From: Azolla caroliniana
Lineage: Eukaryota; Plantae; Polypodiophyta
NCBI GenBank assembly: GCA_043228905.1
Contig: JBHGNT010000034.1
Span: 1-64,000 of the forward strand
Reading direction: 5' to 3'
Length of the DNA stretch: 64,000 nucleotides
Position 1 is the stretch's first letter, and each line of letters opens with the position of its first letter. Both the position numbers and the translations under genes were made by a program. Below the pieces are notes generated by a model, which was given only the letters and a program-made list of their open reading frames with translations, searched no databases and had not been told where the DNA came from. Below are positions 1 to 64,000 of this stretch, piece after piece.

Positions 1-1861
1 ATGAATGAATGGATGGCCTTCTTATGGCTGCTCTTGTCCGTTCCCCTCCTTCCTTCCTTCCTTCCTTCCTTCCTTCATCCCTCATCATTCCATGGCTGTC
101 TCCAAATGAAACAGTGAAGAAAATCTATCCTCCGGCTAGGGTAGGGCAGGGCATTAGATATATACACACACGCACATAGAGACAGAGAAAAAAACATTAC
201 AAAAGACTGACGATAGAGACTGGCTAGCTAAGCTTCCATTGGAATTTGGAAGCATTCCCACACATCATACACATATACTATATTTTCTTCTCTCTTCCAA
301 AGAAAAAGAGCATACACCTCATGCATACATTCATTCATGCATACATACATACATACATACATATGCATACATAGCATATATCAATCCCCTCCAACTCCAT
401 CCCCCCTTTCTTTGGTTCTTGTTGGAGATTTGCTTCCCAAGCTTTATTTATATCAGCGCCCGAGTTTTAGCAAGCCGCACCGTGACCATAACCAATTTGT
501 TTTGTCTTATTACACCAGAAGTCTCTCATTTCATAATACCTACCCATCTACATCGCGTCTTTGTTATTTGTTGCTCCATCTACACCGTGTATGTGACATG
601 AGGATATACAAAAACAAAACAAAATAATGTAGGGTTGTCCGATAGGTAGCCTTGCCTTTCACATCTACAGACAAAGGAAGAAACAAAAAAAAAATCTCTT
701 TACTTCACTTACAACTCATGTCACCATTTTTTGCAAAAAAAATCGTCTACGGTGAAACGGATATGACTTCCTTTCGTGATTGGTTAACAAACTGTGTAAA
801 GAAATGAGAAAATTTTGTCAAAACATGTAATGCAATGTGTGAAAGAGTAATCCACTTATTGCTTGTGAGTCGTGAGTGTGAGATGCTATGGAAGGTTGTA
901 GATGAGGACAACTTTCCATGTGGAAAGGTTAAAAAGCCATGAATATTCCACTTGTGGAGTGTGAGGAGGGTCCAGGGACACCATGTCAAAAACATCATGA
1001 TAACATAGCATAACAGAAACGCCAGGTAATTAATATATTGATGGACTCTAAGTCAAAAACATCAATGATAACATAGCATTACATAATGTCATGTACATTG
1101 TAACGTATGGCTTAAGAAATAAAATAATAGAATGAGCTAGAGAGAGGAATCTTTTATCTACAAATTAGTTTTGAGTTTCCACAATCAATAATAGGAAGAC
1201 ATGTTTGAAATATCTATATTTCTTTTTAATAAGCAATTTTTAACTAGTTTTTATAGAAAGGCATCATAAACTATATTGCTTCATCCTCACCAACACATCT
1301 CAGCAACGTTAGGATAGTGTCTCTAATAAGTACTAAAATCTCAAGCCCAACTACTTACGTGTAGCTCAGTACAACATATAGGATGCAAACAACAAGTAGT
1401 GAGTTGTTTTGTTTGACAATGATTAAAATGTGAGTTGTTTCTTGAGGATAAGGAGACATGTACTATTATAAACAAGTTTATATTGTAAAGCACGATATGA
1501 TAGGAGATTCAAACCTAATCTATGGTAAAGGAGTGAACAACATTTAATGTAGATACAACAAAACATTCGGGAACAATCTAAAACCAATCCATTTTCAACC
1601 ATATTGATAGATATATCCATCCCTATGCACCTTGCTCAACCTATCAAAATGAGTATTGAATTTCTTGAGCATCCCCATGCCACAATGGTCATGGATTTCT
1701 CAAGGATCTATATAGAAGTTTGGTTCACATGACTACATAAAATAGTTTCTTGTCTTCTTGTTGGTTGGAGCTTTAAGGGGGATATTGGAATTTGTCTACC
1801 TATTGTATTGCATCTATCTTTGCACAACCAACTGAGGTGGATAAAATCAATGTCAAGTTCA

Positions 1862-4800
1862 TCACTCTCCAGTGGAAGAAGATGGTGTATGACGATGTTC
1901 AGCAATGTCCACATTATCAGAAACATGTACACGATGAGGATGTACACAAATCTTAATCGATACACTGCTTGCATTGTCCAACTCGTCGATGCCATTGTCA
2001 TTCAGTGAGAACTCATAGAATCCAGCTTGCTCTTGGAACTCTATGACTGCATCAAGGAGACGGTCAAGCCTCGCCACGACCTCAATGAGCAAAGTCATGA
2101 CACCTGCCACAGAGAGGGTCTCTGCAAATGCAATGCTTTCGTGGAGTTCGTTAGTATATTGTGTAATAGTGGGATTGACATCAATACCATAGTTAGATTG
2201 AAGATTATGTTGATTGCAAATGACATCGGGGATAACATATACGAGGTCATGCAGAGACATGTTTTTGATAAAGATGTTCTTGAGGTCATGGACCATGTAG
2301 CAGACGGGGCGAAGGAGGCTATGTTTGGGTTGAGTTTTGTATCCATGGTGGAGATCATAGGCTATTTGTCGCAGAACCCTCGCTACCTCTTCGCCTAACC
2401 GCATGCCGCACCTTGCAAACACCTTTTTTAGCGATGCGGGTGCCTACTAGTCAAATCAATCAATCACTATGAACCGTTGTTTCATGAATCATCGACTTTA
2501 TAAACTTTAGAACCAATAAAACGTAAATCCTTTAACTTCAAAAGAATGTGATATGCATACTTTCATGATGTGGAATTGGTGATAAACTGTGATAATATCA
2601 TGTTAGCTCAACATAGAAAATAAAATTGCAAAACGTTTATTTTTTTAATTCAGATTGAATCTAGAGGGAAGAATTTTAAACCTCGAAACCATTGGTTAGC
2701 GCAAAGGGTTTCAATATATGGTTAGGTCGCATCATTAACCTCAATAAAGGAGCTAAACTGATCATTTGCTCGTCTTTAATGTGGTTTGAAGTGACACAAC
2801 AAATAATAAGTTGATTATGTTCTTACAAACCTGAATTTCAGAAAGAACACAACTGTGCAATGCCGATAGAGTGTAAGCACAATGGCGCAATACTGCTCCC
2901 ACATCTACCAATTTTTTCCAAGGATAATTACAACCAAATCGTCCACGTCTTGGTTCCCAACTCGCAGACATTGCCTAATCATCATCATAATTAGTATTTC
3001 ACAATTACGCAATGCAAGAGAAAACTTAAACGTATTTTTTCAAACTTATATGGTACTTTACATGCATTAAGTAACATGAATGAATATGGCTTATGAAAAC
3101 GAGCATTTCTACATGTTTAAACAATGTGACCAAGAATCCCAAATCATACTCAATGTGGATCTATAATTGTGTATAACTAGATGATAAGAAATTAGAACCA
3201 GAAGCACTTTGCATAATGTCAAGAATGTTATGATATTACGGGAGTTATACGAATAAAAACAATACCTTAGTGACCATAATAAACAACTCACAAGAGATTC
3301 TTGTGTTTGCTTTGAAATAAGAACGCCCCTATATCCTTTATAAATTTTATCGTCATAGGGTTGGCCCTTGCTGATTTTTGATGAAATGCGAGATAATTGA
3401 TGCACACCTTGGAAGTACTCTTTTACACACTCTGCAAAAAGCCAATATTACACTTTTAACAAAATTTCAAGGATGGAAAGTTCTACTTTATTATAAATTT
3501 TGGTAAAAAAACAATGACCTTCAAGTGAGTCGGCCATGCTTTCGAAGTTTTGAATAATCAATTTATGTAAGTCGTCTCCAGCCCAAATGGGAAAAACAAA
3601 TATGCTCACAACGAGACATATCATGACTCCTATTGTGATGGTCACTATTCTCTCCAAGACAAGATCAATATTGTTGGATACTCGGTATCCAGTTATTACA
3701 ACTAGGCAAAAAGTTAACAAGAACATCACTACACCATAGTCATACTTAGCTTTGATTGTTGGATTTGTGTGTGTATATGTGGCAAGCATACCTGCAAAAA
3801 TATGTTTTGTGATGTTTATGCGTGGACTCTCCCTCTAAAATGGCTTCAACAAGTATTCTTACTTTGCTAAAGTTCTAGAATGGTAAGGCCTAGAATGACA
3901 AAATGGTTTTCTTTACAGAAACTAATTCACAAGTTTCACGCATTATTTTGCAATCAAGAAATCCACAAATTTGACACAAATAACGAAATGTGTAGATGAA
4001 ATTAGCTTGAGATTATGGTAAGAATTTCATTAATTGATTTGGAACACATAATGTGTGCACATACCCACGAAGAATATTGAACACCCCACAACATAAGGCT
4101 CTATTTTGGGTCCTACAAAGTTAGCAAAATAGTCAATCATCAATCCAAGTGAAGCTGCCATGATGGTACCTAGCCCTCTGTTCAACCCTTTGCTTAAGGT
4201 CGCACCTACACAATACATTATCAATTGAGAAATCAAGGTGGCCTCAAGTAAGTATGAACATACTAAGATTTGTTGGTAAAATATCGTGGCATTCTCTCCA
4301 GGTTACATTCAAACACATACATGTTTGACGAGCCCCATCACTCTATAAACAATCTCTAAGAATCATAGTTTAGAGTAAATACATATAAATGGTCATGAAA
4401 ACAATGCTAGCAACAAAACATGGGAATTGTCTAGAAGAAAAATAAGTACATCTAAATGTTAATTACAATAATAAAGCAACATCTTGACTATATTTTAATG
4501 TTCGTAGAAAGCCAAAAACATGGACAAACAAGATTGTCTCATCTCCTTGTGGGGCAGAGGAAACTTCCACACAACTGGAAGGTTGTCCAAAGGTCGTGGG
4601 TTCGATGTTCGATTGGGAATTGTCTAACTAGTTGGTATGTTTAGAGAAGGTAATGAGTTAAAACACATATATTTATGTACCATACCTCAAATATTTTAAC
4701 CCCTACAATTGACCTAGTGAAATACAAGATACTCATGAACTCCTAGAATTGATTGAGCGAAATAGTGGATAAATTTGAACCTTTACAATTGATCTATTGA

Positions 4801-5497
4801 AATTATGGATAGATTTGAACCCTTGAAAATTCATCTAGTGAAACATAAGAACCTCACTTATGCATTGTATAGCCCTTACTCTTAGTGAAATACTTGAAGC
4901 TAACTCGGTGCATTCAATCGCCTCTACATTCTTACTTTGGTGGAATTAGTGGGAATATGTGAACCTACAGAAGTGATCCATCATTCATCTAGTGAATTTG
5001 ATGGGATTTGATCCCTCCCCAATATGTACTTCCAACATTCATACGGTGAAATGGGTACAATATTGCATTCATCTAGAGAAATGGGTGGAATTTGAAACCA
5101 TGCAATCCTATATGCCCCCCCCCTCTTTCCCCCCTTCTCTAATATTGAATTTACATGTATGTTTATATACATAGTGATTGGAAGCATAGAAAAGGAAGTT
5201 ATATACATAGTGATTAGAAGCATAGAAAAGGAATTAGGTATTCAAGCTACCAATGGTGAACTCGAAGACGACAACAATGGTGAGAATTGCCCATAGGGCA
5301 TTGTTACCGATCCTTTCGGAAACCTCCCGAAGCAAAACACTCAAAGACATCAACACGAGCGCCAACGCCACCTTCACCGAATACGCCACCCTCTGCCACT
5401 CCACTTCCCCTCTCCCACAATACAATAATATGCTCGCACCACCACGACATTGCCGCCTCTCCCCATTCTCATCTTCCTCTGTTTCACCCTTCATCAT
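1862..5497 (-). CDS. ALMT: Aluminium-activated malate transporter (ALMT) family anion channel, 6 exons: 5497-5251, 4205-4065, 3791-3519, 3431-3292, 2974-2831, 2443-1862
   Basis: Spliced translation shows ALMT motifs: [83 protein letters not shown]. All five introns are GT..AG and phases are consistent. Confidence 0.93.
4690..4850. repeat. Degenerate ~40-bp tandem repeat in ALMT intron 1
   Basis: Recurring tt(t)gaacc..tacaattgatctagtgaaat-like units, about 4 diverged copies. Confidence 0.45.
5163..5235. repeat. Near-perfect ~36-bp tandem duplication in ALMT intron 1
   Basis: ttatatacatagtgatt(g/a)gaagcatagaaaaggaa occurs twice in tandem. Confidence 0.8.
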
Positions 5498-8400
5498 GTA
5501 TCGATCTTCTGCATTCCACTTGTTGTTTCTTCTGTGTGCTCTTTTTAAGTTCTGATTAATATATAAGAGTGGCCAAATCTCTCACTCGCTCTCTGCGTCA
5601 GCTACCAATGAAGTGCGCCAAAAAAACCAATTTAAATTGAACGTTAAATCTTCTTCTATTTAAAACCCTTAAGCTTCCCTAAAATTGGCGTCTCTGTGAC
5701 CACGAGCAAAATCCAAGGAATAAATGCTTGTTGACTAGAAAAAAACCAACAATTCTCAGGGAGTGCTTGTCCTTATTAGAGAATCGGAGCCAATTTGCCC
5801 CTTTTTATTGTCATTGATGATGCCTCCAAACATTCTCTCCCCCCCCCCCCCCCCCCCCCAATCCGTCACTTGTATTAGTATGTCACACTTTTGTCCCTTT
5901 GGTATATTAGGCTTTAAAACATTAAATTCTCTCCTTATTCCTAGCGTTAAATGGGACGCATCTATGTATAATTTGGTTGATTAAACTATTGGCTTATGGG
6001 CGGCCCGGTAGAAATAGGTTATGCATTGATGGAGAAATGGCCTATCAACGAACTAAGTTTATCAATGCATACATGTATCCCTTTCTCTTGTGATTATTTT
6101 GCCTTGATGGAATACAAAGGGAGACCACGACTAGATGCATGTGACATTCTTTATTAGCATTTCTTGCGTGTTGTTGATTATGTTATATCAAGTGGGAGAT
6201 CATTAATGAACATATCTATCAAGACCCACTTCAGATTTCTGCCTTGGAACATATGTTAACAAATATATTTATCATGCACATTCAATTTTTACTCGAGCAG
6301 CGTGTTAATATATTCGAAATGTAGATTATTTGTGTTTCTTTTATGTGCCTAAGTTTGAGGATGTTAATGGATATTCTATATGTTATTTTTGTGAGATTCA
6401 TTAGCCAACACAAGTTTGACCTGAATGGATGTGATGGAATAATAGATAAGTTCCAAATGTACATCATGTTTTGATTCATAAACATGGACATGGATGGGTG
6501 GCATGTTGTGGTTTGTGTTAGAAGGACATAATAAAAGATTTGTGTCATACTTTATGTTTATTGTATTTGCAATATTGAATATGATATTGGCTTTCTATTG
6601 CTCATTATGAACATCTTATGCTTGGTTGTTTATTTGAATGTGGTCAAATGTATTTTTTTTAAAATTAAAAAGATACCACGTTAGTATTAAGCATTGCCCT
6701 AAGGGCTATACATGTAATTATTCATATTTTTTAAACCAAGGTTAAGTTCTATTGGTGTTATATTATTGACTAGACAACTTGTTGAAAAACAACTTGATTT
6801 GCACACAAGGAGAATCAACGTAAAAGAGTTTGAAGACATATGGTCCAATATTGAAACATTGGATATGAAAAGTAACTTTGTTTATGGTGTTGAGTGTTCT
6901 TTCCACAAACAATTGTTAAGGTGTTATTTTGGGTACATCGTACAACTCATTGCGGTTGCCTAGATTGGGCTAGTTGTTGCAAATTTATATATGTCATGCA
7001 CTTATGTAATTGCGATGAATTCCTTTACCCTCCACAAACTTCTACACATAAGATTTTACAAGTGAGTCATAAAATCACATCCAGGCTCTTTCAGATTCCA
7101 TATAATCCACAAAAATGTGTACCACTCAAAACATATAATGATGATGATTATATGGTTAAATTTTAAATTTGTTAATGACATGTAAATGTGTAATGGCAAT
7201 ACGTAATAATGACTTCAAGTTTTTCAACTCTTTTTTCTTAATAATGACTTATTGTAGGTGAAACAATTTTTCTTTTTATAAAAAGAAAAATTCCCATTTT
7301 CTACCATTGGGTTATTGAAAGCAAAAATTTCTAATTTTTTTTCTAGGTAGTTGTGTTAGTAAACCTTCACGTAGTTATCTCCGCGAACAAATTCTGAATT
7401 AATTAAATTGATACACTTTATCTACAAATTTGGCATACAACATGTCATAGAGTTGTAAGTCAATGCACATGCAACATCATCTTCAAGAGTTCAATACATG
7501 TTCTTAATGCTACAAAGCACTAACGGTTACACCATGATATTGATAATTTAAACATGTGGAATGCCAATAATTATATGACAACGTCTAAAGGAGTAGTTTT
7601 TGGGGAGCATCTAAGATATATTTTATGATACAAAGGCACCATAAAGTTGGTGCTTTTGCATTGAACTATATAATATGTTGGCTTGTAAATCATATGAGAG
7701 ACTTTTAGGGTTCCCAAAAAAATATCTAGCTTATGCTATACTTTAGATGGTATAAAGATGACAATGCAATGTTTTGAAATAGTAAGGTTTGCGTTCAAGC
7801 TCAAGCAATGGGTTTAATGTCTTTATCATTATGAAAAAACCTCATAATTTTACTTTGAGAACATGCATACTAATAGTTCCACCTAAAGATTAGCTTTATT
7901 GTCATCTCCACAACAATAGTGAAAGTGAGAACATTGTCATTTAAATAATACTAACAAATTTAAATAAAAAACGAACTTACGTAAAGTACTTTAGTTTGAG
8001 ATCATCCATCCACACTAATAATTTGTTCTTGAAAACGAGGCTTCACAAAATTGAGATCATTTGACTTTTTAGTCTGCGACATAGGGAGTGAAAATCATAA
8101 CAAACAAGATTATGAACAAGAAAAGGACTTAGTAATTCTTGTTAAATTTTGAAAAGGTTTATGATAGAGTGAATTGGGACTTTTTAGAAGAGGCGATGAG
8201 AAGATTAGGGTTTCCAGAAGCTTGGATTATTGCAGTGCCAACTTTGTATAGATTAGCTTATAGTTTTATCTTAGTAGCAGGAGGTAGAGGACGAAGGTTT
8301 CAAATGTCACGATATGTTCGCCAAGGGTGTCCGTTAGCCCCTTTCTTATTTCTTATTGTTACAGAGGTATTTTCAACATTTTTAAATTCAGCAGGTGCTG

Positions 8401-9169
8401 GGATCCAAGGGCTGGTCGCACCGATCTCTAACAAGATGATTTTAGATGTGGAGTTTGCAGATCATACAACATTATACATGCGCGTTGAAGAAGGTAATTT
8501 GTATAAAGCACAAGCTGCATTGGAAACATTTTGTGTTGCCTTTGGTGCAAAAGTTAATTGGTGTAAATCAGTGGGTTTTTGGGTTTCAATGCGGCCATTG
8601 CCATCATGGAGACCATTTGAGTTTTTTCGTTGGATTCAAGAAGTTCATTATTTAGGATGTCAGGTTGGTATAAATATGCATAATGAGCGATTGTTAGCTC
8701 CTCTAATGTTATCACTTAGGAAAAAATTGCTGATTTGGGACACTACAGAGTTGTCTTTAGCAGGCAGAGTAATGATAGCTAATCGGGTTCTCCTTTCATC
8801 GATGTGGTATATTGCATCTACATGTTTGTTCTCTAGATCTTGTTTGTTACAAATTCAACGATTGGTTCGAAACTTTATTTGGATCGGACGAAGTAATAAT
8901 GATGCTTGTGTGAAGGTAGCTTGGTCGACACTTACGATGCAATTTTTTGATGGTGGTTTAGGGTTGGTGGACCCAGACAACCAATGTAAGGCTCTTTTGG
9001 CAAAATTTGTTGTTATGGCTATGTTGCCTGCTCAAGGTATATGGTCAGAGTTGCGTTTAAACCGATTGCTTGATATTAAATCGTCTACGGGGGGTTTTGG
9101 AAACCATCTCTAAGATGGGCATGCTTGTCAAATTTTAAGACGAGACCAATACATGGTCCGATAGATGGT

Positions 9170-9566
9170 TGTTGAGAATCAAGCTCAACTTGGTCTAGTG
9201 TGTGAACTCACCTTGGGGGTGAATAGACACTCCAACAGTCAAAAGTCACCATTATGTCACCACTTTGTATTCTAGCATTTAGTATGAGTCATAGAATCAT
9301 ATTCTATAACACATAATTTATGAGCTTTCACATTCCCCATGCTCCATGAGTCTTGTAGTTAATGAAGAGAGAGGGTGACTATATAAAGCACCCTCCTCCC
9401 ACCTTGTATGTTGTCGAGTCTTTCTCCTTTGTTAATATACTTTAACTTGCGTATTCTCTGTGTCTTACTCCTTGTCTCTCTCACACACACACACACTCTC
9501 TCTCTCATACACACACACAACTCATATTTATTCCGTTGCACAAAATCCATCTCTTGATTCTTTACA
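9170..9566 (+). repeat. Copia A 5' LTR
   Basis: TGTTGAGAATC...CTTTACA, direct repeat of 18412-18806; TATATAAA near 9380; CT/CA microsatellite. Confidence 0.95.
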
Positions 9567-9687
9567 TGGTATCAGAGCAACTTGGTAGCTCGATCTAGCC
9601 CATCCGCGTGCGCTGTGTCCTACGCCGATGAACAAGAACCGACTCATCGCTATCGTAGCTTCGCTACATAGCTCGCATTCGAAGAGA

Positions 9688-9750
9688 GAAGAAGAAGAAG
9701 AAGAAGAAGAAGAAGAAGAAGAAGAAGAAGAAGAAGAAGAAGAAGAAGAA
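9688..9750 (+). repeat. (GAA)n microsatellite in the Copia A 5' UTR
   Basis: About 21 GAA units immediately upstream of the gag ATG. Confidence 0.95.
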
Positions 9751-9758
9751 TCGACATA

Positions 9759-11987
9759 ATGAATACTCAAATGGTGAGCACTCTCCCTACCGAGAAGTTG
9801 GATCGAAACAACTTCGCATCTTGGGAGTACAAGATGTACCAATACCTTGTCGGACAAGGCTGTTGGGACATGTCCATCACGACATACACCTTGAAGATCA
9901 AGGAGCTTTGCGACTCGCTTGGCTCAATAAGCGTAAATATCGATGATGATGAGATGGTGCAAATATGCCTCGACGGCCTCACACCACGGTTCGGCGCGAT
10001 GCGAACTGCCGTTCTAGCAAGGGAGAAATCTCCCTTCTTCTTCGAGCTCCAATCAATGCTATTGGTCGAAGAAAACCACATGCGTACAAGGAACAATGAG
10101 TCGGAAGGCCACATGCTCTACACGCACTCAAACGGAGGAAGAGGATGTGGATGAGCGAGAGGCCGATTCAGCCAAGGATAAGGCAGACGAGGTCTGACCT
10201 ACGACAACAACTTCCAATTTCGGCCGCAAAACGGAAGCCAACAAGGAACCTTCGCAAGAAGGGGGAGCTTCCACTCTAGCCCGAGCCGTCAAAACGCAAC
10301 CGAATGCGGATATTCCGGAAAGCTCGGCCACCACGAAGAAGAGTGCCGAAAGAAGATGCGCGAATCGGCTTCCACAAGCCGACAACTCACGAATTACGCA
10401 CACAATTCCGACTACGAAGAGTATAGCGGAATGTACAAGCACAACTCCAACTACGAAGATCGTGGCGGAATGTATGCACACAACTCCGACCGTGGCGGAA
10501 TGTTCATGATGAAACATAGAGCAAACTCTATGTCATCCTCTACCTCAACTAGTGCCCTCAATCCGGAGGATGTATGGTTTGTTGACTTCGAAGCCTCAAA
10601 CCATATGACATCTCATAAAGAATGGTTTCTCGAACTTTGAGAGCCAGAGCGACCCAGTTATGTCAAAACTGGAGATGACACTACGCACCCGATTCGGCAC
10701 ATCGGCAATGTTCTGTTCGGCAAAAGAGGTAAGCAAACATACATTAAAAAGGTCTTGCATGTTCCCACCATCATGAAGAATTTGGTCTCAGTTGGCCAAA
10801 TGGTTGAGCAAGGGATGCAAGTACGATTCGACCAAGAAGGGTGTTTCATCGAAAAAGATGGCCGAATCATCGCGCGCGGAAGAAGAGAGGGTCAGATGTT
10901 CATTCTTGATTCACACGAGATGAAATCCGCCATGTTCGCAAAAAGCACGAAAGTTGACTCCGACATAGAGCCATGGCATAAGCAAATTGGCCACATCAAT
11001 CTCAATAAACTCAAAGCAATGAAATCGAAAGGAGCGTCATCGGACTCCCGACATTCAAAGAGAAGGAGATTGAAGGTGTATGCGAAGCATGCCAATTCGG
11101 CAAGCAACACTGACACCCATTCCCGAAAGAGTGGAACGTGAGCAAAGGTCTACTCGACGTAGTCCATTCTAACGTATGGGAACCGGCGCAGACGGCTACA
11201 TTAGGCGGATGCCGATATTACGTGCTCTTCATCGACGACTTCTCCAAGCACACGTGGCTCTATCCAATGCGGCAAAAGAGCAAAGTGTTCAGACACTTCC
11301 AAAAATTCAAGAATGAAGTCGAGAAAGCCATGGGCCGACATGTATGATGTCTTCAATCGGATGGCGGCAAGGAGTACTTCTCTGACGATTTCACGGCGTA
11401 TCTCCGAAAGGAAGGAATTCGGCGAGAATTCACTTGCCGACACACTCCGCAACAAACGGAGTAGCCGAGCGCAAAAATCGGCACATCCTTGAAGTAGCGC
11501 GGGCCATGATGAACGAGAAGCATATGCCCAAGTCATATTGGGCCGAAGCTGCAAATACGACCGTCTACCTAATGAACCGGTGCACAACATTCGGAGTGCA
11601 CGAGGTCACTCCGCACGAAAAATACTTCGGAAAGAAGCCGGACTTATCGTACACCCGGATATTCGGTGCGATAGCGTACGTGCACATCCCCGACGAGAAG
11701 TGTCAAAAGCTTGACCCGAAGTCGGAGAAATGTATCCTCCTAGTATACTCACTGGAGCAAAAGTGGTACAAGTGCTACAACCCCTCAACTCGAAAATCTC
11801 GAGTAAGTCGAGACGTCGTTTTTGACAAGTCCGCATCTTGGTACGCACTAGAGACAACTTCGACTCCGACTCCGCTTGACCCGGAATCCGCCGAACAAGA
11901 GATAGAGGATGAAGGATACTCAAGGATACTCAAAGATCTGGGCATACCCATCAAGGATCCGACTTCGTTTACTGCGACAACATAAGC
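9759..11987 (+). pseudogene. Copia A gag-protease-integrase pseudogene fused to the RNase H C-terminus
   Basis: LPTEKLDRNNFASWEYKM (gag), WFVDFEASNHMT (protease), WHKQIGHIN, VVHSNVW, FIDDFS and NGVAERKNR (integrase), with stops and frameshifts. The RNase H tail (NPVFHVRTKHIKVHYHFIRE) continues at 18012-18210. Confidence 0.9.
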
Positions 11988-12031
11988 AATATTGTCAATG
12001 TAAGTGTTTGCGGAAGCGTAAAACAGAGAAC

Positions 12032-12143
<112 letters not shown>

Positions 12144-12820
12144 AGAACACAATTTCAAAATTATATCAAGACTCTGTATTTACACACTGTGCTAAGTAGC
12201 ACTATTTATACAAGTCCTCTTGGGACTGACAAAAGTACCATGTACTTCAATGCTCACACGAGCATTTGACACTTACTACGAGACTATAGATACCTAGTAG
12301 TCTATCCTATTCTAGGCTTCCGATTGGATTGCCGGTTACGGATTGCACCCGGCCTCCACTGCTTGCCGGTTCGGTTGCTCACCGTCATACCGATCCGTTT
12401 CGCCCGATCCGTCTCGCTTACCGGCTCCGGCTTATTCAGCCGATCCGGCTCCGGTTGAGCTTGCCGCTCAACACTCCCCCTCAAACTCTCCGCCTCTAGT
12501 GTCGTAGTGTCGACCTCTGTGGCAGTCGGTTCTTCCAACCGACTTCTCCTGGCGTCACTCCGCCTTGCTCGCGCTCCTCGTCCGGTCCGGTCCCGTTTGC
12601 CGCGACTCCTTTGGTTCTGCGCGCCTCGACCCTCTCGGTCGGCATGTCTGCTCAATAGGCCCATCTCAGCACTCACGTTGTTGTGACTCCGGCGCTTGCT
12701 GATCCGTCGGTTCTCCCACAATGGCATCGACTTCCGCTGTGTCCGTGTCCCCTTGGCCTTCAGTCGATCCGACTCATCCGGATCCATCTGTTGATCCAAG
12801 TCAGCTGTCTCCGACTCATT

Positions 12821-15800
12821 CTAGCTCTTGTCCGAATCGGTACACTCCGATTCGACTTCCGGCTTCAGGCCTCTCACCACATCGGACCACTTCCGAGTCT
12901 TGGCCTTCTCCATGCTTCCCTCGGCTTCTTTAGCCGGTGAACCGAAATCGAATTCTTCATTCAACTCCGCATCATGGTCAGTACCGTCGTGATGACCTCC
13001 GCACAACATGCACTTCTCTTCCTGAGTGCACAACTCTTCTTCACAGCCGCTTGCTCCGACCTGTTCGGATGTGTCGACTTCCTTCGTCGACTCGGCTTCC
13101 TTCATCTTCTTGTCTCCTCTTCTTCCGGCTCTCCTCTTACCGACAGGTTCAACAGTTTTTTTGCCTTTGCCAGTTTCGGTAGAGACTTTGCCCTTGCTTC
13201 TCCCCCTCAAGTGCGGCACGTCGAGATGCTGAATACCAAGCATGTCGGTAAAGTGCTGCAACTTGTCCGATCCGAGCGGCTTGGTGAAGATGTCGGCAAC
13301 TTGCCGATCCGTATGAACATACCGTAGGTCAACTTCACCGCTCGGGACCCGCTCACGCACGAAGTGGTAGTGCACCTCGATGTGCTTTGTGCGAGCATGG
13401 AACACAGGGTTCCTGGCGAGCTGCAGGCTGCTCATGTTATCGCAGAAAATCGGGATTGGGGTCGGCACCTTGATCCGCAAGTCTCGCAGCAGTCGCCAAA
13501 GCCAGATGGCTTCACAAATGGTAACGGTAGCGGCCCGATACTCAGCCTCAGTGCTTGACAAAGCCACTGTGGGCTGCTTCTTGCTGCTCCACGCAACGGC
13601 CGCGCTACCTATGGAGAACATGTATCCGGAAGTGGAGCGGCGATCAGACGCATCGCCGGCCCAGTCAGCATCGGTGTAACCGACAAGCTCTTCGGGTATA
13701 CCTCGCCGATATAGCAGTCCCCGGTCCTTAGTGCCACTGACATACCGTAATATGCGTTGCGCGCACTGAAGGTGCTCCACGGTCGGCTTCTGCATGAACT
13801 GACTTACCATGCCGACCGGATAGCTGATGTCGGGTCGGGTGATGGTTAAGTAGATCAGGCTTCCGACAACCTGTCGGAACCGTTTCTCAATGCAGGCTGG
13901 TCCGGAGTTGGGACGGAGCTTCTGGTTCCGGTCCAGGGGTGTGGAGACAGGTCGGCAATCCGTCATGCCGAACTTATACAACATATTCAACACGTAATGT
14001 CGTTGTGAGAGCAATATGCCGTCGGGGGTCCGGATCACTTCGATCCCAAGAAAATAATGAAGTTCCCCCAGGTCCTTCATTTCAAATGCGTCCGACAACT
14101 GGGACTTGACGCGGTTGATTTCGGGAAGACCCGGTCCGGTGATGACTAAATCATCCACATACAAGAGTATACATACCGGACCGTCAGAGCCTTGCCGGAT
14201 GAACAACGAAGAGTCTGGCTTAGAGACAGCAAACCCCAGTTTACGCAACCGGTGCGTGATTTTCGCGTTCCAAGCTCGGGGGGCTTGCTTCAAGCCGTAA
14301 AGCGACTGCTTCAGTCGGCAGACCGCCGATTTGTTCATCTCCGATTGAAATCCGGGGGGCTGAGTCATAAAGACTTCTTCTTCGAGCTCTCCTTGAAGGA
14401 AGGCGTTCTTCACATCCATCTGGTGAAGATGCCACCCCCTTGCCGCAGCAACCGCCAGTACCACACGAACCGTCGTCATCTTCGCCACAGGAGCGAAGGT
14501 CTCGTCGTAGTCGATTCCGTGGGTCTGCGCGTATCCCTTCGCCACTAACCGGGCTTTGTACCGGTTAACAGAACTGTCGACGTTGTACTTGACCTTGTAC
14601 ACCCACTTGCATCCGATCGGTTTACAGTGATGGGGAGGATCAACTAGGTCCCAAGTTTCATTGGCATCGAGTGCCTGCATTTCTTCGTCCATAGCGGCAC
14701 GCCAATTTGCGTCCTTTGCCGCTTCTGCGTAGCTCTCCGGCTCGCGCACTTCTGTCACCTTAGTCATGTACGCATAATGATGCACCATGTATTCATTGTA
14801 CCCGTACCGCACGACGGGATCCTTCTGACGGGTTGATCGGCGCAACACACCGTCACCTGATTTGAGGCCCTTCTTGGCCAATTCGGTCTTCGTTGCCGAA
14901 GATCTGCCTTTCTCCTTTCCGGAGTCGGATACGCACCGATCCGACTCATCGTTGCCGGTTTCGAATTCGACATCTTCCTCTTCCCCTTCTCTTTGCGCGT
15001 GAACCGTTTCCTCGGTGCCTTGCGCGGGGAGAGCACGGCAGAGTCTCCACTACTTGCCGTCTCTTCATCCGACTGGTCCAACCGACTTAGTCGCTCATTC
15101 GGTCCACTCAACCGTAACGATTCCGGACTCTCATCTTGAGTCCCGACATCATCATCCTCTGCCAGGGCTGATTCAGCCTCATTGGCTTGATCTTCCGACA
15201 TTGGGTCGGGATCGGACGTCGGAGTGGGTACGGAATACCAGGATGCCGATTCATCGAACTCGACATCCCGGCTAACTCGGACTTCCTTCGTCCGGGGGTT
15301 ATAGCACTTATACCCCTTTTGCTCTTGAGCATAGCCGACTAGGATGCATTTTTCCGATTTTGCATCCAGCTTTCTCCACTTCTCATCCGGCAGATGCACA
15401 TACGCTATGCTGCCGAATATCCGAAGGTGTCTCAAGTTAGGCTTGTGCCCGAAATACAGCTCATGAGCTGACACCTTGTCACCAATGCGGTTTTGTATGT
15501 AGACGGCCGTCCGGACCGCCTCCGCCCAGTAGAACCGGGGCATGCTCTTTTCCTGCAGCATTGCCCTTGCCGCTTCGACGAGTGTCCGGTTCTTCCTTTC
15601 GGCCACACCGTTTTGCTCCAGTGTGTATCTGCAGCTGAACTCTCGCCGAATTCCCTTCTGCTGCAGATAACTAGTGAATTGGTCGGAAAAATATTCCTTT
15701 CCGCCATCCGACCGAAGGCATTTGATCTTCCTCTCCGATTCCCGTTCCACCATCTTCTAGAGGCTCCGGAAACAGTCGAACACTTTGCTCTTCCGCTCAA

Positions 15801-17507
15801 TGAGGTAGATCCAAGTATGTCGAGTATAGTCGTCGATGAAGGAGATGAAGTATCGGTTCCTGCCAAGGCTTACACTTTGTGCCGGTCCCCACACATCCGA
15901 ATGGATGAGATCGAGCTTGTTACGGCTCCGGTTCCGTTCGGTGGGGAATGGAAGCCGGTGTTGCTTCCCAAGTTGGCAGGCTTCACATATTTCGGCTCTC
16001 CGGCCGCTGAACTTTGGCAAACCGAAAACGACTTGTTTCGCTTGCAGATCTTGAAGCCTCCGATAGTTGACGTGGCCTATCCGCTTGTGCCACAGGTCGA
16101 TGTCCGACTCGACCTTCTGTCGTTTCGCGAACAGAGCGGTGCCAAAGTCATTGGTGTCGAGGATAAACATCCTCCCATCTCTGCGCCCTTGCGCAATGAC
16201 TTCGCCCTCATCCTCAATGAAGCACCCGAGGTGCGTAAACCGCACCTGCATCCCCTGGTCGACAATTTGACCGACGGACATCAGGTTCTTCGTGATTATC
16301 GGAACGTGTAATACGTTCATCAGCTTCTCTTTCTGTCCGACGTGGCTTAGAGGGACTTCTCCGACGTGCACAATTGGGTGAGGAGTGTCGTCTCCGGTTT
16401 CGACTACTCCTGGTTGATCCGGTTTCTCCAGAAAGGAGAACCACTCTTTGTGGCTCGTCATGTGGTTCGATGCGCCGGAATCAACATACCACACTTCCTC
16501 CGTTTTGGAAGTGGTTTCTTCATTGAGTTTGCCTTGTGATTCATCACCAAGGCTGGCCCCTTACCAGCCTTTTCGGTTCCGGATCCTCCCGATCCGTTTG
16601 CGTAGTCCGAGTTTTGCCGGCCATCCTTACCGGTCTTGCCGAATCCGGATTTGTCCGAATCGGCACGCTTTCTCCAGCACTCGCTTTCCCTGTGGCCTTT
16701 TTTGCCACAGTACCAACATTCCGTAGCGGATTTGTCTTGCCGGCCTCCGGCACCGCCTTGACTCCCCCTGCTTGTGGAAGTCCCGGAACTGTTGTCGGCA
16801 CGCTCATAGTGCTTCCGTTCCTGCTCTTGTCGGCCGCCTCCATTGCGTGCCGACCCACCTCTTCCACCACGCCCACGGAGCCGATCTGTTCCCATGTACA
16901 ACATTCGGCTGTCCGGGGATGCACTGGTAGATGCACCGGCGTGGTTCTCCTCTACAAGGAGCATCGACTATAAGTCGAAGAATGAGGGGGTATTCTCCCT
17001 TGTACACACCGCAGTCCGGAATGCTCCGAACTTGGACGCCAGGCCTCCGAGACATACCTGCACCATCTCATCTTCCTCTACGGTAACATTGATAGAGGCG
17101 AGCGAGTCGCAGATCTCCTTTATCCGGCCCGTGTAGTCTACCACGGACATGTTCTTCTGTCGAACATTGCTCAACTCCTATCTGAGTTGCAGCTTCCGGG
17201 CAGTTGTGCTTGCGGCGAAAACCTTTTTCAGGTTCCCCCAAGCATCCTTCGGTGTCTTGGCGTCCCGAATGTGGCTGAGCAGCTGATCGTCGACACTGGA
17301 CGCGAAGCAGTACATCACCCTGCTTGCCGCCTGTTCCCATACCAGGAAGTCCTTGTGTGCCGAGTCTGGCGCCGCATCATTCGCTCCTTCGACATAACTC
17401 CAGTACTTGTGTCCAAGCAGGTACTGGTGCATCTTGTAAGACTAGGATGCGTAGTTGCTCCCGTCGAGCTTCTCCACCGGGAGCGACGTAGCCATGCCTC
17501 TATCCAT
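12821..17507 (-). pseudogene. Copia B gag-pol polyprotein with several in-frame stops and frameshifts
   Basis: Zinc knuckle CWYCGKKGHRESEC; protease WYVDSGASNHMT; integrase LIHSDVWGP / LRSDGGKEY / NGVAERKNR; RT QMDVKNAFLQG / YVDDL; RNase H GYTDADWAG / STEAEY. Confidence 0.93.
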
Positions 17508-17641
17508 GTCTACTACTGTGTCTGTTTTCGACCTGTTAGGGTTTTCTTCTCAAGAGTTAAATGTCTGCAACAGAGGTTCTCAACCCTCGCACTCTGATAC
17601 CATGTCAACGTAAGTGTTTGCGGAAGCGTAAAACAGAGAAC

Positions 17642-17685
<44 letters not shown>

Positions 17686-18411
17686 AGAACACAATTTCAA
17701 AATTATATCAAGACTCTGTATTTACACACTGTGCTAAGTACCACTATTTATACAAGTTCTCTTGGGACTGACAGAAGTACCATGTACTTCAATGCTCACA
17801 CGAGCATCTGACACTTACTACGAGACTATAGATACCTAGTAGTCTATCCTATTCTAGGCTTCCGATTGGACTGCCGGTTACGGATTGCACCTGGCCTCCA
17901 CTGCTTGCCGCTCACCGTCATACCGATCCGTTTCGCCCGATCCGTCTCGCTTACCGGCTCCGGCTTATTCAGCCGATCTGGCTCCGGTTGAGCTTGCCGC
18001 TCAACAAATATCTATCTGGTTCAGAACCCAGTGTTCCACGTGCGGACAAAGCACATCAAAGTGCATTATCACTTCATCCGAGAGCGCGTTCTAGCTGGCG
18101 ATGTCAACCTACAACACATTAGCACCAATCTTCAAACGACCGACATCTTCACTAAAGCCTTAGGAGCCGACAAGCTATGGCAATTCATGACCGATCTCGG
18201 ATTGACGATCCCTGACGCCACGAAGAGCCGATCTACCACGCAAAGTCGCGAAGAAAGACGCAAGCCGAAGCACAGACTTCGTAGCTACGCACAACGCAAG
18301 CTGGAGCACGGATTCCACAACTCCGCATAAATGTGAGTCGACGCGGACTCAAGAACGCGAGTCGAAGCGGATTTCGGATACCGTTTGAAACCGACTGAGC
18401 TTGAGGGGCCG

Positions 18412-18806
18412 TGTTGAGAATCAAGCTCAACTTGGTCTAGTGTGTGAACTCACCTTGAGAGTGAATAGACACTCCAACGGTTAAGAGTCACCATTATGTC
18501 ACCACTTTGTATTCTAGCATTTAGTATGAGTCATAGAATCATATTCTATGACACATAACTTATGAGCTTTCACATTCCCCATGCTCCATGAGTCTTATAG
18601 TTAATGAAGAGAGAGGGTGACTATATAAAGCACCCTCCTCCCACCTTGTATGTTGTCGAGTCTTTCTCCTTTGTTAATATACTTTAACTTGCGTATTCTC
18701 TGTGTCTTACTCCTTGTCTCTCTCACTCTCTCTCTCTCTCTCTCTCATACACACACACAACTCATATTTATTCCGTTGCACAAAATCCATCTCTTGATTC
18801 TTTACA
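18412..18806 (+). repeat. Copia A 3' LTR
   Basis: Direct repeat of 9170-9566, followed by TSD ATGGT. Confidence 0.95.
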
Positions 18807-20439
18807 ATGGTTTTATGGTTGGCATTTGTAAAGCATGGGATGCTGTTAAGTTTTTTTTTATTCGTAGATGCCCCTCTTCGAATGAAGAACTGTTGCGGCA
18901 ACCTTTGATTTGGAATTTTATTTTTTCTGATAAAAGGGGTGTATTGCTTGACAGTAGACTGCGATTACCGTGGGCTACGTTGGATAATGGTATAGCTGCC
19001 ACGGTAGGCTCTTGGGGAAATTATGTTTTTCATCTTAATAATTCACAGCTAGATGCTGCCATGTGTAGGGGGTTTTACACTTATGTTTGATGAAATTCAA
19101 TTATCTTTAGGGAATTTTCTCTATAATTGGTCACCTTCTTTTGAGCATGTTTGGTTTGGATATTTTACTTCGGTTGGCGTTATTATAGGAGTAAAAGGAA
19201 TAACATCTCAAGGAGACTGTTACTATTTTGATGTGTTTGAGGAAGGAAGATTATGGCAGACTAATATGGGATCATCAATTTGGCAAACAACATTGCAACA
19301 TCCGGGAGAGTGATTAGTAAATCGGGTAAAAGATGGATTTTAGATCTTTCTCCTTCTAATAGTATGTTGTTTTGCCAACTATGGGTTTAAAAAAAAAAAT
19401 CATTGTTGGACTTGCATTGGGATCCATCAAATTATCTTTCGAAACATACAAATCCTTCGTCTCATACTGATTTTTTTCAATTTTTTCAATATTCTGTGAA
19501 GTTGGGACGAAAGTTGCTCTTAAGTAGGAAATTTCATCCGCCATCTGCTATGAAAGTGTGGTTGGCGAATGGGGCCTCTTTAATGGATGCATCTAAATAT
19601 TGGAAGTGGTTATGGAGTATGCAAATTCCTAGGAAGATTGTCCTTTTTCGTTGGTTATTGATCCATTATGCACTACCGGTTCAGGCTTGGTCACGGCAAT
19701 TAGATAGTAGGTCATGTGGTTTTGGTTGTGGATGTATGATAGAATCAATTAAGCATGTATTGTGGTCTTGTCCTAAAATTGTGCAAATATGGCATAGAGT
19801 ATTAAGGTTGTTGATATTGATACATGTTAATTGTGTGGTCACTTGTGGTGCAGTTAGGTGGGGCATTCTAGAGGGACAACTCTTATTATATGAAAGGGAG
19901 GATATAGTGGAAGCCTTTCACATAGTTCCTCCTCATATACAAATGGTTCAACCTTTTATAAGTGACAGTTTGCAATTTAGGGATGATATTATCTGGAATA
20001 CAATTTCATCTATTCTGATGTGGGTAATTTGGAAGGCGCGATGCACATCAGTATTTGACAATGTCACTCAGGATGCTTCTGTTATAATTGCTGAATGTTG
20101 GTTCTTACTTGTTCATACATTATGTGGTCAACATGAAAGTTTCAGTGGCAATATTGATGCCATTTTCAGGAAGCAAATGCATTTTAAAAGGATATGGACC
20201 TCTATGCTCATTTTTAGGGAAGATGGAGATCACATAATTTGGATGTATATTGTTCCCGTCATTTTGGGAAACAATGTCTACTAACTTTGTTTATGGACAT
20301 TCTGTTGTTACATATTTTGGGTGCTATAGGTTACATTGCATGCTCAATTGCAGTTTGGGAGGAGTAGACGATAAAATTCTTGGAGATATAGTGCACAAAT
20401 ATGTGTAGTTCTTGTATATACACATCAAATCGGCTATGA

Positions 20440-20731
20440 GGAATGGCATTGGAAACAGTTGCACAAGTTGCAAGATGGATTATGAATGAGAGGATCATTT
20501 AGCTACAAACGTTACTAGTTTCTGGCATTGAAGTGAAACACTTCTTAGAGATGTTGTTAGAATGATAATGTTTCAATGTCAGTTTTATCAAGCAGTAATT
20601 CGGAAAAAACACCCATCGATAAGGTATCGTCAATGTTGTGGCATTTCTCAAGCTTGTGCTCAGAGGAAGGATCTTTGTGAAGGTTATAGAATACATGCAT
20701 ATATTGTGAGAAAAGGGTTGCTTGAAAAGTC
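20440..20731 (+). pseudogene. PLS-class PPR pseudogene, 5' fragment
   Basis: ACAQRKDLCEGYRIHAYIVRKGLLEKS is an L-type PPR motif; it ends abruptly at the Penelope-like element. Confidence 0.6.
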
Positions 20732-20849
20732 TAATCACCCCCCACTTTTCCCCTTCGAAAACAAATCTCATCTATACCCTTAGTGCCCTTATTTTAGAAT
20801 ATCACTCACTTTCGATGATGTAGTTTACCAACAAATAAAAGGTACGGCC

Positions 20850-21614
20850 ATGGGTAGCAACTTTTTAGTCGTATATGCATGCCTCTTTTTAGTATATCTC
20901 GAAAACTTACAACCATCACCCCCCCATCTCTTCTACTTCACCCGCTATATTGATGATGCATTTGGGGTCTGGACAGGCACCAAATCTCAACTTTTAGAAT
21001 ATCTCGACTTTTACCCTTTACACACAAATAACTCCATCAAGCTTACCATTCAAACTTCCCCCTTTCGGCTACCTTTTTTAGACATATGGATCAACCTCGA
21101 AAATTCATCTTTCTTATTCAATTGTTTTCAAAAACCTCTCAATTCATACCAATACTTGCCTTTTTCATCAGATCATCCTTCCCATACGAAACAACACTTT
21201 ATCACTAATGAAGTGAAGAGATATCTCATTAGAGAAAGCACCCCATTAGGTTTCTACCAAATGAAAAAACTCTTTTTCAATAAACTAGTTAACCGTGGTT
21301 ACCCTCCGTCCTTTATACTAAAAAGCTATAAGAAAATACCTTTTAGTCTTAGAAAAACACTCCTATATCAACCCAAAACTATTACTTCCCTTAACCCCAC
21401 AATCTTTAAACTTAGATACACCAAACATACCCCAAAACTAGGCATTCATAGTTTTCTAAAAAATCTCTATAATGACTTAATGTTAGATCCCGAGCTTACA
21501 AGCATCTCACGGCCTTTCGTATGTTGGACAAAATCTAAGTCCTTACATGCCCTCCTAGTTAAGACTAAGTTTTCAAAAAATCCTTCAAAAAATCCACCAA
21601 AATCCCCCACTTAA
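20850..21614 (+). CDS. Penelope-like reverse transcriptase C-terminal half (partial ORF)
   Basis: 254-aa ORF with YIDD catalytic motif and PLE thumb; a frameshifted upstream extension reaches about 20760. Confidence 0.8.
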   Translation: MGSNFLVVYACLFLVYLENLQPSPPHLFYFTRYIDDAFGVWTGTKSQLLEYLDFYPLHTNNSIKLTIQTSPFRLPFLDIWINLENSSFLFNCFQKPLNSYQYLPFSSDHPSHTKQHFITNEVKRYLIRESTPLGFYQMKKLFFNKLVNRGYPPSFILKSYKKIPFSLRKTLLYQPKTITSLNPTIFKLRYTKHTPKLGIHSFLKNLYNDLMLDPELTSISRPFVCWTKSKSLHALLVKTKFSKNPSKNPPKSPT

Positions 21615-21774
21615 AACTAAGTTTTCAAACAATCCACCAAAATCCCCCACGTAAGACTAAATTTTCAAACAATCCACCCAAATCCCCCACTTAAGACTAA
21701 AGTTTTAAACAATCGGCCCAAATCCCCCACTTAACACTAAGTTTTCAAATAATTCACCCACATCCCCCACTTAA
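21559..21774 (+). repeat. 40-bp tandem repeat, about 5 copies, overlapping the PLE stop codon
   Basis: Unit ttaagactaagttttcaaacaatccaccaaaatcccccac at 21611, 21651, 21691 and 21731, plus an expanded first copy inside the ORF. Confidence 0.9.
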
Positions 21775-21877
21775 TATTATCTTAAATCCCCCTTTTTCAT
21801 CACATTAAGAACTCCCCCCACACCATCATCATTATACTAATTCCCCCTCTCTCATTCCCTATCACTTTCCTACACAC

Positions 21878-21926
<49 letters not shown>

Positions 21927-22036
21927 CCACATTCTATTCTCTCTCATCTACTACACAAATCAAATCCTCCCCAGTCCTTTTCTCTCACTCCCTCTTCCTT
22001 CCCACCCCTTTATAAATCACATTCTCTTGTTGTAAT

Positions 22037-22089
22037 GGTCTTTGCACTGAAGAGCTCCACTATTGAGCGAAACTAGTTTGCCTAAGACC
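22037..22089 (+). ncRNA. Minimal type I hammerhead ribozyme
   Basis: Core CUGAAGA (22047-22053); stem II GCUC/GAGC with loop CACUAUU; GAAA; palindromic stem III ACUAGU; cleavage triplet GUU; stem I GGUCUU+GCA pairing with UGC+AAGACC. Confidence 0.85.
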
Positions 22090-22588
22090 ACCACCCTCTT
22101 TGAATTAAAAACATCTCTCTCTCTCTCTCTCTCTCTCTCATTAGTGTATGTTGCCTACTTTCTCTTGTTTAGCTTAAGCACCCTCTAATCGTCGTGTGCC
22201 TATCCCTACGCACTCCTTGTTTCGACCATTTGGTCCTAGTAAGATACAGTCCTTCGACCTAGACCTCCAAGTGGGTGTGGAACAACGAATAGGCGTCTAA
22301 GCGTAATGCATAGGGGAATGTTCCCTGTAACCTATCAGCGTATAAGGGAGACGGCTACAACCGAATCCTTAGCAAGGGTTACACTTACGTTCTTACACGC
22401 TCAGGTCTTCAAGACACACACAGTGGATTAGTCGTAACTATACATAGAGAATCAGAGAAGATAGAATTCTATTATGAGACGTTTCTTTACATTCCCAAAA
22501 TTAGACGCTACCTCTATTAGAGGTTTTCTGCCCTTTATATACGTAGGGTCTATTTAGCCGTTCACGCTTCCTGCGTTATGATCTTATA

Positions 22589-25156
22589 TTATCTCTTATT
22601 CCTACGCTCTTGTCCGTTGGTTACTATTCCGGCGGACAACACCTGGCACGCATGTGGGACAGTGCCCTGGCACGTCGGACCCATCCCGTTAATCCTCTTC
22701 CAAAATGGCCCGAATGTTTGGCTATGTTGGGTGCCCGCGTCCAGAGGTGACGTAGGGCCCGTAGGTGCATCGTGGTGTGGCTCCTCTGTTTGGTCAGGTT
22801 GGTTTCTCCCGGAGTCGCAGTCACCGTGCGTGGGCGGTCTGGGTACGGTGGGCTCTTCTTGAGCTAGTGGGTTGGGCTCTGCCGTTGTCGTGCTTGCAGT
22901 CGGTTGCGGCTCTGCCTCCATTGTTACGTCCTCCATGGTGTCAGCCGTTTTTGTACGTTTCGGGGAGTGGGGCGGTGATTCCGCCTGGCCCGCACCGTTC
23001 TCCGTGTGGTCCGATGATAGCGTGGGCTCGTGCAGATGAACCTCCTCTTGTGCAATGGTTTCGTTGTCTGGTACTTTGGGGGACTCCACTCGTCGGTCCG
23101 CGTTGTTCTCCATCGTTGTCATTTCTGGTGATCGGACCTGAGGTTCCTCTTCTTCGGCCGTGCCCGGAATTGGCGTCGCACTGGATTCCTCGTTTGTGTG
23201 CGTGTTGCCGGCTTGTGTGATCTGGTGAAATAGCTCCTCCTGGCTTTCACCAAAATCATCTAAGAGTTGCGCGAGTTCTTCGAAGTGTTGGTCCGCTAGC
23301 GCACGATAGTCTTGCGCTAGGTCCTCTCATACGGCCACAATGGTCTCCTCATTTAGTTCATAGAAACCTCAGCCGTCTTTTCGCCGGTTCTCCCAGTCCG
23401 CACGATACGCGTGCAATTCCGCTGCTTGGGTTGCCCACGCCATCCATCCTTTGTCCAACGCCGTTTTCAATTGCGCTGTGAACCTCTCCCGATTTGTTTG
23501 GAGAAGGATACACACGTTATTTGTGATGGCCTGACAACGGTTGCGTGCATCCTCCATCGACTTCTGGAGGTTTGCAATTTCTTGTTGTTTAACCGTCGCC
23601 GCTTCTTCATACGTGGCCTTCAGGCCCGCCCACAGTTGGGATTCCTTTGCATGTTGTTCTTCTAATTTCCCCATTTCATTGTTTGGGCGGATTTCGAGCT
23701 GATGCCTTCTTTCTTGTTCGACCACCAACTGCTCGTCGAACCATACCTTCTTTTTCTCTAATAAGGCCCGGAGTCCAGCGATTGCCGCCTCCGATTTCTT
23801 CGCGTCCTCCCGTAATTGGGCGTTTTCGTCCTTTGTCTGGATGTGCTGAGCTACCTTCGTAGCGAGTTTCTCTTCAAGGGTTTTTACTGCCTTCCGGCCG
23901 TTAGCCCGTATCTCCTTTTCTCTGTCTGAGGATTGGCGTAGTTCCGCTCGAAGGCGGTCAATTTCTGATTCCGCTAGTTGCACGGCCCTTTTCGCTTTTG
24001 AGGCGATGGCGGTCTAAGCCTCTATTTCTTCTTTTAAAGCGTCGATGGCGTGGTTTGGTGGCGGAGTTGCGTGTTGCGCCGTAGTCGCGTGAGCTTCCAA
24101 CTCCGCGATGCGTTTGTTGGCTTTTTGTAGTTCGACTTGGGTCAGTTTCACCTTCTTCCAGACATTGTTATTTTTTATGGCCATCTCCTTGGCGCCCGTG
24201 CTAACCTTTGCCAGTTCCTGATGGACTTCGACTAGGGCCGTGTTTAATGGGGCTATCTCCATCCCCACTTGGCGTACCCCAACGTTCCTCTGTCTGCCGA
24301 CCCTGGCTAGCCGGTCCTCATCGTCGCTCTCCGTCATGTGTGTTAGGGCGCGCTCGATCATCTGGCATTCTGCATGCTCTTCGGCCATTCATTGGGCGAC
24401 TTTTACCTGTTGTGTTGCCAGGAACTCCATGAGCTCAAAAGAAGTGTCGAACTGTAAGAGGGCGCTGAACTCATGGGCCGTATTCGGGATATCCAGATAT
24501 GCCAAAACCTCGCTTTCCGGCGTTAATACGACTTTCCCTCGTTGGGACTGGGTCGTAATGATCGGTCATGGCTCCCGGATGATTTCGAAGGTGGTATTGG
24601 GTTCCGTAGCTACGGAGCCATCGCCTTCGGTTGGTGTCTCTGTCGCCGTGGGGACGTCTTTGACCAACCCCCGCCCATCTTTCCTGTCCAATCTATGCCG
24701 TTTCGGTCTGGGGTTGCTTCCCCGAAATGTGCCGGTTGTTCCTCCTGTGTTATCCGTGTGTCCGGCTGGTCGGTAGTTGTTGTCGTCGGGTCTGGCTAGG
24801 CAGGTTGGGGTTCCTCTTCCCACTCTAGGGCCGCTAACTCCGCTAACCTGCGTTTCGCGGATCGGGGCAGGAGCGTGGGTCGACTGGGCTTCTGCGACCC
24901 GGATGTACCCATCCAAGCGTTTCTCCACGAGCAATTGGTGTAAGGCAGTAGAGATGAAGATCATCATCGCCATAGGAGATTCGTGGGAAGGAGACTGGTG
25001 GTTACGGTGGGCTGAAGCTCTGTGATAGGATGGAGGAGAAGGTGAGGGGGAGGAGCGATGGAAGCGCTAATAGCTAGAAGATGAGTTTATGTTTTGTGCA
25101 GAAAATCTTCTGTTTCCTTCTTTTTGTGGCTTAGGGTTCATTGGGTGGTGAGCCAT
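22589..25156 (-). pseudogene. Extra sense-strand ORF downstream of Gypsy pol, a long coiled-coil protein of unknown function
   Basis: ORF fragments starting at 24973, 24388, 23983 and 23122, and an upstream ATG at 25156, all share one reading frame broken by about 6 stops and no frameshift. Confidence 0.75.
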
Positions 25157-25326
25157 CGTGGTGCCGTGTGTTCTTGAACTAGGAGTTTGTGCATGCATTT
25201 AGTCGTTTTAATAGTCGCTATCTTCTCCTTCTTTCTTTCTTTTTCGTAATGGTTATCTACAACCTATTTTTACATTATGGTACAAATGGGGCCGTCCATT
25301 TACGCTGCGGGTTCTTCGGCTCTGTC

Positions 25327-28300
25327 CTATTCGGCGGTAAATGGGTTAGGTGGCGTAGGGCCTAGGTAAGGTTTGAGCCGAAACCCATTCACCTTTTGCC
25401 GGACTACTTCCCGTCTAGCATACCTAGTTCGAACGTGCCTTGTTCCGCTCCAATTATCCAGTATGGGCCAGTCCAGCGGAATCGTAACTTCCCCCGGCAT
25501 ATGGCCCATGCGAGTTTGGAAAACCAGCACCGCTCGACCCAGAACGAACTCCTTTTCCCTTGCGTTCCGATGTCGATCCACAAACGCTTTACACCGTCGT
25601 TGTTCCTGCTCCAACACAGCCATGCTGTGGACACGTTTTTCCCCTAGTTCGAGGAGTTGGTGGAGTCGTACCTCCTCCGACTTGGCTTCTGATAGTCGGT
25701 TTCGTACCTGAATTCGCAAACTAGGTACCTGAAATTCGACCGGCATCACAGCCTCCAGCCCAACTGCTAGTCGAAACGGTGTTGACTGTATGCTTGTTTT
25801 GTAGCTAGTTTTGTACGCTCATAACGCACTCTGTAGTTTGGTATCCCAGTCCGTTCTATTTTCATTAACGATTTTCTTCAAAATGGTCTGCAACTTCTTG
25901 TTGGTGGATTCTGCTAATCAGTTCGCCTGCGGATAATATGGCGTACTCTTCTTATGGACTACGGCGTAATGATGTGTTAGTTCTCGAACAACCGTATTGA
26001 GAAAGTGGCTCCCCTGGTCACTGATAAACTCAATCAGACAACCGAACTGGCACCGGATGTGCTCGTAAAGGAATCTGGCTGTGACGGTCGCCGTATTTTC
26101 ACGTAGTGCCTTTGCTTCTACCCATTTGGTGCAATAATCCGTGGCTACCAATATGTATTTATTGCTCGTACAAGTTGCCACCGGTGTGAAGGGCCCCACA
26201 AAATCCAATCCCCACTTTTGGAAGGGGTCTAGCGGTAATACGAGCTGGTGTGGCATCCTTGCGCCCTTCGCGGGTTGTCCCATCCGTTGACACAAATCAC
26301 ACTTTTTACAATACGTGGATACGTCCTTCTACGTTGTTGGCCACCATAAGCCCGCCTGTCATACTTTCTGGGCTGTAACATTGCCCGCGTAATGGCCGCC
26401 TGCCGTGCCGCAGTGTGCCTCCCATAAAACTGCTTCCTTCTCATCCTGACGTACCCCACGTCACCAAATGCCGTCACTTCCTTTGTGATATAAAACGCCT
26501 TCGACGAGGCAGAAGTGACGGCTTCAGACGGCTAGTCGTTTCTTCTCATTCGTGTGTAATTGTGGTGGAGGCAGTCCCGTAATAAAAAAAGTACGTCATT
26601 TCCATAAGCCACCGATCCGGAAAGGTCGAATCTGTTCTTTCTGCTAGTGTCGCTACCCGTAGGATATCGGCGTCCAGAAAATCGTTGTCATCTTTCTGTA
26701 TTGTTTATCCATTCTCGAGTTTGCCCAAAAAATCCGCCATTGCGTGTTGCGTCCCTGGTCGGTGTTGGATTACGAAATCGAATTCCTGGAGCAACAGCAT
26801 CCATCGCGCCAATTTCCCTGTAAGGGCTTGTTTCTCCACCAAATACAGTAGCGCCGAATGATCCACGTGGAACGTGAATTTCCTTCCTAATAAATAGTGC
26901 TGGAATTTATTGATGTTATAGATCATCCCTAGCGCCTCCCGCTCCGTTGTGGAGTAGTTACGCGCTGTTGTTGATAATTTGCAACTAGCGTAGTATACTG
27001 GCCGGTACCAGCTTGGTTCGGTGAGCTGCATTAGTGCACTTCCTATTGCTATGTCTGAGGCGTCGACGAACACGTGGAATGGCTTCGCCCAAACTGGTGG
27101 TTGTACGACAGGAGCCTGTGTGAGCATTATCTTAAGTGCCTCATAGGCCTTATCCTTCGTTGCAATCCATTGGAAAGGAGTCTGATGTACGGCAGCGTGT
27201 AACGGCGTGGCGAAGTCCGCCAAATATCGTATCATCTGACTATGCCACCGTATTTGTCCTAAAAACTGGCTGAGCGATTTGGCGTTTGTCAGAGTTTTGG
27301 CTTGCGTAATCGCGGAGATTTTGTTCGGGTCAACCGTTATTCCCTCCTTGCTGACTATATGGCCCAGGAGAGTCCCATTGGTCACGCCGAAAGCACATTT
27401 CACGGGATTCAGGCTTAAGCGTGCGGTGCAGCAACGTTCCAGGCATAGTTGTAAGTGCGAAAAATCGTCTATTGTTCTCCCATATACCGCAAAGTCATCT
27501 AAAAATACTTGCATGAACGCCGGAATGTATTCCCCAAAGATCTCCGTAATTGTCCGTTGAAATGTTGCCAGCACCATCTTTAGCCCGAACATCATGACGA
27601 CTGCCACATATACTCCCCAGTCCGTGACAAATGCTGTCTTTTCTTGGTCCTCGGGATGCACGCGTACCTGGTTATAGCCACTGAAGCCATCTAAAAAACT
27701 GTACATCTCATGGCCTACGACGACGTCCAGTACGCTATCGGTGAAGGGTAAGGGAAATGCGTCTGTAATGGTGACGGCGTTTAATTTTCGGTAATCTACG
27801 CATACCCGTATTTTGCCGTTTTTCTTTGGAATGACCACTATCGAGCTTAACCATGTTGCTTGTTTAATTGGTCGTATGAACCCCACCTTCAGGAGCTTGT
27901 CAATTTCTTCTTTCACGCGGGTCGCGTAGTTGGGGTTCATGTGGTAGCGGCGCTGCTGGACGGGTTTCACGTCGGTTGCTAAATTGATCTTATGCTGATA
28001 GAACTTGGGATCTAACCCCTTCATGTCCACGTGAGCCCAAGCGAACACATCCTTATATTCCGTGAGTAGTGCGATCATCGTGTTTCTTTGGTCCGGCCTT
28101 AATTCCTTTGCGATGGAGAGGAAACGAGGCTCTGATTCCGTACCCACATTTACTTCTTCAAGGGCGGAAGCGGTGACTCGTCGTGAAATCTCCATTTCCC
28201 TTTCGAATGCCGCTCGTGCTCTGCTGAGTTCCAATATGGACTCTGGGTTTGGTTCCTAAGGCTTGTCGTGGAGAACAGTGGCCGTGGCATATTCTGCCGC

Positions 28301-30423
28301 GGTTGCGATGTCGTCTATTTCAAACTGCGGAATAATCTGAGGGTGCTCGTCGAGGTATGCCTCTAATTTTGCATCCTCCACCCTAGCCAACATATTTATA
28401 TCTTCTGCGTATAATGGTGTTATACCCGTGGGTTGTGGCGTGCTTCCTTCTGTAGGTACGCGAACCTTGGTGTGTCCACGTCGGAAACTGATACACTTGT
28501 GTTGCCAGTTGTGCTTGATATTTGCTGCCCGAAGCCATGGTCTGCCCAGAAGAATTGGGTATGCCCTTGGGGCGTCCAAGGCGAGGACGACCGCCGAGAT
28601 GTCGAATCGGTGTCCGCCCACAATAATGCCTATTTTGCAAATTAACCCCAATGGTCATACTGAGCGGGTATCTGCCATTTGGAGCCAAAATGGGCAAGCC
28701 TCCCATTCTGAAATGCCTAACTGCTCGCAAGTTTTCGCGCTAAGTATATTGACGCCTGAGCCGTCGTCGATTACGCATCTAGGAATTTCTTGTCTGTGTA
28801 ATATTAATGTAATAGTTGGGTTGTGTTGATCCACTACTGGCGGTCCATCGCTAACATCTGTAAGGTTTGTAGCGATATTCACCCCGGGTATGCCTGTCAC
28901 CCATTCTTCCATGGTCTGGCGGAAGTGTGGGACTAGTTGCAACAATTCCTCCATGGTTAACGTTATCTCACAGGCCGCTAACGCCTGCCAAATGGGGTCT
29001 GGGACCGGTCTTTTGTCCTCTACTCGTTCCATTGTGTTCACGGACTCCTTCCGCATGCGTTCCGTATTTGTCGCGTTTGCTTTTTCCACCCACGCTTGGG
29101 CTTGTCGGCGTAGCTCGTCTTGCGCAGCCCAATCAGCCGTTTTTGTTTGCTAGCGTGTCGTGACTTGCTGCACTTCTGCCGTAATCGTATTGACAGCGGG
29201 CCCCTTTCCCTTGCGTGTTGGGCATTGCATGGCATAATGTCTAGATTGCTGACAAATAAAACAATGGATGCTTGATTCACCCTTCTCGGCTCCTAGTGGC
29301 GTGTGCCGCTCCCCTGGTGCTACTTGCTCCTCGCGGTCCGGCCTCGTTTGTCGGAACGTACGCGGTGGCTGTTATTGGTCCCGTCGTTGTTCCTGGTGCC
29401 GCTCATCTCCCGAGCTTTCGTCGTAACGCCGGTGATCTCGATATTGCCGTGGCTTACCACGATAACCATTGAAGCCGCCCCGTTTGTTTGTCGGCCGGTG
29501 GTTCTCGTAGCGCCGACCCCCTTTGGCATAACTCGGATGTCCACGATAATCCTCATCCTCTGGTTTGTCCTCCTCGGAATCGTTGTGATTTCGGCGATTC
29601 CGGTGGTGCCGGTCATCCCGTGGGTTGCGATCCCTATACCGTGGTCGGTCTTCTTGCCTCCTTTGTTCAGTCTGGTGTGGTGGACATTGCGTGTCCATGC
29701 TGCGGACTACAGGAGTGGCTCTGTTCAACATATTGTATTCGCATTGGTCGATTGTGTGAGCCTTCGAGTGGCAGATTGAGCAATGGATTGCATATTGCAC
29801 TCCACTGCAAAATGCCCCGAGTTCAAGCAAATCGTGCACTGGATTGCTTAACGAAACTGGCGTTCCTCGTCCTGAGGTAACGCTTGTCGTAAGGAGGACA
29901 TAGAAAACCTTTCCTCCTCGTCATCCAACTCGAGCTGTAACGCTCGTTCAATTACCATATCTGTCGTCTCCCCTTTCACGCTATTGTTGTTGAGCGTTGC
30001 CCGGATGGGTCGGCGTAAAGCTGCCAGAAATGTTTCCCGAGCCTCGTCCTCCGTAGGGCTTCGTTCCAGTTTCCGTCGTAAATTTTGGAAACGTAAGTTG
30101 AAGTCTGCTATCGTCTCGGTCGGCAGTTGCTTAATCGTGTAAAACTGCCCGAGGATTTCGTGTTGTGGAACCCTCCGATGGAAGAACCGCAAGAAAGCGG
30201 ACTGCAGCTGATCGAAGGTTGTTATTGCTGGTAAATCCATCTGCGAATGCCAAAACGCCGTTCGCTCATCCAATGTTAACCCGAACTCCGTCATTTCCAA
30301 CTGGTGTGCTACCGCCTCCGAAAGGCTCTGCGCCATGTGTTTCGCATTCCAGACATTCAGGAACATGCGAATATGAGTTGCGGCGTCGGTTTCGCCGTTA
30401 AAGCGGGGGTAGGCAAAGGCCAT
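25327..30423 (-). pseudogene. Gypsy gag-pol with stops and frameshifts
   Basis: Retrotransposon gag (FDQLQSAFLRFF..IKQLPTETIADFNLRF), Cys/His knuckles (CSICHSKAHTIDQC), protease CVIDDGSGVNIL, RT RVCVDYRKLN / FLDGFSGYNQ / FLDDF, RNase H FVDASDIAIGSAL, integrase WGLDFVGP / ISDQGSHF / YYPQAN. Confidence 0.93.
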
Positions 30424-30711
30424 GGTGGGGGCTACGACGGGTCGGGAAAGACCACAGGGTGGTTGTGGTGAGTGTAGTCCCCGCGTCTCGTCGAGGTATT
30501 TGGAGAGCGAAGAATCACCTTTGTACTCACGGCAGGTAGTACTGAGGTTGCTGAGGCGAGGCTTTTGCCATGCACGTTCTTCTGCCTAGCATGTGACGGA
30601 CCTTGTTATTGGTCGGTCTTGTCGTGTTGGTTCTTTAGGGCGTCTACGGCTAAACATCCATTCGTCGTTGCTCATATGTGAGAAGACACAGATCACCAAG
30701 CGTGCCAAAAG

Positions 30712-31151
30712 TGTTGCCGATTAGGAACACAATCCGCGATCAGTCCTTCGACCTAGACCTCCAAGTGGGTGTGGAACAACGAATAGGCATCTAAGCGTAA
30801 TGTGTAGGGGAATGTTCCCTGTAACCTATTAGTGTATAAGGGAGACAGCTACAACCGAATCCTTAGCAAGGGTTACACTTACGTTCTTACACACTCAGGT
30901 CTTCAAGACACACACAGTGGATTAGCCATAGCTATACACAGAGAATCAGAGAAGATAGAATTCTATTATGAGACGTTTCTTTACATTCCCAAAATTACAC
31001 GCTACCTCTATCCGAGGTTTTCTACCCTTTATATACGCAGGGTCTATTTAGCCGTTCACGCTTCCTGCGTGAACCGTTACATGCGTTATGATCTTATATT
31101 ATCTCTTATTCCTACGCTCTTGTCCGTCGGTTACTATTCCGGCAGACAACA
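30712..31151 (-). repeat. Gypsy 5' LTR
   Basis: Direct repeat of 22247-22641 with 5-bp terminal inverted repeats; minus-strand TATATAAA near 31035-31028. Confidence 0.93.
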
Positions 31152-31199
31152 ACAAGTTTTTCTGTTTCGTCAAAATGGATGAGCTCATTAAATCTGAAA

Positions 31200-32160
31200 A
31201 TGATAATATTTTTACACATGGCTTTCAAATGTGGTGCTTTGGACCTCACTCATTAGAGGATATGTAGAGAATGGCCAAGGTGGACATGCACGTGTTATTA
31301 GCAAAGGCTAATGAATGGATGTGGTGATAACCAAGTAAGGATTACTTGGAAGTAATGTGATTGTTTGAACTGTCTTGTTGAACATGGATATGAAATGTGG
31401 CTTTCTTGCGGAGACACTCAAGTCCGCATTGATTTCAAGATAGGTTGAAAATAGGTGGGTTGAGGATGCTTTTATATGGCACTTACGTATGCATTCGGAA
31501 GGTATATCTCTGAATGTCATTGCATTGTTTGTGTCTTGAAAATGTCGATGTTCATGACAAAAAACATGTGGAAGTTTTCAAGCAGTAGAAAATAGATAAG
31601 AAGTGCACAGTCATATCTGAAAATAGGGTTTGGAATATGCATCCTCAACTCAAAAACTAATGATGGTTCTGTATATTGTGGAAGGTTAAATGTGGTAGCT
31701 TGTTCTTTCATGATATTATGCTATGCTGATAAGGCAATTAAACTATTTAAAGAGATGAGAAAGAATGGAGATACAACTAAATGAAGTGGCTTCAAAAGAC
31801 TTCCATTACAGAATATAGTCTCTTGGACCACACTGATTTCAAGATAGGTTGAAAACAGAAATCCATTTCTTCTTATGAGATGGATGGAGTCATTATCCTT
31901 GAAATCTTGTATTCAAGATGTGTTTTTTATGTTCGAACACATTTGATTTAAAAGAAGGAAGAGAACTCCATATTGCCATTACTTAGCTAGGTATCAACTT
32001 GGATATGGTCATTAGAAGCACTCTAGTTGATATGTATGCAACATGTGGAAGTGTATCAGATGCATATAAATTGTTCGATGGGCTGAGATCCCTCAAGATG
32101 GGTGCCGATCACAGGGCTTTACATGAAGGCATGCTCATACATGCTGAAATCATGTCTTAC
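31200..32160 (+). pseudogene. Degenerate PLS-class PPR pseudogene, 3' fragments
   Basis: NVVLWTSLIRGYVENGQG, NIVSWTTLIS and DMVIRSTLVDMYATCGSVSDAYKLFDGL motifs among many stops and frameshifts. Confidence 0.75.
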
Positions 32161-33853
32161 ACAAGACGTGTCGGGGAAGAAGGATAGTCACTTCCTTTCC
32201 ATCTATTTTGTATTTTGTACCTGATATGCTTTTTAAAACTAATGGAAGGATATGTTTTCTGGAAATTCATAACAAACAATGCTAACAAATACATATATAC
32301 AATGACATAATTGAGGAGTATATAGAATGTCATGTGTCTAAACAATTTGGAACCACTTATGTATATGTACTTTCATCCAAACATTTGGATGGATATCTTT
32401 TGGATGAGAATTTGTCCACAAACTAGTCATTATCACCATCATGTTGTAATACACATGCGCCAACCTAACCACAATTATATATATGAATTTTGTTGTTCAA
32501 ATATATCCATAAACAAGTTTTCATAGTTATTGTTAAATTTCATAGAGTTTATGGGTTTGTAATCTATAATCTATAAATTTGAGGTCTTCATTATCAATGC
32601 ATGCAAATGACTTCCATTTCTACATTCTTTATTAATCAGAGTAAAAAAACTAGTAGCTTTTAACTAGAGGTGCATTGCCAATGCTCTCACTTTTGGAAAC
32701 AAAATTTTAGTCATTCAACAAGTTTGATGGATTGTGGATATTGTTGCCAATTCACACTTTGTAACGGCCCCTTGATCTTATCCATCCACATGTGTGTTGT
32801 GGTTTTGATTATGTTTGCAATCAAATTAATTCTACATTGATTCTATGATAATTCTTTAGACACTATACACTACATTCAAGGTTGGAAGCAAGCATGTTGT
32901 GAGATGAAGCTTTCCTAGTTCTTCCAACGTAGACTCCTAGCTCTAATAAGATTTAAAACATACGGTGGATGTGTGCGCTCAATCACAAAGAAATAATAAC
33001 TTAAGTTATAATATGTTATAAAGCAATAGCTGATTATGAAAGAATTGATTACAAGCAAGTTCTTCAAACATCCTCATGATAGATATAATCTTCTAAAACT
33101 CCAATACTTATTCTCTTTAACTCTTCCTCGTTGGATGATGATGAACACTTTATTCGTACATATAGGTGTTAGCCAATTTACTTTTGTTATTTCCTCTAGT
33201 TTTTCATTTTTTCTTCCACAAAATCATTTTCCTAGCTTTACCTTTTTGCCTCTTTTGATTTTCAATTTACACAAATGCAATCCAAATATGTTGATAAGGT
33301 AACACAATCTCATTGTAAGTTGAACCATCAACTCAAATATTAAGAATATTACCTCAACTATTAAACTAGCTTGATAATACATAACTTGACATTCTCAGAA
33401 GGAAATTAAAATGATGTAGATACAAAAACTATCTTAACATTTAAAACACAAATTTCATAAGCCTATACAACTATGTAGCCAATTTCGTGTGGAGTATCGA
33501 TGACTTTAATTTTTTCACAAAAACATCAACATATGGGTGGTGCCAAACCTATTATGATCAATTTTGATTGTTATGTTATTAGCCACAAATACACCCTAAG
33601 ATATCACCTATAGCAAAGTGCATAATGTATCATGCATGTAGGAAAAGTAGTAAACACGCCAACATAAGCAAGCCTTGTACATGTGGGGAGGGTGTCACAT
33701 AGCGGTGGAATAGTGGTGTCCATAATTATAAGAGTCACCAATATCAAATACATCCTTTACATCATTGTGAGCAACCTTGAAACCCATTTCTAGCTTTCTG
33801 TGCCTTGAAATGTTGAACCCAATACAAAGCAAGAATGTCAAAATATATTTAGC

Positions 33854-34071
33854 CACATCTTACATCACACCATGAGCTTTTGCTCGCTCAAAGCCCTTAC
33901 ACTTCTTTTAAACTACTTGCCACGATTTGTAAAGAACTTAAGGTTGTTCCATGGAGGATCAACAACATCTTACAGCCCCCCATGAGCTTTTGCTCATTCA
34001 AAGCCCTTACGCTTCTTTTAAACTAGTGGCCACAAGATGTAAAGAATTTAAGGTTGTTCCATGGAGGATCA
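33854..34071. repeat. ~110-bp tandem duplication
   Basis: acatcttaca..ccatgagcttttgctc..aaagcccttac..aaggttgttccatggaggatca occurs twice. Confidence 0.85.
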
Positions 34072-35762
34072 CATGTATTACACAATAGAAATATGAAAAT
34101 TGTGTGTATGAGAGAGCGAGAGTGAGTGAGAGTACACAAGCTTAACAAAGACAATGTTTCAAACAAAATCGAGGATAAATCTATATGTGTGTATTTGTAT
34201 ATATAGCTCAACTAGAAATCAAGGATAATCAACAGTAGTGACTAGATACAAAAGAGGGGCATGGGTTATATAGGTTAAACATCATTTGTGTACTTCTCAC
34301 ATAAGTCTAAACCAATATTTCATGATGTTTGCGTCAGTAGAATATCTTTAGTGTCCATTTAATTCAATACAAGGTATCTACAATGCATTTATTACAACAT
34401 TTGGCTTTAACACACACATGCCCCAATGAGTTTGTGTGCAGTTTGACCTCGATATCTCTAAACGTCCCTTCAAGCTCAACGTTGGCATATGATCATTTGT
34501 ATGACAAGGTTGGATTTTTTTTTCTCTTATTAGAACTCCCCTCAAGCTCGATGGGTTAGGTGAATGTTAGATAGATGTCATTGAAAAAACAATGTGATTT
34601 GTTGATGTCAATTGTTGTCATCTTGTGACTATATTTATAGACTAGTGATCAATATTGATATGGTGAAAAAATGATGAGGTCTTGGATTCCCTTTTCATAG
34701 GGAGCTTGCATCTCCCTGTGCATGGCCTCCATCCATTAACATTTTGTAAGCCACTTTTGTGAAGATTCTGGCCTGGAAACAATTGTTGTCATCACTACAA
34801 AGGTGTAGTGTAGTATCATGAAGCCTTTGATACTCGAATTCGATGAGTAGATTCTTCTCTTGGGCTAAGAAACAATTATGGCAACTTATTTCCCTTGGAC
34901 TATTGTGTTGAGAGTTGTATTGTTGCATGTTGTTTCCATGTCGGCCTCGAGGCAAGAAAGTGATATAATGCGTCTTTGCACGCATTACTGGCTACACTTT
35001 TTTCCATGGATGGACTCATGGAACTCATCATCAGAGGGAATAGTATCATGAACACATAAAAATCCATAAGTTTTGCAAGATTAAACGATGACCTCCTCAA
35101 TATACACCTCAAACCTTAGCCATTACAATGTGAAGAGACACAAGATAGATAGAATATTGATAGAAGGTAAAAGACTCAAATGTATATTAACAAGGAATAA
35201 GAAAAATAAACTAATAACAACCAAGTACAAAGGAAGGAGGGAGGTGCTTTATATAAAGTCACCCTCTCTCTACGTTCTCTCACTGACACTCACTCCCTTT
35301 AGCAACTATAGAAATTCATTTGTCATGGGGAATGTGGAAACTCATTAGTTATGTGTCACAAAATATGATTCTATGACACCTATTAATGTTTAGAAGGTAG
35401 TGGTGACCTTTGACCTTTGAGTATACACACATTCTCAAAAGGTGTATTCACAAGTAGACTAGGTTGAGTTTGATTCTCAACACCCCCCTTCAAGCTCAAC
35501 CATGTCATGACTGAGTCAACTGTCAGGTCGACTATCACTCCCCCTCAAGCTTGGCAAGTCGTAGTTCGAAAAACCAAGCTCGGTCGAAAATTGCCGACGC
35601 TTGTCGGTTCCCAAAGCCTTCGTAAGATGTCGGTTGTCTGAAGATTGGTGTTGATGTGCTAAAGTTCGACATTCCCTGCGAGGACACATTCTCAAATAAA
35701 GTGGTAGTGCACCTCAATATGCTTTGTCCGAGCATGGAAGACGGGGTTTCGAGCAAGATGGA

Positions 35763-35938
35763 TGTCGAATACATGTGTATAATGGACGTATTCACACTAT
35801 CTCGTTTTGGCCATTTATGTAATTAGCATAAAGGGTAGTTGCCCTAAGTCAGTCACTATATATAGTGACCTTGTAACCTCTTTGTGAGGTTGGTTGTTGT
35901 ATTGTTGCTTTGTGAAATAAAGAGTCTTTTGTGTGTGT

Positions 35939-35982
<44 letters not shown>

Positions 35983-38900
35983 AACGACCTACATTCTGTC
36001 ATACGCAGGGAATAAACAGGGATCGAATGCTTCTTGATCTTCCGCACTGACGACTTTGCTTACAACATCTGGTATCAGAGCCTGCACAGTAGTCGGTTCT
36101 TCAATCCGCTGTCGGCCGTCGTCTCAGCATTCGGTTTCCTGCGTCATTCGAAGAAGAGAGAAGAAGAAGAAAAACCAGGTTTGCATCTCATCGCGTTAGA
36201 TTATCTTGCTTGGAGTAAGCCAGCAGGTCGTACTCCGTTCCTTGTGATCGTAACCGCTCGAGGTGAAATCCCCTTGTGCAACATTGACACGATCGTGCTC
36301 CACTTGGTTAAACGGCATCCGAAAAGGTCATTGAACGCTACTCGCCGCTCGTTGTAACCACTCGGTGCAGATCGGTCTCAAGACAACAACCCCAAATTCG
36401 TGCTTCATCTGGCTGATCGACATTCAGGAGGATCAGTTGGATCCGTCTCTCTCGTTGCTGCAATCAACCGAAGCAAAATCGGTCCAGATAATCGGTTTTA
36501 ATAATCGGTATTCGGCATATATATCCGAACCGAACCGGGCTCACTCCGACTCGGCAACATTCGGGAAGACCAGTCGGTTCTGTCCCTCAAGCTACCGGAG
36601 TCAATTCGAGCAAGTTCCGAAGCCGAACCGACTCGGGTTCAAATCCGACTAGAACGATATCGGGTGAGCCAACCGGCTGCACTCCAACAAGGTTCGTAGT
36701 CAACTCCAAACCGAGCTTCGTCAACCGAAACCAAATTTGATGGCATCAACATCCGGCTCGTCAGAAATGAGTCTACGCAAGTTCGATGGATCGAACTTCA
36801 ACTTCTGGAAGGAACAAATGCAGGACTATCTCATAGTCAAGGGGCAAATCGATCCCATCGAAAATGAAGAACCTCCAGAAGGATACAAACCAATTGAGTG
36901 GCAGAAGCTGGACAGAATCGTCTGCGCCACGATTCGGATGCACCTATCGGAATCGGTATACTTTACGGTGCAATCGTGTACGACAGCATTCGAACTGTGG
37001 AAAACGCTGTCGGACACCTACGAAAAGAAGGTCGCCGCAACGAAGATGTTTCTGATCCGGCGCCTCTACAACTTGCGGATGAAAGAATCCGATTCGGTTC
37101 AAGCACACCTCAATGAGTACGAAAGCATAAGCTCCCAAATCTCGTCACAGGGGATGGCAATCGAGGATGAGCTTAGAGCAATGATACTCATGAGCAGCCT
37201 TCCCTCATCATGGGAAACTTTCGTCACAACTGTGTGCAACGCGTCAACCACGGCTGTCAAATACTCCGAAGTCACGAGCGCAATTCTGACCGAAGCAGCT
37301 CGGAGAAAGTCTTTTGCCAAAGACTCAACGGACGACGCCTACGTAGTACAAGGTTCGACAGACCGATCGAACATACGAGGAAGAGATTCCTCACGACCGC
37401 CGAACAATCAACGAAGACGGAGCCAGTCACGGGATAACCGAACCTGCAACTATTGCAAGAAACCCGGACACATCAAAGCCGACTGCCGCGCACTCAAGAA
37501 CAAGAACAACAAGAAGAGTGGCCGGCATGAGGAGGTCAACTACGTCAGCTTCTCAGCTGATGTGCTACCAGACGACCCAAATATACTATCAATCGAAAAT
37601 CCAGTCGAATCAGAAGTTCTACTCACGACTGAAGAGTCGAGCACATGGCTCTTAGATTCGGGCGCGTCGTTTCACGTGACTCCTCATCGATCCCAATTTC
37701 GGCAATATACGATCCGCCACTCCGACTCAGTTCGAGTCGGTAACTCGCAACACTGTGACATCATCGGAATCGGCACAGTAGAGCTCAACCTTGCAGGTGG
37801 CTCAACACTTGTACTCCACAATGTCCGACATGTACCCGAGCTCTCAAGGCCATTGATCTCAGTCGGACAACTAGATGAAGACGGCATTCGTGCCGGTTTT
37901 TCTTCGGGAGGGTGGACACTCCACAGGGGGAACCTCCTGCTTGCTAGAGGACCCAAGATACACTCATTGTATCCGTTACATGTTACGCTCAGAGAGGGTA
38001 ACCTGTTTTTGGTGGATATTCCTGTGTCATCACTATGGCACCGAAGATTAGGACACCTCAGCAAGGCCGGCATCACGCACCTATCTAGAGCCGGATACAT
38101 CCCCAAACTCTCCTTCTCGGACCATCAATTCTGCGAGCATTGCCAGTATGGCAAACAAGCAGCCGCGTCACACCCGACATCAGCACCAAGAGAAACGAGA
38201 CCTCTTGATTTAGTCCATTCGGACGTCTGTGGCCCAATGCCGCATCAGTCTCTAGGCGGTGCCTCTTACTTCGTCACTTTTATTGACGATTCGACTCGCA
38301 AGGTGTGGGCTTATCCAATTCGTACCAAAGATCGGGTCTTCTCGATCTTCACCGATTGGCTCGCTATGGTAGAAAATCAAACCGACCGAAAGCTGAAATG
38401 CCTTCGGACAGACAATGGGGGAGAGTTCAAATCCGAAGAATTCGTCAAATTCTGCCGACAACGCGGCATCCGACGTGAATTTACGGCACCACACAGCTCG
38501 GAGCAAAACGGGATTGCCGAACGAATGAATCGGACAATCCAAGAAAGGATAGTTTCCATGCTCCAACACTCCGGACTGTCGGATGGCTTCTGGGCAGAGG
38601 CTCTACTCACGGCAGTACACATAATCAATATGTCGCCAAGTAGACCTCTAGGACTTCAAATTCCTCAGGAACTATGGATCGGCAGTAAGCCGAATTACGA
38701 CAAGCTGAGGATCTTCGGATGCGAGGCGTACGCCCTTATTCCGAAAGATGATCGCCGAAAACTTGCACCTCGGTCCAGGAAATGCATTTTCCTTGGATAT
38801 GGATCCGACGGCGAAATGGGATACCGACTCTGGGACCCCGAACGCAGGCAAATCGTTCGAAGTTCGGACGTTGTGTTCAACGAGTCGGCTATGAATCCAC

Positions 38901-41113
38901 CAGTCGAAAAACCGATCGAAGTCCGAAGGGTAACATTTTCCGATGTGCCGACCCTTCAAGAAGGCCCCGCTCTCAACACACGGTCAGCTTCACGGGTAGC
39001 TGAACCTTACACTACCGACTCGGACGACTCCGACTCGGCACAGCAGAACAATTCGCTTTCGGACCATCCGACCTCGATACCCGATGCGACCAGTCCACTC
39101 ATACCTCGACGATCCGAGAGACTGTCGCAACCTCCGGAGAGGTATTCTCCTGGAATTTTCTTCACCGACGCCGGCGAACCGACGTCTTACGAAGAAGCAT
39201 CGACATCTGTCGATTCCGCCACCTGGCATCTGGCGATGGAGTCGGAAATGCACTCCATTCGGGCAAACCAGACTTGGGATCTGGTCGAATTACCTAGGAA
39301 CCGACGTGCTCTCCCTTGCAAGTGGGTTTATCGACTAAAAGAGACGTCTGATTCGACCACCCCAAAGTACAAGGCCAGATTAGTTGCGAAGGGCTTCCGA
39401 CAAGAATATGGCGTCGACTTCGACGAGATTTTTTCACCAGTGGTGAAAATGACAACCCTTCGTTTTCTGCTCGGCGTCGTGGCAGCCGACAACTTGGAGC
39501 TGATTCAGCTAGATGTCAAAACAGCCTTCCTCCATGGTGATCTCGAGGAGGAAATTTATATGGAGCAGCCAAAAGGCTTCGTGGCAACTGGCCAAGAACA
39601 TCTAGTCTGCCGACTCAGGAAGAGTCTATACGGCCTCAAACAGGCACCGCGACAATGGTACAAGAAGTTCGACGACTTCATCCAATCGATCGGCTTCTCC
39701 AAAAGCGATGAGGACCATTGTCTCTTCACCAACACAGCTCAAGATGGATCACCCATCTTCCTCATCATCTACGTGGACGACATGCTAATTTCTGGACGCC
39801 ACGCGGGCGAACTTGCCGATCTCGTTCGGCAACTGCGGTTGAAGTTTGCCATGAAGGACCTCGGTCCGGCACGACACATCCTTGGCATGAAAATTAGTCG
39901 GCATCGCGATAAACGACATCTCTTTTTGTCTCAGACCGACTATATCGGACGTGTCTTGGAACGCTTCAACATGCAATCAGCCAAATCTGCTTCAACCCCG
40001 CTCCCAATGAATCTTCGGCTCTCTCAGCGAGACTGCCCGACATACGGCCCGGAGGGGGAAGATATGAAGTCGGTACCGTATGCACCGGCAGTCGGCTCCC
40101 TTATGTACCTGATGGTCGCGACACGGCCTGATATTTCTCATGCCGTAGGAGTCGTTAGCAGATTTATGCACAATCCTGGCCGATCGCATTGGAATGCAGT
40201 CAAGCATGTGTTCAGATATCTGGCTGGCACAAAAGACCATGGCATTCTTTTCGGTCCGAACCGAACCTCAGGCGTAGTCGGTTACACCAACTCGGATTTC
40301 GCCGGCTGTATAGACAGTCGGAAATCAACAACCGGATACTGCTTCAAATTCGGCAATGGAGCAATTTCGTGGAAGTCGAAACTTCAGGAGTGCACAGCGA
40401 CCTCAACGACCGAAGCAGAATATGTAGCTGCGTCCGACGCAGCAAAAGAAGCTTTGTGGCTCGGTCGGTTGGCGCACACGTTTCGACAAGTCGACCATGA
40501 CTCGGCTCCAGTTGTCTACAGCGACAGTCAAGGTGCTGTTGCCTTGTCGAAAAATCCGGTTCACCACAACGCCTCCAAACACATCGACGTTCGATATCAC
40601 TTCGTTCGGGACTGCGTCATTTCAGGGAAAATCGGTCTAGAGAAAATATCCACAACCGACAATGTCGCAGATGGAATGACCAAATGTCTCTCGGCAGACC
40701 GTTTTCGGTCTCTTCGGCATCAGATGGGCGTAACGACAAACCAGTCCGGTTAGAGCCGGACACAGAGCAGGATGGTTCCCGACAACCGACATCAGCTCCT
40801 TAATGATCGGCTTCAACTGTTCCGACCCGACCAGTTCGGTCTTCTGTCTTCGGATCCTGCCGACTCGAACAAAGCTGATATGTCCGAGAACCTAAGTATA
40901 TACCTGTAATCTTAGATAACCCATGTATACGCCCATTACGGGGGAGTGTCGAATACATGTGTATAATGGACGTATTCACACTATCTCGTTTTGGCCATTT
41001 ATGTAATTAGCATAAAGGGTAGTTGCCCTAAGTCAGTCACTATATATAGTGACCTTGTAACCTCTTTGTGAGGTTGGTTGTTGTATTGTTGCTTTGTGAA
41101 ATAAAGAGTCTTT

Positions 41114-41158
<45 letters not shown>

Positions 41159-41243
41159 AACGACCTACATTCTGTCATACGCAGGGAATAAACAGGGATC
41201 GAATGCTTCTTGATCTTCCGCACTGACGACTTTGCTTACAACA
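35763..41243 (+). mobile_element. Young full-length Ty1/Copia element C (Tork/Tnt1-like)
   Basis: LTRs at 35763-36067 and 40947-41243 look identical apart from the GT/CT microsatellite; TSD ATGGA (35758-35762 / 41244-41248); PBS TGGTATCAGAGC at 36070-36081; PPT GGGGGAG at 40940-40946. Confidence 0.97.
36737..40753 (+). CDS. Copia C gag-pol polyprotein, 1338 aa, uninterrupted
   Basis: CNYCKKPGHIKADC, WLLDSGASFH, LWHRRLGH, LVHSDVCGP, LRTDNGGEF, NGIAERMN, QLDVKTAFLHG, YVDDML and SWKSKLQ; the first RNase H Asp reads Asn. Confidence 0.96.
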   Translation: MMASTSGSSEMSLRKFDGSNFNFWKEQMQDYLIVKGQIDPIENEEPPEGYKPIEWQKLDRIVCATIRMHLSESVYFTVQSCTTAFELWKTLSDTYEKKVAATKMFLIRRLYNLRMKESDSVQAHLNEYESISSQISSQGMAIEDELRAMILMSSLPSSWETFVTTVCNASTTAVKYSEVTSAILTEAARRKSFAKDSTDDAYVVQGSTDRSNIRGRDSSRPPNNQRRRSQSRDNRTCNYCKKPGHIKADCRALKNKNNKKSGRHEEVNYVSFSADVLPDDPNILSIENPVESEVLLTTEESSTWLLDSGASFHVTPHRSQFRQYTIRHSDSVRVGNSQHCDIIGIGTVELNLAGGSTLVLHNVRHVPELSRPLISVGQLDEDGIRAGFSSGGWTLHRGNLLLARGPKIHSLYPLHVTLREGNLFLVDIPVSSLWHRRLGHLSKAGITHLSRAGYIPKLSFSDHQFCEHCQYGKQAAASHPTSAPRETRPLDLVHSDVCGPMPHQSLGGASYFVTFIDDSTRKVWAYPIRTKDRVFSIFTDWLAMVENQTDRKLKCLRTDNGGEFKSEEFVKFCRQRGIRREFTAPHSSEQNGIAERMNRTIQERIVSMLQHSGLSDGFWAEALLTAVHIINMSPSRPLGLQIPQELWIGSKPNYDKLRIFGCEAYALIPKDDRRKLAPRSRKCIFLGYGSDGEMGYRLWDPERRQIVRSSDVVFNESAMNPPVEKPIEVRRVTFSDVPTLQEGPALNTRSASRVAEPYTTDSDDSDSAQQNNSLSDHPTSIPDATSPLIPRRSERLSQPPERYSPGIFFTDAGEPTSYEEASTSVDSATWHLAMESEMHSIRANQTWDLVELPRNRRALPCKWVYRLKETSDSTTPKYKARLVAKGFRQEYGVDFDEIFSPVVKMTTLRFLLGVVAADNLELIQLDVKTAFLHGDLEEEIYMEQPKGFVATGQEHLVCRLRKSLYGLKQAPRQWYKKFDDFIQSIGFSKSDEDHCLFTNTAQDGSPIFLIIYVDDMLISGRHAGELADLVRQLRLKFAMKDLGPARHILGMKISRHRDKRHLFLSQTDYIGRVLERFNMQSAKSASTPLPMNLRLSQRDCPTYGPEGEDMKSVPYAPAVGSLMYLMVATRPDISHAVGVVSRFMHNPGRSHWNAVKHVFRYLAGTKDHGILFGPNRTSGVVGYTNSDFAGCIDSRKSTTGYCFKFGNGAISWKSKLQECTATSTTEAEYVAASDAAKEALWLGRLAHTFRQVDHDSAPVVYSDSQGAVALSKNPVHHNASKHIDVRYHFVRDCVISGKIGLEKISTTDNVADGMTKCLSADRFRSLRHQMGVTTNQSG

Positions 41244-42796
41244 ATGGATACTATTGAGATTGTTGTAGTAGAGCAATATTGGATCATTGATGGAGACGTC
41301 CAGATCCTTAATAAGTATCCTCTTGAGCCATATCGTTTCACATGGAGCTACAACTGCACCCCTGTATTCGGCTTCTATGCTTGACAATGCAATGGTTGAT
41401 TGCTTCTTACTGCTCCATGATATGGCTCCGTTGTCAATTGAAAATACAAAGCTTGAAGTTGATCGTCGATCAGCTTTGTAGTCGGCCCAGTCGGCATTTG
41501 TATATCCTCTGAGTCGAATTGGCGTGGCCTCATAGTTCATCGTTCCACTCACGTATCGTAACACTCGCTTAGCACAATCCAAATGAATATCACGTGGAGT
41601 TTGCATGAATTGACTAAGGAGGCCGACTAGATAGTTGAGGTCAGGTCAAGTTATCATGAGGTAGATAAGACTTCTGACAAGTTTCCGATAGCGTGTTGGC
41701 TCACATTCAATTGTGTTTGAGTCGAGATCTAGTTCGAGGCTTCAGCAGAGAGGGGTGGCGACGGGCTTACACTTTGTCATCCCAAACTTGAAGAGCAGAT
41801 TGAGGATATAGTGTTGTTGGGAGATCATGATGCCGCATGGAGTTCAAATTACTGCAATACCTAGGAAGTAATGAAGCACTTTCATGTCCATCATTTCAAA
41901 TTTGTCGGAGAGGAAGGACTTGGCACGTAGAGGATGATAAAAATTGAACTTCCAAAATCACTTCTGACATAGAGAGAGTTGTTGGATTTTGACACTCTGA
42001 AGCCAATTCGATGAAGATATTGAGTGACCTTGGAATGTCAAGCCTGTGGCATTTGTTTAAGGTTGTATAGTGGCTTCTTTAGTCAATACACTATTGTCGA
42101 ATTAATGCTTGATTTGACGTCGGGTGGTTGGATCATGTACACCTCTTCTTCTAATTCACCTTGCAGAAAGACATTCTTTATGTTTGGATTTGGTGGAAGT
42201 ACTACCGTTTTGCCGTTGCAAGTGCAACCATGGTTTAAACAGTCGTAATCTTTGCCACTAGGGCAAAGGTCTCTTCATAGTCTACACCGTGCGTTTGTGC
42301 GTAGCCTTTTGCTATGGTCAGGCTTTATAGTGATTCACAGAGTCGTTGGCATTATACTTCACCTTGAATATCCATCTGCATCTGATTACCTTCTTGTGAG
42401 GTGAGTGAGGAATGAGATTGCATGTCTTGTTCTTACTGAGAGCCCGCGCCTCCTCATTCATTGCTTCGGCCCATCATGGATCTTTAAGTGCTTCGGAAAA
42501 ACTTATCAGTGCTCGAACAACTACCACCTTTATCATAAGGTGTAAAAATAGTGTGTGGAAGTTTGTAGACACAACCGCCTCGGCCGGATGGCAACAAAAA
42601 ACAGAACAAAGGTTTAATGTAAGCTTGAGACACACACAGAGTACACGGGAGAGACAAAGAGAGTAGAACAATAAAAGTCTATTTCAAAATACTCTATGGA
42701 CTTTGTACATACAAAATTTGCTTTAGAGCACTTTTTATACAAGTCCTTAAAATGACTCATAAAAGTACTGACAAGTACTTCAATGCTCGATGTACC

Positions 42797-43324
42797 CTAA
42801 CATTTTCCCAAGTGTTTGTGCATCTTTAGCGGAGATGCCCCTTCCTTGAGCCCAGTGACACGTACAATTAGGCGCCAAGCTTGACACATTTTCTCTTCCT
42901 CAAGGGTAGTGTTTATAATATTTTCATCTTTTAGTTCCTTTTTAATGTTATGTTTTACTACATTGACCCAACTGGTCTTCGTTAATCCCAAGCCGCTTCT
43001 TACCTTTTCCTTAACCTTTTTAATGTCGTCCTTAATATCCTCTAGGGAGGATATTTCATCATTTTCCCTAGATGTCTCGATGTCATTAAGTAATTTCTGA
43101 AAGTTGATGTTTTCTATTTTGAGTTTCGTTATTTCAGCCATAAGCATGTCTTTTTCTTCCCCATCTTTTTGCTTTTGAGATTCGGCCTCTTTTGTCCATT
43201 TTTTCATTTCATTCTCTATTTTAACTAAACCATTAAAGACATCTAAGAATTCTTCGTTATTTATAGTTTCGTCGTGTATTTCCTTATGATCTTTAGTTCG
43301 TTTAGAAGCCATGTTGTAATTCAA
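42797..43324 (-). mobile_element. LINE ORF1-like coiled-coil fragment with GC-richer upstream leader (to about 43640)
   Basis: Coiled coil followed by SWVNVVK and LEEEKM...LIVRVTGLKE, resembling non-LTR ORF1 proteins; ends at the LTR fragment. Confidence 0.55.
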
Positions 43325-43874
43325 AAGATAAAAGAAAAGGACGAAAAAGAACGGAAAACTTAGCGAGCATCGGTGGATGTCTCATTCACTTCATGAGCTC
43401 GCAATCAACCCACCAAAGAGAGACCTTGCGCGCCAAGTACAAGAGCCCACACCGTAGGAACACACTCTACTGAGGAACCCACGTATGCATGGCCACAACT
43501 AACAATAGTGATGGTCGCTCAACAACGACGACGGTCAGCGCGACGTGTCGGCAAACGCGTGACAACGGTAGTGGCAGCAGACGGCGACAACGACGATGGA
43601 GAAATATCGAGACATACTCGGACTATTAGATACTTTAGATATAAAGAAATTAGGCAGATATATCTTAGAGCTAAAACAACATAGAGAGAATAAACTACAA
43701 AATGTTGACAATAAAGTTTCTAATATTCACCAATATATAACGAATGAAGTTTTTCAGGGATAATGGGAGACAACGAATGTGGACACACCTACACCACTCA
43801 GTCTCTTCCTTGATGAAGCAGAAAACCAAAGAAGAACTAAACGCCATTGGATATCGGGAACTCAACGTGGTATA

Positions 43875-44618
43875 TGTTGAGAACTCGACGTTCCTTATGT
43901 CCGACGCTCGGCCACAACCGAGATTCTTTTCATACACAGAAAAACAGGTAATAAAAAAAAAACGCGACACAAAGGGGAGAAATGGTACACAGGAGGTTTA
44001 CGTGGAAAACCCCAAAATAGGGGAAAAAACCACGGCAGCCCACAGGCTGCAAACTGTCACTCTGTAGGAATATACAACAGTGAGTTCATTGAGGCAACGA
44101 CCTCGTGCTCTCAGATCTTCGCCACAGGCGGCGGTTATAACAGAGGCAACGACCTCGTCTCTCTCTCTCTCTCTCTCTCTGTATAGTTACGCGCTCTCTC
44201 TTCTTCTTGCACCAACAAGGAAGAATGACAACAACAAAAACGACACACCTAAAAGTTTGCCCTAAGTCATATTTATACTAATATGACTTTCCGGCTATTT
44301 ACAAACGTAGCCTCGATGGGCTCTCAGAGACATATTTACGAATATGTCTCTTCCTTCGGTTCATACCGGGCCTACACCATCCGGCTCTCCGCAGTCGGGT
44401 ACTCCCCATCCGGTTCATACCGGGTCTACACCATCCGGCTCTCCGCAGTCGGGTACTCCTCATCCGGTTCATACCGGGTCTACACCATCCGGCTCTCCGC
44501 AATCGGGTACTCCCCATCCGGTTCATACCGTTTCGGCCTCGGCCTGTTGGCCTCGGCCGAGTTTGTTCGTCGGCACTGTTCTTCTCCCTTCCCATCCGGA
44601 GGGACCTGTTTCCTAACA
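43875..44618 (-). mobile_element. Solo LTR (744 bp)
   Basis: TGTTGAG...CCTAACA termini flanked by TSD GTATA (43870-43874 / 44619-44623); minus-strand TATAAAT near 44270-44277; CT tract; no internal coding region. Confidence 0.85.
44357..44530. repeat. 54-bp tandem repeat, about 3.2 copies, inside the solo LTR
   Basis: Unit cggttcataccgggtctacaccatccggctctccgcagtcgggtactccccatc. Confidence 0.93.
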
Positions 44619-45111
44619 GTATAGACGCAATTAAGAAAATAAGGGAACGTGAGCTACACCACCTGGAAGCCATGGTTGGGGTACCTTCTACCTTCTACAC
44701 CAGGACCATGGGTCACACCCACACCGAAACCCTTTGACCTCCCACTTCTTTTCGAGAGGCTTGGATGGAAATGAAACTAGGCCAAATACAAAGTCATTTC
44801 CTTTATTGAATATGTTACACCATAGCATGTTTTGTACAATACTAGAACTCTTTTAGTTTAAGTAAATGCTCTATTTTGTTGTACACCGATTGTCTCATGG
44901 ACCAAAATTTGGCCTTAGAAGACGTTAATATATTGTGGTGTGCATGTGTTCCTTTGTGCGACCCTTTTAGCACACCCTTTTTAGCGTGCATGTAGCAAAG
45001 CCAACCCAAATGGGTACCTTTGTATCTTCTATAAATTGAACAATAAGTAAGAAGCTAACTAGGTTGGTTTTGATCTCTTTAAGTGCATTTCACAATATCT
45101 TTCTTTCTCTA

Positions 45112-45120
45112 TCTCTCTCA

Positions 45121-45181
<61 letters not shown>
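45112..45181. repeat. (CT)n(CA)n compound microsatellite upstream of the PHD-Myb gene
   Basis: Read directly from the sequence. Confidence 0.9.
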
Positions 45182-45184
<3 letters not shown>

Positions 45185-45523
45185 TCAGAATGGAAGAGCG
45201 TTTCTTCTCAAGTGTGAAAACGAATTAATACCAAAACAAAATGAACTCTCATCTCCCCTGCTTCTCCTTGTCCTTGTCCTTCTCGTTTTGTCTACCTGCT
45301 GCGTCGCGATGGAGGAGCTTCTCCATCTCTGATTCACGAGTTTTTCCGTCCGTCACAAATTTGCATGCATACATCATCATCATAATCCTGTTTGAACTCG
45401 TAGCGGGAAAGATACCCGAGAACGCTCCTGCTTCGAGTTCCAAAACCTTTTCTTCACCAAAGGCTTCTCCAAGAAAGAACCGCAACAGAGACAGAGACAC
45501 AGAGAGAGAGAGAGAGAGCACCA

Positions 45524-48500
45524 ATGGATGCTGTATCTTCTTCTTCGACTCCATGGACGTGGATTTTCGAGCACCTGGTCAGCCAGAAGGAAGTTGGAAC
45601 GCCAATTTTGCGAGGTATTCAATGTCTTTCCCTTTTCTACACGAATTCTGTTTCTGCATAACATCTTTTCCCTAATAATGGTTTGGGGTTACATCTACTA
45701 TGGTGTGGGCATGAGCATTGTTACATTTGTATAAAAAATTTGCAGCCTCGGCATTGGTTAGAGATTTGGCTCGCTTTCGAGTTTTTTATGGGGGAAAATG
45801 CTTCCACTGTCTTATTTACAGCGTTCTCTTTGAAGGAATGTTGCCTCTGGCATTATTTGGAACGTTTTCTTTGAAGAGATGCTGCCTTTGACATGACTTC
45901 AAGCCCTCCGCTTTTGCATAAATGTTGCCATTGGCTTGTCCCCAATCTTTTTCTTTGCAGAAATGCTGTCATTTACCTAGATAAGAGAATTTTCGTTAGA
46001 TAAATGCTTCAGATGGTTCTGTGTATATGTTGACATGTTTCCTTATCATTGAATTGGCCTTTTCTTTTCAGAAATGCTTTCTTCTGTGCCAGATATTGCT
46101 CTTTCTGTCAGCTTGCAGAGGAGGGTGGCGTTGAGATACCTAGAAGAAGCCATGTCTGCAGAGAAGGTCGATGCTTCGGTCATCCCTCTCATAGTGACCC
46201 TTTTGGAACATGCTCAAAGAGCTTCCATTTCGACTTTTCCTACGAGCTTAGACTATTCTGATTTGCTGCTGCGAGTGAAAGTAGAGGTGAGGTGACCCAT
46301 AGAGTTGATATTTAACAATTCTGGCATAGGGTTTTGCATTATTTTATTTGAAAGTTTGGTTTGCAGGCAGTGCTAATATGTATTCGAACAAATCCAAGGA
46401 ACTGGTGCACATTCAACCAGTTTCTTGATTATTTTTTCCCTAATGATACAAAGGATGTCCAATATTGCGAGAAGAGGAAGCAACTCTTAAGCCTATTGAG
46501 GGTATGTGTTTACCTTTTGAATACACAGTTTTTCTTGTGCAGGAACTTGTTTTTCAGGATCCAGTGTCATTGCTAAGTATGATATAATCTGGAATGAACA
46601 TTTTAAGGAAGCATCGATTAAATGTTTGGAAACTAGCTATTCACAAGCCCACCCCACCCCTCTCCGCCCTTCATAAGGGTTAATCTTTTTGGCTGGTGAA
46701 TCACAGTCGGATGATGAGAAAAAATGCATGGAAATGCTGGAAAAATATCCTGTCAGTGCATTGCGACATGACATACTCAAATGCATCACTTCAGAAAAAA
46801 ATCGCTTCGAGGAAACCTTTTTCAACAAGGTCTGAATTTTCTTTCTCTCAAGATGCAACTACAAACTATTTAAAATGTGTTTTGCTAATGAATGGTTTTA
46901 TTAAAAGCAAACAGCAAACATTTGTTACCGTAAATGCTGTGGCGATGACATCCAACAGTGCAACTTTCTTCTTTGCAGCTTTGGCAGGATGTGCGTGTTG
47001 GAAAACTCCCTTTGAATGTTGGATTGCCAGTCCGAGAGAAGGAAAAAAGTCAAGAGGCTTTTCATTCTGCAGGCATGGCACACAATTCTATCGGACATGA
47101 TGACCAAATTGACATAGTGGGCCGGAATTCAAATGCTGAATCAGAGGTTTTATATGGATGGAGTGGTTAATTAACACATTTTTCATGCTTTTAGTGTTTT
47201 TCCATGTATAACAAATGTTGTAAATTACAGGATGCTGTTGAGACCAGGCACGATAAACTTGTTGCAATAGAGCTGGAAAAGAGCAGTTTGAGGAATATGG
47301 AAAGGGATACTGCACAAAAATCTTACAGTAATGGCTATGAAAAGAAACACCAGCATGGGGCTTGTGGTTCTGATTTGAAAGGTAAAACAAAATCAGCAGG
47401 TCAATCTTCTAGGCTTGTGCAAAGTCCAAAAGTGCAGTTGAGGCAAAGGAATCAGTATGGTAAAGCTATCACATCCTCCAGTCCCTTAAAAGATGTGAAG
47501 AACTTACGGGCTTGTGTAAATACAACAGAGAGTAGAGATGGTTTAGCAAGTGCCCAGATTCCGAAATCTGGGAGTGATGGCCAAGAAGAGTACTGTCATA
47601 AATGCCAGAAGGGAGGAAATTTGGTTTGCTGTAATGGCTGTCCAATCGCGGTGCATAAAAGATGCTTGGGATCTGACTCCAGCATTGTACACGGAGAGTG
47701 GTTTTGCCCTTTGTGCTTGCAAAAGAAAGCAGCTGAAGCAGTAGCAAAGGCAAAAGAGGAGGAATTGGCAGCAAAAGAAAAAGTAGCTCAATTCATGGCA
47801 GAGCTAAACACTAAGCGGGTCACTGAAAAAACTGCTTCTCACAGGATTTCAGATGATTGTGGAGTGAAAACTGACACAGAAAACATAAAGAAAACGTTGG
47901 GCAGGAAGAAAGATGCTAGACAGATTAATAGTTTAAAGGCTGATGTGCACAAGGAAATGGAAGCAAATGCTTCTGAAACTGCAGTGCATACCTATAATGA
48001 CATACAAGAAGAGGTTGGGTCTCCAAGCAAAGAATGCCATGACATAATCAATACTCCGCCAAGAAAAAAAGTTAGAGGTCTCGTAAGGGACAATGTAACT
48101 TGTGATGGAGCCACAAATGATGCTGGTGGTACATCTTCAAAAATGGTGAGTGAATCAGAAGGGCACGCAATTCAAGCTGGTGTACCAATTCTAGCTGCAG
48201 ATGGTGACGGGCATGCTGGTGATATAGAAGAAGATAATGTTGACATAAAAAAAAAAAATGTGAATCGGAAGCAGAAGCTTAAGATGAGGTGGTGTATATT
48301 CCTTCTCTTTTATGATGTGTTCATATCCTTCTGTTCGTCTGCCAATTTGATTAAAACTCCCAATGTGCTATGATTAGAGAAAACCGACTCATCCCTGGTT
48401 TGCGGCGGAAGCGGCTCCCATGGTCAAAAGAAGAGGAAGATGCTTTAAAGGTCTACCTGTTTTATATTTTGTTTCTTTCATTCATTGTTTGGAAGAAAAA

Positions 48501-48736
48501 GATGCTTTGAAGATCAACTTGTTTTATATTTTATTTCGTTCATTTATATGTTTTTACCATTTAAATATTATGTTTTCCTCCCCTAACAGGAGGGTGTGAA
48601 AAAGTTTTCACATGATGGTACATGGGGATTTCAGTGGACTCGTATACTAGATTTTGGGCGAGGAAAGTTTCATCCAAGTCGAACTGATATTGATCTGAAG
48701 GATAAATGGCGGAATCTTGTTAAAACAATGGGATAA
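45524..48736 (+). CDS. TRF-like protein with helical N-terminus, PHD finger and C-terminal telobox Myb; exons 45524-45614, 46072-46286, 46367-46501, 46707-46829, 46979-47146, 47231-48288, 48378-48450, 48590-48736
   Basis: Spliced ORF: PWTWIFEHL..RVALRYLEE (plant TRFL-type N-terminus), PHD CHKCQKGGNLVCCNGCPIAVHKRCL..WFCPLC, Myb RRKRLPWSKEEEDALKEGVKKF..W..RTDIDLKDKWRNL. Introns are GT..AG with consistent phases. Confidence 0.88.
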
Positions 48737-49479
48737 TCTCGCACATGTTTTTGATTCAGCAATTCATGCAACTAAATTTGTACCAGTCACAACTCGTCCA
48801 GGCCCAGCTCACACTTCTGTTTGAAGGATAGCTGTTTTGTACACAGATATGTATAATAAAGGAAAACAAGTTATTTTTCCAATGTCTCCTACAGATGATA
48901 GTTGAATTTGTATACATAATTCTTATTTGTAAAGATGAGTCATGTAAAAAGCTCACACATATTTGGCTATGTATGTGTTAGCACCCTCCATAGGTATGAA
49001 TGCCTTTTTTTGTAGCGTTTTATCTTGTCAAGACCATGATACTGTTCCATTGTCATGAAATATATTCACTTTCCTTGGTGCCATGTGGAGTAAAACTGGA
49101 GTACTTGAATGATTAGATGGGTCAAAATATTCATCATTTTTATCACTGGCACTTTATGATTTTGGTCCATCTCAATATCGTTGTCCACCTCTTTTGGATG
49201 CATTGAATGAGATGTTGGTAGAAAAGTTATTTTAGACACTACCAGATAGTATTTAACTACATCAAATTAAGTGATTGGTATGTCGGGTTCCTTTTTGTCC
49301 TTAAAATTCAAGGCATTCTAGATAATTATGCGAATATAGCTTTTCTTCTCTCTTTCTGTTTGTAGCCCATGGTGTTTGATTATGTATGACTTGTTTCACA
49401 GCCATTCTTGGCCACATTTCAAACAAATAAAAGCTAAAAGCTTCGTGTTGCATCGAATTAAACCACATGCTCCACTGCT

Positions 49480-52330
49480 TGTGCGGGCCCCCGCCAAATA
49501 GAGAGGTCTAAAGACAAGTTTGATGATGAGTGGAAAGTATTACATCACCAAGCTTTTGGCTTCATTCAGGAAGGAAAGCACAAACAAGTTGTACCTAATG
49601 AAGCAATTGGTGCATTTAAGGTATCATGTGATTGAGGTCCAAGGAATCATTGACTGGTTATCATCAATGGGCATTACAATTTGCACACGAGGTCAGCTCT
49701 ACTGGTGTTTGGCTCCTTTGCTAGATGATGGCAGAGTTATTTCTCCTTAGTTCCTTTGGCATCACAATTTACGACAAGGTCAAGGCCATCACAGTTTAGG
49801 ATGAGGTCAGAGCTCTTGTGCCTTGAGAGACAGTGAAGGTAACTCAATGCAACTTAGTTCCTGCTGATTTTATTACTTGTAATTATTTGAAGACCAAGTT
49901 GATGAATGAAAATAAACTGGAAAGTGAAGGAGCAAGTCAAGAGCCAAGTATGTAAATGTTGTTGTCATTGTCACCAAAACTTGCTCCAAGTATGTAAATG
50001 TTGTTATCATTGTCACCGAAAGGGTATGTGAAGATTTTTTTGTTGAAATTTAAAGAAGAAATCATCACAAAAGCATGACAGTGATGTGATGAAGGAAGCA
50101 CTGCCTCTACAATTGGAAAATTTCTTTTTGTTGATGATTAAATGCCATCAGCCTGATGAGGAGGCAATTTGGGTGTGAGATAGTGATGCCACTGCTCATG
50201 CTGCATGTCACAAAGATTTCTTCAATTCCTACACTGCAAGTGATTTTGGAGCTGTGAAGATGGGCAATAATGAAGCAAGTTGTTCATTCAGAGACCACAA
50301 ATGGCATTGAATTGATCCTTAAATATGCGAGACATGTTGCACGTTCGAGGCTCAAAGTAATCTCAGTTCGGCAGCCTGATGATGAAGGATGTTTGAGCAA
50401 ATTTGGTGGTGAACAATACAGGCTCACCAAGTTAGCATAATAATAGAAAGGGGTAAAACAGTATCTCATATATATTACATTCAAAAATCTCTAGTTTTTC
50501 TGTCAATGTTTAGAGAATAAAAACCAAAGTGTCTGGTAGCACAAGAAACTTGGCCACATGAAAAGGGGAATGCCGCTGGTCAAGAACCTCTTGTAAAAAA
50601 TGGAGAGTCTGCATTTGAAAGAAATGTGCAGATTCTCTAGCAGGAAAATGACATTGATTTGCCTTCAAGAATCAATCATCTTCAAAGAGGACAGAGATAT
50701 TAGAGTTGATACACTGTAATGTGTGTGGACTGGTGAAGGTGGGGCCACTTGATGGTGCTAGATATGTTTTCACTGCTATTGATGATTTCTCTTGGAAAGT
50801 TCGCTATATCTTTACCTCAAAAGATCAAGTACTGGATAAGTCAAAGAATTTGAAGCTTCAATTGAATAAGATAGACTGAAAGGAAAGTCAAATGCATTCC
50901 CACTGTCAATGAAGGCAAGTATTGTGGTCTGTTTGATGCATATTGCAGGCAGAAAGGTATTAAGACATCAAATCACCCCTCCAAAAGACATACTGCAATT
51001 GAATGGCATTGCGAAGAGGATGAATAGAACATTAATAAAGTGTGCTAGATGTTTGCTGTCACATGCAAAACTACCATGATCTTATTTAAGGTGAGGTCAA
51101 TGTATGTTGTTAATCTCTCTCACCATGTTATCATTTTGAAGGAGATGTTCCAAATCAAGTTTGGTATAGTGAAGTTGTCTCTTACGATCACTTACAAGTG
51201 TTTGGAGGCAAAGCCTTTGCTCAGATTTCTCAAGATGAGAGATCCAAACTTGAGGCAAAGACACAACAGTGTATTTTTCCTGGCTATGGATAAATTTGAA
51301 GCTACAAGTTGTATGAGTAGCGAAGAAAGTTGTTAGAAGCCATGATGTCATTATCGAAGATCAAATGATTCAGGATATCAAGTAAGGCACATGCAAAAAT
51401 TCCTCAACAATATGTTGGATCTATAAATTCAAATCCAATTACCACAGTTCCAACAATCGAATAGGTTAAATATAATATTCAAATTGAAATTTATATAATG
51501 ATTCGTTCGGATGCAGGTGACAAGGATGCTCCCAAACATGAAGAACAATATCTATATGGCAGGCCAACAACCACCTGTACTAGAAGTTCCACCAGCAATG
51601 TGAAGGCAGACCATTCGCACGATACTCTTGAGATGAGTACTTGGTGCTATTATCAAATGATTCTGAACCGAAAAGCTTGACATAATCAATGGAAGATGAG
51701 CACAAAAAGAAGTGGATGGAGGCCATGTAAGAAGAGATGGATTATTTACTTGAGATTCAAACATTTGAGTTGGTGAAGTTGCCTCAAGGCAGAAGGGTTC
51801 TGAAGAACAAGTGGCCTTATTCATTCAATGAAGCAATATGAGCACTCTACATCCAAAATACAAGGCCACGCTAGTAGTGAAACGATTTAGTCAAAGAAAG
51901 GGTACTGATTTCCATGAGATTTTCTCTCCATTTATGAAGATGACATGTATTGAGTGTTCTTGACTTGGCAACATGTTTTTACTTCGAGAATGAGCAACTG
52001 GATGTGAAAATAGCCTCCCTTCATGAGAATTTAGAGAAAGAAATATACATGGAACAACCTGCAGGGCCTATAGAGAAAGGCAAGGGGGAGTGTGTATGCA
52101 AGCTGAAGAAATGTCTTTACTGCCTAAGTCGATAGTAGGAGAAGCTTGATTCATTTATGGGACAGCATGCCTACAAAAGTTGTAGTGAAGACCCATATGC
52201 ATATACTTACAGGGGTTTTCTCATGATGATTTTATTATGTTGTCGGGCTATGTCAGCGATATTTTGATTGTTGGAAAGGATGCTTCCAGGATTCCTGTGC
52301 TGAAGAAGTTGAGTCTTGGAAGAAGAATCG
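49480..52330 (+). mobile_element. Highly degenerate Copia internal region (gag-PR-INT-partial RT), no LTRs recognised
   Basis: Fragments NKLYLMKQLVHL, DFGAVKMGNN, LNGIAKRMNRTL, YKATLVVKRFSQ and EQLDVKIASLHENLEKEIYMEQP, with many stops. Confidence 0.8.
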
Positions 52331-52974
52331 ATAGAGATAGAGCCTCCAAAAAGTAGTTTAAATCACAAGAGAAACTTTACTAGTTTTTGCATCTCTTGAT
52401 CTTCTATAATACATGTTTTGTCACATTAATATTGCCTAATCACAATATTTAGTACCATGTATCCTATCAAGTGGAAATTGAGGATTTGATATGAAGTTGG
52501 TATGACAGTTTGTCTAAACCTATCAGATGGCCGAAGTCAATTATTTGCTCAACATTTTACATACATGACCTTGTGATTGTGTTATATTTGTTTTGGTAGT
52601 ATAACCATACTACATGTCATGATGGAGTTAACAATTGAAATGTTGACAAGAAGTCTTGAAAGGTTTCTCTATACCATATGATTACAAACAACAAATTGAA
52701 ATATTGGCTTGGAAGATTTTACTTATACTAGATTACAAACAACAAATAATTTAGGTATTACAAACAACAAATGATTAATTTAGGGATGTCATGTATATTA
52801 GCCTGATGGTGGAAATGTTCACAGAGGCTTTCTATATAATGCAAGTGATCATACAATATATATTTTGTAACAATTATTTGCAATGATAATGTACAATGTC
52901 TTAGAGTTGCATTTTTGTAAGTGATATGCAGACAGTGTTTTTTATTCAGGACACCCATTTTATTCACGTTTAAT

Positions 52975-53242
52975 ATGCCCATAGCTTCAATGGTTTATTG
53001 ATGGGATCACAGATATGATTTTATGACATGCTCAATAACTTCAATGGCTTGTTGATGGGATCACAAATATGATTTTATGATATGCCCAATAACTTCAATG
53101 GCTTGTTGATGGGATCACAAATATGATTTTATGATATGCCCAATAACTTCAATGGCTTGTTGGTGGGATCACAAATATAATTTTATGATATGCCCAATAA
53201 CTTCAATGACCTGTTGGTGGGATTACAAATATGATTTTATGA
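52975..53242. repeat. 54-bp tandem repeat, about 5 copies, downstream of the PPR gene
   Basis: Unit atgcccaataacttcaatggcttgttgatgggatcacaaatatgattttatgat. Confidence 0.93.
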
Positions 53243-53520
53243 AGGTTGTGCGAGAGGCAATACAGGGCTAGACATAGCTCGACGTAGGTCAACTGTCCAC
53301 TGTCCACTTATCCACAGAATCCTCTCATAAGCCATGCGTATGTGGTCATCTTACCTGCAACAACAGATATCTATCTTATTGCTTTGAAGTAGCAAATAAG
53401 ATGCCTCATCATGTGGGTCGAGTTTACTTGAAAATCAGGTAACATGTTTAAAGTGTGCCATATCCCGCATGAAATCTACAAGCACCCACCAAAGCAGCAA
53501 GGATGCATATCACATATGCT

Positions 53521-55545
53521 TTAAAGTACCACATTTGATGTCTCATCTTGATGGTTGAGCTCGCTTAACATGTGGGCTGCAAATTTGGCACGGTTAATAT
53601 CCCCATGAAGTCTACAAGCACCCAGCATAGCACACCACACTGCAGGAGTTGCTTTATAAGGCATGTCATAAATAAGATCCTCGGCTTCATCTAACCTTCC
53701 TGCACGGCCTAGTAAGTCTATCAAACATACATAATGCTCCAGCAACGGTGTCAAATTGTGGACTTCACTCATGGAAACAAAGTAGTGATACCCTTCATTT
53801 ATTAGCCCTGCATGACTGCAAGCAGAGAAAAGGCTCACAAACGTCACTTCATTGGGCTTCACATTGTCTTGCAGCATTTTCTCGTATAATCCAATAGCCT
53901 TCTTTCCATGTCCTTGTTGGGCATAGACAGTGATCATAACGTTCCAGGAAAGGAACTCCTTTGCTTTTATATGATCGAATAATGCCTGTGCCTCATCCAG
54001 CTTTCCACAATTCCCATACATGTGAATAAGTGCATGCAGGATGCCAATATTTGAATCAAACCCATAATTTGCTGCGTATCTATGAATTAGCATGCCTTTT
54101 GGCAAAACTTCCATGTCAGCACAAGCACTCAGAATGCTTGTAAATGTGGCCTCATCTGGATGTAAATGTTCATTTTGCATTTTATCGAACATCTCAAGAG
54201 CTCTCTCTCCTTGATGTTGCCTCACATAGCATGCAATCATTGCATTCCAACACACTATATCAGGTATCGCAATCTTATTGAAAATTTCACGTGCATCCTC
54301 AGATGAACCACAATTACCATACATATTTATAAGAGCTGTTGCAACTAGCATATCATTTCCATCCCTACCTTCGGACATATATATACATTTGTGAATGTTC
54401 TTCCCCACCGACAAAGCTTCCGAAGAAATACATGCACTCAAAAGGTTGAGAAAGGTGATGCGTGTTGGCTTCACGTTAGCATCTTGCATCTCCTGGAATA
54501 TAACAAAGACCTCTACAAATTGCCCTTGTTGCGCATATGCAGAGATAATGGAATTCCAGGAGACTACATCACGAAACTTCTCCATAGTATCAAATACCGA
54601 CTGGGCATCATGTAAGGCACCACACATAGCATACATATGGATAAGTGTATTCATCACTTCAGTATCAAAATCCAATCCATGCTCAACAATCAATCGATGG
54701 ACATGTCTTCCGTCAATTATTTGGCATACATTTGCATATGCCGTGAGACCATTAATGAATGTACTCTTGTCTAGCATGATATTTCTTTCTTGCATCATTT
54801 CAAACAACTCCCCTGCCTCTCTACTGCATTCTTCTGTATCATACGCAGAAATCAATGCATTCCAAGAGATAGTGTCATGGACAGGCATACTATTAAACAT
54901 TCTTCTAGCTGCCTCAAGATCCCCACACTTACCATACATATTGAGAAGCGAGGTCCCAAGAACCTCTTCTACATAAATGCCATACTCCACGAGGTCTGAA
55001 TGAAGTAATCTGGCATCATCTAATGAAGCAAGGTTACCACAAGCAGTTAAAACACTCACGAAGACAACATTGTTAGGCTGGAATCCCCATTGAATCATTT
55101 CTTTGTAAAGGGAAAGAGCTGTATTGCTCTGGCTGTGTTTATTACAAACAGAGATCATAGCACTCCATGACACCATTGTACGGTGAGGCATATGATCAAA
55201 CACATAGCATGCTTCTTTAACAAGGCCATATCTGCCATACATGCTGATAAGAAGATTAGCCACGAATGTGTCTGAATCAAGACCGGATCTGACAACACAG
55301 GCATGGATGAATTTACCTTCAAGGGGAGGAACGTTTTTCTGGAGGAGCAATGAGATGCTTTCTCTGTCCAGGATATCAGTTCTGGATGTGAGGGTTTGTT
55401 CTGCCGACGAAGCGAGTGAGGATTGATCGAAAGGTAAAGTGGTTCGACGAGGGATCGAACTAGTTCGTTGAGAAAGAGTCGGAGAAGGCCATGGAAGGGC
55501 TTGGACAGCCGCAGGGGCATAGAAAGAGCTGACCAGAGCTTCCAT
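53521..55545 (-). CDS. PLS-class pentatricopeptide repeat protein, E subgroup without DYW; probable organellar RNA-editing specificity factor
   Basis: Intronless 674-aa ORF with a Ser/Pro/Thr-rich transit-peptide-like N-terminus, repeated MYGKCG / VSWNALI / P..VTF motifs, SACSHAGLINEG, HYVCLIDLLGRAG and E motif WCAMLGACRLHG. Confidence 0.93.
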   Translation of the reverse strand: MEALVSSFYAPAAVQALPWPSPTLSQRTSSIPRRTTLPFDQSSLASSAEQTLTSRTDILDRESISLLLQKNVPPLEGKFIHACVVRSGLDSDTFVANLLISMYGRYGLVKEACYVFDHMPHRTMVSWSAMISVCNKHSQSNTALSLYKEMIQWGFQPNNVVFVSVLTACGNLASLDDARLLHSDLVEYGIYVEEVLGTSLLNMYGKCGDLEAARRMFNSMPVHDTISWNALISAYDTEECSREAGELFEMMQERNIMLDKSTFINGLTAYANVCQIIDGRHVHRLIVEHGLDFDTEVMNTLIHMYAMCGALHDAQSVFDTMEKFRDVVSWNSIISAYAQQGQFVEVFVIFQEMQDANVKPTRITFLNLLSACISSEALSVGKNIHKCIYMSEGRDGNDMLVATALINMYGNCGSSEDAREIFNKIAIPDIVCWNAMIACYVRQHQGERALEMFDKMQNEHLHPDEATFTSILSACADMEVLPKGMLIHRYAANYGFDSNIGILHALIHMYGNCGKLDEAQALFDHIKAKEFLSWNVMITVYAQQGHGKKAIGLYEKMLQDNVKPNEVTFVSLFSACSHAGLINEGYHYFVSMSEVHNLTPLLEHYVCLIDLLGRAGRLDEAEDLIYDMPYKATPAVWCAMLGACRLHGDINRAKFAAHMLSELNHQDETSNVVL

Positions 55546-58500
55546 GGAAGCTTCCTTTAGCTAAGTTGTATTGGAACAATCTTCCATCCAATATCTACAT
55601 ATCTATCTGTAGGAAGTAATATACATAATGATAGCAATTTGATCATTTACTCAACACTTGGACCAAAGTTACTGGGACCGACCAATCGACACACCCAGAT
55701 ATCATGTCAAGGGCGCACACACACAAACACAAAGCCATGTACGTACGTATGGTACATACGTAGCTTGGGTGCTTGTGGTCCGTGGAAGTTGAATCCAACA
55801 ACTTACATTTGTTTGATTGAACACATGTGTCCATTCTCGACCACCTCTCCTCCCTTTAAGACCCTTGACACATAATATGAGAATCAAAGTTTTTCCTTCT
55901 TTGGGTTGGAAATGGCAAGGGCATGCCATGGGTTCAGACAGATGATGCCCATTGGAGAATACAACCATATCTTTTGGACTAAGAGGACCTTAGTGTACAT
56001 ACATGAATGAACATTGTGTGAGAGGTGTACTTCCAAAACGTTGTCAAATCAATTCTAGAAAAGCTTCATCATCCCCTTTTCCTTACATGGTTGTTGCTTC
56101 TTCATCAAACGGACGGTAAACTCAAAATCCAACAACATTCGAGAGTGTGAAAGCACAAATGGCGTAATGATGCATGTTTCGACTCAGGGGGGGGGAACCA
56201 ACTCTCGTATCTTGACCATACCATACCTTCTTGGCACCAAAGTGTCAATGAATGTCACAGGTGGAGGTGGCTTACCGTGTCCGAATCCAATGTATGTATT
56301 GTTCGAGCGAGTGAAGAGGATGCATCTGGACCCATTACATTTTCATTTGTATTTGAAATACGGTCCTCTGACCCACCAGCCATATCTGTGTGTCTGTAAA
56401 TTGTAATATATATGGTACTGGTGGGGTATATGAATGCAGAGCATTTTACATTAAATGATACAATGGTGATCTCGTGTTCCCACAACAATTCTCTTTCTCT
56501 TTCTCCTTCTCCTTCTCCTTCCTTTGTTGCAATTCTTTAATCCGTCCCGGTGTGCCGAAAAGATAATCACCGTGAGCCTCGCGAGCATGAGGAAATTGAA
56601 GCGCCTGTATCTCCTGTGGGCTCAGATCTGGTCGTGATCATCAGTCAGGTATGCTCACTCTTAACTTCCAATTAGATCAAAACGTTTCCTATCAGACTTG
56701 TCCAGGACTCTTTGGTTTTCTTATCCATTTTCAGTAAAGAGAGGCTTCTGACATCTCCTGCTTGAGATAGATAGATAGAGTGAGTGAGTGAGTGAGTAAG
56801 TGAGAGAATTTCACCGAGAGATCAATCGTGGCTCCCAATCTCTAATAAGAAGGAAACAAACGAAAAGAAGAGAAATAGAAAAGAGGATAGGGAAATTGCA
56901 CGCGAGACCAAACTTCAAAAAAGCTACCTTTCAAACTCACTGCTACAATTGATGCCTGACAATGAAATGACCCAAGAGACCAACGAATTACATTCGAATA
57001 CAATCTATACTGTGCCTCATAACTAGGGTAAAAGGAAACAACACTACGCCTACTGCAAATACTTATGAGACCAAAGAAATTCCAACCAAGTGAAACATAA
57101 TTCACCATCTAATAAGAACAGGGGAAGGGAAAAGTAAACCGGGCCTAACATGAATACCTATGACACCAATGAAATCGTATCGCAGAGAGATTCGATCTAA
57201 AGTCTAAGGAGGAGAAAAAAAAATTACATCACAATAGGATCTGATACAATGTCTGGTAACAAGTAACTTGATTGGGTGTCAATATATGAGGAATAGTATG
57301 AGGTGAGTGAGAGGATGGTGATACTGCCAATGATTATTGGAGATGTTCAGTGAGATCCACACAGTGTTCATTATCTTAATGGCTAAACCCATTTTCAGTA
57401 GTAGATCCGTTATTTCTATGCTAACCTCTCGCCTATCAAGTCTTCAAGGGCAATGGTCTGCAGTAGTTTGCCTGCATATTGGCATGGCTGTTGATATCCA
57501 TGCAGGGGTAATTATCTTAATGGATAAACTCGTTTATGGTTGTAGTCCTTCGTTTTTCTGCCAACCTTTTGTCTTTCAAGTCTTCGAAGACAATAGCCTG
57601 CAGTTTGGCCACCTGAGTATTCAGTGGCTCTTGATATCCACTCAGGGCTCATTATCCTTGTGGCTAAACCCCTGTTTTGGGTTAGATTCTTCATTTTTAT
57701 GCCAACATCTTGGCTTTCGAGCCTTCCACGGCAATGGCCTGCAGTGTGTCCATTTGTGTAGTAAACGAATGTATAGTGGGGGTAAAGGGTTCAAAGTGTA
57801 GGCATCTGAACCTAAGCCTAAAGAACAGGACCAGGATCAGTGTGTATGCCAGGCATGGCCTAGAATGGATATGTACTGGATGGCAGGGTGGGAAATTGGT
57901 ATCGTCTTATGTTCACATGGATTCAAGTACTACAGCTTTGTTGCTGTCCTTCCGCCAATATTATAGCTCTTCAATCTTATTTTTCCCATTAAGTACGGTT
58001 GGAATGCTCTGAACTTTTGAATATGTCCATTCAGTGTTGTGTACTGAATTCATCTTTCTTTATGAATCACAAGCTTGTCTGTTGCTTTGGTCAGAAGAAC
58101 TCACCTATGTAGATTTCAATGCGATAGGGTTGCGAACGGTTTATCAATGTAAGTGTCAAAGTAGGTTCGGGTGAAGAGTGTGTTTGTTCCAAGTGGTTTG
58201 CTGTACATTATGAATGACACTGCTTGATATGTAAGGCAGGTATGGCAGTACCAGAACAACAACCTGTTGAGAATGATATGTTATTGCACCAAGTAGTGCT
58301 GAATGAACACGGTGCTTTCTTTCTCCTTTTGCCCCTTATTTGTGGGCTGATTACTCTACTTTTGTACTTGTTTTCGGTGAGTAATAAGTTTTTTAGCTTA
58401 TAGTGAAATATCTCATGTGATATGTCCCAGTTAGTGGGACATTGCTGCTGCCAAGCTTGCGATTTTTATCATCCACACTCTTGCTGTAATTTTTACAGCA

Positions 58501-58572
58501 AATTTTCTCTTGGGACAGAAATACATTCTTCAGAGATAGAAGTCAAGCTTGTCAGTTGAAGCCCAAGCTTCC

Positions 58573-61500
58573 ATGTCCTCCAGGTAATATTTCTTACCAT
58601 GATTTGTTTAATCGATCAAACAAATAAAAATGGGGATGAAGTTTCTTTAGCATTTGTGCTAGCATGAAGAGGGAATCAGGCTATTGCACCTTTATGGAAA
58701 AGACTCCACAATTATTACCATTTCTTTTTCAGTCATTTTCATGTTACATAGTATACCATCAAAGATTTGCGTCAATGACCTGGTAGCTTGTATGGACCAA
58801 ATGGTAGTTGAGAGGTGCAGAGCTATGTCTATATTCTTCAGTTTTATCTACACAATTAACTAATATCGAGTATGTAAACATCTTTAACTCAAAATATGGA
58901 GAGCTACAAAGTGGCATCTATATTGTTCTGTTGTATCTTCAAAATTAACTAATATTGGGTGCTGTAAACATCTTAAAATCAAAATAGCATTCATATTCTT
59001 AATTTAATCCATAACTTATATGCTAGAATTCTTCCTAGCATGACATAGTTGTATGGCGTAAATCTTTAGTTTATCATCCTAAATCAAATGCCAAACAGTC
59101 AAAACTAAAATTACTTCTGTCACCTTACCTTTTTATTGTATCCATGGCCCATGGTAAATGCCCATGGGAATATCCCTAGAAATTTAAATTAATGACATTT
59201 GTGTTGTGAAGTTATTGTAATTTCCATCATTTGTCATAGAGCTACTTAAAGTTGAAAGGGACTTATCTCAATCCTACAAGTTTTGTTTCTTTTTTCTATG
59301 GATATAAAACTACTTTAAAAGTTATGAAATTATCTTTCACATATTGCAAAGGTGTCTGAATGGCCAGTTTAACCAAAACATTTATCACTGCTTTATACAC
59401 TCTGACCACAACACTGATAACTACCCAAAAGAAAACAATGATTTTGGAAATTTGATTAGGTACTTTCCTCTAACAGAATTATTTTCACTCTTTTGTAACT
59501 GTTGGGAGCTTTTGTGAGGATGCTTTTGCAGCTTCCCCTGTTTTTATGTTCATACAGGGTAAAAACATGTTATATTTACTTAAGCAGAAGGTAAAGTCAT
59601 ACCTCGTTAGAACTTCTTGAACTATAGAAATTTACAGCTGATCTTTCCGTTTTTATACACTGATGGAAATTACTCTAGTGCATAGAGCTTTCTGTGCCCA
59701 AAAATGTTTTGGAACTCTGAAGCTATTTTAGGTTTTGGAAGCTAGTTGTCCTATAAATGTCCACTTGGATCCTGTTGGAATCAAGATGCTCAAAAGACAG
59801 AATTTTTGAATGTTGAGAATTTGTCTTTTCTGGTGTCTTTAGACAACTGATTACAATGGTCTTCTATTTTTAAAATAATAAACATGTGTGATTTGTTTAA
59901 TACAAGATGGTATGACATTGTATAGTATGCTTTTGTGTTGCAGAAACAGACAAACAACTTCCTATAGTTGAAGAGCTTGCAAAACTTGCAGTAAGGACGC
60001 AGAGCCAAAGGTATCCTCACTGTGCATGCTATTTTACATACTATTTACGCATTCATGGTTTGCAATGTATATAGTAATCAGCAATGGTTTTGTTTATTTT
60101 GTGAGTCTCAAACCCAAACCATTTCAAACCAAATTGTTCTAATTTTAAAACTTAAACCAAACCGCAAAACCTTTAAACCAAAACAGTTCAAACCAAACTA
60201 TTTGAGGAATTTTCAAGCTCAAACCAAACGTCTCAAGAGATCTACTGTTAAGCTGTTGATCTACGGTTTCACAGTTTGGTTTCAGCTAAAACCAAGTTAT
60301 TGGGGAATGTACACTTAAAAGAAAACTAAACTGTAAATGAATTGTTTGGCCTCAAAGTTCGAACTTAATAATACATAGTACATATTACATAATTTATAAT
60401 GTTAATTTAATTAATATTTCAAAAATGTCCTCCCAAGTCATTAAGCTGTTAAGCCAATAAAGGCTCAAACAAAACTGTTTACAAATTTACAAACCTGAAT
60501 CAATCTGAACCTGTTTACCCATTAAGCCGCCATTTCACCATTTCATTCAGCTACACCTAACCGTTGCTGATTCCTAAATATAAGTAAAGAATTATGATCT
60601 CTCTTCACATCAACTTGATGGAAAATGGAGTTTTTGAATGTTTCATATCCCATATACATGCTTTTGATCGTCTACACATGTTCAAGAATTTGCATACTTT
60701 TTTACCAAAGGTGGCCACACATGACCAGGTGATGTAGTGGATCTGTCAAGGCTCTGCCACGAGTGAAGCCACAAACATGTGTGCACCATGCACATGCCCT
60801 TTTTGCTTAAGGTTGAAGGGGTTGCCAATCCTATATACTTGGACCTAAGGAGGGGCATTAGCAAACTAAACATTGACTGGGAGGAGAATTTACAGCTCTC
60901 CCTCCCTGCAACTTAATGCATTGCTTTATAACAGCAATTCTATGCAGAGAACAAATGTTGCATAATTGGATTTACTATCTTTTCATGCCTGTCCATAAAT
61001 ATTCTAAGCTGTGGACTGGGAAAGGCTTTGAGTTAAGCTATTAAAGAACCAAATCTGATTTTTCATCAGGTCTAGTGGTCTTGGAGATGACTCGGAGATA
61101 ATTCAACAGAAAATTCGAAATTGTGAGAAGGAAAACATTAATTTGCAAATCGAACTCCTAGAGCTCTATGCAATCAAGGTAAACAGGTGATGTTTAATTT
61201 CAAATAAACAGATAATTTTCTAGATTTAATGCTTGATGAGTGTGGCTTGCAGAAGAAACTCGCAGAGCTATTAAAGGTAGAAGTTGAAAAGGTATGATTG
61301 GTTCTGGTTTGGCCTCCAAATAAAATGAATACTACATGTTTATAGAAGTATTTTAAAAGCAGAAATACATTTGTGGCAGAGTTCTGGTTTAAAAAATGAT
61401 TTGAAAATAATCCAAAGTAGTGAAGTTACTATTATTTCAGATAAAAAGCATTTGACATTAGAGGTGACCTGGAAAAATTGTACATGCTTTTGCCTTAAAA

Positions 61501-63963
61501 GCTTTTGGATGCCGTACTTTGTCTTCGTGATATTGATTCTGAACCTTTGCCCAACATATGATGTAGGCTGAAAAAATTCAAAAAAAAGAAGGGTACATGA
61601 TTGAAAACATGTCCGATTTGCAAGATAGGTAGACAGTCGTTTTACTGTCATTGGTTTACTCAAAATTATCTAAATTGTTTTGCTTGAGCAGTTTAATAAT
61701 ATCTCCCTCATTTTCTGTAATTTTGTAGGTTAGATAAGCTGATTTTAGAATACAACTTTGAAAAAACTTTGAGAGAAAGGTACGAAAAGGATTTAGAATG
61801 TTCCGTCACAGAAAACAATACATATAAAGAGGTACAAATTCTGGCATGATGTATGAATTTAAGAGCCACATTGTGACCTGTTTGGCACACAACTAGGCTT
61901 CATGACCTGAGGATTTAGCCACAACTTACAGGTGATTGAGAGATTTTGGAGTATAAGAAAGCAGGCTGTTGGGTCCTGTGATACTGACAAAACTCAAAAG
62001 AAAGCTGCTATCTTGCTGAATGAATTGGAAGGATTGTGGAGCTATGGAGAGACTAATAAAACCCTATATGACCAAGCATCACAAGACAGAGCCAATTTGG
62101 TACAACTACAATCTTGAGATTGTGCTTAGAGGGCTAGAGCCATACTAAAGAAATGAATGGCCACATTTCAGGTTCTTGCACAAGAAGAATTGGAAGTGTG
62201 TACTGCTTCATTAGCAAAACTTCAGGCACAGATTGAAGAGGTAGTTGTAAAAATAGAGTACAATCGATTATCTATAAAAGGCTAGTTCTCTAGATGGAGA
62301 TGATGAATTCATTTGCAATTTTTTTGAAGGAAAACTGTACTCGGAGGAAGGTCGAGGATGCACTCTCTAATTCCAAGAAGCGGCTGGTATATAATGTGTA
62401 TAAGTAGATAAGTTGATGAGCTGTTATTTGTGGCAATGTTCTATACTCAATTCACATTTATTTTCTTGCAGGCTCATTATGTTGAGACCATTCAATCAGA
62501 GCTGAAGCAACTGAATATAGCCAAAGCAAGCCTAAGACATGGTGTTGTTCAACTTTTGATGGAAAACAAGAGCTCCTTTATCACTTTACAGGAAGTATTG
62601 AAGGAACTTGTGAACAAGGAAAAAACACAAAATATGGAGAATGAATGTGATATAATTGATGGTAAAGCTGCATCCGCCAATGGAGCTGTAACTACCAAGG
62701 TTGGTGTGAATATGCAACGTATGCTGAGAATTTTCCCACATTTTAACTGGTAAAAGAATATTTTGTCCTCATTTGGTATTGAAAATTTATGTGAACAATA
62801 AAGACTGGGCTAAAGCTATCTACTTGAAGGCTGAATCACATTATGTTGAAGTCTCAACAGGGCTAATATGACAGGCACTGGTTTTCCCACATTGAACCTG
62901 TACTTTTCTCCTTGATATTTTTTAATATAGGTTTTCAAATTTCAGCAATTTGTCAACCACTGCATTTCACCAGTTTAGATTTTTCTTTATCTTTAAAAGA
63001 GAAAAAACATCATTACCTGTCACAGGAGTCGTAGGCCATGCTCATTTAACCCATTTGATCTAGAATGTCCAATAGCAGACATACTGAGGGGAAATCTCAA
63101 TTTTAGCTTCTAAATTTTTTTATATATCATCTGTGTATTTTTTATGAGATAGGGTTTAGGGTTTGAGGGCATGTCTTTTTGGCTTTTAATTTTTCTATAG
63201 ACAATCTGTCATATTTTTTATTGCACAAAACTATATGGATTTTTATCTTTCTTTAAAATGTGTTTTCTAATTGCTGTGTATGCATTTGAAGAAACAAGAA
63301 TATAAGTTTAATTTTGTGCCTGCTATAATGAAACAGTTTCTTAGAATGAAGATTATTGATGTATGTACTTCAGGTATTTTCTGAAACTTTGGTTATGCAA
63401 TTACTCAAACTAGTGAGAATATCCCTCATGGAACATGTCTAGTGAAAAAAAATTGAATTATTCTGTTACCCATTTTCATATATAAATCTATTGTGATATA
63501 CTGATATATATGTTGTAGTTATTTTGAACTGATCTGCCATATTTTCTTTTACGCTGAATTGGTATTCTTTTTTCTTCGGAAAAAGAAATGGGATTTTATA
63601 TGAAAATGTTATATTCGACAGGAAAAAGACAGTGAATTCAATAAACGGGGACCCAAGCATGGGTGAAGCTTCATGCATCATAGTAGTTCAGAAACAATGT
63701 AGGATATGCATGATACCTTTGTGCAGATACTAATAACTAAATAATCGGTTTGATGGATTTTGTAGGAAAAGGAATACAGTGATGATGTTAAGTTAACAAA
63801 TGAAAATGAAGAAGCGTTGACCCAGGCATTACATGGAAAGGTCATAATTTTCTACCCATCTTTTTATCTTGTGAAAATTTATGTTGTTACCATTATTTAG
63901 TTCATTGTATGATTTCCAATGTGAGTGTCACTTAATTTCTTTTGATATCTGCAGGAAAATTAG
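58573..63963 (+). CDS. Coiled-coil protein resembling Arabidopsis At2g14680 (MEE13, myosin heavy chain-related); multi-exon, start tentative, upstream exon near 56500-56648
   Basis: Successive GT-AG exons read SSGLGDDSEIIQQKIRNCEKENINLQIELLELYAIK / KKLAELLKVEVEK / AEKIQKKE / VIERFWSIRKQ..LWSY / EALTQALHGK, collinear with the At2g14680 family as recalled from memory. Confidence 0.65.
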
Positions 63964-64000
63964 TTTCTAATGATGATAAAAAGCAAAATTTATCTTGTCT

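Follow-up and report, generated by a model that had tools for sequence, protein, structure and literature searches.

A reversed, split tRNA-Arg(UCU) match at the polypurine-tract position in a Ty3/gypsy lineage: a candidate second primer-binding site

A lineage of Ty3/gypsy retrotransposons probably does without a polypurine tract (PPT): a reversed, split match to tRNA-Arg(UCU), located where the PPT belongs, reads as a second primer-binding site (PBS) on the minus-strand DNA, from which a second tRNA-Arg would start the plus strand. The site was found in a decayed copy within the analyzed stretch of 64,000 nucleotides (the window), and recurs at a fixed place in related elements. Plus-strand priming is described as PPT-based in the available part of PMC5371799, and that of PMC12789967 states that all retroviruses have a PPT. 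Minus-strand priming, for its part, is known to vary, with whole tRNA, half tRNA, split sites and self-priming.

The window copy and its two tRNA-matching sites

The window copy is a decayed, non-chromovirus Ty3/gypsy element on the minus strand (Table 1). It has direct LTRs of TG...CA type, the gene order gag-PR-RT-RH-INT and a tRNA PBS 3' of the 5' LTR; the end of its 3' LTR is lost, and both TG...CA ends are read in L054, a nearly complete relative that combines an uninterrupted polyprotein of 1797 aa with an extra ORF of 1194 aa, a 5' PBS of 13 nt and the same 3' site. The RT-RNase H region of L054 is 73% identical to that of the window copy. In both copies, protease was assigned from position and motif and has no Pfam match. 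In a quick tree of 101 out of 122 rows, from which rows devoid of the RT core were excluded, the RT falls into a 15-row clade of unnamed proteins, within a supported 29-row clade that includes three Adiantum proteins. Together with the Adiantum match of the neighboring PPR gene (Table 1), this points to a likely fern host. The extra ORF has five unnamed homologs, matched over the N-terminal part alone, in proteins of 656-2090 aa. Its counterpart in L054 (139-3723, minus strand) shows coiled-coil-like and low-complexity parts and belongs to no Pfam family.

Table 1 Features of the gypsy copy and of its surroundings in the window
Feature	Positions	Strand	Basis and remarks
5' LTR	30712..31151	-	TG...CA (TGTTG...CAACA); TATA-like box on coding strand; mixed loose ends at 30712 correspond to the LTR end
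Spacer CTTT (4 nt), 5' LTR to PBS	30708-30711	-	Sequence
5' PBS TGGCACGCTTGGTG	30694..30707	-	14 nt complementary to tRNA-Arg(UCU), including 2 G:U
gag-PR-RT-RNase H-integrase	25327..30585	-	Pfam; interrupted by stops and frameshifts; neither chromodomain nor second RNase H seen
Extra ORF, long, on sense strand, in broken pieces	22589..25066	-	No Pfam family; L054 has an unbroken equivalent of 1194 aa
Block 2, complement of tRNA T arm nt 58-49	22675..22684	+	Comparison with tRNA; G opposite U55
Inserted hairpin: A, 4-bp stem, 3-4 nt loop, G	22661..22674	+	14 nt, between tRNA positions 59 and 58
Block 1, complement of tRNA-Arg(UCU) nt 76-59, one base fewer	22644..22660	+	Comparison with tRNA in L002:1190-1265
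Spacer (2 nt), GG on RNA strand, CCA to TG of LTR	22642..22643	-	Sequence
3' LTR	22247..22641	-	Last 29 nt gone; self-BLAST to 30741-31151, 18 mismatches, one 16-nt gap
RT fragment, presumably Penelope-like	20784-21614	+	Adjoins the truncated 3' LTR; no Pfam match; Atlas look-alikes carry PF26215
About six 40-bp tandem repeats	21544-21783		Follow the RT fragment
Three Copia elements, one nested inside another	9170-18811; 11993-18006; 35763-41243	+; -; +	tRNA-Met-type PBS; short G-rich PPTs
Part of a Copia element	36668-40753		Open 1361-aa polyprotein; LTRs 97% identical
PPR protein gene	53521-55560	-	Most identical named match from Adiantum, 53% versus 29-41% for other named ones among the 120 matches listed
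PHD-finger ORF	47195-48373	+	Host-type
ALMT fragment	1862-2443	-	Host-type

Directly before the start of the 3' LTR (22641), the RNA strand reads GTCCCACATGCGTGCCA-GG. The letters of both junctions agree exactly with the first-pass annotation, and so does its claim that there is no purine tract here: the last 15 nt hold 8 purines and no G run. The three Copia elements of the window have the G-rich ends GAGGGGCCG, ACGGGGGAG and GAGGGGGAG before their 3' LTRs, with 9, 10 and 12 purines out of 15; the 15-nt purine count by itself separates the gypsy copy from them weakly.

The tRNA-like site reported earlier near the 3' LTR is present, and is longer than described: a second block, corresponding to the T arm of the tRNA, takes it as far as 22684. 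This 41-nt site (22644-22684) lies 2 bases inside the 3' LTR. Its minus-strand DNA form, the strand on which blocks 1 (17 nt) and 2 (10 nt) are read, matches tRNA-Arg(UCU) nt 76-49, except that it is one base short and carries a hairpin inserted between tRNA positions 58 and 59. This insertion point is the usual stop of tRNA copying, at m1A58. A supposed second CCTGGCACG at 22666-22674 turned out to be the loop and 3' arm of this hairpin; the stem varies between families and there is no conserved second copy. On its own, the 8-mer is nothing unusual in 64 kb (2 copies versus 0.78 expected; at least 2 in 19 out of 100 shuffles). The weight therefore rests on its placement, since the chance of finding it within 1-5 nt of one LTR edge is about 4e-5, and on the whole three-block match, with a chance of about 1e-12 per position.

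The primer identity, proposed in the first-pass annotation, is now derived from whole tRNA-Arg(UCU) copies captured in related loci (L002:1190-1265, plus strand; L012:2079-2154 and 2800-2872, minus strand). Two of the three end in CCA and one is degenerate. The L012 copy continues via AATT into the U5 end of the LTR, which is the form of a minus-strand cDNA with a copied primer; on their other side, the captured copies adjoin integrase or extra-ORF sequence. The RT of this lineage seems to copy the entire primer tRNA at times, and the fusion of a CCA-ended whole tRNA at the 5' PBS junction links tRNA-Arg to the minus strand. Among 92 loci, no tRNA capture was seen at the 3' site, all three being on the 5' PBS side or at a contig end. 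ARAGORN found no tRNA gene in the window.

In the window and 14 loci alike, 10-14 nt of the 5' PBS match the tRNA, and the two further blocks are always absent from it. It retains both G residues required by the real tRNA, of which the 3' site retains only one. Its ninth base is T in most of the depth and C in 6-21%, among the contig rows listed; this T majority suggests that the PBS is not reset from the tRNA at each cycle, as in Ty1/Ty3. A T at PBS position 10 (window 30698-30699; L061) goes with a T at position 10 of the 3' site (22653); in the two large metagenome families, C occupies position 10 at either end. The match of the 5' PBS to the real tRNA is longer than its match to the 3' mimic, which sets the element apart from the self-priming type (Tf1, Tcn1, TAR). 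Given this longer match and the whole tRNAs at the 5' PBS, minus-strand self-priming is not needed. The earlier proposal that the 3' mimic mainly circularizes or self-primes the RNA is also disfavored: in the window and 14 loci, the 5' PBS offers nothing for 17 further tRNA-matching bases to pair with, and end-to-end pairing over its 10-14 nt cannot account for most of the 3' site.

Conservation of the 3' site

Sister copies were collected as contigs from four runs (two organism labels, leaf metagenome) aligned to positions 22480-22900. The family is very high-copy, with 1773, 2149, 1738 and 319 contigs on this segment. Inside 22642-22683, two variants were seen among the 40 rows listed. At 22652, the A of the window copy is a minority letter; C, which restores a pair with the tRNA, makes up 85-99% of contig depth in the four runs. 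At 22667, in the hairpin loop, A accounts for about 66% of depth. Loose ends beyond the LTR edge are mixed flanks (agreement 0.38-0.56) with no shared tract among the rows listed, and those at 22611 (two runs) and 22686 (one run) suggest other families whose similarity is limited to the LTR tip and the site.

Relatives were searched for in metagenomes with a three-block pattern that left the LTR sequence unspecified and fixed most tRNA-matching bases, so that families departing from the fixed bases, or bearing a PPT, could not surface. The scan returned 93 matches in 91 loci, 13 of which have short flanks only. As many as 85 of the matches (83 loci) sit 2 nt from an LTR end, and AACA at -6..-3 is exact in 76 of the 86 sites (these 85 and the window), with one mismatch in 8. 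By their flanks, the 86 sites form 23 groups, which are related to one another; all 83 loci belong to a single accession series, and possibly to a single host group. The inner side of L035 is almost identical to the window family. The remaining loci (L004, L009, L028, L050, L052, L055, L083 and L085) were rejected as chance matches, as they come from other sources and have neither AACA nor an element-protein match. Among viral contigs, an RT search gave 0 confirmed relatives out of 7 pattern matches, and a motif scan gave one match, L001, on a phage-like contig without similarity to the window.

Wherever the inner side has a coding match (37 loci), the site runs antisense to the genes; the number is 35 when two circular cases, which rest only on a junction-spanning ORF piece, are set aside. 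The other 46 of the 83 loci have no coding match. Hence, in every readable locus the junction is the 3' junction. Both sites are also kept in a non-coding family (14 matches; L010, L016, L031) with no stop-free stretch of more than 150 aa between them. The elements of these three loci measure 1.9-2.2 kb, and the family as a whole, with L039, L063 and L065, is put at 2.3-2.5 kb; it has its own LTR, a 10-nt PBS and the same 3' site. Its members often occur in tandem or in the order PBS-LTR-site, from either a real tandem or assembly collapse.

No conserved purine run was found within 150 nt of the site: the longest run measures 3-14 nt and is mostly 37-138 nt away. In the window family, a 9-nt run lies 51 nt inside the 3' LTR; a purine segment 40-60 nt inside had been considered as a possible PPT, and the lack of conservation in position and length argues against it. 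In 86 of 86 sites, the relatives being chosen by motif, the last 15 nt contain 7-9 purines and no G run. Conservation of the motif beside both LTRs is thus supported by the contig pileups at both junctions and by the pattern-scan relatives. None of the outcomes named beforehand as contrary (sister copies with a PPT, an unconserved motif, a deeper purine segment used instead) was encountered where it could be checked.

The middle gap of block 1 is 2 nt in 85 of 85 matches, although the pattern permitted 1-3 and the tRNA needs 3. The tRNA-matching bases persist while the hairpin between them takes six distinct Watson-Crick stem forms, with a perfect 4-bp stem in 15 of 23 groups. Across 54 distinct rows, three of the four stem pairs change on both sides. 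A cell-based covariation measure reached 44 cells, versus 18.0 +/- 3.7 after shuffling (0 of 500 shuffles reach it), a figure inflated by kinship; pair-count and pair-type measures were not above shuffles (333 and 243 of 500). Counts of G:U versus A:C in the hairpin are not diagnostic of the folding strand, because methylation decay yields both. Opposite G67/G68, C or T is found in 78 of 85 matches, a wobble-keeping kind of change that C-to-T decay can imitate. A pair is lost to an A opposite G68 in 6 of 85 matches and in the window copy, and to a TA variant in 1 further match. In five groups an A recurs at position 9 of block 1 (window 22652; L022, L034, L037, L048, L062, L071); despite costing a pair with the captured tRNA, this base may point to another tRNA-Arg isodecoder. 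Overall, the feature is real, conserved and apparently under selection.

Candidate routes of plus-strand priming

In the reading that we favor with some confidence, the PPT has been dropped altogether and host tRNA-Arg would prime both strands, the plus strand by way of a three-way junction, with a bulge, formed on minus-strand DNA. Priming of the minus strand by tRNA-Arg at the 5' PBS is well supported by the fused CCA-ended tRNA copies. After strand transfer, following the general pathway, RNase H would clear the RNA and leave the site as single-stranded DNA. A second tRNA-Arg is predicted to anneal to this minus-strand form through 10 bp, a bulged C, 7 bp, the DNA hairpin and 8-10 bp of the T arm, which would place its CCA two bases before the LTR. 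Extension of the CCA by RT would then cross the 2-nt spacer and enter U3, leaving integrase its usual two surplus bases to trim, and RNase H would remove the primer. More speculatively, the bulge and hairpin may protect the hybrid against early RNase H cutting.

Several observations favor priming by a second tRNA. The position 2 nt from the LTR is fixed in 85 of 93 matches to a pattern that did not name the LTR, and none of the 8 remaining matches has AACA there. The antisense orientation holds in all readable loci; the site is present in 23 groups, both in intact, autonomous L054 and in non-coding elements, which would keep mainly cis signals, and no purine run holds a fixed place. Base changes mostly preserve pairing with the tRNA, the G opposite U55 included. 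In addition, with RNA parameters standing in for the RNA:DNA hybrid, the 3' part of the tRNA is predicted to bind the 3' site more strongly than the 5' PBS (-26.9 versus -17.9 kcal/mol in the window, -36.1 versus -23.4 kcal/mol in L054), and more strongly than the ends would pair in cis (-14.1 and -16.2 kcal/mol, respectively). The split sites of Ty1/Ty3 also bind the T arm, according to the available text of PMC5371799. On the other hand, second-tRNA priming is weakened by the absence of tRNA capture at the 3' junction and by the fact that a tRNA:DNA hybrid is an RNase H substrate, the catalytic residues of RNase H appearing intact, by eye, in L054. The pair-breaking A opposite G68 and TA variant also count against it. 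Finally, the match goes no further than tRNA nt 49, where the T stem ends, and this suits a structure in the RNA equally well.

Such a structure is the basis of the main rival reading, which we hold to be unlikely: the element's own RNA would be the primer, a tRNA-like T stem and hairpin setting the cut at the LTR edge so that a CCA-ended piece substitutes for the PPT. Tentatively, the T stem would stall RT, or be recognized by RNase H or a host tRNA enzyme. The match does fade at the T-stem edge (Watson-Crick in 22, 16 and 12 of 23 groups at nt 51-49, and in 8-9 of 23 at nt 48-46), and several groups are predicted to fold as a T stem plus hairpin. The distance from the stem base to the LTR is a constant 12 nt, near the approximately 13 bp between the active sites of Ty3 RT (PMC5371799, available part). 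Yet such a ruler requires structure rather than identity with a host tRNA, and covariation is confined to the small hairpin. The outer pairs of the T stem are broken in 18 and 12 of 54 rows without compensation, its 3' side being fixed by the pattern. Moreover, predicted folds vary between groups, and the D arm and 5' acceptor strand are absent. In 6 of 23 groups the majority letter is G opposite U55 (U55 to C in the mimic), a change that, judged from sequence, would keep a wobble pair with the tRNA and spoil the T-loop of an RNA mimic.

It is distinctly improbable that the site has another role, such as RNA-end joining, packaging or a tRNA-fragment decoy, with plus-strand synthesis beginning at a purine stretch that is short or displaced. 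The CCA tail and the 5' PBS could form 9-11 bp, the PBS of the non-coding family is exactly the 10 nt of the CCA tail, and the window family does have its 9-nt purine run. The 3' tRNA site of Drosophila gypsy, as described in the accessible part of PMC1635307, bridges the ends and is dispensable for cDNA synthesis. But the 3' sites of gypsy and Ty3 have the opposite sense and leave the tRNA 3' end unused, whereas the present site includes the CCA. The unpaired 17 bases noted above and the unconserved purine runs also speak against such a role, and we know of no integrase that trims an end left by starting 50 nt inside. Priming by a second tRNA on an antisense RNA begun in the 3' LTR, whose short product would then anneal to minus-strand DNA, has sequence requirements identical to those of the favored reading, and an RNA:RNA duplex would evade RNase H. 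We nevertheless consider it very improbable, for no such transcript is known, the sole TATA-like box reads closer to the consensus in coding-strand orientation (by eye), and a further packaged RNA is demanded. That the tRNA copy is functionless, through a one-off copying accident or chance, is scarcely credible. Whole tRNA copies have been accidentally captured in the lineage (L002, L012) and the window copy is decayed; however, strong-stop accidents place tRNA copies at the U5 end, and this site adjoins the U3 end. Across 23 groups, whether the elements are intact or non-coding, the site keeps its place and its one-base gap and the hairpin covaries, which by now largely refutes an accident.

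If priming by a second tRNA holds, it is a plus-strand route absent from the literature searched, and it breaks a rule stated for all retroviruses. Either leading outcome, a second tRNA or the element's own tRNA-like RNA, would be a new way of defining the U3 end, and would show an RNA:DNA hybrid escaping RNase H without purine richness. A natural integrating lineage with a defined 43-nt PPT replacement makes the priming question directly testable. Such elements would be missed or misoriented by annotation software for which a PPT is obligatory.

Comparison with known systems

Among plant Ty3/gypsy elements, the layout is that of Athila, with no chromodomain, no second RNase H and a long extra ORF (PMC6317226, supplement MOESM5, in which the 3' extra-ORF columns of the Athila row appear shifted). 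In the 1797-aa polyprotein of L054 there is no Pfam chromo match at E<=0.1 after the integrase, and RT_RNaseH models alone match, at one place, leaving no archaeal-type RNase H (aRH) as in Tat/Ogre/Retand. Unlike Athila, whose PBS typically corresponds to tRNA-Asp, Asn or Ala, the present element uses tRNA-Arg(UCU). A tRNA-Arg PBS is shared with Ogre, TatIII and part of Retand, which, unlike it, carry aRH; Phygy and Selgy also lack a chromodomain but have no extra ORF. Target-site duplications measure 5 bp in Athila and 4 bp in Phygy and Selgy; the window copy has lost one outer LTR end, and no related contig covers the two outer flanks of an element. The available parts of PMC6317226, on the REXdb lineages, mention no PPT-less group and state that 'most' elements have a PPT. 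The element departs from canonical PBS and PPT replication in having no PPT abutting the 3' LTR. HIV-1 3'-PPT mutants arising under integrase inhibitors likewise lack a normal 3' PPT, but are associated with LTR circles and with replication in the unintegrated state (PMC11680205, accessible part); here, copy number is high, the ends are TG...CA and a tRNA site is present.

Ty3 of Saccharomyces cerevisiae uses a tRNA-primed minus strand, a PPT-primed plus strand and a bipartite PBS (PMC5371799, for this and the following statements on Ty3 and Ty1, as far as its available text goes). The present element shares with it the gypsy gene order, a match to the acceptor end and T arm of the tRNA, and a tRNA-binding segment near the 3' end. 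However, in Ty3 the 3' segment belongs to U3, has its tRNA complementarity at the RNA level and functions in initiating the minus strand, and there is a 12-nt PPT, whereas the present site has the opposite sense, occupies the PPT position, includes the CCA end and is accompanied by no PPT. The split PBS of Ty1 likewise has two tRNA-binding segments with a small internal loop between them, but it is the 5' PBS on the RNA, while the site described here adjoins the 3' LTR in reversed orientation. Drosophila gypsy, with tRNA-Lys2, has two sites for one tRNA at both element ends; in contrast to the present one, its 3' site binds the anticodon and T stems rather than the 3' end, primes nothing, and the PPT is kept (PMC1635307, accessible part). 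The available part of PMC12786077 holds nothing further on plus-strand priming, and no description of a reversed PBS at the PPT position was found in the literature searched, which covers few subscription journals. By analogy, the site would work like the split PBS of Ty1/Ty3, reversed and relocated to the PPT position.
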